Shown: positions 1-64,000 of the stretch, one piece after another
Position numbering within the stretch: position 1 is the stretch's first letter
How the letters are laid out: each line of letters opens with the position of its first letter
Assembly (NCBI GenBank): GCA_965649825.1
Contig: OZ287713.1
Location: 239,487-303,486 of the forward strand
Direction: 5' to 3'
Source: Penicillus capitatus
Taxonomy: Eukaryota; Plantae; Chlorophyta
DNA: 64,000 bases
Position numbers and translations under genes: made by a program
Notes under the pieces: generated by a model
The model's database searches: none
Seen by the model: only the letters and a program-made list of their open reading frames with translations
What the model was told of the DNA's origin: nothing

Positions 1-1428
1 CTCCAGACCCATATCGAACATGCGATCCGCCTCATCCAGTACCACAAACGTTGTCTTTTGCATCGTGCATGCTTTTGCCTGGAACCATGTGCTTCGACAC
101 GAGACACCTCGTCTGCTGGTGCTGCAGTACCTTGATCAGATCGATCATGCGTCCAGGAGTGGCAACGACGGCATCGCTTCCTGCTTTGAGTGCCTTGACT
201 TGATCGTACTTTCGCAGTCCGCCGAAGAGCGCGGCGACGGAGATGTGATACGGTTTGCCAAAGATTCGAGTCTGTTTGTGTATCTGCTCTGAGAGTTCGC
301 GTGTTGGAGCCATCACCAACGCCAATGGCCCTTCTCCCTTCTTCAAAGCTGGCGCCGCCATGACGTGAATGCACAAAGGCAGCACGTATGCCGCCGTCTT
401 GCCCGAGCCCGTTTTGGCCAGGCCCACAAGATCGCGTCCAGACAATGCTACTGGCAACACTTGCATCTGAATGGGCGTGGGTTTCTCAAATCTAAAGGAC
501 AGCGCATCTCAGAATGCGGGAGAGATTGAAAGGATTGGCAGAACTTCAGTTTCTTGATGACGGAGAGAAGAGGAAGATCAAATCCGCACTGAAAGAAGGT
601 CTTGATAGGCGCAGGAGCATGAAAGCCTCCCACTTTGATTCCGTGTGCTCCACGCAGCGCCTGAACCTACACAGACGTCACATCACATCACACTTGTCAC
701 TCTTCGTCCATCTACTACATCACCTGCTGAGCTGTTTGATTCTTGATATCTGCACACGGCTCATAGAAGTCCTTATCAAACTCCTCGTACTCCATAGCAT
801 CGTGGTCCAGTGCAGGAATCAATCCAATCTCGCGCTTCGTCTGCAGAGGAAGGATCTCTTGAGCGAGATCGAATGTGTGCGACACGGACAATGATGAGTT
901 GATCGTCAGAATCGTATTCTGCTTCCAGATCTTGATCCGCCGCTTTGGCTGCGGCATAGACTTCATCGTCCGAATCGTCCCCTTCACATCACACATGCCA
1001 CTCAACCGCCGCCAGTCCTTGAGATCGCGCAGCGTACGTGTCCCAGTCCTCATCGCTGCCATCATTCCCGAACTCAAACCGCGCTCTCTTCGTGCCTTTC
1101 TCGCACAAAAAGAGTGAGACGCTACTCAGGGGGTCGAACTGGAGCCAGACTTCCATAAATTCTGCCACTGGGTCGTCGCCTTCGTCGCAACGCGAGGCAG
1201 TGCTCAATCGCACCGCCTTCGGTTGTAGCTCCTGACTCTTCATCTCTTGGTGCACTTCAGCCATGAACGCATCGAGTGGGTCCACCTCATCCTGTCCTCC
1301 CATATAAAGTCGTCAGAACCTTCGTGACAGTGTCTCACTTCGGGTGTCGTTTGCCGTTTCGTCTCCTGCTCTGGCGTGGCGTCTTCGGACGTCGCCGTGC
1401 CGTACGATCGCTTTCGCGCTGAAGACAT
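1..1428 (-). CDS. DDX42: DEAD-box RNA helicase, DDX42/RH24-like (multi-exon; 3' part runs off the window start)
   Basis: Spliced translation gives DEVDPLDAFMAEV, LIPALDHDAMEYEEFDKDFY, Q-motif, AKTGSGKT, APTRELSEQI, TPGRMIDL and (after the 79-130 intron) VLDEADRMFDMG. ATG at 1428; 47-nt GT-AG intron at 1292-1338. Confidence 0.88.
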
Positions 1429-1539
1429 CGATGATCACTTTAGCCTCTATCAAAACGTAAGGCGTTACACCAAAACTTAAACGTCCATATTCCTCAATCG
1501 CCTTCATCATCGCCATTCCAGACGCGACGTCTTGTCTCT

Positions 1540-2126
1540 CTACTTGCCGCCAGATATCTTATTCTTCAGTTCCTCGACATCAGAAATCAATTCCTGACGA
1601 CTCGATTTAAACAATAGATATCTGCCACGTCACACTTTCTTCAGCAACTCCAAGAGTGAGAATTCGGATGCGACCTGTAGACGAACCAAGAGGTGTAGAT
1701 CAGGCCAACCAACTGAAAGAGCTTTGGAAGAAGCGGCAGACGGTCGAATGCGGAGACCACACTTGAGCCAACAAAGAGCAGCAGAACGGTACCGACGACG
1801 TACACCACCAATGATGTCTTGTCTTCCACTTTCTCCCATTTCTCCTGTGCGTCTTTCAGCAGTTTGTCTGTATCAAAATCCTTCAGTAGACTGTCCTCCG
1901 TGGATGGCTCTGGGTCCGAGGAAGCTGCTAAACGCGTGGAACGATAGAGGGTTCTGTTATGGGATCGCTGGAAGATGGGATCACGGAACAGGGCCTTCGG
2001 GAGATGGAGTCTTACGCGAAGGGTGGTGTTGGTACGTGCAAGGGATCGCAATGGAAGGCTGAATGGAGAGGGATGGCGACCGACGGCGACGACGTTGTCG
2101 AAAACGGCGACACGCGTGTTCGACAT
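1540..2126 (-). CDS. CURT1: Thylakoid curvature protein CURT1 (CAAD domain) with transit peptide
   Basis: WEKVEDKTSLVVYVVG...LPLLPKLFQLVGLIYTSWFVYR, then a 53-nt intron (1622-1674), then YLLFKSSRQELISDVEELKNKISGGK-TAG (stop 1540-1542). Start taken as MSNTRV at 2126. Confidence 0.9.
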
Positions 2127-3575
2127 CTCTCCTGTAGACGACAAAGGGGTGCAATGATAGAGGACTCGAGGCACACGCACGACTGGCAAGGCAATCTGGT
2201 CAGATGCAGATCTCTGCCACAGTGCTGTCACATCAAGCAGCACGGAAAGTGGATAGACCGACCAAACGTACCAACACGAGCATCTGCGAACGAACCAACG
2301 GCGGCGTGAAATGATGACAGACTCACGGGCTTCAGAAGACGCGCGCGTCTATGGTTGAACAAAATGATCGCGTGTCTGACCGCGAATGGGCAGTGGCTGA
2401 GTTACGCGTGGCGAGGTATACCATGTCGCTGCGTGGAAACAAACTGCAAGAGGGAAGGGTGTATGGTCGCGAAGGTCAGTGGCGCCGAGCGTCGGTGCTG
2501 AACGATCGATGCGCGACGCACATTCCTGACGCGATGCAGGCAGCTATCGTTGACCCCGTCGCTCCTGTGTGACCGGGATAGTGTCCGCTACAAAAGCGAT
2601 CGGCATTTTTTGAAGCGATGCGCCGTTCTGCGCCTCGCGATGTGCATGTCGCACAAACGTCATCCATACGACAGTCGACACCGGCCTCAGATGTTTCCCT
2701 GTGCACGTGGATCTGCCGTAGATTGCTGCGTGCCCCGTCTTCTGAGGAGAGAAATGCAAGGACCTGGAAAACGAAGGATCTTGTATCGAGACCCTCGAAC
2801 CACTGTTCCTTGGCACAGATCCAAAGGGAGAGGATGATCGCGTACCATAGGACACCTTCTGAAGCACCCCCATGCTCATGAGAAAAATCGAAGGCCCTTT
2901 CTGACCCAGCACCAACACACCACTCATTGATGAAAATCGTGTGACTTTCGCTCTACAGATCGCTTTGATCGAGCATGAAGATCGACACGGACCTATCTGA
3001 GAGTCCAGCCGTCTTTGTTTCCTGGGATGATTACTCTGTGCTGTTCACATCTGAGGGTTCGTCCCAGCAGAGCTGATGAGAACACAGAGGAGACCTGATC
3101 TGAGGGACACGATGACAATCGCCAGCGATGATGATTGCGAACACAGATCTGTTCTGAATGCCCTCGGGCGCTGATGACTCCGTCCATGCACCATTCTGAT
3201 CGTTCATATCCATCGGGGAAAGGATGAGAACGGTCCATGACCTTCCCACAAATGATGTCTGTCTTCCATGATTCCAACCGACATGCACCTCCACCTGATC
3301 CCCTGTCGAATGGCACACCATCCAATGCTCGAGTCTTTTGCGCCGTGTGCGAACAGGGCGTTTCTCTTTTCGAGTAGAGCAATCGATGCAGACATTGGAA
3401 CATCACATGTATTGGAAGATGTGTGATGTGTCGGAGTCTGCAAACACACGATGCCTTTTTGCCTTTGTCTGTTCTTGTGGACTGGCAAACTTCCTGAAAG
3501 GCAAAGAACGAAGACATGAGCTCAGGCAGCGGAAAGGCATCTGTAGCCTGTTCCGCAGATCCACTCATTTGACAG

Positions 3576-4445
3576 ATGATGCGCATCGTGACATCGCATC
3601 GCCTTCCATGTACGCTCAGACGCCACAGACGTGGAGAGGTCTGTCGTGCTTCGTGGAATGTGGCTGAAACGGTAGTACTGGCGACGTCTATCGTGCCGCT
3701 GTCGATTGCGGCGGACGCCCTCGTCGACCGAGTCACTCAACGTGTCGCCAGAAGATGCAACACCGATGCCGACGGCGTGCGTTGCTTCGTCGCATCGCCA
3801 AGCACAGCGACGTCGTCTTCCGCGTCTCCGCCCGTCGTTTTGGTCCTGCACGAGATCGCCGGGCTACAGGACCGCGAGGTCGAATTCTGCCAAGATTTGG
3901 CGAAGAGAGGATACGTGGCAATTGCCGTCGATATGTTCCGCGGGCGTTCTTCCAAGTGGCTCCCACGTATCATCAGCTTTGCCCTGGAGAAAGTTGTGCT
4001 GCCTTCGGATCCGGACTACAGCGTCCCTGAAGTGTTGAAACTGTTAAAGTGGTTGAAGACGCAGGAGTGGTATGGTCCCGAGACGCCAATCGGGATCATT
4101 GGTTTTTGCTACGGCGGTGGCAGCAGTATACGTTCAGCTATCGCGGCCCCGGGTGCATTCACATCCGTCGGTGTTTTCTACGGAAACCCGCCTGCGAAGC
4201 AAGCACTCTGTGGCCTGTCCTGTCCCGTCTTCGCCACGTACGGCTCAGAAGACGCGCAATTTCCTTCTTTCGTACAGGACGCATTCGAAGAGGCACTGCG
4301 ACGCATCCCTGGATCGCAGTTTCTTCGTCTCAATGGTGAAGGTCACGCCTTTGTGACGAATTTAGAAGCGACGCGGAAGGAAGGCGCTGCCCAAGCGGCA
4401 TGGAAGGCGTACATCTCCTTCCTGGACGAGACTTTGAAAAGCTAA
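3576..4445 (+). CDS. Dienelactone hydrolase family alpha/beta hydrolase, single exon
   Basis: VLVLHEIAG, GFCYGG nucleophile elbow, YGSED and GEGHAF motifs. The N-terminal extension may be an organellar targeting peptide. Confidence 0.88.
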   Translation: MMRIVTSHRLPCTLRRHRRGEVCRASWNVAETVVLATSIVPLSIAADALVDRVTQRVARRCNTDADGVRCFVASPSTATSSSASPPVVLVLHEIAGLQDREVEFCQDLAKRGYVAIAVDMFRGRSSKWLPRIISFALEKVVLPSDPDYSVPEVLKLLKWLKTQEWYGPETPIGIIGFCYGGGSSIRSAIAAPGAFTSVGVFYGNPPAKQALCGLSCPVFATYGSEDAQFPSFVQDAFEEALRRIPGSQFLRLNGEGHAFVTNLEATRKEGAAQAAWKAYISFLDETLKS

Positions 4446-4646
4446 CCTCCCGCGGCTCGTGGCGCATCTACGGAACTCGGTGATTCTCCACCAGCTCTGA
4501 CCACAGTAACCGACGAATGGTCGGAGTCATTTCCTGGAGTAGAGTGCATTGTCATTTCTTCCGCGTTGCTTCTGTGTCACCATCTAAGCGTCCAGGGTCT
4601 CGGTCGTCTGCGTCGCACATTTCGTTAGGGATAGCTGTAGCACAAG

Positions 4647-6342
4647 ATGAATGGTTCGACGGACGTTTTTCGGTGTCAACACGCACTGGCCAAGAAACAG
4701 CTGAAAGGAGAGGTAGCCGTAAATCCGTCACAGCACACGGCGTGTCACTGAGCATCGTGCGGCAGGATACCTACCTGGTCGTGGAGAACTTAACCGTGGG
4801 CGACACGAAGTGGTCGCTCTATTGCGTGTGCGACGGACACGGAGGGAACTCTGCTGCCAGATTCGTCAAGGCCAAGCTACCCCGTATACCATCCCGCCAC
4901 CTTCGTCATAGCTCCTTCAACGAAGGTGCATGTCCGTAGTGATGCTAAGAGAGAAACTACCGACGTCACCACCTCCCTATCGAATGCATGGAAAAGGTAG
5001 GGAAGAGTGGAGGCGGATAGGATGTCAAGTCTTGTGTGTCAGAGGGGCGTCTTTGGGCACAAAAAGTTGCCAAGGCCCTGGCTTCGACATTCTGTTCTCT
5101 CGACGAAGCCTTCGCACAGACCGCTATGCCTTCGGGTCGATCGTGCACCTGGGTCCTGTTTCCAGGCTCACGGATGTGTGTTAGGCGCGACGGTGTCTCT
5201 TGCGTTGATATGCGGATCCCTGTTGACGATCGCCAATGTGGGCGATTCTGAGGTATTTTTGGACACATTGTCATCGATTCTGCCTTTAACGGACAGTCAC
5301 AAAGTCGAGACAAACACTGCTGAACAAGACCGGTAAGTAATGCCTAGCCGGCACGATGGTATACATGCTGTGATTTGACAGGCTCAAGGGGAAGGGGGCC
5401 ACGATCAGTGCATTCTTCAGTGCACCATCTAGCGGAAAAGGCGTTTTCCGAGGTACAGCGTCCGAAAGGGGCACGAGCTTCGATGCCGAGCGTCTGTTCA
5501 TCAGGTCCCCTTCGCGTCTGGCCAGGCGGCATTGCCATATCGCGTTCCTTGGGCGATTTCGATTGCAGTCCCCACGTGATTGCCAATCCACACATCACAC
5601 AGGTCAACTGTCGGCAGATTGGGTCGCGGTCGTTTGGCTGACCTCTCCACGGTGTGATGCCTAGGTCATTCTGCCAGAGGCTGGATCGCGTCTGATTCTA
5701 GCTACAGATGGTTTGTGGGATCACGTCACTGGACGAAGGGCCTGCCGTTTAGCACGACGATGTCTGTTGTCGCGCGCACCTACACGTCTTTTTCGTACGC
5801 TTATGACAGAAACATGCAATACACTCCTGGACGATACCACTATTCTTATCGTTGACATATTGCCAATGGATGGATCAAGTGCTGATTTCTCGCTCATATG
5901 TAGAAATGAAAAATCAAACGTAAGTGCTGTCCCTGCTCCGAGATCGTCTGCATGGCGGCTGTGTTCCTGTAGAAGTCTGTATGGTCTACTGTGAAGAGAT
6001 TCCTTGAAAAAATTCCCCGTCTGAAGCGAAAGCCAGCGAGCATCTATTCACGCGTCGATACTGTCCATGCCTATCCAAAAATAAAATCGAAAGGTAGGCG
6101 GTGGTACCCCTGTGATGACGAACCGATCGCTTTATTTTGCCTCGATCTGTGCTCTAGGGCATGTTCTGTATCGCGAGGCCTCGCCGCGACCGACGCTGTC
6201 CTTGTCCAAGGACGATTTTCAAAAGAGGATTTCTGTGTACAACGAGGGAACGAACAGATGGAACCCAGATGGACGCAATGGTCTTTTTCAACAGGCTGCG
6301 CCTGAATGCATTTCTGCTCAGGCCTGTAGTGTAGGAAATTAA
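4647..6342 (+). CDS. Protein phosphatase 2C (PPM family), multi-exon
   Basis: Exons give AKKQLKGE|DTYL, CDGHGG, ANVGDS, GPLRVWPGGIAISRSLGDFD, ATDGLWD and DDTTILIVD. ATG at 4647; last exon ends in TAA at 6342. Confidence 0.85.
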
Positions 6343-6792
6343 TTGCATGATGATCTGCGCTAATAAAACATTGATCGGCACTATTCTATTGTCATTGACC
6401 TCTCTTTTATGCAATAGACATAAAATGACATCATTGAACTCCTGGCCTCAATGTGAGGTCCTCATAATCAAGGGAAAGGTCCTCAGGCAGATAGGACAGG
6501 ATATACTGTATGACACTGCTATCATCATCATGGGCTTCTTCTTAACTTCATTCCTTTTTCGAACAATCTTGTACGAAAGAGCGTTCGGGGGAAGATTTTA
6601 TCTGGCCCTTAAGTTTTCGATTCCTCAAACTCTCTGCTAAACAAGAAAGTACTGAATGCCAAACCCAATGCTGATGGGAAAAGTTCCCACGTCTTCATGT
6701 AACCAACGTTTCCATACTATACGATAACGATGACGTGACGCCGTCATATCTCGCCCGTGTCATTCTTTGACAACCCAACGCGCTGCGCAAAG

Positions 6793-8524
6793 ATGTACGC
6801 GCCTTCCATTCTGAACGGCGTTGTCTCGCCGCATATGCGTTTTCTGCATATGGCGCGTCCCCGACATCCACGAATGATGACCTCCGGGGGGACGGTTGAG
6901 CTGTGGCTGCCGAGGAGGAAGCGCCTTCATATGTGCGCCCAGTTCGATAGCGACCGAGGTCCGGCACTCACGCCGCAGCAGAGACCCAATGCCCGTCGTG
7001 ACCCCAATCCACCCGAAGAACAGGACGTCGAAGAGAGGGACCCTTCACCTCGCCCACCCAGCCTCTTGTCCTGGCTGCTCTCCGCTTTTGCCCGTATCTT
7101 GGATGCTGTCTACAAAGCCATCGGCGAATGGTTCAAGAAACCCGTTGTCCGTCTCATTCTTTTCGCTCTCACTCTTTTCGGTTCTGTTCTCTGGCGTGAG
7201 ATTCACATTGAGCGATCGATGTATAGGCGCACAAGCCTTGGCGACGGCGCAGAAAGGATACAGCATGAATGTGCTCTACTCAGAATTTGTGAAGCAGGTC
7301 GAAGCCGGTAAAGTACAGACGGTGTATTTCGAATCCAAGTCCAATACCATTCGCTTCATCTACGATGCTCAGATGTGGAACGGACTGCGGGAGAGTCTCG
7401 CCGGACGCTTTCCCAAAATGCAGCCCAACGAGATGGAGCGACGCATTCGGCGTATACGTACCTATTCGAAGATCGTCCCTGGACAGACGGACAGTCTCAC
7501 GCAGCTGCTCAAGAAGAAGCAAATAAAGTACGGCGTCGAGGAGCCATCGGCACGATCGATCGCCACGACATTCCTATCGACGATGTTTTGGCTCTGGGTG
7601 CCATTGCTGCCGCTGATCTATCTCTTCACTCGGATGATGGACACACGTCTCGGCGGAAAGAATCGCAAAGCGCGGCATTTTACGCTGCCGAAGGTGCAGT
7701 TCACCGACGTCGCCGGAATGGAAGCGGCCAAGATCGAGCTTATGGAAGTGGTGGAGTTGCTCAAAGATCCACGCAAATATGCCAGACTCAACGCAAAGGG
7801 ACCATCTGGTGTGCTGCTCTATGGCCCGACGGGCACAGGGAAGACGCTCTTGGCCAGAGCCGTTGCCGGCGAAGCAGGCGTGCCCTTCTTTGCGGTATCG
7901 GGTTCGGAATTCGTTGAGATGTTTGTTGGCCGTGGAGCAGCACGCATTCGAGAGCTCTTTCGAGAAGCGCGCAAAAACAAGCCCTGTGTGGTCTTTGTCG
8001 ATGAGATCGATGCCGTCGGCGGCGTGCGTGGTGGCAGTTACAACGACGAGCGTGATCAGACGCTGAATCAATTGCTGGTGGAACTGGACGGCTTCGAAGA
8101 CAATACCTCGATCGTCTTACTGGCGGCCACCAATCGCTACGACTGTCTGGATCCCGCTCTGCTGCGCCCCGGTCGATTGACGCGGAAGATCCGAGTAACG
8201 TTGCCCGATGTCGAAAGCCGAGCCGCCATCTTGGCCGTTCATCTACGAGATGTCCCGATGGAGGATGTGGCCGAGAAGATCCAGGCATGCGCGTTTATCG
8301 CACGATTGTCCGGAGGGTTTTCCGGAGCCGAGTTGGCGAATACTGTCAACGAGGCGGCGCTGATGGCGGCGCGGGAGAATCGCGAGGTGATCGAAGTGAA
8401 CGATTTGATGAGGGGCTTACAGAGAACGAAGCAACCCGTCAATAGACAAACGGTTTCGCCTCAGTGGCTCGCTTCATTTCAACAGAGCATTCTAGATCAA
8501 ATTTGGAAAGAGACCAAATCGTGA
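6793..8524 (+). CDS. FTSHI3: Plastid FtsH-like AAA ATPase lacking the M41 protease domain (FtsHi3-like)
   Basis: Transit peptide and TM segment in exon 1, 43-nt intron at 7221-7263, then Walker A GPTGTGKT, Walker [25 protein letters not shown] and [10 protein letters not shown]. The ORF ends just after the AAA lid, with no HEXXH. Confidence 0.8.
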
Positions 8525-8910
8525 ACGTGCGTATACCCCTCTCACACGATAAATATGCCTGTCGGATTATGTCTACACGTGTAAAATCTGTTGCCTTCGT
8601 GTGTGGATCCTCAACGCGTCATCTCCTCAGTTTCCAATCTTCTATCATAATGCATTGACCGTGTGCACTTTAATTTAAAACAAAAGATGCTCGCATGAAC
8701 GTAACGATGAGAGGAAGGACGCTTTGGTTAGTGCTACACAGAGAGATAGAATGAGAGAGGTAGATATTGGAAGGAAGGAACAAAAAATGTCAACTAAACC
8801 GCAACAACAATGATAAGAACGCCAGAGTAACTAACTACGATAACCGTAACCACCTTATAAATCAAGAGATCGTCCATTTGTTGCAAACAGCACTAACAAA
8901 CACTCTGTTT

Positions 8911-11900
8911 TTATTCTCTGTTTCTGTTTTGTCGTACAGAAGCCAGTTCGTTTGCAGGGAATTCTAAGAAATGCACGTGCCCGTTGCCATCGCCCACAAC
9001 AATGGTATCCGTTTCTCTTTCGCCTGCAAACTGACAGGATGAGATACCGGTATCGGCCAAATAAACCGCTCGCAATTTGCCAGATGTGGCTGTCCACACA
9101 CGGATGACAGAATTGGTCGAGTACGTCGCTAAGAATCGTCCATCTGGTGAAAATACAGCCCCACACAAATGATCTCCTTGACTTTCCAGAATTCCTAAGC
9201 AGCGCCCCTTCACAATATCCCACAACCAGGCAGTAGTTTCGCCGGCGATCGTGACGGCGCGACGCCAGTAAACGTCGACGGCTAAGAATTCGATCGCTGT
9301 TGGATGATCCAGCACCATGGTGCATTCTCCCGTTGCTAAGTCCCACAGACGTGCGGTCTTATCATAACCAGCTGTCATGCACTTAGTTCCATTGGAATGA
9401 ACTGTCACAAGATCTACTCCATCTTCATGACCTGCACGACACAGAGATCTCAATGAGGGATCCGATTATCACACCGTCTGTGCCTTCTAGAGTGAGAATA
9501 GTAGAATTGGCTTCGAAGTCCCACAGACGACCCGTGCTATCTTTGCTAACCGTCACTGCCTGAGTTCCGTTTCGCGTCATAACAATTTCGTTGACAGCCG
9601 CTGCGTGAACCTGAACTCCATCGCGCTCTGCTCGACGCATGAGCCACTGTATCAATTCCATCGTCTCCAGATTCCACAGAGTGATGGTCGAATCGAAAAG
9701 GACAATAACAGCACGCGACCCATCCGAAGAGACGGCGATGGATTTCAGCCTGCTGCCAGAATGGGGTGGGAGTTTCTTGATACATTCGCCGCTTTCCATA
9801 TCCCAAACACAAACACACCTGTCACATCCAGTCAAGACATGACCGATGCATCGCCGCCGTCTTACCGATCACCGGAGGCTGTCACAAGACGTGTGCCTTC
9901 GACGACGAGAAACGCAAAGTTGATATTGGACTGCGACCGAATCAGATGCGTCGCGTCGCACGTGGACAAATCCCAGATCAGGATGGTTCGATCCTCGCCG
10001 ATGGTGATCACCTACATACACGCCGCCTGTCACATCAGGCCTCCCATTCGGGACGGCGCATTGCTTTTCTGTTTGTGGGATAATGCAGGATTTTGGTGAC
10101 TTTGCCGTGATGGAAGTCCTCCAAGTGCGTCGCCGGAGCAGACAGATCCCAGACCCGCGCCGTCGTATCGGTCGATGCGGTGATGGCAAATCTGCCTTTG
10201 TAGGACAGCGCGATACCGTTGATCTCGCCAAAGTGCCCTTTCAGAATACGCAGCGCCGATCCTGTGTTGCCATCCCAGACAATTCCCAACTCATCTCCAG
10301 CGACCGTGACCACGCGTGAGCCATCTTTTGTAATGGCGGCGTCGTTGATCCATGCTCCATGGCCTACCAGCTCACACACTTTGCTCCTTTCCTTCACATC
10401 CCATACGATTCCAATCGCATCGTCCGACACCGAGACAGCGCGACGACCGTCCTGTGTCACTTTGAGATTATTGATCCTCCCTCGATGTCCTGTGAAGACA
10501 TGGGAGCAGACACCCTGCCACAGATCCCAGAGACGCAGTGTTTTGTCGTGTGAGGCAGAGAGCAGGATACCACTGTCGCCTGCAAACGATAGGGAGACAA
10601 TCCAATCCGAATGCCCCTCGAGGGTATCGACCAAATTGGCGGATTCCATCATCCAAATGCGAACTTTGAAATCGGCATCGACGGTGGCGACCACACGTGC
10701 ATCGGGTGATATCGTTATGTCGTGATGACCAGCCCACTCTTCCCACGTTCGACCTCTGGCTCCAGAAACAGCAGATAAGACATGAAGACAGGTGCCTTGT
10801 GCCAGAGACCATATCCGCGTGGTCATGTCTTGCGAAGAGGTCACTGCTCGGCGGCATTGGGGATCGACGGCGACAGCGTTGATGCGTTTCGTATGGCCAC
10901 AGAGTTTGTGTCGCCACATTCCGGATGGCAGATCGTAGACAATGGCCGTGCAATCCTCGCCGCCAGAGACTAAGACATGTCCATCGTTCGAGAGAGCAAA
11001 GCAGGTAACGGCGCCTTCGTGATCTTCCATCTTCAGTACGAAGTCGCCGATCTCCATGTCCCACACCCGAATCGATCCGTCTGACGAGGCGGTGATCACT
11101 TCGAGTCCATTCGGAGACAGCTCGACTTTGATGATGTTCTCGGTATGGCCTTTGAGAATCAATCTCTGCAGTCCGCCCGCTTGCTCAAGGGATGGGGTCT
11201 TGGGCAGAAGATGCACTGGCATCGATCGGGATTTCCGATACGGTACTGCCATTCTCCATTCTCGACTTCCTTGTTCACACCATTCCTGGATTCCTGGATT
11301 CTGCTGTGCGGATATCATCAGTCTGCCTAACATCTGTTCTTTGAGAATATAGAGCGTTGAATGGTCTAGTGATCCGTTGGCCGAAATCTGAAACGCTCGA
11401 AGCATCAGCGTGAGATCCGGATCTTCTTTGCAGCTAAAGTATCGGCGAAAGTCGGCGACCACGGCTCCCGTTCCATAGCTTCGCAGCTTTGTCTCTAACC
11501 AGATGGCATCTCTCAGCAATGCTGCTAACTCAGATAATCTGCCTGCTCCAGTAAGATGGTACGCGACATTCTGCATAAAGTAGTGATCGTCTGGGACGAG
11601 GGCTAAGTCTTGAAAACCTTGACGGTAGAGATTGATCACTCTCGAATGCATCTCCGGCAGCTGATCCCTCGTTTCTTGCTTCAATCGATCCGAATGCTCC
11701 GTATTCATCATGCACCACAGGGTGCCGTCTTCTAGTGTTGCCACTCGGATGACCTTCTTTCCTTCCATGACCCAGGCAGCTGCCTCGGCATCGTGCATAG
11801 GAATGGGTTGCATAAATCCCCATAACATGCACAGCAATGAAAGAGGAAAGGGCACATCGTCTGGGACCACCGCCAACTGCTGATAGCGTCTCTGAAGCTC

Positions 11901-13796
11901 TGTTGCCAGCGTCTCCGTGCTGATATTGATTTTGCCCGTGTCCGGCACATCGGCAAACATCCCAGATCCACGTGGGGTGTTCTCTTTGTCGATGCTCCTG
12001 CGTTCTGCTGCGAAGCTGCTGCGGATTAGATTGAGTCGGTCCATTCGAGAGCACGGTCCAAGACCGGTATCGAATATCGACCGGTCCCCTTCGGCATTGG
12101 CAGGGGCGAAGTTCAGCATCGATGTCGGCGGTTCCTGTGGAGGCGGCGGCGGCGGCACGTTGGGCGGCAGGAATGTACGTGGAAACTCTGATGGCAGATC
12201 TTGTGGCACCATCTGACTGCTCCCTTCCGAACCCCGCGACATTCTCTCCGGAATCGTCATGTCTGGTGTCGGCTTCGCTTGCTGAACGGTTCCTGGTCGC
12301 GTATAGTGTCCTCCGGCAATGTCCATGGAGGGGCGGACGAGTCGATGATCTTCCTGGGTCTGCTCTTCGGCGAAGGAGGAACGAACGCCGGAGGATCGGC
12401 CAGAGGCAGCCGATGCCCTTTGGCTGAAACGATAAGCAAGATGCGGTTCAGAAGCGTAGAACGAGCTGCTGCCGGGTCGGAATCCGCTGTCTCGATGCTC
12501 TGGTTCCATGGTATCTCTCTCTGATGCACTGACGGTTGTTGCAGAGGAGGTCGTGAGATCTTCGGATGGTGCTTCGTCTGTGCCTTGTTCTGTCTCTTCT
12601 CCTAAAATCGCAAGCTCTTCGGCTGTGAGTTGTCCGAAAGGATTGGACGGTTGAGGCAAGGAGTACGCGTCAAGCAGTGCTTGTTCTTCTGGACTGATTT
12701 GGAATTGCGTTGCACCCGATGGCGGCGGCGGTTGAGGTATTGGTTGTTGATAAGCTTCTAACAATGCTTGCTCTTCCGCACTCAATTGCGCAAAGGGATG
12801 GGAGGAAACGGAAGAAGACGTATAAAGCGTATGCTCTTCAATCAAGAGCCGATTCTCAGAAGGATGAGGTTGAAGCGGCACCGATGCTTGCGGCTTCTGA
12901 TAAGCGTCAAGCAGCGCTTGCTCCTCGGGGGAGATCTGAGCGAGAGGATTCGGTGGTGGCGGTGGTGGTGCTTGCGTCAGTTGCTGAGTCAGCAACGAAT
13001 GTGGATTATGGACCAGCTGAGTCAGCAGCTCCAGGTCCGGAGCGGTCAGTTGTTCGAATGTTTTCTTCGTCAGCTGAAGGTAAAGTGGAAGAATCTGTTC
13101 GAATCCGAGTCCGGGAGCCGGTGTTTCTGGGCCAGTCTGCGTCGAGGCGTTTTTCTTTGTCTGGGTCTCGGTGTGACGCGCGCTATCACCGGAAAAGTTC
13201 CTGTGCTCGGTAACCGGTTCCTCGGGTAATGTACGAAGTCCGCAATGTCCTTCCGCGTATGGGACGGCGTCTGTAAACAAGGTATCCTTATCGGCGTCGG
13301 TGCTATCCGCCGACGAGCGCTTAGCCGTATCAAACGTAACAGAACTGCGTCTTTTCGAACCTACAATCGCAAATAGGTCTGCCCGTCGTTGTCAGTGAAA
13401 TTACTTTCACTGGAATAGCGTTCTGAGCGTCGTCGTTCAGAAGAAGTCGACCCTCTGGATAAACTGCCCAGACTCGAACCTAAAGCACGTCGTCCGTGCA
13501 CAAGAGATAGACGAGGGGTCACATATGCTGTTGACCTCGGTCGGAGTCGGTCGGCCTTTCCCACGAGGCCCGTAGGTCGACGGAGCTGCGACGTGAGTTG
13601 CGCGAATCGCGATGACTGCTCGTCGTTCGATTGGACGTGACACTCGAATCCTCTCCGTCGTCGACGCAGCTGCGACAAACGGCACGTTGAAATGGAGAGA
13701 TGGGAGTGGACGCGTGGCCGACTCGACATAATAGGTGGTGGGTTCTTCAGTCTGTTCTGCTGAGGGAGACTCGTGCTTGGATCCTTCTGACCCCAT
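8911..13796 (-). CDS. APAF-1-like protein: low-complexity N-terminus, winged-helix plus APAF1 helical domain, and many WD40 repeats
   Basis: The 1081-aa ORF 10035-13280 has QRRYQQLAVVPDDVPFPLSLLCMLWG, NVAYHLTGAG...WLETKL and repeated GH...WD units. Further WD exons run to ...IVVGDGNGHVHFLEF near 8911. The 5' exons join back to MGSEGSK at 13796 through short GT-AG introns; this part is less certain. Confidence 0.78.
12597..13061 (-). repeat. Five imperfect copies of a ~16-aa peptide repeat in the WD40 protein N-terminus
   Basis: TFEQLTAPDLELL; NPLAQISPEEQALLDAY; HPFAQLSAEEQALLEAY; FQISPEEQALLDAY; NPFGQLTAEELAIL, separated by Pro/Gln-rich spacers. Confidence 0.8.
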
Positions 13797-14413
13797 AATG
13801 CCGTGCGAGAAGGGAATTCTCTAAATTTCGCTGATGAGATACCGAGAACTTCAAAGATTGGTCAAGGACGCGTTGACGGTAATGCAAACTCAAATGCGCC
13901 TACTGGAAAACGCGACGCGAGAAACGACACGTCATCCGAACGATTAATTCGCCGGAGGTAGCTATCAGAAATAATTGAAGGCGGGTCACATCATACATAG
14001 TGATAGACGGGTGACATTGCTGAAAATGAATGAGATCGATACGGTGAGGGTAGCGCAAGAAATGCCGCCATCACACTTTAACGGAAACGACGACGCCTGT
14101 CACGTCAAAGACAAATGGCGGCGATCACACGGAAGGATACAACACGCTCGATCGGCCTCGACCTGCCGAACGATGTGTCGTAACGATCGTTTGCTTCATC
14201 CAGATGCCGTTACGTCCGTGAGTGACATACCTGATGCCTAGAACACACATCCTCAGAAATAGACGTCAACAAGATCAACATCCCAACGGCACCGCGCATC
14301 CGTGCATACCCTCGAGACACACATCGTTACCACAACACAACGTCGTTATATCACGTCGAAAAGAGTGAGATGCGTCAAGGGAATGCGGGATAAACATCGT
14401 ATGAGAGGATGGG

Positions 14414-17400
14414 TTACACAAAAACGGCGTTTCCCACGTCGTCGTCATCGCTATCGTCTGAAGACAGGGAGATGTCGAATGCCTTGTTCGATTTCCATCG
14501 AGATTGGATGGCTTGCCGAAAGGTGTCGTTCTCGGACGACGCGCTGCAACTGGAGTACCGTCTCCCCGATGTCATCTCCTCCTTCGTCAGACCCAGAGAC
14601 AGATGTAAGGGGAGACGCAGACGCCGTCGAATGTGACGCGGTTTCGGTGGCGGCCTTGTGCAAAAGACGGCGCCCTGTCCGTCAATTCCTTGAAGAGACT
14701 GGCGCGATTCGAGCCGGCGAAGAGTGCTTGGAGGAACGAGCGCTGATAAGAGCGTGGGCGTCGGCTGTCGTCCAACGTGCCGCGATCTCGCCAACCACTC
14801 CAGCGAGAGATTCTGCGGATCTTGTCGACCAGATGTGCCTACATGATCAAACAGAGACGAAATCGCATTTGAGACGGCGACGTCGACGTCAGCAGAACGC
14901 ACCTTTCAAGGAAGGATCGTCGTCTGCCCGTTCGAAGACTTGTAGAAAATGTATCCACCGAACGGCGTCACCGCCGAAGCGCCCAACGAACGAAACCGAA
15001 CGCGGGATGTCAGGAGAGAAGCGCTTTCCGATGACGAGCGTCCGTCGCTGGTCGTTGCTCAACGCCCGGCGTCGATCGAGGGGTCGGATGAGAAGCGGCC
15101 GACTGCTAAAGGCAGTATGACGGCAAGAGATTTCCGGCGATGGCGAAGCCGAATGCCTCGTTGCGCGCTCTTCGTCTTCGATGCCATGGGTTGTCTGCTC
15201 AACTGTCGGCGCTTCCCGAGACCGTCCCACAGTCCTGTCGCATCTCGACTGCTCTGTCCACGAGCTGTCGTACGATTCAGCATTTGCATATGTGTTCTCC
15301 GGCGTCACATGTCGCTAAACGACAAAGACAGAGTAAGCAGGAGGCAAAAGGCGGCGGCGGCTGAACCTTTTGGCATCTGGCTTGTGGCGGAACACAAGAC
15401 GCCTGGTCTGCCAGCAGGGCACCATCTCGCCCTCGGCCGCCATCTTCGGGTGCGTTCGTTCGATGGTGAGGATATCCATCTTTCGTGCATTCCTCGATGA
15501 CGAATGATGCTTTCTGTACGTTGCTTTCAGATGAGGACGGTTCATAGGAGATTCGGCGGATGTATTTTTCGTCTTCCGGATCAGCTTCATCTGAGCTTCC
15601 TTTTCGATGGTCCATCGATTTGCCGCCTGACGAAGTACCGCAACAGGAATCTTCTTCCTCAGTCTGGAGCTGCATCGAAGCGACGTCTTCGTCGGAAGCC
15701 TCAGAATCAACGGCCCGGTCGGTAGGCCACGAAACGACGGCAGGAAAGTGCCCCAAATCGCAGGCGGTGGCATTCTCTTCACCCGTATCCTGATCTGATG
15801 AATCCGAAAATACGCAGAATTCTATGCGATCGCTCGTCGAGCTCTTCGCGTCGCCCATCTCATGGAAGTTGACATCCAATGTGAATGCATCGTTGTGCTG
15901 GTGCATAATCCTGGCCAACTGATGAAGGTGTTTGCTCTTGAACAAGATCCCTTCGCGACAGCTGAGCACCATCAGACGCGTTTGGCTGACTCGAATATCG
16001 TGTTCAATCAATGGCGCCATAAACCAAACCAGCAACTCCCTCTAGAGATCACACATTGCTGAGATAAAGAAGCCTTGGTAATGTAAGGTCACACTTTTGA
16101 CTGCAAGATCTTTTGTCCGCGGATGCGTGCAAGTTTCTCTATGAGTCTGTAAAGAGTGAGAGTGCTCTCGCCGCCGACACCGACCAGTCCATGCAGTTTT
16201 GTCTCCAAGAACTGCTCTGCCTGTGCCAGGGACGCATGAAGTCGTGTCTGCTCTGCAAAAGCTTCCGCCTCTTGCGCATTGGCACTGATAGCGCCTCGAC
16301 GTTCACGAGGTCGTCTCCTGTTCTCTTTCTTCCCAGACAGCTAAGCACATCCACTGAGTGTCCGTCACATCACACAGGTATGCGACACCTTGAGTGCGTC
16401 AAACGCTTGACGCATGTCGGGATCGACCAGAAATCTCCAGTCCTCTGACTTCATGGGCTGTTCTGTCGCCAGGACCACCATTCTTCGCCACAACAGCACA
16501 TCTGGCTGCCTCTTCGAGAACCAGGAGATCAGAGACTTGTGGCGCTTGTCCCTGAGAACAGCGCCACTCACGCATTCCTGCCAGTCACCTCATCACGTGC
16601 CATAGTATCCTTGCTCTTGTGTCGGGCTTGTGTTTGTAGAGAACGGGAACGGCAGGTGTGCTCATCGGATGATGCGTCAAGTCAATCAGCGCGTCGAGAA
16701 TCCGGAGGATGTCGATCTTCTCGAGTCTCTTTCTCTGAGGGATGCTTTGCATGATCTCCGCTCTTTTAATCGACGGACGCCACGGAGATCTCGAAAACGC
16801 GACGCTCGGCAAGACGACGCATCGATCTCCATCGCCGTCGCTGTCACTCTCGTCATTCACTGAAGAGGCCACGACCTGTCTCCAGCCCTTGAGACAGAGA
16901 TGTATATGCAGCGCAAATTCTTGGGTCTGGTGGTGTGCCAGGAGGATCGTCCATTGGAGACGGCGAACGGCAAAGGCCTTCCACGAGCGAAAGCAGCGAA
17001 CATACCACATGTGATTCAGGCGATGCGTCCATGCGTACAACGCAATGGCGGCTGCCGTTTTCTGCTGCCAGATGCGCAACGTACACGACTGCTTGAGAAG
17101 AATCTCCTCCGTCGCATGTCGTCGCATGCTGGCAAAAGCGTTGTTCAGACGGCAGATGTCAGTCAGCCGATGCGTCGCCCTTTCGATGCGTCTAATCCGA
17201 AAACACTCTCACGGTATTTAGCGATCAAGAGAGATACCGGCAACGCCGTTCGCTCATCATCCAATCGACCCATGCATGTAAACATGCCGTCCGTTGCGCC
17301 TTTTGCCTCTCACGCATCAACCATTCCGACAGAAAAGCAACGAATCCTTCGAACAGCCGTCTCTTGTCTGTCTTCTCTGTCCGGACTTGACGAAACGACT

Positions 17401-18697
17401 GATCACAGAATTCCGACCCGTCACACTCAGTAGAACGGTAAGCGGATGGTCGAAGGAGGATACCTGTCGAAGTTGTTTTCCGCGAAGGGCATCGAATTGC
17501 CACCAGAGCAGACAGTGTCGGGCAAGGCCTTCGGCATGACGAACCTCGAGTCTCCGACAAGCCGTCCACAGTCTCTCAAATCGATCGATTCTCTCACAAA
17601 AGGCGAAATCCGCTGCGTCTCTCCTGGGTGCGACCCCTTTGACAATGTCCTTCTTCATTCTGCTCCATTCATACCAATGGCTGATACCCAAATTGCAGCC
17701 ACAATAGGATTATGCGTTAGAGAGCGAGGTCGTCACCTGAACAGCAGGCGCATCTCCGCGACGCTCTTTTGCCAGACGATGTTCCGTAAACGACGCGTGG
17801 CGGAGAATCTTCGTCGACGGCGATCGGTCATGACGTCTCTCCAGGATCTGAACAGCTGCCGCTTCAAGGCCATCGGAATTCGTTTTCTAAGAAGACGACG
17901 CAGAATTCCGGTCGTCACCGATGCGCTTGCATCGAGTTGCTTCCACAGCAGCGCCTCCCGATACAGATGCTGTTCTTGAGCGCGTCGGTGACGAGACTCC
18001 TCGCATTCAGCCGTCCACAGACGCCATGTGAATTGCAGTGGCACTTCCACCTGCTCGAAGGAAAGGCGAAGACGGTCACTAACCAACTGAAAATATAAAG
18101 TCACGCATTGCGACCACTCCTTCCACTCGCGGAAGGTCAAGCCCTTTAGAAACCGCCGACGTGCTCCTTCGACTCGGCAGCATTTCCTCCATGCGAGTAA
18201 GATCCCATGAAGTTCTCTGTTTTGCCGGCTCTGACGGATAGCTCGCAGTCTGGTGGGTGGCAGATCCTTACAACCACCGATTCGGACAATGGACGCCTTA
18301 CCGAGCCCATCGCCGACGGGCCAAGCAGATGCGCCAGGCCCTCGAAATCGTCTCCACCGATTCACGAGATCTCGCGCGTTTCTTGTACTCGTGCAGATAG
18401 CGATCGATCGATAGAACTGCCTCGACATCGTCAACCGGCAACCATTCAAGCACCGAATCCGTCGGCGGCATTCCATGCAAACCGCGCGCTGCGTTTGGCA
18501 CAAGATTTCTTGTCGACAAACGACGTGTCCAGTCCATGCATCTCTTGTATAATTTTGAGGCGCTTTAGAAGACCAAGTGACACATGCCGCTCATACTTAA
18601 CCGTGACGCGCCTCTCGAACGACTGGACTTCCACATCCATTTGTCTGACGTGGCCGATCTCGTTAAACAAGACATCGCAATGAACATCATCCTCCAC
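14414..18697 (-). CDS. Multi-exon protein with Sfi1-like Trp-periodic repeats in the N-terminal half and an S/D/E-rich C-terminal half (may be two genes)
   Basis: Repeated LxxxFxxW[KR]-like units (KGLTFREWKEW, KRQLFRSWRDV, VRCFRSWKAF, LCLKGWRQV, ILLAWRKC) in ORFs 17733-18503 and 16585-17127. Successive short-intron-separated exons continue to ORF 14414-14902. Exon structure and start are not fully resolved. Confidence 0.5.
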
Positions 18698-19244
18698 TTT
18701 CTAAATGAACCCCGTGGGCAGAGATGTGCTTTCTGTCTAAGAGGACAGGCACTGGACGCCTCAGAAAGCTCCCAGTGACCACCGGTACTCGTGCCCCTCC
18801 ATTTCCATGACCCTCAGAAGTTCAGATGGAAGATGGTTAAGGCCGACTTTATGGATGATGCGATTTCGTATCAATTCCTTGGTTGTGCGCCGCACGTCGA
18901 ACTTCGTTTGGTGAACGAATACACTCACTGCCAACGTCGCGTGTTCTTCATCGGCTCAGCGTATTCTTGCGATAATTCGTTTAAGCTTCTCCTATACCAT
19001 CCTTCGCTTCATTGTTTTCTCGCCGCGTGCTGTTTACGTTCGCTTTGCGTCCGTTCTCTCGCATACGCCACTTATCCGACATTCTACGACCCTCCAACGC
19101 GAAGATTGCGCGCCATTACGAGTCATAGTCAGTGGACGGTCCACCGGAGAAACACAGAGCACGGCGTTGGTACGTTCGTTTTTCGACGTCTCCACTGCCT
19201 AGCGATTCTGTCCTCCCGTCAACGACTGGCTGTGTGGCAGAAAA

Positions 19245-20753
19245 ATGCCTTTCAAGTGTCCGAGTCCTGGAACGACACTGAACAATGGCCGATACAAGGT
19301 CATCCGGGAACTCAATACCGGTGGGACTGCGGTCGTATACGAAGCGTATGATTACAAGAAAAACCGAAAATGCGCTCTAAAGGTCAGCAAACACACGACT
19401 GCTTCGTCGGATGCATATCTGAATCTCATCCATCTGCAGGTTATGAACCTGACGCAGAGGCAATTTGAAGTCGCCATGAAACTATCCAGACGAGAGGTCG
19501 GTGCCGTGAGATCTCACTCACGCCTCTCATCTCATCGTGTCTGTCTGTCTCTAGGTGCTGTTCTCGAGCATGATTCACCACGATAATTTTGTCAAGTTAC
19601 TCGACGTTTTCTCTGAGGGAGAACGTCTCCTCGTTCTTGTGGTAAGTGTTCGATGGTGTCGTGTCTGTGGGCCAAGGTATCGTGTTGCATAGTGGGAGCT
19701 CATTCCGGGATTCGACCTGTTAGATTCATTGAATCAGGCCGGCGGAAAGATGTCGGAGCCGATGGCGGCCTATTTTTTCCTACAGCTACTGCGTGGTGTT
19801 GAATTTATGCACGATAACGGATTTTGTCATCGCGACCTCAAGGCCGAAAACTGCATGGTCGTGAAAAAAACGCAGAAACTCAAGATTATCGATTTCGGTC
19901 TCGCCAGACAACTCGAATGTGCCGTCACATCGACGTAAGCCCGATGGATTCTCGCCGCTTGATGTGATGTGATGTGACGTTTAGGACGGGTACACCAGAT
20001 TACTTGGCACCAGAATTGCTCGTTACTTCAAAGGCGGAACGGCAAATGATCGATCAACGAGCTGTGGATGTTTGGGCAACCGGAGTGATTCTCTATCTAC
20101 TCGTCACGGGAACCTATCCCTTTGAAGATCCAGATGATCCGGAATGCTTCGCCCAAGTCTTCAAGAACATCCGAAAATGCAATCTGAGGCCCTTGCCTGC
20201 ACACGTTTCGGAAGGATGCCGGGATCTGCTTCGCACCATCTTCGAAGTCGATCCCGTGAAACGCATTCAACTGAAGAATTTGGTCAACAACAAGTGGCTG
20301 AATGAGCAAGCACGTATCTATGCTGATGGAATCGGACCCTTAAGTGTACAGGAAAACACGCCCAACTATTCCATCAAGAATCTCATGCTTCAACTCCCTA
20401 TGCATCATCGAAAACAAGTAGAGCCCAAGGCGACGGTTCGCCGTTTCTCGATCGTTGTGTGTTAGCAGGCAAGTGTGGCGGCTGTTCCTTTGACGCCAGA
20501 GGGTGAGACGGTGCCGCTTTCAACGTCGCGCAGAGGGATGTCTCTGGATCAGGACAGCGCTCCAGATGTCGAAGATTTTGACGACACTCCGCTATCGGAA
20601 GGGCGGCTCATCGAAGAAGACGGTCATCCGTTGCCTCGACGGGGTTGTGGTTTCCGCTTTATGTTCTCCAAGATCTGCCTTCCTATCGGGCCTCGGCGAC
20701 AGAACAGATATCGCAAGAGGCAATCGCGAATCAGTCCTTACGGAGGATTCTAG
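19245..20753 (+). CDS. Ser/Thr protein kinase, CAMK group (SnRK2-like), multi-exon
   Basis: RYKVIREL...CALK, HRDLKAEN, KIIDFG, TGTPDYLAPE and DVWATGVILY. Short GT-AG introns join the ORFs at 19245, 19729, 19974 and 20475. Confidence 0.87.
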
Positions 20754-21581
20754 ACAAGACTGACAGACCGACAGACTAACAGACAGACAGACGCCATGCA
20801 GCTGGCGAAGCAGTTGATCTAGGTGCATAACTCCTTTCGTCTGGAGGCTCGAACTGGTGAGAAGACACCATCCAGATCTTCGAATCGTTCAATAAGAGAC
20901 ATCCCTGAGGGACACAAGGTGTTGCAACACTTCAGAAGACGCTGCACGCGACCTGATGGACGATGACGACGACTCCCTTTCTAACTATTTCATGCTGATT
21001 CGTTTTTATATGTCTAAACGAGACCTCGATCATAGTAACACGGTCTGATCTCATCTCGGCCGTGTCGTGGGTGACACAGACAATAAACGCAGCGGACGCA
21101 AGTGTAGGATTTGGAATGATGCATCTGAGATCGCGGCTAAGTTAAGAACAGAAGCTTCATGGATCCTCACCATCTGTCTCAATTTCTGGTCGAAGCACAA
21201 TACTTACGCTATTCATATTTTGTTTACCCTGTGTTGTTGAAATAAACGTGTAGATCGTTTCTTTCACGGGCCGAAAGAATACAGCGACACATTTGATCTG
21301 TGTCTCTCTCTGTGGTTGACGTCGATTGAGACATATCTACAACGATTGAAGTTTTTTTTGTCTCTGCAATTCTTGCATGCATGTTTCAAGGGGGTTGGGG
21401 ACGTTCCGCAGGTGGAATGAACCCGTTGCCATGACTAACACAACCAACTTCTGAGTACAATCGCCTGTACTCTCGACATGTAGCTAACGGTCAATCAACC
21501 GTCCAACTTTGAGGACCGGATGTCTAGGTAGACAAACTGGGATCAATAATTCGGATTGTATACGAAAAAATGCGTTAATCA

Positions 21582-24129
21582 TTATTCATAGGAGACAACG
21601 GGAGGATGGTCTCTCGATAACGGGAATTCTGGGCAAGCGGTGCGATCGCTTCTCTTCGGAGACTGCTGCAGCACAGCGACTGAGAAAAAATGCACGAGAG
21701 CAAAATAAAGCCAGACCGACTCGACTTCTTGAAGAAGGTCCTTCTCGATGTAGAGATCTGTCACGAGTCCTCTTTTCGTCATGTCGTCGATGAGATACTG
21801 GCAGTGTTGTCGATTCCCTGGGAGGCATCGGGTTAGGAGACAGTTTCGTTCGAGCGTACTCCGAGACCATGCATGTGCGAATACTCAATGAGGAGCGCAA
21901 ACACGTCACCACTCCTGAGATGCGGCGGCGCATCCATCTGTCAAAACAGTAGATGACAGATCCAGCAGCACCTTCGCGAGGCCGACCTCAGATGGATCCT
22001 CCAATTCTTCGAGTAGTGTGTAACATGAACGGAACGCCGCATCGTGATCGTTTCCGAGAAGAGCTCGAGCGTCCAGGAATCGCTCGATCTGCCGAATTCG
22101 TTGGATGAGGTTTCGCAGTAGGGCGTCTACATGTATGCCACCTCAGTCTTTGTTTTGCTGTTTATCGTAACTCGTGACCTCTATCTTGGAGTTGGGATTC
22201 GGCCAATACATCGCGTTCCTGTTTGAGTGCGGCCAGTCCTCTCTCGTAGTCTCTTCAGATCATACAAAGTATCTGTAATACAGACAAGCGACGGTGTATG
22301 GTATGTTACCTGTAATCATCTATTTCTATTTGTGCCCTCGTTGCGTAAAATCGCGCCAACGGTGCTTTTGCATCTGCCAGCGTATAGAAGCGTATGATTT
22401 TCTCGCAGAGATCTGCGTTTTCACTCCAATCCAATGTTCTCAGGAAGTTGGCGGCGGTGATGTAGACATTTGAACATCGAGAGCGGCCTGGCGAGATCGT
22501 GCATGATTTCACACAAGGTGCCACCGATGCGCACTTGCGAAAGCGATGACTTTGTCGACATCTCCTGAGCGGATCAAAGCCTCCACGGCTTTCACTCTCT
22601 CCCCCACCTCTGAGAATTTCTTTGCGGCTAACAGCCATGAACCTTGCGCTTCGCAAGCCAATGCCACCATCAGGCCTCGATCCTTTCGATCCTTGTCGGA
22701 ATCTGAGTCCGAAAAGAACACTCCATTCCGCAGAGAAATGAAGCATACCGTCAGAAAGGACACCGCCTGTACACAGACGATCCGCTAACTCCTGCGACAA
22801 AACACGCGATCTTATGCCCTGACAGCTGTGTCGCGCTCTTGCTTGGTCGATCAGGATATCGTGCTGTTCAGCGAGCGTCACAGCTCTTGTGGTATCTCCC
22901 ATACAAGCCAAAGCATGGATTGCTTTTTCGTACTCTTTAAAGTGCAAGAAAGCATCGACGACTCTCTCCTGAATACCCGCCGCCGCGTTCTCGAGACCTC
23001 CTGCCTGTTGCATCTTGTCGAGCACGACGCCAAATGTTGCGATCGAGCGAGAGCGAATGCAGGCGTCGATGGCTTTTGGATAATCGACGGCCTAAAGGAG
23101 GATGTCTGGGTCAGCAGACGTGTCTCCATACGAACCTCTGCATACAGCGCCGCCGCTCGTTCCCACTGATGTCGCTCTCCGAAGTAGGCAGCGATGGTTT
23201 CGTGGTCGGCATCTTTGGCCTGCTGCACAAGTGCGTACAACGCATCGTCTCGTGCGTTTGTCATTGCCAGATGCATCTACGCACATCGCCTCCGTCTTCA
23301 AGCGTCGAAACAGATCGACAAACCGCGTTGTCGACGAATCCCGCATCTGTGAACAGATCGATGGCCATATCTATGTGTCCCAGTGATGCGTATTGCCGTG
23401 CGAGGAAGAACAGCGATGCCTTGTCTTCTTTCTCCCGTGCAATCTTCAAGGATGTTTCGCGATCGCCCTGTGACAAAAGCGAAAAGCGCGTTTGCATCTC
23501 TGGCCGATTCGCTACCTGAGACCAATAGAGTTTAGTCGCCGAAAGAACGTCACCTGCCGTCGAAAACGCGGCGATCGCTTCGTCAATGGACCCCATATGG
23601 GCGCAATACCGTCCCCACCATATCCACAGCTCACGGTGATCTACAAAGATAAAGAAGTCGGGTTCGCCATTGAAGTTACGGTGTCGTAGACCGGCTTGGC
23701 GAACGTATGATTCAAGCTCTGATCTCTTGCCGACGCTGAGCAACATTCGCGGAATCTCGTCGTGTTGCACATGAGCTCTCTCATATGCGTGAACGGCAGC
23801 TTGGTCGTTGCCTTCGAGTTCGTGTTTCCGGCCCAACGCATAATAGATCAGCGGCAACTTCGTTCTCGCGTGCGTTTCGGCAGACGCAATGGCCTTTTCC
23901 CAATCTCCTCTCGCCTTGCGTCACTCCGCTGAGAGGAGAACAAAAAGAGTGACCTTACGAGATAAACATCCACAATCCGATCAGAATCTCTTTGCGCTTC
24001 GGGTGACTCCCATGTCTTCTCGACATCCCTTAATCGAGAACCCGCTGACCCGGACACACGACTCGCATCGCTTGCTGCATCCATGACGAAGCGAAAGTCG
24101 TCGCGGATGATTGTTCGACACGTCAGCAT
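21582..24129 (-). CDS. IFT140: IFT140-like protein, TPR/helical C-terminal half only
   Basis: Spliced product matches the IFT140 tail: GDWEKAIASAE..., LWIWWGRY, LFFLARQY, LAAKKFSEVGERVKAVEALIRSGDVDKVIAFA, VYITAANFLRTLDW, AQIEIDDYRDYE, GDVFALLIEY. About a dozen short introns, with the frame open throughout. The start (ATG 24129 or 24084) is uncertain. Confidence 0.72.
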
Positions 24130-24168
24130 TAAGAAAGCAGCCGAATCGTCGTCCTTTTTTATGATGCA

Positions 24169-24680
24169 TTGCGAGGCATCGTGGCGACACAAGAAGACAA
24201 ATATAGAGCTGTTGAGAAACTTGAGAACGCGGGAGACGATCTACAATTACTGTCCGCGGCAATTGACGAAGCCAGATTCCTCGAAGACATTCCGGGAGAT
24301 CATCGACTATTTCTAAAACTTAACAAACACCTTTACCGTTTACCTCTAACTCTTTTCGGCCGCTAGAACTCGTTTTCGCAAACTCGAGCTCGTCGTAGAA
24401 GCGGTAGTGGTAGTAAGGAAGGACCTGATCACGAAGATGTCTTGCAGTTTAATCGACTCGGCCAAGCTTACACCTACCTCACTCGACTGACTGCTAGAAT
24501 CGAAACCTGGAGGTGCCACTGTCAAACCCCGATGCCCTCTACATGTATTTCATTTGAGGTGCGTGGCCTATTTGGGATCGTTGTCAGTGATTGGATGCGA
24601 TCGGGTTAGGGGATAACGATACGGAGCGTCCTATGTGGGCTGACAAGGGAGGCATCGATTTCGACGGTCGATCACATTGA
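24169..24680 (+). pseudogene. Decayed acyl-CoA-binding protein (ACBP) gene
   Basis: Fragments GIVATQEDK...AGDDL..L..AI.EA.FL..IPG, SKPGGATVKP and, after a 51-nt GT-AG intron (24559-24609), GDNDTERPMWADKGGIDFDGRSH*. In-frame TGA at 24488 and 24678, a frameshift near 24527-24531, and no ATG at the expected start. Confidence 0.62.
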
Positions 24681-25547
24681 AGTTTCTGCTCGACAATATC
24701 GCGTGCAAACCTTTTACATCAACTGGAGTTGGACATTCTGGATTTCTCCATAAGTTACTTCTCTTCGTTTATCGCACGTCCACCTCTGTATTAGCAAACG
24801 CTGGTAAGGCCAGCTAATGAGTGTAGAGATTTCACCTGTCCCATTTTTGCTGTTTACGTTATGTGAAGACATCAGCTGTTTCGAGGACAAGGCACATAGT
24901 CGTCGATTTTTCCTCAGATCTGAAAGCATACATGATGTTCTCTCCTAAAATTGATCATCATATCATCTGCGCTGTCACATCAGAGAGCGGACGGATGCTT
25001 CAATCTACGGCTAAAGGACATGAGAAAAAATGCGGATATCGCTAAAGTCGGTGATATACTGCCGAGGAGCATTGTGTATGTGAGAAAACACTATTGCTGT
25101 CGTTGCTATTCTAAGGCGACGAGTACTGCTACCAGTCCGTCGCTAGTTCGGTCGAACTGCGGGCTGCGATATAAACGCTAAGTACAAGGCGTTGGCGGAG
25201 TCGAGAAACGCGTTCCGTTAAGTGTGGTCAGATAAACGTCGTTCTGCATTCTGTGCATGGCTTCTACGAGTCAACATGGCGTCTCATTGGCATGGGATAA
25301 TAGAGTGAGAAGAGTTGTTTGTTGGTGGACGCTGACCGGTAGTTGACAGGATTATGTAATCAGTGCCTTTTTGCGGAAAGCCCTTTAAATTTGGACACCC
25401 CAACACAGTCTTTACAGTCTGACAACGAGCACGCTGTTTCTTATCTCCTCTTCTTGTCCATAATAAATACCTTCGCCTGCGGGAACGTATTCACCGTCCT
25501 CATCTTAAAAAGTTCTAAAAGTAAGCAAGCTGCCTCCGCTCGTCGCA

Positions 25548-25572
25548 CGAACGAACGAACGAACGAACGAAC
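25548..25572 (+). repeat. (CGAA)6 microsatellite just upstream of the giant gene
   Basis: cgaacgaacgaacgaacgaacgaac read directly. Confidence 0.9.
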
Positions 25573-25710
25573 ATCTTTCTCCGGATGGACGCGCGCGAAA
25601 CGAATCTCGTCGTCGAGCAATCCCGACTCGAGATAACGCCGTCGACGCTTCAACAGTTATTGCGTCTCGTCTAACGAGTTTTTTTGTTTGTGTAGCAGGT
25701 GCGGTTAACG

Positions 25711-28700
25711 ATGTCGCACGTGACAAAACAAAAGTGGCTGGAACTCGACGTTTTTCAGGAAGCACTAAAGGCGTCCGTTAGAGGACGTTTGACACAGGAA
25801 TATCTCGCTGCCGCTCGTAACTCTATAAAAACGTTCCTCGAGTATAACTCCGTGGAGGTCGGCTACAGTGAACTTACGGAGCGCGGATCCAAGGCCTTCA
25901 TTCGTTGCGTCATCTATGCTTACGCCGTCAGAGTGTTTCAACAAAAGGGGGAGTTGTGCGGGCCATTGGCACGCGCTCTCGAATGGTTCGTACGACAAAC
26001 GGATGCGGAGACGCAACGCGATTTTTGGGACGTTCTTCTGTTTTCGCGACAGTACGATGCATCAAAGCTTCGCGTCGCCGACGTGACAAACGGATTCTAC
26101 GACAAAGACAAAAAAGTCGAAACGCAGTGTAACAACCAGCCGGATTTAGATATCTTGTTGGATCTCCTGTCTGTCCCACAGTGTACGGGGCAGGAGATAG
26201 ATGCCATTGTGGGTCTTATCGAAATGGCATTGTACGAAATGCGCACGCATATGGTGCAAGCGGGATCGTCAAGTGACACTGGAGAGCATGACATGGTTCA
26301 GAAAGCCCTTGGAAAAGCTGTGTGTTCTACCAAGCTTCTCAGTCTTTTCTTTAACCCTTTAGTTGTGAATTCCGTTTCGCGTGGTTGTCTTTCCAGCCAA
26401 CAACATCTTAAATTCGTCGTACAGGAATCGACGCAGTTGACATGGAGCGATGGAAGAGGAGATTGTGACAGTCGCTGCACAATCGGTCCGAGAAAGAGGC
26501 CGGATGATTTGGTTGTTAATACACTAAGATCACTGTCACTTCGTAAAGATGTGATCCGTTTGATCTCGAGCCTCTCGGACGCCTATGTGTCGTCTTCTGC
26601 CTTTGCTAAATCTCAACTGCATAACAAAATCCTCGACGTCATTTTCTTTTCGGAGAATACCATGATGTTTGACGCCTTGTGCTGCAACCTCCAAGACGGA
26701 GGGATAAAAACTGACTCTTTTGTTTTGGACTGTCTTATCTATTTGTTTGAATCATCTTTTCTTTTCAGAGAACTTACTGCATTCACCGTTGGAGATTTCT
26801 ATACCTTTGTGTGTTTGAGTGTCAATAACGTTAGTCTTGCAACACCTGACAGGTTTTTTGAGACCTGTTTTAAATGCATCACACATGTCCAATCTGAAAA
26901 CAATAGAGAAAAGGAATGGTGTTTTGAGCGCCTTTCACTTCTGCGTTTTTTCTTTTCAGGCTTATGCATACCAGCTTCGAACTTTAACGTCGATGTGTTT
27001 CTTTCGCTAGGAAGTCTGTTTCTTCGCACCCATCTCGATCCGGATTTGGATCGCATGAGACAGGGGCAGAAGATCTATCCTTAACGTTCAGATCCTTTTG
27101 TCAGTACTGCCATAGAACTGCCGACTTTTGTGTTTTCCCCTGCCTACTGCATCTAGCACATGAGAACGGAGGGCATTTCTGTATGTCACTCCAGCAGTCC
27201 TGTTCTCTTGAGATAATCCTTGAATGGACAAAGCACCCCAAGGTCGACGATGCTCGCACGCTTATTGATCTCTTTCTGCGTCACAACGATGATGAAGGAA
27301 TCTGGCTTCGTCTGGCGTTGAGCTGGCTGATGAAATCTGCGAACGGACAACAAGCCTTACAAGATGCCGCAATCGATGAATCGACTTGGGCAGACGTGCG
27401 CAATCGCATCCTCAATCAGATGAGTGTCCCAAAAGGACAGAGCATCGACACAGTTCTCTGTTTGACGCGCTTGGTGTGTCTACTGCTGAATCTGCATCCA
27501 GAGATTGTTGTGCCGGCACTGAAATTGACTGCGCATGGCATCGTCAACTTCGAAATTCCTGACAATGAGTTCGATCTACTGATGGGAACCATGACAGCGG
27601 CCATATATCACTCGGATGTTGTCATACGGGAGTTGCTGTCAGATGCCTTCGATGAGGCTCTCGCCAAAGACACCCTGTCTGAGATCACTTTCTTCAACAA
27701 GCTGATCTCATTTGTGAAAAGACAGTCAGAGGACGACAGGAGGACTCTTTGCAGTATCATCAATCAGCTACTGCACAAGCTCTTTCATCTTCTCGAGAAA
27801 GATGACGACCATGTCCAGAAAGGGAATCTGACGAGACTGGTGAATCTTGGCATCGAAGACATAACAGAGAGTGGGACAGCGGCAGAGACGGAGACAGTTA
27901 TCTTCCAACATATGCATTTACCTCCGTTCTTCTCGGCAACCTTCCCGGAAGGAAAAACCATTCAAGTCGACAGTGCATCGTTGGATGGCATAAAGATGAT
28001 CGCCAGCCTGTTTAGTCGCAATCAACTGAACCTGGCGAGTTCATCCCTGAGAAAAGAGATTCTATCCACATCAGAGACAGGAGCGAGAATGGAAAGCGTT
28101 GACGGTCTCTCAGGCAGGAAGGGCACATCTCTGATCAAGACGGCTACAACTGAAGAGAATATCCAGATGATCGAAGAAGTGGTAATGCATAACCGTCCCG
28201 TTCTGCTCTACGGAGATTCGGGAGTGGGCAAAACGGCCACCTTAAAGGAATTGGCAGATCGCAAGGGTGTCGAATTGGTCCGTCTGAACATGTCTTCGAA
28301 TCTTAGCCCAGAGGACTTTTTGGCAAAGACATCGTTCGATTCCAGTGGTCAGATTGTGCTCGATGTGCAGCCCTTTGCTAGGAGCTTCGAAAAAGGCAAT
28401 TGGGTGCTGCTTGATGAAATGAATCTAGCAGAGGAGAGTACACTCAAAGTGGTCGTTGACGCACTAGAGAATGGCAAAATCGTCCTTTGCGACCGAAGCT
28501 CCGCACTAACGCCTCCACGGGTCCTGAAGAAACATCCGAACTTCAGACTGTTTGCCACTCAGAATCCGTGGCAAGCTGGCAAGAGAGAGCGAATGAGTTC
28601 AGCCTTCTTCTCTCACTTCTCTGTTATGCACTTTAAAGAGCTGCCGAAAGAAGAGTGGAATTGGATTGTGCAGTCAACACTGAGACGTCATTTTACAAGC

Positions 28701-31700
28701 ACCAGGACACATCTCATTCTGGCTGTGGCCAGAAAGATGACTGATTTTCACTGGAATGTCAGAGAGAGCATCAAAAACAAGTGCTACGAGACTGGTAGCC
28801 ACACAGTCATTACCAACCGCGAGCTATTGATGTGGACAGCAATGATATCGACTGCTGAACACCTGCCCAAGGTTGAAGCAGAGCTGGGCAACTACGCGTG
28901 GCTCATCTATGGCTGCCGATTCAAAGAAGAAGGTCGGCAGCTGGTCAGGGATATTCTGAGGGAGAGAGGCCTGTCTGTCGGCGAAGTGACTGCCTGGCCT
29001 CGCAGAGGTATCACAAGTTTTGAAAAGATGATGCAGGCATACTCTGCTCTGAGATCTGACGACAAGCAGAGGCTCCAATTAGATGCAGAAGCTCTTTGGA
29101 AGAGACACTTCTCTTCGGGACCAACACTGGATAACAACGGCAAGCAGACGATCGAGCGATGCATGTCTGTACATGGACATGTCTTGAAAGCGATTCTCGA
29201 TCCAAATTTCATCCAGTGTTACGGAGTGTACACTTCGTTTTCTGAGTACTGGCTTGTGAAATGGATAGCAGATGCGCTGCAAAAAGGATGCTTCAGAAAC
29301 GACTGTCCAAAGGAGCTGGGATTACTTGGAGCTGAGATCTACTGCTCTGCTCTCAGAAACAGACAAGCACAGATGATTGTTTTTAAGATCTTTAAGAAGG
29401 AATGGAATTTCGATCGAGACTCCGTGGAGCTTCAGAGCTTCCTCGTGCCAGAGATGCCTGTCGTAGTTAATGATCACACATGTGAACTGCTGACAGTCCT
29501 GGTCAATGCGTTGCGAAGTGAACAGCCCATTCTGATCAAAGGATGTGCTGGCTCAGGCAAAAGCTGCTTGGCCAAGACAATTGCCTTCTTACTGAGAAAT
29601 CAGTATGAACAGGTCACACTCACGTCAGAGAGTGAACCTTCCGTCATGCTTGGAGAACATCTACCAAAAGAAAACAGCCACGAAGAGGTCTCTATTGAAT
29701 GGAGGGATGGTCCATTGACAAGGTCGTTCAAAGAGGGCACCGTTTGTATTGTCGACAACATCGGTCAGGCAGAAGCAGTACTGCAAGAGAGAATCAATCC
29801 TGTCCTAGAATCTCCAAAGGTCCTTTGTCTGTCGGAGAAAGGAGAAACAAAGAGCCATCATTGTCGTATTCTGAGTGACGGAACAGTGTCCGAAGTGCCT
29901 GGCCCTGCAAAAGGATTCCAGTTCATTGCAACCTACACTCCAAAAGGCGTCGCTTCAAGGGGATATGACAGCACGTCCAATGAACTGACAGCTGCCTTTG
30001 CCAACCGATTCCTCACAGTGCATGTCGACGATCCTGGCCAGCTGTCAGATAGTCAGTTCAGATCTGTCCTGCACGGTATGCTGAAATGCTCTCTGTGCAA
30101 TGAGATCGATCGAGAGCATATCCAAGACATTTGCAGTTATTGCTTAAAAATTCGAAACTTCCAGGCCAAACAAAGCGGAGGACGGAGTAGCTTCAGACAT
30201 ATTGTCACGTTCGTGGACATCGTGACAAACTTGATGGCGCAATGCCCCAGAACGAATTTCAAAGACTGTCTGCATTCTGCTTTGATAGCAGTTTTTGCTC
30301 TCCGTCTAAAAGATTCGCGACAAAAGAAACAACTGCTCGATCATATGGGCTGTCCTTCTGATGCTATGAGTAAATTGCAGCTGCATGCCGATGTCGAGGT
30401 CGATCCAGAACTGGTGCTGACGCCCTCGAGAAAAGCCTATGCCGATGCTGTTCTGCTCGGCGTTTGCACGAACAAACCTATTCTACTCGAAGGAAAACCA
30501 GCTGTTGGAAAAACAGCTCTGATCAGTGGACTGAGGATGTTCCGTGGGCGTCGCAACCGAGTTATCGTTTTGAGCAACAGCGACACCACTGCACTGCAAG
30601 ACTATTTTGGAGCATGGATGCCTGGAAAGGCAGGGTTCCGTTACTCAAAAGGTGTCCTCATTCAAGCTATGGAGAATGGAGACTGGTTTGTGGCAGATGA
30701 GTTCAATCTCGCGCCTCTTTCCGTTGCAGCAGAGTTAATGCCTTTGCTGGAGGGATCACGCATCATTCAGATTCCAGGCACCGGCATGACGGTCAATGTG
30801 CATCCAGATTTCAGATTTTTTGCAACCCAGAATGCATTCCACGGAGGCGGAGACGGAAGAAAGCTTCTACCCATTACTGTGCGGAATCGTTTTCTGGAGG
30901 TGGATGTGGACAACTTTCAGCAAGACGAATTTGCCGACATCATCTACAAGCGATTCCAGAAGGAAGAGTATCGAGGCATTGTGACCAAGACAGACGCACA
31001 GAACCTGTCCACTCTCTACTTTGCATCTTCCGGGACCTTCCGTCTGACGATGAGAGACTTGATCAAGCTGGTTCGCAGATTCAAGCTCCTCCAAGCGGAG
31101 AATCGAAATGGAACGTCCTGGCCCGCTGTCGTCATGTCGTTGCTCAGTCCCCTGATCTCCACGGCAGACGAGCAAACGCAGCTCTTTTCACTTGTCAAGG
31201 AGGCATTCGGAAAAGCAGCAGAGAGCATTGCAAGATCCTGTATGAAGAAGTGTGTTGAAGAAACGAACCATGCACTTCTATTCTTCCAAGGACCCCTGTA
31301 TGTTTCGTTCGACGGATATAAACTCAGTCGGAGCCGTCTATGGAAACACAGCGATAGCAAGAAGGCGCCGCCCAAGATCTTTCAGGATAAACTTGTTGAG
31401 TTGGCATTCACGATAAAGGCAAAGGAGCCAGTTCTCCTTTATGGAGAATCTTCGTTCAAAACAGAACTTATCAGGACATGGTTGGAGATCTCCCAGATGG
31501 CAGACAAAACACAGATGGTACATTTGACTTCTGATTCCGAGGCTACAGAACTGATTGGCCAAGTGCACCTGGCATCGACAGTGGAAGTTCTCGAGATGCT
31601 GTTGTCCACCGGCAACCTCATTCTTAGTGAGACTGAAGAAAGACTTGCCTCGCGAGACCAAGCAGAAAAACGAAACAGTAACATTCGACTGATCAGTTGC

Positions 31701-34700
31701 CGAAATGGTCTGCCAACAAAAATTAAAGAACTCATCGAAACACTCAAAGGAAAGACGGCGATCTCGTGTGATCAGCGATCAACTGCAGCAGACAATGTAC
31801 ACTCTGGACCTTCTGAAGCTGAAGCGAGTATCCATCATCCCTCAAGTACAGAAGGTGGGCAGTCGGATGATTATTCAAGTAGTGATACGGAATGGGATGA
31901 TTCTGACGCCGAAGACCAAGGCTCCGTTCGGAGAGACGATGAATCAATAGACGCAGCCGGCACTTCTGATGCACGACACGCAGATGCAATAGCGGATCTG
32001 GAGATAAATGAGGAGAACCATGTCGAAGAGCCTGAATATTATCGACCATTTGCTCCGGTCCATGACACGATCAGACAGATCTTCTCTTTGCTGCAGAATG
32101 TGTTTGGCGAAGACATCCCCGTTGCCCTGAAACGAGCAGTTTGCCGGATGGAGCAGATATGTGCGTTTATGTCATCTGCCAATCGGATCCAGAGTCAAGG
32201 GTGCTTCGTCTTCCGTGATGGTCCATTTGTCAATGCCATCACCTTGAAGCATGTCTGCGTGATCGAGGATTATGATCGATGTCCACAGTCTGTCACTGAA
32301 CGATTGAACAGTGCACTAGAAGTAGACCCAACGTTCTCGATCCCTGAAGATGCGTCTCTCGATGGAATGGGAGCTGAGAAGTTAGATATTCCTAAGAAAG
32401 GCTATGCTTTTATAGTAACGGCAAACGTGGCGTCTTCTGCCACGAAACCGCGCCTCTCGGAGGCCACCAAGAGCAGGATCACCCGAATCCATATCCCGGC
32501 ATACTCGAATGAAGATATCATGTCGATTGTTGATGCAAATCTGTTCCGTGATCTGAAAGAGGAGTATCACAAGGATGCCCCTCTTCTGCTGGACGCCATT
32601 CGAACGATTCGATCCAAAGTCGCTAAAGAAACACACGAGAATCCATCTGCAGATTTCCGAAGAGTTCTTAGATGGGTCAGTTTCGTGACACATCATCCAA
32701 GAGATAGAATGCCTTTTGAGAGAATCATCTTACTGGGGGCCAAATACTTCTACCTCACTGGTCTACCGTTAGAGAAACAGAAGAAGATCCTTTTGACGCA
32801 CTTCAGTGATGATGTTCACAAATGGGAAGACAAGTCCATGACAGCGAAACCTGCAGATGGACATAGTACCTCCTCTTTTGCCATGAGCATCGAAGATCGA
32901 AGAGATAAAGGCGTTCGATTAGCTCGATTGCAGGGTGTGGGTCTCACACTGAGCATTCCATGTCGCACAGAGGAGTACAACGAGTGGAAACCATCTCTGC
33001 ATCCAACTCCGACTGTCATGGATAACATGGCTCGCATCTTTGCCTCTATCAGCACCAAGACACCTCTGCTGCTTGAAGGGCCGCCAGGGATTGGCAAAGT
33101 AAGAGAGTGAAGCTGAAAGGATCCAACACTTACCTGTCTATTCTTGCTCGCAGACAGCAGTGGTAATTGAAGTGGCCGGGCTTTTGGGGACAGGTGTGGA
33201 ACGCATCAACTGTTCGAGCGATACAACAACAGAGCAGCTGTTTGGGTCTGTCGTGCCGCAGTACAATGACAACCAACGTACGTTTGAGTGGATGGATGGC
33301 AAGCTCATCGAAGCAATCAAAGAAGGCAGATGGATACTATTGGATGAAATCAACCTGTTGCCACCTCAAGTATTGGAATCTCTTGTTCCCTTGCTCAATG
33401 GATCTACCGCTGATCACGGATTGGTGATTCCTGGCCAGTCGGGGGCAAACAAACCTATGATGGTGAAGGATATCTACATCTTTGCCACGATGAATCCTGC
33501 AGCCGAGGGAGGAGGCAGAACGAAACTCTCCAGATCCATCAGGAATCTCTTCACAGCTGTCGAGCTCGATCCTCAGAGTAATGATGAATTGTTTGAGATT
33601 CTGCGGAAGCTCTTCAGGGACCGCATCAGCCAAGATGTCGTCAGCGAAGACAGCATCCATCGGCTTTTTGACGTTTTTACAAAAGTGCAGTCGTTAGTCG
33701 AGATGGGAGAAATTAAAATCGCCAGTAGAAGACAGAGATTCAATCTGCGTGACCTCGTGGCCGTTAGAGATATTGTCGCCGGCAATGTCTACGATCAATT
33801 GTCGCACTACAAGATCGTTGCCACAAGTAGCTCGAGAGAGGAGCTTTCAAAGGAAGACAAAGCATCTGTGATTGATTCTGTTCTCCGCAATGCATTGCAG
33901 CTCGTTTTCAAGCACCGTTTTGAGAGCCAAGCTGCTCAAGAATGCATCCAAAATGCCATTGACGATGTCATCAAACCGCCAAAGCTCTTAATAAACGAAG
34001 AAAACAGCACGTCTATTGATACATCCGTGAACAATCTCGTTCGCATCGGAAGAGTTTACCTGAACAAGAATCCCAACCGTGCATCTAATGGATCTCTGGT
34101 GCATACGAAAGAGACAGTCGAGCAGCTTGAATTACTGGCGGCGGCAAGTCAGTCCACCAGGACTGTCTTGTTAGAGGGGCCCACATGCTCCAGGAAGACA
34201 TGTCTGGTGAAGGAACTGGCTGTCTTGACAGGCAGACCATTGTTGCTACTCTCACTACACAGAGAGTATGAGGTGTCCGATTTGATCGGACAATGGTTAC
34301 CTGCAAGGACGGATTCTATTCATGGTGAAGTACTCCAGGAATTACTGCACCTTCGCAACAGAATCGTAAAAACTGGACTTGAATTCTGTGAACATGCCTC
34401 AAAGGACAAGCAGACTGCTTTCTATCGAGTGATGAAAAAGGCACGCAGCAGCAACCTGTCCCAGGATAGAACGAAAGACCGGCAAATCTACAGATTTAAT
34501 CTGGAGATTTGTCGTGAACTTATTCAGAGACTGACTGCTGCGGTCGAGGTCCTGGAAGACACCGACCAGCAGTTTCACTCGTCCTTTCGCAACGAATTGC
34601 AGGCTCTCTCTGGCAAACTGTCGATGTTATTGGATGGGGAAGAGACTGTTGTTTTCCGATTTGTGACATCTGATCTCGTCAAGGCTCTCAAATCTGGAAC

Positions 34701-37700
34701 GTTTATTCTGTTCGACAACATCAACGCCGCGCCGCCAGAAGTGATCGAACGTGTGCTTTCACTCTTTGAAGAGGAGCCCTTCTTGAACCTCTATGAGCAC
34801 GCAGAAGGGGAGCAGTTGTCCAGAAAGGATGGCATTCATCCAGATACTCGTCTCTTTGCCACAGCGGATCTCGGAAGAATCAACACACACAAGCTGTCCA
34901 ATCCACTTCTGAACAGAATGATCAAAATCTGGCTACCCGAGATTGATTCATGGATCTCTGATGCAACATTTGAATCGCTGGAGGAACATGAAGTCGTCGA
35001 GATTCTCTCAGAGAAGTTTGCTTCGCATGCTGGAGGCAACATGGCTGCACGTCTACTCTCCTTTGTCCATGCAAGAGTCAAAGGATTTACTAAAAACTGC
35101 GAGATTACCATCTCAAAGGACTCTGGCATCAGTTTCCGTACTCTGCTTGAAGCATCCTCTCTCGTCACTTCTCTTCTGAAGAATGATCAACCTGTGTTCA
35201 ATGCCGTTGTCTGGGGAGCATGGCGAATCTATGCATCCGTCCTGGAAGATGAAGCAGATTGGAGGAAACTAAAGGAAGTCATTCAAAGTGCTTGCGAGGC
35301 GACAGCCGAAGTGCCCCCCTCCAAATTCTATGCAATTCGACAGAAGAGAGATGCAGTCGAGCCGTTCTTGGCAGAGAGTGAGAATATTCGTCTGGTCTTT
35401 GCATCCGTCGTCCACATTTCGCTTAAGATTCTGTTTGGATGCATAATGAAGATCTTGGATATGGATGTATTTGAAAGACTTGTTCTCCTGTTCCTGAATC
35501 AGATAGCAGTGAAGCTGTATCCACGAGAGGAGACGATGATCAGGCACCTCATACAAGAAGTTCCCAAAGGGGCAAGGAACGAGGCCGTGCTCAAGCACCA
35601 GTGTGAAGTATTTGGATGTGATTGTGTCAAGGAGTTCTTCAAAGCCGTCACCCACAGTGAGATGCAGAAGGTGGATTATGTCTGCAAGCATCCGCGGAAG
35701 CTGTTGTCTCTGTGCGAGCAGCTTGTTGCCAACTCCGCATACAGTGACTGGCAAAACAGACGCTTTATGATTCAAGACATATCCGTTGTACTCCAGGAAA
35801 TCACTAATCTGCTGGAAGCTGTTCCGTTACGACCTTCTCAGTCTTCAGACATCCAGAAGGTGATGGAGGTCGTGCGACAATGGCGCGCTGTGGAAGATCT
35901 CTTCATCTACTTTGACCCCCTTGAAGATGCCTCTTTTGCATCTTGTTACCAGAGGTTGCTTCAAGCGCGGAATGAATGTTCTGACACAGCAGTGAGCTAC
36001 ACCTTGGAGAAGCTGCTGTCAGAAAAAGTGTCCTCATCAGACATGAAGCTAAGACATGTCATCGTAAATCTTTTAAAGAACGACGGACATCCTGTCGAAG
36101 AGAGAAGATGGGTGGCACTGCAGCTCGCCATGACTTCCCTCAGATGGAGAACAATGTTGATGTTGGATGAACATCTTTTGACGATTCACCCCGATACAGA
36201 AACTACTGGACAGATATTGGCCCTGCAGAAACTCCTGTGCCAATCGAACATGATTGCAAACCTGCAGGAGGTCGTCCATCAGTATTTGGAAACCTTCAAG
36301 GCAGCCAAGAAAGAACGGGGAATAATTCAACAAACAAAGCAGTTTTTTGAAAAGCTCATGTGGCCCTTTCACGGTCAAGGTTATCATCGCCTTGTGGAAG
36401 AATCCGAAGAGAACATCGCTGCTGACGACGATAATGCTATTCCAGATGAGATGCGTCTCATCAAGCAGCTTGATGAGCTCATGCGTACAGATGATGCAGT
36501 GTTTTTGTTTTCCGACGAATGGGTGGCCATTGTCGAGTTTCATGCAAAACTCTTGAACGAATTGTCGCTGCGTAGAGAGAGGGAAGGAAATCCTCTGAGT
36601 CTCGACACGGCTTTCTTTGCTTGGTTGGGTTCAAGAATGGATGACGCCCGATCGCAGCATCGCTGTGCCAATGAGCTTTCACTGATATGGCTCGGTGTCT
36701 GCTTCTCAGAGTGGCGGAACCCGATTCCTTGTCAGATCATCCTGTGTACTGAAGAGAACATCACATTCGATCCGTTCAGGGGCAAAGAGAGTTCTATCTC
36801 TGCTGTCATTCTTTGCGCAGAGCTGAGTAGTAGACAAGGAACCCCAGCACTGGTATCGCTTGTTGTTTTTGAGAAGGCAGCTTCGAATGATGGCGAGAGA
36901 ACAGCTCTGACAGTACAACACCATCGCCGGGGACAGGGCGAGATTTCGCAGAACACCTGGCTGGAGAGATGGATGAAGTATCATACCGAGTATGTGATTG
37001 TGTTTCTCGGCATAAACCAGCTGCCCGAAACAAAGATGATCGCAGAACCCTTGTCGCGTTTGGGCAATTGTCTAATGGATTGTCTTGCCAAACTACAGTC
37101 ATATGACTATAATTTTTCCAGTCCTGACGTGGCAACAGCTGAAACTGTCGATGCTTGGAAGGTCTTGATAGAAGAGACAAACAAGACAAGCAAGGAAGAA
37201 GATATCTTCCAGGCATCGTTGCTCTATCATGGTATCCTGAAGCTTGATTTTGTTCTCTGTCGACTGCAGCACGGGGGCAGCGAGCAGGAGTCAGATATGT
37301 TCTCCATATATAATGATTTCCTTAGCAACCAGTCCATGTCGCAGATTAAAGCCGAAATCAACGAGAGCGTCGTGGCCATCAAGAATCTGGCAACACGAGG
37401 TGGTCGAGAATCGGCCTCCATTGCTTACAGCTTTCTCAAACAGTTTGAGGGATTAAAGAGGTTCCCCAGCGAGGATCTTGCACAGAGAGCGTCTGAAGTG
37501 GAGCGTGCCATTCAAGCAATCTACAAAGATTTGTTCTTTGTGCTAAACCTTATCCGTCCGATTCTGGGTCTTCGAGAATTCTTGATTGAGTATTCTCTGG
37601 GACATCTAGACCCAACAGATCCAGATCTGTGGACCAAGTGCAACGCTGTGACTACTTTTGTCTCCGGATCTATTGTATACTTCAATGCTTTTCTGATCGT

Positions 37701-40700
37701 CGATGGGGAAAAGACAGTGCTCGACAGAGAGAGAACAGAAGAAGAGTTTGAAGACTGGCAAGACAGTTTCAAAGCTCTCATTGATCAGCTGAACATCTCT
37801 ATGACAATCTTAGAAGCCAATAGCTTTGATAAGATCTTCCTGCAACTCAGGGATCGATACTTCGACTTCTTGCAGACAGAAGCCATGGATAAAATACATC
37901 CAGATAGTTTCAAAGGTGGAAAGGATGCCAGTGCCTCGTCCTGTGGACCCATGTCGGAGAACGGATCGGATAACGAGAGACTGATCAATGTTGTCTCTGA
38001 TCTGATAGCTGGGTATGAAGATCTCTGGATCAGAGCCCGAGAATCTACGAACAAAGCAGTGATGGACGACGCTGCTGCGTCACTTAACACACTGAGAGCG
38101 CGCGACAACTCATCCGAAATTAGCAAAGCTGTTTTGGCCAAGTATCAGAGTCAGCTCAGTAACCTCAATGCCGAACTGAATCAATCTGCGTCAGAAAAAG
38201 AAGATGCTCGGCATTTCCCTGTTGTATCCAAAGAGTGCGACGTCTTTGTGCGAAATCTTGCTATCTGTCTGCAAAACTGTGATTTTTCATTCGTTCCTTT
38301 GAGGATATCTCCTGCAGACGACCCAGTTAGAAATCCACACAAGGACTTCATTTGCCGAGTCGCTGATTGCACTGATCGAGCAAAGAAGTCAATTCAGATT
38401 CTGACACGGATGGCTAAGAATACTGCCTTTCATGCGCGTTTGCAGAAGAGCATTGATGTTTTGCGAGGATACGATTTCGAAGATAGCTGTGCCAACAAGA
38501 GAGAGGTGCTGGAAGAGCTTTCAGACTTGGGTATCTTTCATGGCCCTTTGTCCATTCGATTGAAATTCCGTGCGTCCGACTCTGACAGCTGCAACGAGCT
38601 GGTCCAAGCTGCTGTGGTCGAATTACTGAACGTTAAAGCAGATTTCATTCTTAAACAACAAAAAAAGATGTTTCAACCAATCTACATAGAAGAAGTGGAA
38701 AACGCAGTGAATGACATTACACATCTGAGTACAGTAGACGACTCCTGTCCAATGTTTATGGCTGATCCTGTCTTCGATACCTTGCGGAGACTCAGCAAGA
38801 ATCTCTCATCCTGTCTGGACGAATCTGCTGTGATGGCCAACGTGGCATCCTCCTTTGTTTGTCCTGGACTGTCGGTAGAAGACATCGTTGTTCTCTTCTG
38901 TGCAAACTTCAACAGAATACAACATACATTGATGGATTATCGAGCTGACAGGAACCTGGACATTGCTTCTGACGATCCTATACGGCACATGCGTCGACGA
39001 GGCCGCCTAGTGTCCTATGCTTACCAGAGGGATGCTGAAGTCACCTTTATCTTTGCCGACATTGTAGAAATCATCGAAAAAGCTGTCGTATCCATTCTCA
39101 CTTTCAATTGGGAATCAGAACTCGCATCACAGTCGGATGTGTGCAAAAAGGCGACGAAGGAAATAGTGATCGGCCTACAGTTCATTGCGCTGTCCGTTCT
39201 GCTGACCAAACAGGATTTCAGTTTCTTGTCATCGTTCTTGCTGTTGTCGGATTCAGTAGAAGAACAGAAAAATGTAGACAGACTGAAGAATGAACATCAG
39301 AATGTCACTGCCAAGCTAGAAGCCAAAACCAACGAGCTGAAAGAAGTGCGGGAAGGAGGAGGACTTTTTGATCCTGTCTCAAATCCAGGCACAGTGGCCA
39401 GGAACCCTCAACCTTGCTACAATGCACATCATCTATCCATTGAAAGAGAAATCGATGTGTTAGAGACATTAAAGATCAAAGTCGAAAAACAGATGATGGA
39501 GGCGGAGAGCCAACTCCAGCCTCGGCGGATTGAGATCTGTAGGCAGCTGTCCTCAGACCTTCGGATACTGTTGCTGACAGGGTTGCGTTGTCTCAGCCGT
39601 ATTTTTCGATATGATACCAAACATTTTGAAAGTTACTTGGAGACGAACAGTGAAAGCGCTGCTCATTATGCTTTATTCATTAAAAATGCCACCAAGGCTA
39701 GCACCACGATTTTCAGAGATATGGCTGGAATCAACCCAGACTTGGTTGTCAACCTCGAGCAGTGTTGTCAAACGCTGGATAAATTTAAGAAAGAACGTCT
39801 TTCTTGCCTGAACACTGGAGATCCTTTCTGCAATGCTCTGCAGTCTCTCTGCACCGTTGCCTCCCTTGGAGCCAGACGTATCATGCAGCTCATTTCTCCC
39901 AACATCGTCCAAGAATCCACAGACATGCAAGCCATTGCATCTTTGGAAAAGAGATCTGCTGATGGTTTTGATGCTCTCAGTAACGCATGTATCGGCCACC
40001 CTATTGATGAAGACACAATCAAGAAAGCATCTGAAGATGTTTTGAAGATTCAAGAAGATCTTCGACGTCTTAGAGGCGACAATGCACAGAACAAAGCACT
40101 GAGTTCCGCCCTGGAATATGCAGAAAACACAGTGCAACGAGTTGTTGGATACTACAATGCACATGTGGACGCACAGAATCCAGTGATCTGGTATAGAAAT
40201 GCCATAAAGGACGGAAGACTTCCTCCCTTGTGCTCGGTCGAGAACAGCAGTTTCCAGCAGGATTTAGATCGCTTACCTTCTCTTTGGAAAAGCTGCTTCG
40301 ATGCAATCAGATCTGCTATAGACACCAGCGCTTTGACTAATCCTTTCCAGCTGCTCTCTTTGATGGAGAATCACATCTCCGCGAATGCTGATCTGTACCA
40401 ATGTGTATCCTGTTATGGCAATCTCTTCCTTAAGAGTATGACAAAAATGCACAAGGTAGTGCACAATCCGGCGGTGCACATCTTTTTTCCGTACGACACT
40501 TTCGTTCTGCCGCGTCTAAAACCTTGCTGAACGACGGTGCCCGCACGCACGAAAGCGAACGATGCAGCCCTCAGGTTCTCAGTCCGGAGGTCCTGACACC
40601 GCCCCCGACCCGGTGCGCACGGCGGTGGCGCAGGCCGCGAACACGGTCCGGTACCGGCGCGACCTGCGCCAGTCCCCTGAGGTACTAGAAGCCATGAGCA

Positions 40701-43700
40701 AGAAGGAGCTCATACTCGTCAACACCGCCCTCCAAGCCTGCCCAACGCACATCGCCGCGACCGTGGACCCAGCCACGCTAATCTCCAAGATCAACGCTTA
40801 CCTGGCGGCCCATGAGGAGAAGGACAAAGCCCAGCTGCGCCTAGTACGCCGACTCGAGAACCTCCAAAACCAGCTTCTCCTGGCACCTGAAGCCCCAGAC
40901 CTGCCCGAAAGGGACACAACCCACACGGCGTCTCTCTGTCGATCAAGACACTCGGTGCCACCGAATGAATTCCTCAGAGCACTCTCAGACGACATACGCT
41001 CGGCTACCTCGCAGATCGAGATTATTGCCTCGCCACTCGTACCCAAGGAGAATATGTACGCCCCCAGATTCTCCCAGGCTCTCTCCATGCTGCACGAGGT
41101 ACACACCTGCATGCTGTTCTACCACTGCATCACGGACTGGACATCGCCCACCGCTCACCCCACGCCCACCGCCCCTGCGGACGGAGTCCCAGCAGCATCA
41201 GTACCCGGAAGCGCGGCCCCTCGATCGTACCGAGATGCCGCCCGCAAGGCCTCGCCCACACAGACCCCTGCACAGCAGCAAAGGAACGCCCAGGCCAGAG
41301 AGCTAAGGAAGAAAACCCAGGAACTCAAAGCGCAGATCCGATGCGATGAGCGCAGCTTCCAGCTGTGCCCAGTGAAATTGAAGGGAGATCGCCCGTCGTT
41401 CCGTCAGCTCGGAATCAGTCTGGAGCGAAAGCTCAAGATCAGGAACCTCAAGGAGTACGTGGAAGACATCCGCACAGATCACGGAGGCCGTTACTACGTC
41501 CAAATCCGCGCGGACCTACGGGAGTCCTTCGAGAAATCGCTTGATCGATGCCTTGAATGCGCCGGTGACTCATGGGATCTGGAACTGGACGACCTGGGTA
41601 CTTTCACTGTCAACAACCCGTATCTCTCGCCCACCAAAGACAAGGTCCCAGTGGTTATCAGCAACGTAGACCTGGACATCGACCCGGAAGACGCCATCAC
41701 TGCCATTGCGGAACAGAATGCATCCCGTTGGAAAATTACGGCCGCAGAACTCGAAGAAGAGCACCTCGCAGCTCCACACCGATTGAATCGCCGAAAACGT
41801 GACTCGGCTGGTCAGCCCCTCCCGGAATGGACACCCAGCAGGAACCTGAAGGTCTTCGTGTCGAAGACTCTCTACGAGCAACTGAAGGACCCCAAGACCG
41901 CGTTCGCCACGTTGGACTACATGGTATTACCCATCCGATCGTTTGCACGGCTCCCCAGCGCCCCCCGAGGAGTTTCCTGACCCACATTTCATTAATCCTT
42001 TCCTGCTTGGCCAACGCTGATCTGCTTCTCTGTTGATCGTCGGCATTACACAGAACAGATGCGCCTTTGATGTTTAACTTTAAAAAGGGCTGTAAGAAAG
42101 ACCAACTTTATTAATCCGGCGGTGCACCACGGATACATGACAGATGAAGAATCTCAACACTTCGAGGCAGTCCTTACTGTCTGTGCCGATCTTTTGAATA
42201 TGGATCTGGTGCATGCAAACCTGTCCGGGGTCAAAGAGATTTTCACAAATTTGGAGAAAAAACTAGGAAACCTGTCAAGCGTGATGACTCGGACGCGCAG
42301 AGATCCGAAGCCATTCTTGGTACAGTACATGGGAGGTTTGTGCAAGCAGTGGTATTTTGAATGTGTTCTTTGCATTACAAGAACTCTACAGAATAAACTG
42401 GATACCGAACAATCCTCTAAGCCTCTAGTTGAACGACTTGTTGCTGCAAGACACGGACAGGGCGATCTCGAATCTGTGTTGAACTTGGCCGATTTTCTGG
42501 ATATACAAGCTCTTCAGGCCACGCTCGCTGAAAAAAGCATGACTACTGTCTTGAAGAAGTTCCCAGATCACGAGATTGAAGTCCTGAAAACCATGGCGTC
42601 TCTTGCATCCCAGTTGTCAGCAAGCGCGGGGCAAAAAATGCTAAAAAGATGGAAAGAGTATCATGCCTTACCTTCCTCGATCGGCATCGAAGCGTTCGAA
42701 ACACTTGCGAGAGTTTCGAAAGATTTGATGAGGACAGATGTTGCGCATCTGCTTTTAAGAGATGCGACCTTGGGTGGCGGCTCTGTCGAACACATGCTTG
42801 AAATAGCAAGTGGCTACTTGGCACATCTTTGCCAAACAGTCTCAAAAGGAATAAAAGAATCCAGCACTGGTCTCATCAAAAAAATCGGAACATGCAGCAA
42901 AAAGGCACAATCGATGCTGCTGGAGCGTAAAAACCACAATGAGGTGTACTTAAACGAAGTTTCGGAACTCCTTTCGACTATAAAGCGAGAAAAAGAAGAT
43001 GCAAAGAAACAGTGGGGGAATGCGTGTAACCAGTACAAGCAGAAAAAGCAAGTACTTGGTCAGCAGTTGGATCAGAAAGCAAAAGAAACGGCAAAGTTGT
43101 ATGCTGAGTTCTGGGGTGAGGTTAATGCAAGCTATCAGAGAGAAATGCAACCGAAATGGTATGCAAATCAGGACTTTGGCTCTGTCTTCCTGGACCTGAG
43201 CAAACGGTTGCAGGAAATTCTGAAAAAACAGAAATTTGTCTGCCAGTACACCGCCGACCAGAAACCCATTGAGCTGGAAGACGTGGGATTGGAACGTGTT
43301 CCATTGATTGTCGAGTTACAATCTTGGGATGTCGATGTTCGTTTCTTTCAGTCAAGAGGGGATACACTCGAATTGAGATGCGAAGGAGGGCTGGGTGGTC
43401 CTTTTTGCTACCACAATCTCCCCCGTCATCATTCGCTCGACAGCCAGAAGTTCGTCGTTTTAGATCCGTCAATCTTTACATTAGTCATCACTGCTTATCA
43501 AGACGGTTCACAAAGTATTTTGGAAAGATTTCCTCTACATCGACTGCATGATTCGTGTGCAATAACGAAACGAACCCGGCGATCGAGAGGATGCCAAATT
43601 GCATTTAGCGCTGTAACACACGAAATGTACGTAAGAAACTCATCCCCACTTCAGATCAAAAGGACACGGAATCCTGTGCGGACAAGTGAAGCCTTCGCTG

Positions 43701-46700
43701 AAGAACTAAACAATCACTTCAAGAATTACAACAATCTTTTCACACAGTTCCGAAATTGCCTGGAGAGCGAAGCAGAATCTCTGCGGTATTCAGAAGAAGC
43801 AAGTCAAACAGTTAAATTCAGTGGAAATGACCGGGTTCTTATGGACAATTCATGGCATATGAGAGCCATGATGTGGGGGAAGCAATTCGCAGAAAACCTT
43901 TCACAAGTATTAGACGATACTTCGAAATGTCTTGAAGTGACGAAGGCGCAAACACAATGCTTGGATGCCATCCGTAAAGGAAGCGAGAAACTGTCTGTTA
44001 TCCTCCATTCTCCTCCAAATGTGTATTCTGATTTCTCTATGAGACTGGTCGAAGAGCTGTCGTTAGCCAGAGTGTCCTCGAAAGAGTTGCCTTTGGTATG
44101 GACTGCCAAAATGCGACACACGCTGGAACAGCTAGAGCTTGACGTCAACGTTCTCCAAACTAATGGAAACGAAGCCAGGCTTAACTTGTTCGAGCTCTAT
44201 GTCACAGTGATCTGTCAGCATGCTATCAGCGTCACCAAAGAAGAAGATCTCAAGATAGTTGAAAACCGCTACCAGGAATGGAAGACTTTTCTCGAGAGAA
44301 ACTTGTCTTTGTTTGACCAAGAGATGCTGCTGAATCGCGAATCGCTTTTGGAAGTGGCATTGTCCATGGGAAAGGCTCGAATAGAATGCATAACACTTGC
44401 GAAGCAGCTCGACAAGAGAATGGAACTCAGCCAAAAACTGGGGACAACCGCGATAGACATTCTCCGTGGAACACAGCTTCGTCACAGTTCTAAGATTACG
44501 ATCTGCGGGGAAGACGGAACGCTGTCGCTGAGCAGTTTAGATTGCGCGGTGGATTTTGGCGTTGTCCTTCATGAGAATGACGTCCTCGCGTCAGATCCAG
44601 GCTCTCATGTCTACGCTGTCGAAGTGGAGAATCGAACCAGTGAATCTATCTGTGTCGATCTCTCTGTACTTGATCCGTCTTCCCAGTTATTCCGCGAGAT
44701 CGGATCAACGACTGCTATGCTTTATGGAAAGACCAGCTGGTACTTCATATTCCACATGGATTCGAACGCCGTGGGCAAGATTACAGAGATGTGGAAGATA
44801 GCATCCGGCGACAAAAGACTGAATGCCAAATTTAAGATGACCATCGAAGTTCAAAGGCTGGCCGTGCAACTGAGTACAGACGCCATTGATTTTGGCACAG
44901 TCACTCCTAAGTCCCAGAATATTAAAAAGACTTTGAGCATCGAAAATGTGACCGACTTTCCTCTCTTGGTCAAGAGTCAAGTGCAGATCAGCCAGACACG
45001 GACTCGGTTCACGATTTCTCCGCAGTCTTTCCACCTGGATGCACGCAGTTCTCGATCGCTGACAGTGACGATCAATTCTGGTAACATGGATGAGAAGATT
45101 GACACTGAAATGATCCTTGGCATCGTCGGCAACATGAAACACATTCCGATCAAAGCTCAAGTCACACAGCCACAGTATGAATTGGTGACAGACACAGGTC
45201 GCGTGATTCAGGAAACGATATTTCGTTTGCCAGTGGTCCCACCAGGAAAGAAAACACAAGCAGCCATTCGTATTCGGAATATAGGAACAGTTCCTGTAGT
45301 CTACCGTCTCACTTGTCTCGCTCCGAGCTCGTCAGCGCTCAAGGTGGTTGGGGGTACTGGCGCTGTTCGTGCTTATGAGACATCCTCTGACATCTTGATT
45401 TCAATGAGAAACCGAGAGTACCTTCTACTGCAGCAGGAACTCAGAGTCCAAGTTGATGGATGCATCGAAAGGGAATTAAGAGTTGAAGGAAAATGGGTGG
45501 AATCAAAGCCACAGTTTCTGAAGAGGAATGTCGACTTCCAAATGCAACCGCTGCATCTGGATGCCATTGCGAAGGGATGTAGATCAGTCGCACTGGAGGC
45601 AGCAAACACAGTTGAAAACAAGGCCGACATCGGTATCAAAATCTATCCCCCCAGCAGTGAACATTTCGCCTTTGATCGGCCATATTATGTCCTCGATCCC
45701 CGCAGCAAAGCAGAAATCAAAATGAGTTGGCAAGTGAGAACTCTTCGAGTGAAGGAATCCACAGTTGTCTTTTGCACTGAGAATCAGAAAAAAACTGAAG
45801 TTCGCAGTGCAGTTGAAGCTGCCTGAGGTTAACGAACTTCAGTTCTTTCCTCGCAATCTTTTCTTTAACCCCCTTGATGTCGGCGACGTGGAGATGAGAG
45901 AACTAAAGATTGTGACGAAGAAGCTTCTTTTTATTAACACGAATCCCGCCAAGGTGGCCCAGATTCAGTCTCTGGCGCTAAAATCAAAAACAGCTGTGAA
46001 GAAAAGAAGCTCCCATAAAAAGGGACCATGGAAATTTGGCTCGGCTGACATACCAACAGAATTTCAACCGAAACACAACAGTGTGGTTACTCAGATCGAA
46101 TTGAAGACTAGCGAGGTTTCAGGCTGGATCGTTGAGACATTGCAGATTCAGTCTGAAGATGATTATCTGGTGGAAGATGACCTGTCATTCTGTCTTCCTC
46201 TGAGATACAACGTTGTTCTCCTGACATACGCGGGACTGGCTTCTTCTGCTGCACAACAGATGATGCAACTGTGTTCAGATTCAAACAGAACGAGTAGGTC
46301 TTCCGGGAGAAACCTCAAGAATTGTCTGCCAAATCTCCATCTTCTCCGGACATTCCAGCAACACGCATCCACTATTCAAGTGCTCTTTCTTCTGATGCTC
46401 TGCGAGATGCAAGTGCTGAAATCTGAATGGACATTGTCCGAAGAGAAGGCAACACATGTTCTCCATAGCAACCCTGAAGAAATCCCGAGAATGTGTGCCC
46501 AGTATGCTGGAGAATCGAGTCAAGAATTGGATGAACTCCCGGGCACCTCTCAAAACATCGAAGAATACTTTGAAAGTGTTCGTGAAATCTTTGATAGTGG
46601 CAACGAGTCGCGTTTGGGAGATTTCTGTCTGCCTTGCGCCATACTCGATGGTCTTACACCTGATCTGCAAAGGATGATGGTCGCCCTATACATGCTACGA

Positions 46701-49700
46701 GCTGACTGTCAAGACGAGCAGCAGTTGCGTGCCTCAGTGATGCCATGCCAGACATGTCAACAGCAGCTCTGTTCCACAAGTTTGGCAGAGAGATGTGGGA
46801 AGGCTGCCAAAAAATAGGACAGACCTTGGAGGAATGCTTCCAACGAGTGAAGCAAATACTTATGCATGACATAAATGAGCGCAATGATTTCTTTGAAGTA
46901 CTGGAGAGTATGATGCAGTGTGCCGATGGGCTTCAAGATCGCAGATCATTCAGCCAAAGAATTGCGGAGAGCTTAACCGAAAGACACCCTATCGCCTTAT
47001 CACAAGTCATTTCGAATTTGATGACACTGAAGACATGGAGTACAGAGGAGATCGACGTGTCTGCCCTCAAACACTTCCTGCTGAATGTGGAGATGAAAAG
47101 AGTGATAGACGGATTGTGCGCCAAAACGCCACGAAGAGTCTTCGATGCATTCTGCACATTGGCCCGAAGTAGAAGCAGTGGATCTGGGAATGTAGTAGTC
47201 CATCATCTCCTAAACGTTCTGTCCACCAAGAAGCAGAACTCTGACAAACCTTTTGTTGTGGTGGACACTCCCACGCATTCAAAGCGTATTACTCGGGTGA
47301 TCCTGGAAAGAGAGAATCTTGAAGACCTTGTGGATCCACTATCAATGCTCCACTCGACTGGTCATATTACGATACAGCAGATTAGACGGCATATCCAACG
47401 TATCGTAATCATGTTGTTCTTTGGACAGCTGGGTGACATTAGCATCCCCACCGAGAGGCTGATATCGCTTAAGGAAAGTGTATTGAAGATCGTGGACAGT
47501 CCATATGACATGAATAGAGTAATCTCCATCGAATTGAGTGACGTACGCAATCCTTCTCGTCAGAAGACCTTCAAGGGTATCTTGTCGAGGATCATGACCC
47601 TCGATGTCATTGTCGAAGGAAGTCATGCACTTATACGTCCACTCAACAGACTGGTTGCAGAATGGTTCGATCTTGAAAACGGCGATGAAGACGAGCAAAA
47701 ACAGAGAGAGCTTCTTCGCAAGAAGGCAAGATCTCTTGAACGGGCTGTTAAAGCGCTCAAGCCTGAGACTCTTTCGAGATCTACCAATCCTTTCGAATTG
47801 GCTGCAAGAGTTCTTCAATTTGTTGCGTCTCTAAAAGGTGTGGGGATTGCGAAACCGGAAGTGTTGAATGGATTGACACATGTGGCAGCAAACTTCTCAT
47901 GGGAAGGCGTTCTTTCTCTCTGCAGAACTCTTGCCCGGGAAATTCCTGGCGTGGACGTGCTGTTTACGGTCCTGGATCTTGTGGAAAAAGATCGAGATGA
48001 CGAAAAGTTGAACGGGGAAATTATCGAAGCAGTCTTACCTGAGGAGACCAATGAATTACTCGTCCACGCACTGAACCAACTCATGAGTGACGCCGTTGAA
48101 GTTGATCAAGTTACCCGCGAAGAGATCTGCAAGATCTACAATGAAGAAGCTTTCGATACAGTCGTTTTATTGCTGAAGATTGCGAAGACAAAAGAATCTA
48201 TCTGCCAAGTGGAAAAAGCAAAGAGAATGACACTCTCTGGACTTCTCGAGATAAAGGCATTCATTGATCAAATTGCATCTTTTGCAAAATGGAGCCAGTA
48301 TAAAAAGAAGAGCGACATCCTGAAAGAAATCTTTTTCAGCTTCTGCACATGTTCCATTTCTGATCGGTTGTCTGAAGAAGCTCTTGTCCTTAGTAAGATG
48401 GCGCTTCTTTTATCATTGCATCGATACACCACTCAGAAATTCTGGAAACAGAAAGAAGCCCTCTATGATACTCGAACTGTGGAACTCAAGTTCGAGGTAG
48501 CGAACGTTCAAGAACCGTCGCATCCAGTTGAGTTCGGCAGTGAGGACGACGATAAAGAAGATGACAATGAGACAGAAAAAGTGGACGACGTTCAACATGG
48601 CGATGCCGCATCACTGGAAAGCAGCAGTACCCCACCAAATGATGGAAATAACAAGAAGTGGTTCTTGCCAGTCAACGTTCCAAGCAGCCAACTGGTTCTT
48701 TTGCCGACAAGTATCTCGCGAGAGTCTGACAGAAGTGGATCGTATAAGACAACGTCAGCCAATCCAACAGTGCCTTCCTCCAGTCTGGTTGTGAGTTCTT
48801 TACAGAGTCTGCAAAGAGTAGAGTCCTCCGTCAAAGATATCGTAAAACAACTCGGGCTTAAAGACTTCTTAAAGAGCGTTGGTAAAGACGGGAGTTTGGC
48901 GATTGTCGGTTTTAGAGAAATCACACATACGCTTGTTCAGCTGAAAGAAACGACTGAGCAGTGGTGTTGCCTTTTTGAGAAGGCCGTCCGCCATTATCAC
49001 ATTCTGAAAAAGAAAGAAAAGACTATTGAAAGCAGAGTTGTTTGTGCAGGAATCAATATTGTTTTTCTTTTCCAGTTCTTGCGAAAATACCTGGATGACT
49101 TTAGCCTTTTCCAGATGCCGGAACCTATGCAACCTGTCTGCCGTACTGTTGTGCATTGTTTAAATGCAATTCCCAGGAAGACACTCTCAGTTGAACTCAG
49201 AAACCTCTTGGAAGAGGCTGGAGCAACAGATGTATTCCATGGATACACTATTGACTTCAGCATGCCTCCAACAAACAACTATCTTTCAAGCTCGCACCCT
49301 GGAAGATCCTCCACCGCCGATATCGCAAGAAAAATGCAAAGACATCAAGCTCCCCGTCTCGAAGTCGTCATGCAAGACGATTCTGTACAACTCCGGGAGA
49401 AATCGAGTTTTTACGATTTCTTGAAGTCTACAGATGCAAAAGGAAGATCTCAGTCAAAAGAACGATGCCCAGTAGTGTTGGAGAAAACAGTGGATATCAA
49501 GATCGACCCAAATGCTCGAATCTTGACACCAGGAGAGAGAAAACGACCTACGGAAGATGCAGTGGATGACGTTAAGGAAACAGGAGCCTTCGAGCTACCA
49601 GAAAATCTGGCGTGGAATGCCATCGGCGTACTAGGACAAACCACTTCTTCCGGGCAAAGAATCCATAAGCTTGAAGACCTCCGTGGAAACCTCGACCTCT

Positions 49701-52626
49701 TCACTGGAGCCATGAATGATGATGCCACAGTGATCGGTGTGAAGGTCAGTTCCAATCGCAAAGCAATTCGCGAACAAATAAAAGAAATGGGTCACATTTC
49801 ATCTCTCCGCCATCACAATCAAGAGATAAGCGCCGCCGCGAGCACTCATCAAGTAAAAGATCCCATCCATACAGAACCATTACGCCTCAACAACTGGACG
49901 TATCAACTCCTGCTGGATAACGCTGTTTTTGCTAAATGTCTCAAGACGATCATGCGCGGGTTGGAAAAGAGCCAGACAGCACTCTACAAAGCTTCCGCCG
50001 AACGACACGTCATTGAATGGTGTCTTCTTGTCGACAACTCGGGATCCATGATCAGTAAGGAGCACCAAATGAAGGAAGCCCTTGTTCTGGTGATGGAGAT
50101 GCTTCACCGACTGGAGTTCCGCTTTGCTGTGGCACTCTTTGGCGACAGCACTTCTCAACGGATGCGGAAGCTCATCAAGGATCCATTCACTATCGATATT
50201 GGTCAACAGATTATTGACTCTTTTACTTTCGACGAAGGAACATTCCCTGCATCAGCTGTCAGAAATGTAGCACAGAAAGTGTGGCCATTGGGCCTCTCCC
50301 AAGAAGAGAAGAGACAGAATCACAGAGTGATGCTCATGATCGTGGATGGCTTGACTCAGGAACGAAGGAGGGAGGACTACCTCTCCGTCTGCAGAGAGAA
50401 AAACATTAGCTTGGCAGTTCTCAACATCCATGACGATCTGCAGAAGGATTTGATGAACTCAATAAGAGCACTGTGGAAGAGTGCTGGTGCTCAGTTTGAA
50501 ATGCTCCATGCGAAGCAAGTCGATGCATTGCCAAAAGTTCTCGTCAGTCTGATGGAACAGCAGATGGGTGTCGTTTACAGAAACATCACGAACGCTCCTC
50601 CATTGGCATCTGGAATGGAGTCTACCAGAGTCATCTACGACGTTCTGGGGACTGATTTTTCAGCTGTTCATTTCGATGCCATCTGCTTGGAATTTGGTGA
50701 GAACAGATTGCCTATGTTGCCAGAACAGTTCACAATGGAAAACTTCTTTGAATGCGACTATCGTCCCAGCAGCATTCCTTTTACAGAAGAGATGGGCCAG
50801 CTGATCACGGAAGAGATCAAAATGTTTCCGATTGACACGGAAATGACAGAAACGCTTCAGAAACAGTACGACACCTTACTGACCAGTGCAAGTGTGAGAG
50901 AACATCTAAAGAAGGCAGAAACAGCTTGGATGCAGGCCACAGAGCGCCTGGGATCCGAAATGAGCTCTGTGGCAGAAGCGCTGGAGAGTTATCTTCCTCA
51001 GAACATCTTCAGTAGAAAGAGAGCAGATGTGAAAGGACAGACAATCCATATTCCTGGATACATCAAGCATCTGGCGACCCAAGGGAGTGAAAAGAAGATC
51101 TTTGCGAACAAGAAAGGTGGTGGCAAGGCTGAGTATGCCATCGTACTCCTCCTGGATATCTCTGTTTCCATGAAGCACAGCGCCAATCAGGCGTGTGCTC
51201 TGGAAACTCTCTTCTTGATGATAGGGGCACTTCAGCAGATGAGTATTGAAAATTTTTGCGTGATTCTGTTTGCTGAACAGATCTATCCCATCAAACTACC
51301 TGATATGGTTTGGGAAGACGTATGCATGGCTATGCTCATGAAAACTGTAGAGCACATTCATGAGACCTCCACCATGGATGCCGATGCACTGCATTTTGCA
51401 GCAGAGTTATTGGAATCCAGTAACGTGAGAGGACCTAAAAAGATCTTCATCGTGACAGATGGTTATGGAAGCTCTGGTGTGCGACTTGCTGCTGTACTGA
51501 CCAAACTCGAAGCTTCAGGAATCGATGTTCTGGCCATGAGTGTCGGCCCTGAAGTTTCTTTTGTCAGGAGCTGCTACAACAAGTGGATTAAAGCTGCCTT
51601 CCCTCATCTGTTACCAAATGCCATCGAACGGATGGAGAACGCCATTCAGACTGTAACTTCAAAACAGAATGCAAGCCATGTGGAACCTATGACTTGGTTG
51701 AGTCTTCGCCTTCTCCCAGAAAGCAGCAATGAATCCGTCAGAGATATTCTTGAAAACCAAGAAGCAGTGTTTTCTGACTTAACACCCATGCATCAAGAGA
51801 GGGAAGCACGATTGATATGTGGAAACAGACCCTCTATATTCACCGTGGACATCTGCTTTTGCTTGGATTGCACGGGATCTATGCATAAATGGATAAAAGC
51901 TGCTATCGAACACATCCATGTAAGACACGCACCTTCGTTGTCTGTTGTCAACGTTTTCTGTGATGTTCAGATCATTTGTGATACAATCTCTGCGAGAATT
52001 AAGGAGCACTCTCTTGTAGAATTAGATTTCAATTTTGGTATGGTGGCTTACAGAGATTATGGAGACGGTGATCAACAGATATGTCCTTGTCCTTTTGCAC
52101 GTGGACCAGACAACGTGCGAGAATTCCTTTCAAGACAGGAAGCGAGAGGAGGAGGATATGATTTAGCCGAAGACCTCCTTGGAGGCCTAAATGCTGCAGC
52201 AGACTTAAAAGGGTGGAGCAGTAAGGTGAAATTCTGCATTCTTATTGCTGATTATCCCGCACATGGAAAAGAACTGCACACGGAAGACGTCCGTGACAGG
52301 TGATCATCGACACTAATCCCTGTCTTTTTCTCAGAAGTTTTGTGTATAGTTACCCAGATGGCGATCCCTTAGGACTCACTGTCGAGTCTGTACTGAAAAA
52401 ACTGCGCGAAAAGAACATCCATTTGCTTTTCAGCAGAATCACTAAACATACTGACATTATGATTAAGAGGTTCAAGGAATGTTATGATGGAGGGAAGTAC
52501 TGTCTGGAATCCAGAAACATGTTGCCGCGGAAAGGTACTTCTTCAACATCTGAGGCCGTCACAGAACAATTCGGAGAGATCATTGGAGGCATGTGCTCGG
52601 ATGTCATAATCATGAATTTTCTATAG
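25711..52626 (+). CDS. Giant midasin-like AAA+ ATPase (~8,300 aa): 6x AAA, helical linker, tandem ASH/Ig-like domains, 3x vWA
   Basis: Exon model 25711-27013, 27064-33098, 33154-40435, 42144-45799, 45843-46728, 46767-51919, 51971-52299, 52350-52626 sums to 24,921 nt (8,306 aa plus stop), with phase-compatible GT-AG introns. Walker A at 28212, 29541, 30492, 31443, 33078 and 34177; vWA motifs DNSGS (50033), DISVS (51155) and DCTGS (51866). The start could be the upstream ATG at 25585. Confidence 0.8.
40465..40479 (+). repeat. Left copy of 15-bp target-site duplication
   Basis: AATCCGGCGGTGCAC, identical to 42113-42127; the flanking bases differ on both sides. Confidence 0.9.
40480..42112 (+). 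mobile_element. Non-autonomous LINE-like retroelement (ORF1 only), 1,633 bp
   Basis: Bounded by a perfect 15-bp direct repeat. One GC-rich, intronless ORF with about 80 nt of leader and 130 nt of trailer. No endonuclease or RT. Confidence 0.8.
40562..41980 (+). CDS. LINE ORF1 (gag-like nucleic-acid-binding) protein, 472 aa, ending before the CCHC knuckle
   Basis: PRSYRDAA motif, coiled-coil-like segments and KVPVVISNVDLDIDPEDAITAIAEQN...HRLNRR...NLKVFVS...LPIRSF resemble non-LTR ORF1 RRM-like regions. It stops where CX2CX4HX4C normally follows. Confidence 0.62.
   Translation: MQPSGSQSGGPDTAPDPVRTAVAQAANTVRYRRDLRQSPEVLEAMSKKELILVNTALQACPTHIAATVDPATLISKINAYLAAHEEKDKAQLRLVRRLENLQNQLLLAPEAPDLPERDTTHTASLCRSRHSVPPNEFLRALSDDIRSATSQIEIIASPLVPKENMYAPRFSQALSMLHEVHTCMLFYHCITDWTSPTAHPTPTAPADGVPAASVPGSAAPRSYRDAARKASPTQTPAQQQRNAQARELRKKTQELKAQIRCDERSFQLCPVKLKGDRPSFRQLGISLERKLKIRNLKEYVEDIRTDHGGRYYVQIRADLRESFEKSLDRCLECAGDSWDLELDDLGTFTVNNPYLSPTKDKVPVVISNVDLDIDPEDAITAIAEQNASRWKITAAELEEEHLAAPHRLNRRKRDSAGQPLPEWTPSRNLKVFVSKTLYEQLKDPKTAFATLDYMVLPIRSFARLPSAPRGVS
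42113..42127 (+). repeat. Right copy of 15-bp target-site duplication
   Basis: AATCCGGCGGTGCAC, identical to 40465-40479. Confidence 0.9.
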
Positions 52627-53555
52627 CTGTTGCACGAAGATGCATATCATTCCTCGTTTCCTGATCACTTTTCGTTTTTTATCCGTGTTCCAATCGAAAA
52701 CCTTGAAGCATGAACAGAAGAAATCTTGGATTGAAAGTCGCATCTGCATTGGCACCAAGTTCCAACATTCTTGTTTCTACTTAATGGTTCGAAGAGCTAA
52801 CTCCGCTGATTATTTGTCCTCCTTTGACGGAGTTGATGAGAATCTGATTGAAGTAACTTTTAATCGGATGGTTGTTTATGGCTAAATGGAAGATAATTTA
52901 ACATCATAAGGTGCCACGTGCTATGCATGACCTCTTCACGTCGCCACGTCATTTCTCTGTCTGAGCAGCCGCGTTGCGCAGAACACAGATTGTCGTAACA
53001 TTCTGACATGACATGACATGTCGTGTACTTTGTCGCCCTCGGACATGACCGCTTTCTTCCTGAGTATAACTAGCGACTTATTATCAAAACTGGATGAAAT
53101 CGTTGCAACCTGTGATGCTCTCAGAACCGAACAGAAAAATGAATGTGACCACGAGATATTCAAACAAATAACTAAATATTCGTTATCGGATGCATGGTTT
53201 TGATTACAAGTCGTGGTACAATTCGCAAGCTATGCTACACATGCGGTTCCTCAACAGGATAGTCGAACGTCAAAAACAGTCAACGCAGATTCTAAAATGT
53301 TGAAATATACAGCTGTTGTTTTTGCTCAATCGACATACCTCCGGTATTAAATTCGTGTTCTTGCATTGGCGGTATCAGTAATTTCTTCCATTTCCTTGAT
53401 GTCGACAGGTGCATTGATGAATTGCGACCTCGCCGTCATCAAGTTCTGTATTCGAAACTATTAAGAAATCAGGCGACTGCACGAGATGTATTAAGGTAAG
53501 AGTCGCCGGTGTAGAAGAAAGGCGGATTAAGTTTCTGGATAAGATGTCGTGACGC

Positions 53556-53749
53556 GATTGTCAGAAGGACTGATGCTGTCACGTCGTGACTGCCTCGTAA
53601 TTCAAGGGTTCTGTCTTCTATCGGGCGCTCATAATGGTTCATGTCATCTAGGGTTCCTCTGTACAGTCATCTGTGGGGTATAAAACCGCGAATGTGAACC
53701 TGTAGATACCTTAGCTCTGTAATCAGTGAAGCCCTCCTTTGACAGCGAT
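53556..53749 (+). repeat. Degenerate direct repeat, copy A
   Basis: Blocks gattgtcagaaggact...caagggttct...gggcgct and tgtagataccttagctctgtaa...gacagcgat align, with many mismatches, to 56728-56953. Confidence 0.7.
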
Positions 53750-53876
53750 GGATGATGCGGGGTCGGTTAAGCCAAAGGCTCAATTAGCTAAAACCTGGAG
53801 AACAGGAGGATCAACTAATTACGGAGTGAATGGAGCTTGTGGAAGAGCCACTTGAGCTCCTGCTGTCATTAAAACC

Positions 53877-56280
53877 TCATGGAGAGGTTCTGCTCGAAGC
53901 TCTAGAAGACTTCTTGGTCCGAGAAACAGCAAGCTCTGCGTATTTATCTGTTTTTTGGTTGTGAGTTTGCTTGTCGATTGTGCTATATTCCGTTATTGCC
54001 CTCTTTGTGCACTCTATCAATCTGAACGATAGCTCCAGTGATGTATTTAATTCAGCTTTACAGCCCGTGTGCCAGTTGCGTTTGGGGAAACCGACACTAC
54101 AATACAGGTTGTTCATAGATGGATTTAGGGCATTCTCCACTGTTTTCGATCACATCCAAAGTATCAGCGAATCCATGAATTTGCAGTTTTTAATCGGCGC
54201 GAACACTCTTTGAAGGTTCCGTAGAGCGCCCCAAAATCCTTGCCTAGCGTTTTGAAAGTGTGGACAAGAGAAGCGGTGTTCTTGATCTTCATTATGCGTA
54301 GGACCGAATCTGCATAACGGTGGTTCACCTTGCCGATGCGGAATGGGTAGGTTCTTGGCTGTCCAGCATGCTGAAAGGAACTCGGAGAGCAGCGCCAGAT
54401 ACGGTGTTCGATAGCGACGCAAGGGCCGTTCGGGCGAAGCCCAGAATGGTCCCCAAAGGAAAGGCGTTCTACCTGTCATTGCGCGTAAGCTTATTCTTAC
54501 AAAGAAAGAAAGACAATCCGTTCTTTTGCTTGCGCCCCTCCTTAAATACCTCCTGATCAGGAGGGGCGACTAATACGCCATTTGATCTGATGACTCAAAT
54601 GGGCTGATCAGTCATCTTAGTATTTCTGTAGGAGCCCACACTACCTATTGAGCGTTGCGACTGTTGCTAGAGCTGTTCCTGCACCTGGAATAGGTACAGA
54701 GGATTTCGTCTTTCCAGTCTGAGTATTTAGGATATCTCCATGATGGTTTGAGTCCGATCTAAATTCGTGCGAAGAGTTCTTCCCGAAGCTCTAGCTTCCC
54801 TAGTGTTGTTGGTGGGATTCGACGGAATCTTCGTGGTCCTTCGATCTTCAAAAATATGCTCCGGGTCTTTGTGGGTAAAATTAGCTGAGCGCGGTCATAG
54901 TTCTTGATAGCGTTGTTTTCTGTTTGTAAGGCCAGCAAGGTGGCGTTTCAAAAGCCGGTGGTGATGGCAATATCCCTAAGGTCTAGATACGGTACAACGG
55001 AAATATTCGATCCGGTGTGTTACGAACGGAGTGGACTTGTAGCTGGAAGCTCCATGATTCGATTACGCATCTAAGTGGGAAAGATAGCACCCCGGACGAG
55101 TTGTCAAAGAATAGGTGGACGGTGGCCAAAGTAGGTGGATGCGATCATCTTTTTTGGGCTAGTGTTTGAAGTGCAAAAGCACGAATCTGGTTCACATGTT
55201 AGTTTGATAACGAGCGAAGATCAATTCGGATTCCCATTGAGCACAGCAATGTATAGAGAGTGAACGGGAGGTGTTGGAAGTAGCGAAGCGGACAAGGCTT
55301 TTTGCGTGATCTCGCGATACCACGACATAAGTTTTCTCTGCGTAGAATTTTATCTCGTCGGAGTCTGCCCATTTCTCCGGCTTTCTGGGGGTAAACTGCA
55401 CCAGATGCATCTGTTCAGTCCGCTTCCAGTTCCTTTCGAAACATTAAATCAGCATCCACCTGTCCTTCCACCTGTCCTGATGTACATTTTTGAAACTAAT
55501 TGCTTTACACATCTCCTTTTCGTACGATTAGGAGAGCATCTAACAATCGATGTTTCGGCCATTACAAAAATCCTGGCACTACCAACCGAATACGGATAGA
55601 GATGTTGCGGGGAGGTTGGGAGACATGAGTATAGGAAGGATCAAGCAATTTAGACTTGCATACAGAGTTGCTTTCCCGCCGAAAATCCTCTCGTGCAGGG
55701 CTTTCGAAATAAACACTCGAACATTTCTATTGAGAATTCAATCCGACAGAAGGTTTCCGGCGATTCAGGCGATGTGGTGTGATCATGTGCGTGTTTTGGC
55801 GGTCATCCGGAGGCAGTTTCCAGTGAAGAGTTCTAGTGCGCAATTCCTGAGATGACGTCATCCACATGAACATCTTCGTCAATGTTACCTATGACAACGG
55901 GAACTTTGCCGCGGAAGTGAGCGATTTGTGTGCGTCCCACAGGTCGACGACTCCACGGACTGGGAGCGACAAATTCTAGGTGTAACGCGCATGCATGAAA
56001 CGCAGATAGGGAGGATGCCATGTGCGATAGTCGTACAGGACTCCTTCGTCCGTATTTGGAGGCCAAGACCCAATACACAACGACTTCCGCTGCGAAAACG
56101 TCACATCATCATTATCCGTCAGAGTAAAGCGGCTCAGTGCTTCTTGCCGCCAGTGGCCGGAGGCGGCCGGATGCGCTGCAGTCCCTCTTATTTACTTGTA
56201 TATAGCAGGTTCCAAAACGATCAGTACGTAAATCAGTGTGTGACGTTCGTTGCGCGAGAGGCTCATCATGCACGACGATG
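53877..56280 (-). mobile_element. Heavily decayed LINE remnant related to the 40480-42112 element (ORF1 fragments plus ORF2 C-terminus)
   Basis: Minus-strand fragments DLRTDRFGTCYIQV, GKVPVVIGNIDEDVHVDDVISGIAH*, WKLPP...PHRLNRRK and NRNVRVFISKALH...LILPI match the intact ORF1 in the same order. CRFGPTHNEDQEHRFSCPHF..AR..FW (ORF 54150-54479) resembles the LINE ORF2 C-terminal zinc finger. Many stops and frameshifts. Confidence 0.72.
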
Positions 56281-56727
56281 AAATGAGAGAGGACGGACGG
56301 CATTCTGAATATTTACACGGAAACTGTTCTGTTTTCTCCGTATAAGTATGTAATTATACATTGCGGACGGAGTTTTCCTGCGCGGTTCGCCATCCGGTCC
56401 AGACTCGGCTGTCCGGCCGACGTTCACACAGTGATCAATTGTCGATAATGATCTTCGCCGCAGCAGCGGCGAAGGACCCAGGCCCCCCTCACTGCGTTCT
56501 CGTCTTTGGCGCTCGAGTTCTGTCGTCCATCATATAGCAGGGCTCCGAGAACACCAGCCCTGTCGTACTCGACGCGCCTTTCGACCACGCTGACGAGGTT
56601 GCTCATGGTCTGCGCGTCGAAGGACTTTCGTCGCTTCCCCTATCTTCAATCTTTCTCTTGCGAAATAAGTCCTTTCCCCGATCGTTGACAAAAAAGAGAT
56701 CATCAGCCACGTCGATCAGGAAAAAAT

Positions 56728-56953
56728 GATTGTCGGAAGGACTAAGACTGTCACATCGTGACTGTCTTCTTTACCAAGGGTTCTCTCTCCGAAGGGCGCT
56801 TACACGAGGTTTACGTCAACCCATAGATCCTTTCTCGTGGTCCTGATAAGCCGTTGACTCATTTGTCATGTCACCTGTAACATACAAATACATGAACGTT
56901 GATCCGTGTAGACCTTTGCTCTGTAACTGTGAAAGCTTTCCTTCGACAATGAT
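56728..56953 (+). repeat. Degenerate direct repeat, copy B
   Basis: Blocks gattgtcggaaggact...caagggttct...gggcgct and tgtagacctttgctctgtaa...gacaatgat; homologous to 53556-53749. Confidence 0.7.
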
Positions 56954-57450
56954 CCAAGGTTATATAATTGGCTCGATTCTTAGGCAGCTCGTCGGTTATT
57001 TTAGACGAAGTAAAGTATCCTATGAACGAAATCGTTAGAACAGAGAATCATACGCCTCTCTTTTCGGTCAATGAACGATCGAAGAATGAACTTACCAGAT
57101 CGAAACTGCGCGTAATGCTCTTATTCGAAGCTCTCGATGATTGTGGTTTCTAAAATCGATCGGCGACAGATCGATCGCAGCGCATCGATCAGTTCGATGG
57201 AAGACGATCGTCGATCGCTGCTGGGCGAATCGCTTTTGTATGTTTTTTCGTAATCGTCCGATCGAAATGCCGGCGTAATGGTTTTTTGTCGAACGAAGCG
57301 TAGTAGTCGGTGCACGACGATCAACAATCGATCGATCGGGTTATCGGAAGATTGATTCGTACGCATCGTACCGATGGTTTCCGTGTCAAATGACGCGATT
57401 CGTTGCCGTCGCTGTCGTCGCAGTCTCTTCCGTCTCGCAGGAAATGTGCG

Positions 57451-59109
57451 ATGTCGAGTGCAGGGAGCGTCATTTCAGCGCGAACGGCGCCAGGCGAGCT
57501 GAAGAATCTCGCAGACGAGATCCTCATTAAAATCTTCGTCCACCTCGACTTTAAAACCAGGTACATCTGTCGCTTGAAGGACACTGGCCGTAGTCGGATT
57601 CCTTCGCAGGCACTGCTGGCTTCCTCTCGTCTGTCCGCGTTGGGCGAATCTCGTTCGGAGCAACGAGCTGTGGCACGACGTCCGTGTGGCCCCTCACGAA
57701 GAGAGCGCTCTCTCTGGTGGGGCCGTTTCTCAAATCAAGGTCTTCCGTTGGTGCGGCCGGCCACATGTCCGTCCCTTTCTGCGCTCCCTGACGCTGAAAG
57801 GCCTCGGGACCGGCCACGACGACTTCACGCCTGTGGGCATCGGAGCCCTGCTGGGCATCTCATGCCAGGCATTGACAAGACTGGAGCTCCAGGCGTCTCG
57901 GGCGCTGCTGAGCGACCTGAGCTACCTGCTCTGTCTCTTTTGCCTAAGAGACCTGGTCCTCGTCTGCGCGGACCCGAACCCCCTCCATCCTTTTCACGGT
58001 TCCGACATCCAGTGCGTCGCGCATCTGCAGGAGCTGCGCACAGCCGTGTTCGATCTGAACCTGGTGGTCGTTCCCGGTAAGCCCCGGCCACGAGAGGCAG
58101 GCCCGACGCGTGGGATGCAGGAGATCTGAGTCGCCTGGAGAAGCTGAGGACCTTGAGCGTGAGCGGGACTGGGACCAGTTCTCTGCTCTTCCCGTTCTGT
58201 CTCTCGACTCTGTCGGTGGAGGAGCTGGTGGTGAAGAACCCATTGTGGGCGGAGGTGCCGGACGTGGTCATGCAGTTTCCTTGCCTCAGGAGCCTCGAGA
58301 TCCGCAGACATCCCTTCGCACACAACCTCGGATTCAGCTCTCCTCCAGGTGGGACTTGCACCAAGCGGATGCGTGCGTCTGCACGGGGATGGATCCTAGG
58401 CAAGATGCATCAACTGGAGCGCCTTGGCATCGTGGCCCACCAGCTTCAGAGGACGCCCGAAGAGGTCGGAGAGATGATCTTCCTCAAACACCTGGACCTG
58501 TCAGGGTCAGTCCGTCATCCACATCTGCACTCTCCTTGACTGCGGCGTGCATCAGGAACAAGTTCGACGAGCGCCTGCCGACGAGCGTCGTCTTTCCCTT
58601 CAAGAAGCTCTGCCGTCTGGAATCCCTGGACATCTCTGACTGCGGCCTCAGAGAGCTCCCTTCTTCACTTCGTGTGGAGAGACATCGGGTGAGGGATGCG
58701 TCGACTGACGTGGCTTGTCTGCAGAGTTCCTGGTCAACCTGACGGAGTTGAATCTCTCGGGCAACGTACTGGAGACCGCATCGAATGTGCTGTCCCGATG
58801 CCTCTCCTTGAAGCGCCTGTTGATGGTCGGCTGCGGATTGGACACCGTACCGTACCAGATTTCGGAGATCCCCAGTCTGGAGCACCTGGACATCTCCAAC
58901 AACCCTGTCACCTGCGTCGAAGGCCTGAGGTGCGTGCCACGCCACAGGCCGTCTCCCTCCGTGATCGGTTTGTTCTCTGCAGCGATCTCTTGAAAAAGAA
59001 GCGCTTTGTCGCCCTCGTTTTCCGACAGGATAGATGGACATCCGAATTCGTCGCCTCCGCCTGCCGCATCGCGCGAATGTGGGGCAGACGCGAGCCCATT
59101 GTGAATTAG
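57451..59109 (+). CDS. F-box plus leucine-rich-repeat protein, multi-exon
   Basis: LADEILIKIFVHLDFKTR|HCWLPLVCPRW...LW (F-box). LRRs include LESLDISDCGLRELP, LTELNLSGNVL, LKRLLMVGCGLDTVP and LEHLDISNNPV. Confidence 0.78.
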
Positions 59110-59159
59110 ATCGTGTTGTGGTTTCTGGCAGACTCTTTCGGCTGTAAAGTAGAATCGAG

Positions 59160-61088
59160 TTACATGGTGGGTTGTGTGCCATGGATCCAGTCATAGTAGT
59201 AGTTCAGTAGACAGATGGGCTGACCCAACACACAGAAGGACACCCAGAAAATGATGTTGCCCCAACGATCGCCGATTCTCCTCTGGAGAAACTGTGAGAA
59301 GAAAATGAGGGGGACTTGAACAAGCATCCCCACAAACGACCACGGAAAGCTGCTGGAGAACTTGAGGGGCACAATCACCACTACCTCGTGCATCAGTGCC
59401 GAGACAAAGAACACCAGCAGCATTGCAGCGGATCGTTGAAGGCCTACATTGCTCGCTCACGAGTGATGCATATAGGAAGGGAATGTCTAACCTAAATGAA
59501 TAGCCGGGTAATAGATCGTGCGCAGCATCCATTTGTGCACCGGGGTGTTCCACGTCCGCCAATAGTCTCCCAGATTCAACGCATTCCACCAGTCTTGATA
59601 AAACTCCCGATCTCCAAATTTCAGCGCCTCTGCCAGGATGTTGAGCCAGAGATGGAAAAAGATGTAGAACATGATGAGCCAAGCGTAGAGGACAGGAAGA
59701 GAGAGCTTCAAAACCCTTTCGGCCAATGGCACAAACTGTCGATTTTTCAGGGGTATCATCGAATTCTCGACAGCTGGAACAATGTACTGATCGATGATAG
59801 CCATCTGCAACGCCAGAGCCAGAACAAACTCACCACAGCGTCGAAGTAGCCATTTTCCACGAATCCTATCTGTCTGAGGGTACGACGGTTGATAGGTCAA
59901 TGTCGGAGCAAACATGAAGTAACAGAGGCGGCCAGGAGTGATGCTGTTCAGATATGCCGATCCAGTATCGCCGTTTTCTATCCACATGCGTCTGAGATCT
60001 GCATTGCAGTGGGCGTACGAGATAAGCTTCATGCAGATGATCGTCGTCACAAACGTCAGAACGAAAGACGGCAGGACAGCATCGACAGAAATGTACACCA
60101 GCCACAGCGGCAGCACAAATGCCAACAGGACATTTCCCACGTGCAGACCACAGAGCAGCCGCTCCTGCATAAAAGGCCGCACCATGGCATCTGTCTTCTT
60201 CATTTTTGCCACATGTCGCTGTACAGCTCGTATACCCAGGCATTCGATGAGGTACGCCTGAATGGTACAGAAGAAGAGAACGGGCCAGCACAGCATGAGT
60301 GGCTGGGATGATCCCCAGAGCAAACGTTCAAACCACTGAAGCGGATGCACCCTCAGTCCATACTTGAAGACATTCTCGAGAACGAGACGAAAATTGGCAG
60401 CAAAGAGAATGACGACGCCGAGATTCAGCAATCCAGGATGGGGGTGTTGGAAGAGCCGCTCGGAAGAGAGAATACTGGAGCGGTTCTGCAGATGGACGGC
60501 CGTGGATCCGACCATGGGACGACGGACATCTTTCTTTGCTTGAGAGGATGGTGTTTCGACGACGTCTGGCCACTCGGCAGCAGGTTTCGCTGATGTGACG
60601 TCTGGTGCTGGTCTCAACTCCAATGGCATCGACTTCATCCGTGGAAGCTCCCGCGGTGCTCTGCCCATTGCTCCCGCCGCTTCGAATGCGGTGATCCATC
60701 TCTGCGCCATGGACCGATCGCTGCTGCTCAGTCGCAGCACGACGCATCCCGATGTGTCTTTGAGGCCAAAAATCCAGAACCTCTTTCGCTTCATGCCTTC
60801 CCAGTGCAGCGCATATCCTTGCACAGGAATCTCGCTCTCCGGGATCAGGTTCATCGTCTGTTCAGAGGCGAAGCATTTGAGACAGGAATCGACCAGAGAG
60901 AAATAACATCGGACCCAGGAACTGCCGAACAGTCCCATCGCATCGGACCTGTACTTGAACAGATAGCCCTCCATTCGAACGCGTTTGGCATGGAGGGCGA
61001 ATAACTGCTCGCGAAGATGTTCATTGACGGCATGGACTTCACGCAGCTGCTCTTTCAGAGACGCGACGTCTTCTTCGCGATTCGCCAT
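59160..61088 (-). CDS. DGAT1: Diacylglycerol O-acyltransferase 1 (MBOAT) with N-terminal PH domain
   Basis: PH domain (MEGYLFKY...SWVRCYFSL...WITAF), MKLISYAH, APTLTYQPSYP, ERVLKLS, FGDREFYQDWWN, PVHKW and SALMHE. One 48-nt intron at 59444-59491. Confidence 0.92.
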
Positions 61089-61349
61089 CGGTCGCGAACG
61101 TAATGACAGAGACGCGTTTCAATTACTAGACGAACAAACACACACATCTACGGAGTGAACGAACAAACGAACAATGCTAACGTCCTCTTCATTAGAAAAT
61201 AATCGTCGTTCGCCAACCAAGGCATAAAAGAAGAGATGTTGTGGTGTCACATCACAAACATCCTATTTTTGCGCGCTACCCGGTCTCTGAAGCAAAGGAA
61301 TGGAAGAATACAATTCTTCGTGAGATGATACGCTAGATGTCCTGCCAAC

Positions 61350-62826
61350 CTAGATCACAGACAAGGCCCTCACGTAGGGCTCTACTACAGACAGGCCACT
61401 TGCATTTCGAAATGAGGGTCTGGAGTGCAGAGTGGTGGGAGTGAAATTCGTCAAGAGTTTCTTAACGTGCGGCGGCAAACGACTGGCCATGATGGACGCG
61501 TTGACACGATCGGTCTGGAGATTATCGACAAACTGATCGGTCTCGTCTACGATCTCTCCCTGGAGGAGTTCCTCGATAAGATCTTCGATCGTCACGATGC
61601 CGACCGGTTCCATACGCGATGCCTGTTCGATGGCGTTCCAGTCTGCGTGTGGGTCACCACGTGATAAAGGTGTCTTGGTCAGAATGGCCATATGACTGCG
61701 ACCCGTTTTGAAGAGATTGAGGACATCGTACATCGGTTGACTGGCAGGCAGATAGGCAACGCTTCGCATTTTCATATCCTTCACACACATCATGGCATCG
61801 GCATCGATCGTGATGAGCTCCTTGACAAGAATGAGTCCCAGGATCGATTTTCTGTCCTGTCCAGCGTGCACCGGAATGCGACTGTGTCCTGTCTGGACAA
61901 TACGTTGAATCGTTGGATGATCTAAGACATCGTCTTCTGACAACATAAAGACTTTATCCAGAGGCGTCATGGCCTTCTCGACTTTCTTCGTTTGCATATC
62001 CAGTGCGCCGAGAATCACATTGACCTCGTCTTCCGACAATCCGCCGCCCAGTCCCTCCAGTCCAGAATGCAGCGTGACGAAAGCTTTCAATTCAGGTCGT
62101 TTGAAGATTGCCTAGTACAGTGCGAGGCGAAAGTGAGAGTGAGGAGAGTAGGATTAAGGTACAGTATGGTTTGGACCGATTGCCCAATCGAGGACTTTGC
62201 TGATGGGCCAGCTGATAGGGAACGTTATGCGTCGGAGGAACATCACAAAGGAAGCCGAGTATGCTCCAATCGTCAATCCGTAGCGACAACACAGTGCCTG
62301 TGGCACAATCTCCCCTACATCACACTTTTCTCGCTGCTTAGTAGCTCGGCTAGATGTGACATACCAAAGACGAGCACCACCGTCACAGACAACACAATGG
62401 CTGTCACTTCATGTACCAAACGATCTAGGAATATCGGTAGCGCCTGGAGACAGCGCATCAGACAAATGTGTAATCTCGTTTGCGATGGGACCTCGACGGC
62501 GAAGGCGTTGCAGAGCAAAAGTGTAACCAATGTGTAATGCGGGTTCTCGACGACCTATCAAACCCAGCAGCTTCCACTGCGTTATCATCACGCCGTTGGT
62601 CTTACGGGTAATATCTTTTTGGCGAATGCGGCTTGGCGTTGCGTACCACTGCGTTCGAGCACCTATGTCGAGACAGACACGAGCATCATGGTTTGTTCCG
62701 CAGCGGCCTCGCGACCTTCAAGTCCATGACGTCTTGCGACATGAGTCCCAAGGTTAGTCCACTCATCAACCCGGCGAAAATGACAAGGAAGGCCACGAAG
62801 ATAGAATACAGAAGCTCGACTCCCAT
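61350..62826 (-). CDS. CNNM/DUF21 plus CBS-pair membrane protein (metal transporter family), multi-exon
   Basis: FAGLMSGLTLGLMS, LLVTLLLCNA, ALPIFLD, GALDM..K...AMTP, GHSRIPV, GRSHMA and GIVTIEDLIEELLQGEIVDETD. ATG at 62826. Confidence 0.87.
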
Positions 62827-62898
62827 TTTCGCAAAGCACTGTCACATCAAGGAACAAAACGCCTCATCCGACGGCATCCGCTGTCATTATCCATCACC

Positions 62899-63534
62899 AT
62901 GTCGAGTTTCGTCGCGCGTCGTCTGCTCTGCGCCTTCATTTCGTCACCCGTCCGCGCCGCGGCCGTCGGGTCGGGGCAGCGTTGGATGGCGACTCAAGCG
63001 GCGGACAGCGCCACGGGCGGCACGACGGAAGCAGGTTGGGGTCAAACGCTTATCGCCGACGTCCTGCGTCTCAAGGCTGACGAAGGCAAATGGCTCTTCT
63101 GTGCCAAAGACGACACGGTTTTCGACGCCATTATGAAAATGGCCAAAGCAAACGTCGGCTCTCTTCTCGTATTCGACGCGAGCAAGCTGCAGAAAACGAG
63201 CGACCAGACCATAGCCGCGTCCACCGATGCCGTGTGCGGCATCATTACGGAACGTGATTACTTGACCAAGGTGGCATGCGAGGGACGTGCCTCGAAGGAC
63301 ACCCGTGTCGAAGAAATCATGACGGCTGGGTCAAAGCTCATTACAGTGACGCCGAAGCAGACCGTCGTCGAGACGATGGAGCTCATGGCGGATAACAATG
63401 TTCGTCACGTTCCTGTCGTGGAAAAGCATTCGATGATGGGAATGGTCTCGATTCGGGATATGGTGAAAGTGATGGTTAGCGAACATCGCAATGAAATGGC
63501 AAACATGCAGCGCTATGTCCAAGGCATGTACTAG
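62899..63534 (+). CDS. CBSX3: CBS-pair protein, CBSX3-like (probably mitochondrial), single exon
   Basis: Arg/Ala/Ser-rich presequence, then DDTVFDAI..M...NVGSLLV, GIITERDYL, IMT, VTP, NVRHVPVV and GMVSIRD. Confidence 0.85.
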   Translation: MSSFVARRLLCAFISSPVRAAAVGSGQRWMATQAADSATGGTTEAGWGQTLIADVLRLKADEGKWLFCAKDDTVFDAIMKMAKANVGSLLVFDASKLQKTSDQTIAASTDAVCGIITERDYLTKVACEGRASKDTRVEEIMTAGSKLITVTPKQTVVETMELMADNNVRHVPVVEKHSMMGMVSIRDMVKVMVSEHRNEMANMQRYVQGMY

Positions 63535-64000
63535 TGGCCTCCTCTCTTACTCTCTCATTTTAACATAGCCACCAAACAACGACCAACGAACATAACTGCT
63601 TCGTGCGTTGTTTTCTGAATTTTAAGGATGACGAAGATGCCACGGTGCATCTTTTGGAAGAGGATGGTGGGTTTTGTGGTTTTCTAAAGGAATGTTTGCG
63701 TCCGTTCGATGAACTGGACCGGTTGCATGAATTTTGGACAGATCTTTTCGCATGGTATCTTGCTCAGAGGGAACGAAGCAGAGGCCTTTGTTCTGTAACA
63801 GTGACAAACTTAGAGTGTTACACCGAAGTTGTCGTTTTAACAAGAATCTCTCTGTGGTGTCTGCATTATTATGAAAGGCGATGTCTCTTCTTTCGATATC
63901 GGCGGCGCGACATGAACGGATACTGTTTGGAACGCAGATGGTCGATCTTCTCTTCTTCTTCCTGAAAAATGGACGGCGTGTGCGAGCGAGTGCTGTGTGG

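Follow-up and report, generated by a model that had tools for sequence, protein, structure and literature searches.

The stretch of DNA analyzed here (the window, 64 kb) carries a giant host gene that is interrupted, within its coding sequence and in the sense orientation, by a short retroelement that encodes an ORF1-like protein. The relevant features are as follows.

27183..52303, + strand: interrupted host gene, defined by Pfam matches, the ORF list, frame restoration and the read-through peptide
40465..40479, + strand: left copy of the target-site duplication (TSD), AATCCGGCGGTGCAC
40480..42112, + strand: ORF1-only non-LTR retroelement of 1,633 bp
40480..40561, + strand: 5' UTR with the terminal motif (T)nCCGTACGACAC at 40486-40499 and the motif TAAAACCTTG
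40562..41980, + strand: ORF1, 472 aa plus stop, with a helical N-terminal region followed by a linker, one long helix and two predicted RRM-like domains, and without CCHC knuckles
41324..41941, + strand: predicted tandem RRM-like region of ORF1 (approximately residues 255-460), from an AlphaFold model and Foldseek
41981..42112, + strand: 3' UTR, 132 nt
42063..42090, + strand: conserved 3' hairpin with a 6-bp stem (GCCTTT/AAGGGC) and a 16-nt loop starting with GATGTT, from covariation and single-sequence folding
42091..42097, + strand: TGTAAGA, the local instance of the TGTAARA motif that directly follows the hairpin
42107..42112, + strand: 3' tail TTTATT, a short form of this subfamily's (ATT)n tail
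42113..42127, + strand: right copy of the TSD
55487..55975, - strand: second, old and decayed copy of the superfamily

The sequence-only reading of this locus had placed 1,633 bp between identical 15-bp repeats, with an uninterrupted 472-aa ORF and a trailer of about 130 nt, and all three claims were borne out: both repeats are perfect, the ORF is open throughout and the trailer measures 132 nt. The repeat matches the 64-kb window exactly twice, at the two TSD positions, even when up to two mismatches are allowed, compared to an expectation of 0.08 matches in shuffled sequences, of which 1 in 100 contained two or more. Excision of the element together with one 15-bp repeat restores an unbroken host frame of 3,672 codons, which speaks more strongly than anything else for a genuine TSD. 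The GC content is 0.58 in the element and 0.46 in the flanks. The reported lack of a reverse transcriptase (RT) and an endonuclease also held, given that neither was detected in the element by a Pfam search of the ORF (which gave no significant match at all), by tblastn or with a LINE ORF2 profile.

According to the Pfam matches, the interrupted gene encodes a giant ATPase of the multi-AAA_5 (dynein/midasin-like) kind that also contains VWA domains and an ASH/HYDIN-type Ig domain. The host frame enters the element for 17 codons and then encounters a stop at 40528-40530; the insertion truncates this AAA_5/VWA protein and is probably a knock-out. The perfect TSD and a host frame that remains open on both sides indicate that the insertion is recent: 4.3% of the point substitutions in this frame would create a stop codon, and the probability that none has yet arisen drops to 0.05 at d = 0.0063, which bounds the age at approximately 0.6% divergence, provided that the element is not spliced out. 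The recent mobility proposed earlier from the perfect TSD and the open ORF is strengthened by the intact host frame on either side, and a fresh insertion in such a gene suggests that the family has been active very recently.

The element belongs to a family rather than being a one-off, as had been suspected from the single copy. At least 36 related ORFs were identified in related metagenome-assembled eukaryote genomes (ENA assemblies), 14 of them intact at about 472 aa, and divergent subfamilies are present in at least two assemblies. The relatives with the same structure and with TSDs, located on contigs L001, L002, L003, L005, L006, L009 and L010, are ORF1-only, lack ORF2, are full length and retain conserved 5' and 3' ends in all eight mapped cases, in agreement with the suggestion that the element keeps both termini. 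The copies are 1,624-1,639 bp long, with 1,786 bp in a divergent subfamily from a second assembly (1.62-1.79 kb overall). A search for copies of the same structure with different TSDs had been proposed as a check, and such copies were found in all eight relatives: the nine copies, including that in the window, are flanked by nine different sequences, of 15 bp in the window and 14-16 bp elsewhere. Because nine copies carry nine different TSDs, the family is mobile. In the gene tables, the DNA adjoining the eight mapped copies shows neither RT nor APE signals, and across the 36 related ORFs of the ENA assemblies there are no knuckles and no adjacent ORF2. With varying TSDs, no LTRs or terminal inverted repeats, a variable 3' tail and LINE homology, these are non-LTR retroelements; neither the element nor the surroundings of its eight mapped copies encode the RT and endonuclease of an autonomous LINE. 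This multi-copy family has not been described before; elements of its kind are known but rare.

The identification of the ORF as a LINE ORF1 rests on its similarity to protein P0023 (E 3e-22, 96% of the query covered), which is encoded on contig L004 upstream of a 1,174-aa ORF2 with Exo_endo_phos_2 and RVT_1 domains, that is, in a full-length APE+RT LINE. Thus, the element is multi-copy and has demonstrable ORF1 homology, as opposed to the isolated, unrelated ORF that would have spoken against the original proposal. Comparison with homologues also bears out the claim that the ORF ends right where a zinc knuckle would be expected to follow: in the ORF1s P0023 and P0024 of full-length LINEs and in nearly all distant relatives (about 25 others), two CCHC knuckles start 1-6 residues past the end point of this ORF. 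The C..C...H....C motif was not found anywhere in the window family. The C-terminal half of the protein is predicted to consist of tandem RRMs: the AlphaFold model of this region has a mean pLDDT of 85.4, and the Foldseek search of the PDB gave 58 matches at E<=0.001, of which all 50 listed are two-RRM proteins, with HuR as the best (1.1e-5), whereas human L1 ORF1p is a weak fold match at rank 35 (E 0.045). According to the classification of Khazina and Weichenrieder, as presented in PMC4120745, Type I ORF1 proteins contain one or more RRMs immediately upstream of CCHC knuckles. The predicted RRMs are present in the window ORF (tandem-RRM fold matches, pLDDT 85), but no knuckles follow them, so that, judging from its sequence, this protein is a truncated derivative of Type I ORF1 rather than a full member of the type. 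Type I ORF1 is found in LINEs of the I, Jockey, R1, Tad1, plant L1 and L2 clades. The full-length LINE on L004, with its homologous RRM region, two knuckles and APE+RT ORF2, fits this definition, whereas the window element has neither knuckles nor ORF2; even the best of the named ORF2 relatives, which carry annotations as jockey-like or fungal RTs, share only about 25% identity. Among the copies, whose dS ranges from 0.18 to >1, dN/dS is 0.16-0.27 over the ORF and lowest in the RRM half (0.08-0.17), which indicates that the encoded protein evolves under purifying selection.

The untranslated regions are conserved as well. The 5' ends align in all copies, and the region that contains the two 5' motifs probably is an internal promoter or initiator; both motifs are also present in the 5' UTR of the full-length LINE on L004, where the TGTAARA motif likewise follows a hairpin at the 3' end, although this likeness involves short stretches and was judged partly by eye. 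In the 3' UTR, 97.9% of the cells in the hairpin alignment are paired, against 48-67% in slid controls; both sides change in three of the six pairs, and the covariation score was reached in 0 of 500 shuffles, with the qualification that only about three independent lineages contribute. The same stem was recovered by single-sequence folding in four of four copies and is not unusually stable. The TGTAARA motif is invariant in all copies. The hairpin is the presumed recognition element for the RT. The observation that the element has no clear poly(A) stands for the window copy, which ends in TTTATT like that on L001, but does not extend to the family, which has genuine tails: the copies on L009 and L010 end in TTATTATTATT, that is, (ATT)4, and those of the other subfamily in A5-A9. 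A short (ATT)n or A-run tail thus explains the missing poly(A).

Taken together, we estimate a probability of roughly 0.8 that the element is a non-autonomous derivative of an APE-type LINE with a Type I ORF1, mobilized in trans by target-primed reverse transcription. Under this scenario, an internal deletion would have eliminated the first CCHC knuckle of ORF1 and all that followed, up to and including ORF2, while sparing the 5' UTR with its presumed internal promoter, the helical and tandem-RRM portions of ORF1, and a terminal stretch of ~130 nt that contains the hairpin, the TGTAARA motif and the short (ATT)n or A-run tail. The element would be transcribed from its own 5' end, and the RRM protein would coat its own RNA in cis; the endonuclease/RT of an autonomous LINE would recognize the 3' hairpin and tail, nick the target, where C|A(A/T)T would be weakly preferred, and insert a copy of the RNA by target-primed reverse transcription, the two staggered nicks being 14-16 bp from each other. 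The RT probably is borrowed from another LINE, but no autonomous partner was found in approximately 165 kb of host-related DNA or among the ENA ORF2 candidates, and scans of the JGI, GTDB and viral collections for the element termini gave no match. The only RT signal in the host-related DNA is one marginal, decayed fragment (L002 10045-9665, E 0.003). The ENA ORF2 candidates L007, L008 and L011 come from other assemblies, are unrelated and were rejected as partners. The short terminal motifs are shared only with L004, a distant full-length relative from another sample. A more far-reaching and tentative possibility, which we consider doubtful, is that the family is an old, self-sustaining LINE parasite that outlived, or never met, an autonomous element of its own clade and persisted through speciation, with its knuckle-less tandem-RRM protein under strong selection, hijacking an unrelated ORF2p solely via the 3' hairpin and tail. 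If so, the family would be a natural experiment in which ORF1p is needed in cis while ORF2p is freely borrowed.

Several alternatives merit consideration. The copies might be retrocopies of a domesticated, LINE-ORF1-derived host gene (comparable to L1TD1 in mammals or EKA in powdery mildew) whose mRNA was repeatedly captured by LINE machinery, so that purifying selection would reflect host function, not transposition; dN/dS <1 is also expected for copies derived from one selected master gene, and ORF1-derived host gene families are on record (PMC4161310; PMC4641428). This scenario appears unlikely given the exact termini, the covarying hairpin and the repeat tails in all copies, including those of divergent subfamilies and of the second assembly. 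Moreover, there are several deep lineages (dS >1), each with intact 472-aa, TSD-flanked copies, a pattern more readily explained by several active master lineages than by a single host locus, and neither a signal peptide nor any other feature suggestive of a host function is obvious in the protein. Somewhat less probable still is the regeneration of ORF1-only copies, each time anew, through splicing of a full-length LINE transcript or template jumping on it, with loss of the knuckles and ORF2, for which the SpIREs of L1 are a precedent. Such an origin would account for the identical deletion boundary in all copies, exactly at the domain border, but predicts that the homology search would reveal a full-length parent with a closely related ORF1, which is absent, and is at odds with the lack of knuckles and adjacent ORF2 in all 36 relatives and with the divergence of the subfamilies as ORF1-only units, 3' UTRs included.

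Splicing could enter in another way, if the element were an intron mimic, an introner-like retroelement with sense insertions in exons spliced out and tolerated. The 5' GTACG would act as a donor and, at the 3' end, CTGAT...AAAAAG as a branch point and acceptor; both motifs are conserved across subfamilies, and splicing from the donor at 40491 to the acceptor at 42087 would remove 1,597 nt and leave an in-frame, stop-free 51 nt (17 codons). However, by a rough estimate, such an outcome is expected by chance for about 15% of GT/AG pairs (1/3 for the reading frame x ~0.44 for the absence of stops over 17 codons), and 24 in-frame pairs were listed for the window copy. A long host ORF surrounds only the window copy and perhaps that on L006, and the residual lengths after splicing (0,2,0,2,0,2,2,2 mod 3) show no in-frame constraint. 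The only definable host intron is 55 nt long (GTAAGA...CGCAG), the 3' motif is better explained by the covarying hairpin and the 5' motif is common to the 5' UTR of the full-length LINE, all of which makes intron mimicry highly improbable. A perfect direct repeat at both ends and the absence of RT would also be compatible with a DNA transposon, a MITE-like element or a dead LINE copy that arose by a single, isolated internal deletion, but this is the least credible reading by far and is refuted by the comparison of nine TSDs and the inverted-repeat check. The termini of the window copy, examined for the inverted repeats that would betray a DNA transposon, contain no pairing inverted repeat, the TSDs vary in length from 14 to 16 bp with 3' repeat tails of varying length, and there are many copies of the same structure with LINE ORF1 homology.

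Returning to the derivation from an APE-type LINE, ORF1-only LINE derivatives are, to our knowledge, rare, with HAL1 of mammals and HeT-A of flies as the well-known cases, and these are the closest analogues of the window element. HeT-A has TART and TAHRE as partners, its additions to chromosome ends are not known to leave flanking TSDs, and its Gag keeps the zinc knuckles. In contrast, the window family has lost the knuckles and is interstitial and dispersed, with 14-16 bp TSDs, one copy inside a coding exon and no head-to-tail arrays at chromosome ends. HeT-A itself is a Jockey/I-type non-LTR element of Drosophila that encodes Gag/ORF1 only, without pol, is considered non-autonomous, and transposes to chromosome ends, forming arrays (PMC5537684). 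HAL1 ('half-L1') is described, in PMC5753468 and with credit to Smit 1999 and Bao & Jurka 2010, as a non-autonomous element that encodes only ORF1p, relies on ORF2p in trans and originated independently several times. The ORF1-only architecture with LINE ends is common to HAL1 and the window element. However, HAL1 derives from L1, with a Type II ORF1 (coiled coil, single RRM and CTD; Pfam Transposase_22), whereas the window ORF has no Pfam/Transposase_22 match, models as tandem RRMs and has Type I relatives with CCHC knuckles; the host is a non-mammalian, probably unicellular eukaryote, and the tails are (ATT)n or short A-runs preceded by a 3' hairpin.

The dependence on LINE enzymes, with the conserved 3' hairpin and short repeat tail as the likely recognition signal, is reminiscent of SINEs and of other non-autonomous elements that have a 3' end in common with a LINE, and some LINEs require a specific 3' end ('stringent' recognition). 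Unlike SINEs, which combine a pol III head derived from a small RNA with the lack of coding capacity, the window element encodes a conserved 472-aa ORF under selection, and no tRNA or Rfam match, and hence no pol III-type head, was detected in it. The EKA effectors of Blumeria graminis form a large family that originated from part of a LINE ORF1, the genes being truncated, degenerate LINE copies co-opted as effectors (PMC4641428); the window family, in contrast, is made up of entire, mobile elements that are flanked by TSDs, have conserved termini and show no sign of co-option.

Compared to the HAL1 and HeT-A precedents, the family involves another type of ORF1 and a very different host, and the evidence is unusually clean: every mapped copy is complete and TSD-flanked, purifying selection clearly acts on the protein even though the element itself encodes no enzyme, and the deletion boundary coincides exactly with the RRM/knuckle border. 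These features support the view that it pays to retain an RNA-binding ORF1p in cis even when the RT is borrowed, and indicate that the CCHC knuckles are dispensable for this cis-acting role. The decayed minus-strand copy in the window consists of the last ~130 residues of ORF1, with frameshifts, and ~120 nt downstream of them, and has no room for ORF2 and no TSD that could be found; it is closest to the P0018 subfamily, and the trailing ~120 nt include the 3' motif GAAAAGGAGATGTGTAAAGCAAT and an A-run.

The element occupies positions 40480-42112 on the forward strand and is delimited by a 15-mer, AATCCGGCGGTGCAC, that occurs exactly twice in the 64-kb window with up to two mismatches allowed, at 40465-40479 and 42113-42127. 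The 1,633 bp enclosed by this repeat pair contain a single long ORF (40562-41980, 472 aa), with a leader of 82 nt on its 5' side and a trailer of 132 nt, ending in TTTATT, on its 3' side; the GC content is 58%, against 46% in both flanks. When the element and one repeat copy are removed, leaving the predicted empty-site junction of ...GTGCACAATCCGGCGGTGCAC with CACGGATAC..., the flanking ORFs 33160-40530 and 42122-45826 fuse into 3,672 uninterrupted codons, which identifies the repeat as a true target-site duplication (TSD). The sequence-only reading, which had described a perfect 15-bp TSD around 1,633 bp, an uninterrupted 472-aa ORF and a trailer of about 130 nt, thus stands on all these points, and terminal inverted repeats, which it had named as contrary evidence, were not found: the two termini of the window copy do not pair as an inverted repeat. 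The insertion target is the coding sequence of a giant AAA_5/VWA gene, the present frame of which enters the element for 17 codons and then meets a stop.

25699-52626, forward strand: giant host gene of about 8,000 codons, recognized by its Pfam domains
33099-33153: 55-nt intron, GTAAGA...CGCAG; no other GT...AG pair brings ORFs 27183-33110 and 33160-40530 into one frame

The host gene encodes at least six AAA_5 domains of the dynein/midasin type, a midasin-type lid, an ASH/HYDIN-type Ig domain and VWA domains. A search for an empty-site orthologue with a 700-aa host peptide across the insertion site gave no homologue in a set of 5.8 billion proteins. The 55-nt GT...AG intron suggests that the host has short canonical introns. 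The host is a eukaryote whose introns are short and whose genes encode domains of the centriole/cilium type; in L002, one of the loci with a related element, a ribosomal protein matches all eukaryotic ribosomes about equally well. Three long forward-strand ORFs in this region (42122-45826, 45765-46817 and 46745-52303) overlap in different frames, and no simple GT/AG intron of 30-400 nt joins the first to the third in frame; the overlaps around 45765-46817 could arise from more intricate splicing, from frameshifts or from the presence of separate genes.

The element ORF has no significant Pfam match. Among 5.8 billion proteins, its relatives form 22 clusters (46-90% identity), all from ENA metagenome assemblies, and two distant JGI proteins are matched in the same search. 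The window ORF itself has no database record. Many of the ENA relatives are exactly ~472 aa long; at least 36 distinct ORFs, each on its own contig, make up the clusters, 14 of them intact at ~472 aa. DNA was examined for eight relatives, including L001, L002, L003, L005, L009, L010 (ERZ25074695) and L006 (ERZ26696514). As the sequence-only reading had anticipated, these are same-structure copies with different TSDs: all mapped relatives are ORF1-only units of 1,624-1,639 bp (1,786 bp in L006) that share the 5' end (T)nCCGTACGACAC and the 3' architecture, each with a TSD of its own (AATGTATGAATGAA, ATTCGTCTTGATAA, AATAGCGTTACTGTTC, GAATCGCGAAGACTT, ATATCCACAGACGT, ATGTCGATGGAAAAA, ATCTTATAACGGTT). 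The TSD starts show a weak preference, judged by eye, for C|A(A/T)T, and the gene tables of the relatives' loci list no reverse transcriptase (RT) gene adjoining the mapped copies. The family has been mobile, with staggered-nick TSDs, and the element itself is devoid of any enzyme.

The 3' tail is (ATT)n of variable length, with TTTATT as a short form, in the subfamily that comprises the window element, L001, L009 and L010, and A5-A9 in the subfamily of L002, L003, L005 and L006. The earlier remark that there is no clear poly(A) holds for the window copy, because its tail is the short (ATT)n form, but not for the family, which has real tails of one or the other kind. The window contains a second copy.

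~55,487-55,975, reverse strand: old, decayed, frameshifted copy consisting of an ORF1 remnant, the 3' motif and an A-run

This copy is closest to the divergent P0018/L006 subfamily and is 5'-truncated or eroded, with no recognizable TSD or 5' part at 55487-55975 (reverse strand); its ORF1 remnant abuts the 3' motif, which leaves no room for an ORF2. In L010, the ORF1-only copy is preceded, at a distance of about 600 bp, by a Ty3/gypsy-type LTR retrotransposon (1-3289, reverse strand; protease, RVT_1, RNase H and integrase). The copy in L006 (9839-11652) may occupy a coding region; its removal yields a 352-aa open frame between two LRR-like gene calls.

The ancestry of the ORF is indicated by P0023, which matches it with an E-value of 3e-22 over 96% of the query and is encoded on the contig L004 (6.7 kb), where it immediately precedes a 1,174-aa ORF containing Exo_endo_phos_2 (APE endonuclease) and RVT_1 domains; this makes the window ORF a homologue of ORF1 from a full-length APE-type LINE, in agreement with its initial identification as an ORF1. 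P0023 and another relative, P0024, extend beyond the window ORF with two CCHC knuckles. An ORF1 profile search of 1.84 billion representatives detected only 101 relatives, and in nearly all of those that reach the C-terminus the knuckles start 1-6 residues past the window-ORF stop, so that homology substantiates the suggestion that the ORF ends just before the expected zinc knuckle. The window family, together with a few relatives, lacks the knuckles.

The structure model of the full-length ORF1 protein is weak (pLDDT 61), and the C-terminal 218 residues were modelled alone in its place (pLDDT 85.4), giving two predicted beta-alpha-beta modules. A Foldseek search with this model produced 58 PDB matches at E<=0.001, and all 50 of the matches listed are two-RRM proteins (HuR, U2AF65, hnRNP A1 UP1, CUGBP1, NONO), with TM-scores that are low owing to a different placement of the two domains relative to each other. 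Judged by fold only, the C-terminal half of ORF1 thus appears to be a tandem RRM. Type I ORF1 is defined by "RRM(s) immediately upstream of CCHC knuckles" and occurs in the clades I, Jockey, R1, Tad1, plant L1 and L2 (PMC4120745); the RRMs together with the CCHC knuckles of the relatives fit this definition and, therefore, the parent is a Type I LINE, of which the window family is a derivative cut off exactly at the RRM/knuckle border. The named hits that bear on the LINE clade of the parent reach only ~25% identity. The 686-aa protein P0030 (EukProt g4446.t1) has similarity to the ORF1 profile over residues 3-188 and to the L004-type ORF2 at 39% identity; it probably derives from a fused or partial LINE transcript, the LINE being a full-length member of this clade in a cultured protist.

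In pairwise comparisons of six copies, dN/dS is 0.16-0.27 within the main family, rising to 0.40 at most in the saturated comparisons with L006, and in the RRM half of ORF1 it is 0.08-0.17, at synonymous divergences among copies from 0.18 to more than 1. With dN/dS so low at such dS, the protein was of importance in the lineages where most of the divergence accrued; more than one ORF1-only master lineage, indeed several, must have been active for long, and this in at least two assemblies.

The last ~50 nt are the best-conserved non-coding part of the family and consist, in order, of a 6-bp stem with a 13-16-nt loop starting with GATsTT, an invariant TGTAARA, ~10 nt and the tail. In the stem, 97.9% of the cells are paired, compared to 48-67% with the partners slid; three of the six pairs are changed on both sides (the closing pair is G-C, U-A or A-U), and none of 500 shuffles reached the observed score. 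Single-sequence folding recovers the same stem in 4 of 4 copies folded, with a stability that is not unusual. The evidence for a conserved, covarying 3' hairpin is moderate, given that only about three independent lineages contribute. The 3' end of the L004 LINE has a comparable layout (hairpin, UGUAAAA, ~10 nt, AT-repeat), and its 5' UTR has in common with the ORF1-only family GT.CG.ACAC and the exact TAAAACCTTG, which fits retention of both UTRs of the parent clade. The 5' end of the element has no Rfam match to a ribozyme or other known RNA, even at E<=1.

The perfect 15-bp TSD says little about the age of the insertion, for which the open host frame provides a better bound: 4.3% of the possible point substitutions in this frame create a stop, and the chance of no stop in 3,672 codons drops to 5% at 0.63% divergence (indels not counted), assuming neutral drift of the interrupted allele since insertion. 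Under this assumption, the insertion is recent, as had been proposed. The bound would be void if the element were spliced from the mRNA, because the gene would then still be under selection. Such an introner-like splice mimic is brought to mind by the conserved ends, which contain GTACG and CTGAT...AAAAAG, and by one GT/AG pair that would leave 51 nt, in frame; however, of eight copies just one or two are situated in long ORFs, the lengths left after such splicing show no in-frame bias, and the sole definable host intron is 55 nt. We reject removal from the host mRNA as a general property.

The overall reading of the element as an ORF1-only LINE derivative is supported, and within it we infer trans-mobilization by a borrowed ORF2. 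The element RNA would be transcribed from an internal 5' promoter and coated by the element's own RRM protein; an autonomous LINE resident in the genome would supply the ORF2p that recognizes the 3' hairpin and tail, and insertion would proceed by target-primed reverse transcription. The absence of RT and endonuclease from the element noted at the outset was confirmed by the Pfam search and by tblastn and HMM searches for ORF2. In the window and the host-related loci, the only matches of tblastn and a LINE ORF2 HMM are the pol of the LTR element in L010 and a fragment in L002; the ~165 kb of host-related DNA contain no intact ORF2. The latter (9665-10045, reverse strand) is a marginal, decayed LINE RT 'thumb' (E 2e-4 in tblastn, 0.003 with the HMM) located ~100 bp downstream of the ORF1-only copy, and is the sole LINE ORF2 trace in the host-related DNA searched. 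Three ENA loci with candidate ORF2s (L007, L008 and L011) belong to other assemblies, have a GC content of ~0.40 and are similar neither in ORF1 nor at the termini. Scans of JGI metagenomes with the ORF1 alignment and the conserved 3' 22-mer yielded no match, nor did scans of GTDB genomes and IMG/VR with the 5' 20-mer of the family; the proposed autonomous partner sharing the ends was accordingly found neither in host-related loci, nor among the ENA candidates, nor in these scans.

Non-autonomous LINE derivatives that retain only ORF1 have been described before but are rare, and the window family adds to them. HAL1 of mammals, with several origins, "encodes only ORF1p" (PMC5753468), and HeT-A of Drosophila is without pol (PMC5537684). 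The working principle is the same, but the family belongs to neither: unlike HAL1, it is not L1-derived, since there is no Transposase_22 hit and the relatives carry knuckles, and unlike HeT-A, it is not telomeric, since the copies are dispersed and have TSDs. It further differs in the loss of its CCHC knuckles and in its host, a eukaryote, with the family's relatives coming from metagenome assemblies.

Other parts of the window encode the following proteins.

10035-13280, reverse strand: 1,080-aa protein in which WD40 propellers come after an APAF-1-type helical domain
59487-61088, reverse strand: protein with PH and MBOAT domains (DGAT1/ACAT-like acyltransferase)
61350-62090, reverse strand, and 62899-63534, forward strand: CBS-domain genes beside the PH/MBOAT gene

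The segment 57400-59200 is GC-rich (0.55-0.60); each strand carries long ORFs that overlap, and one of the frames is LRR-like (LNLSGN...LDISNNPV). The protein encoded at 10035-13280 resembles a STAND/apoptosome-like NTPase.
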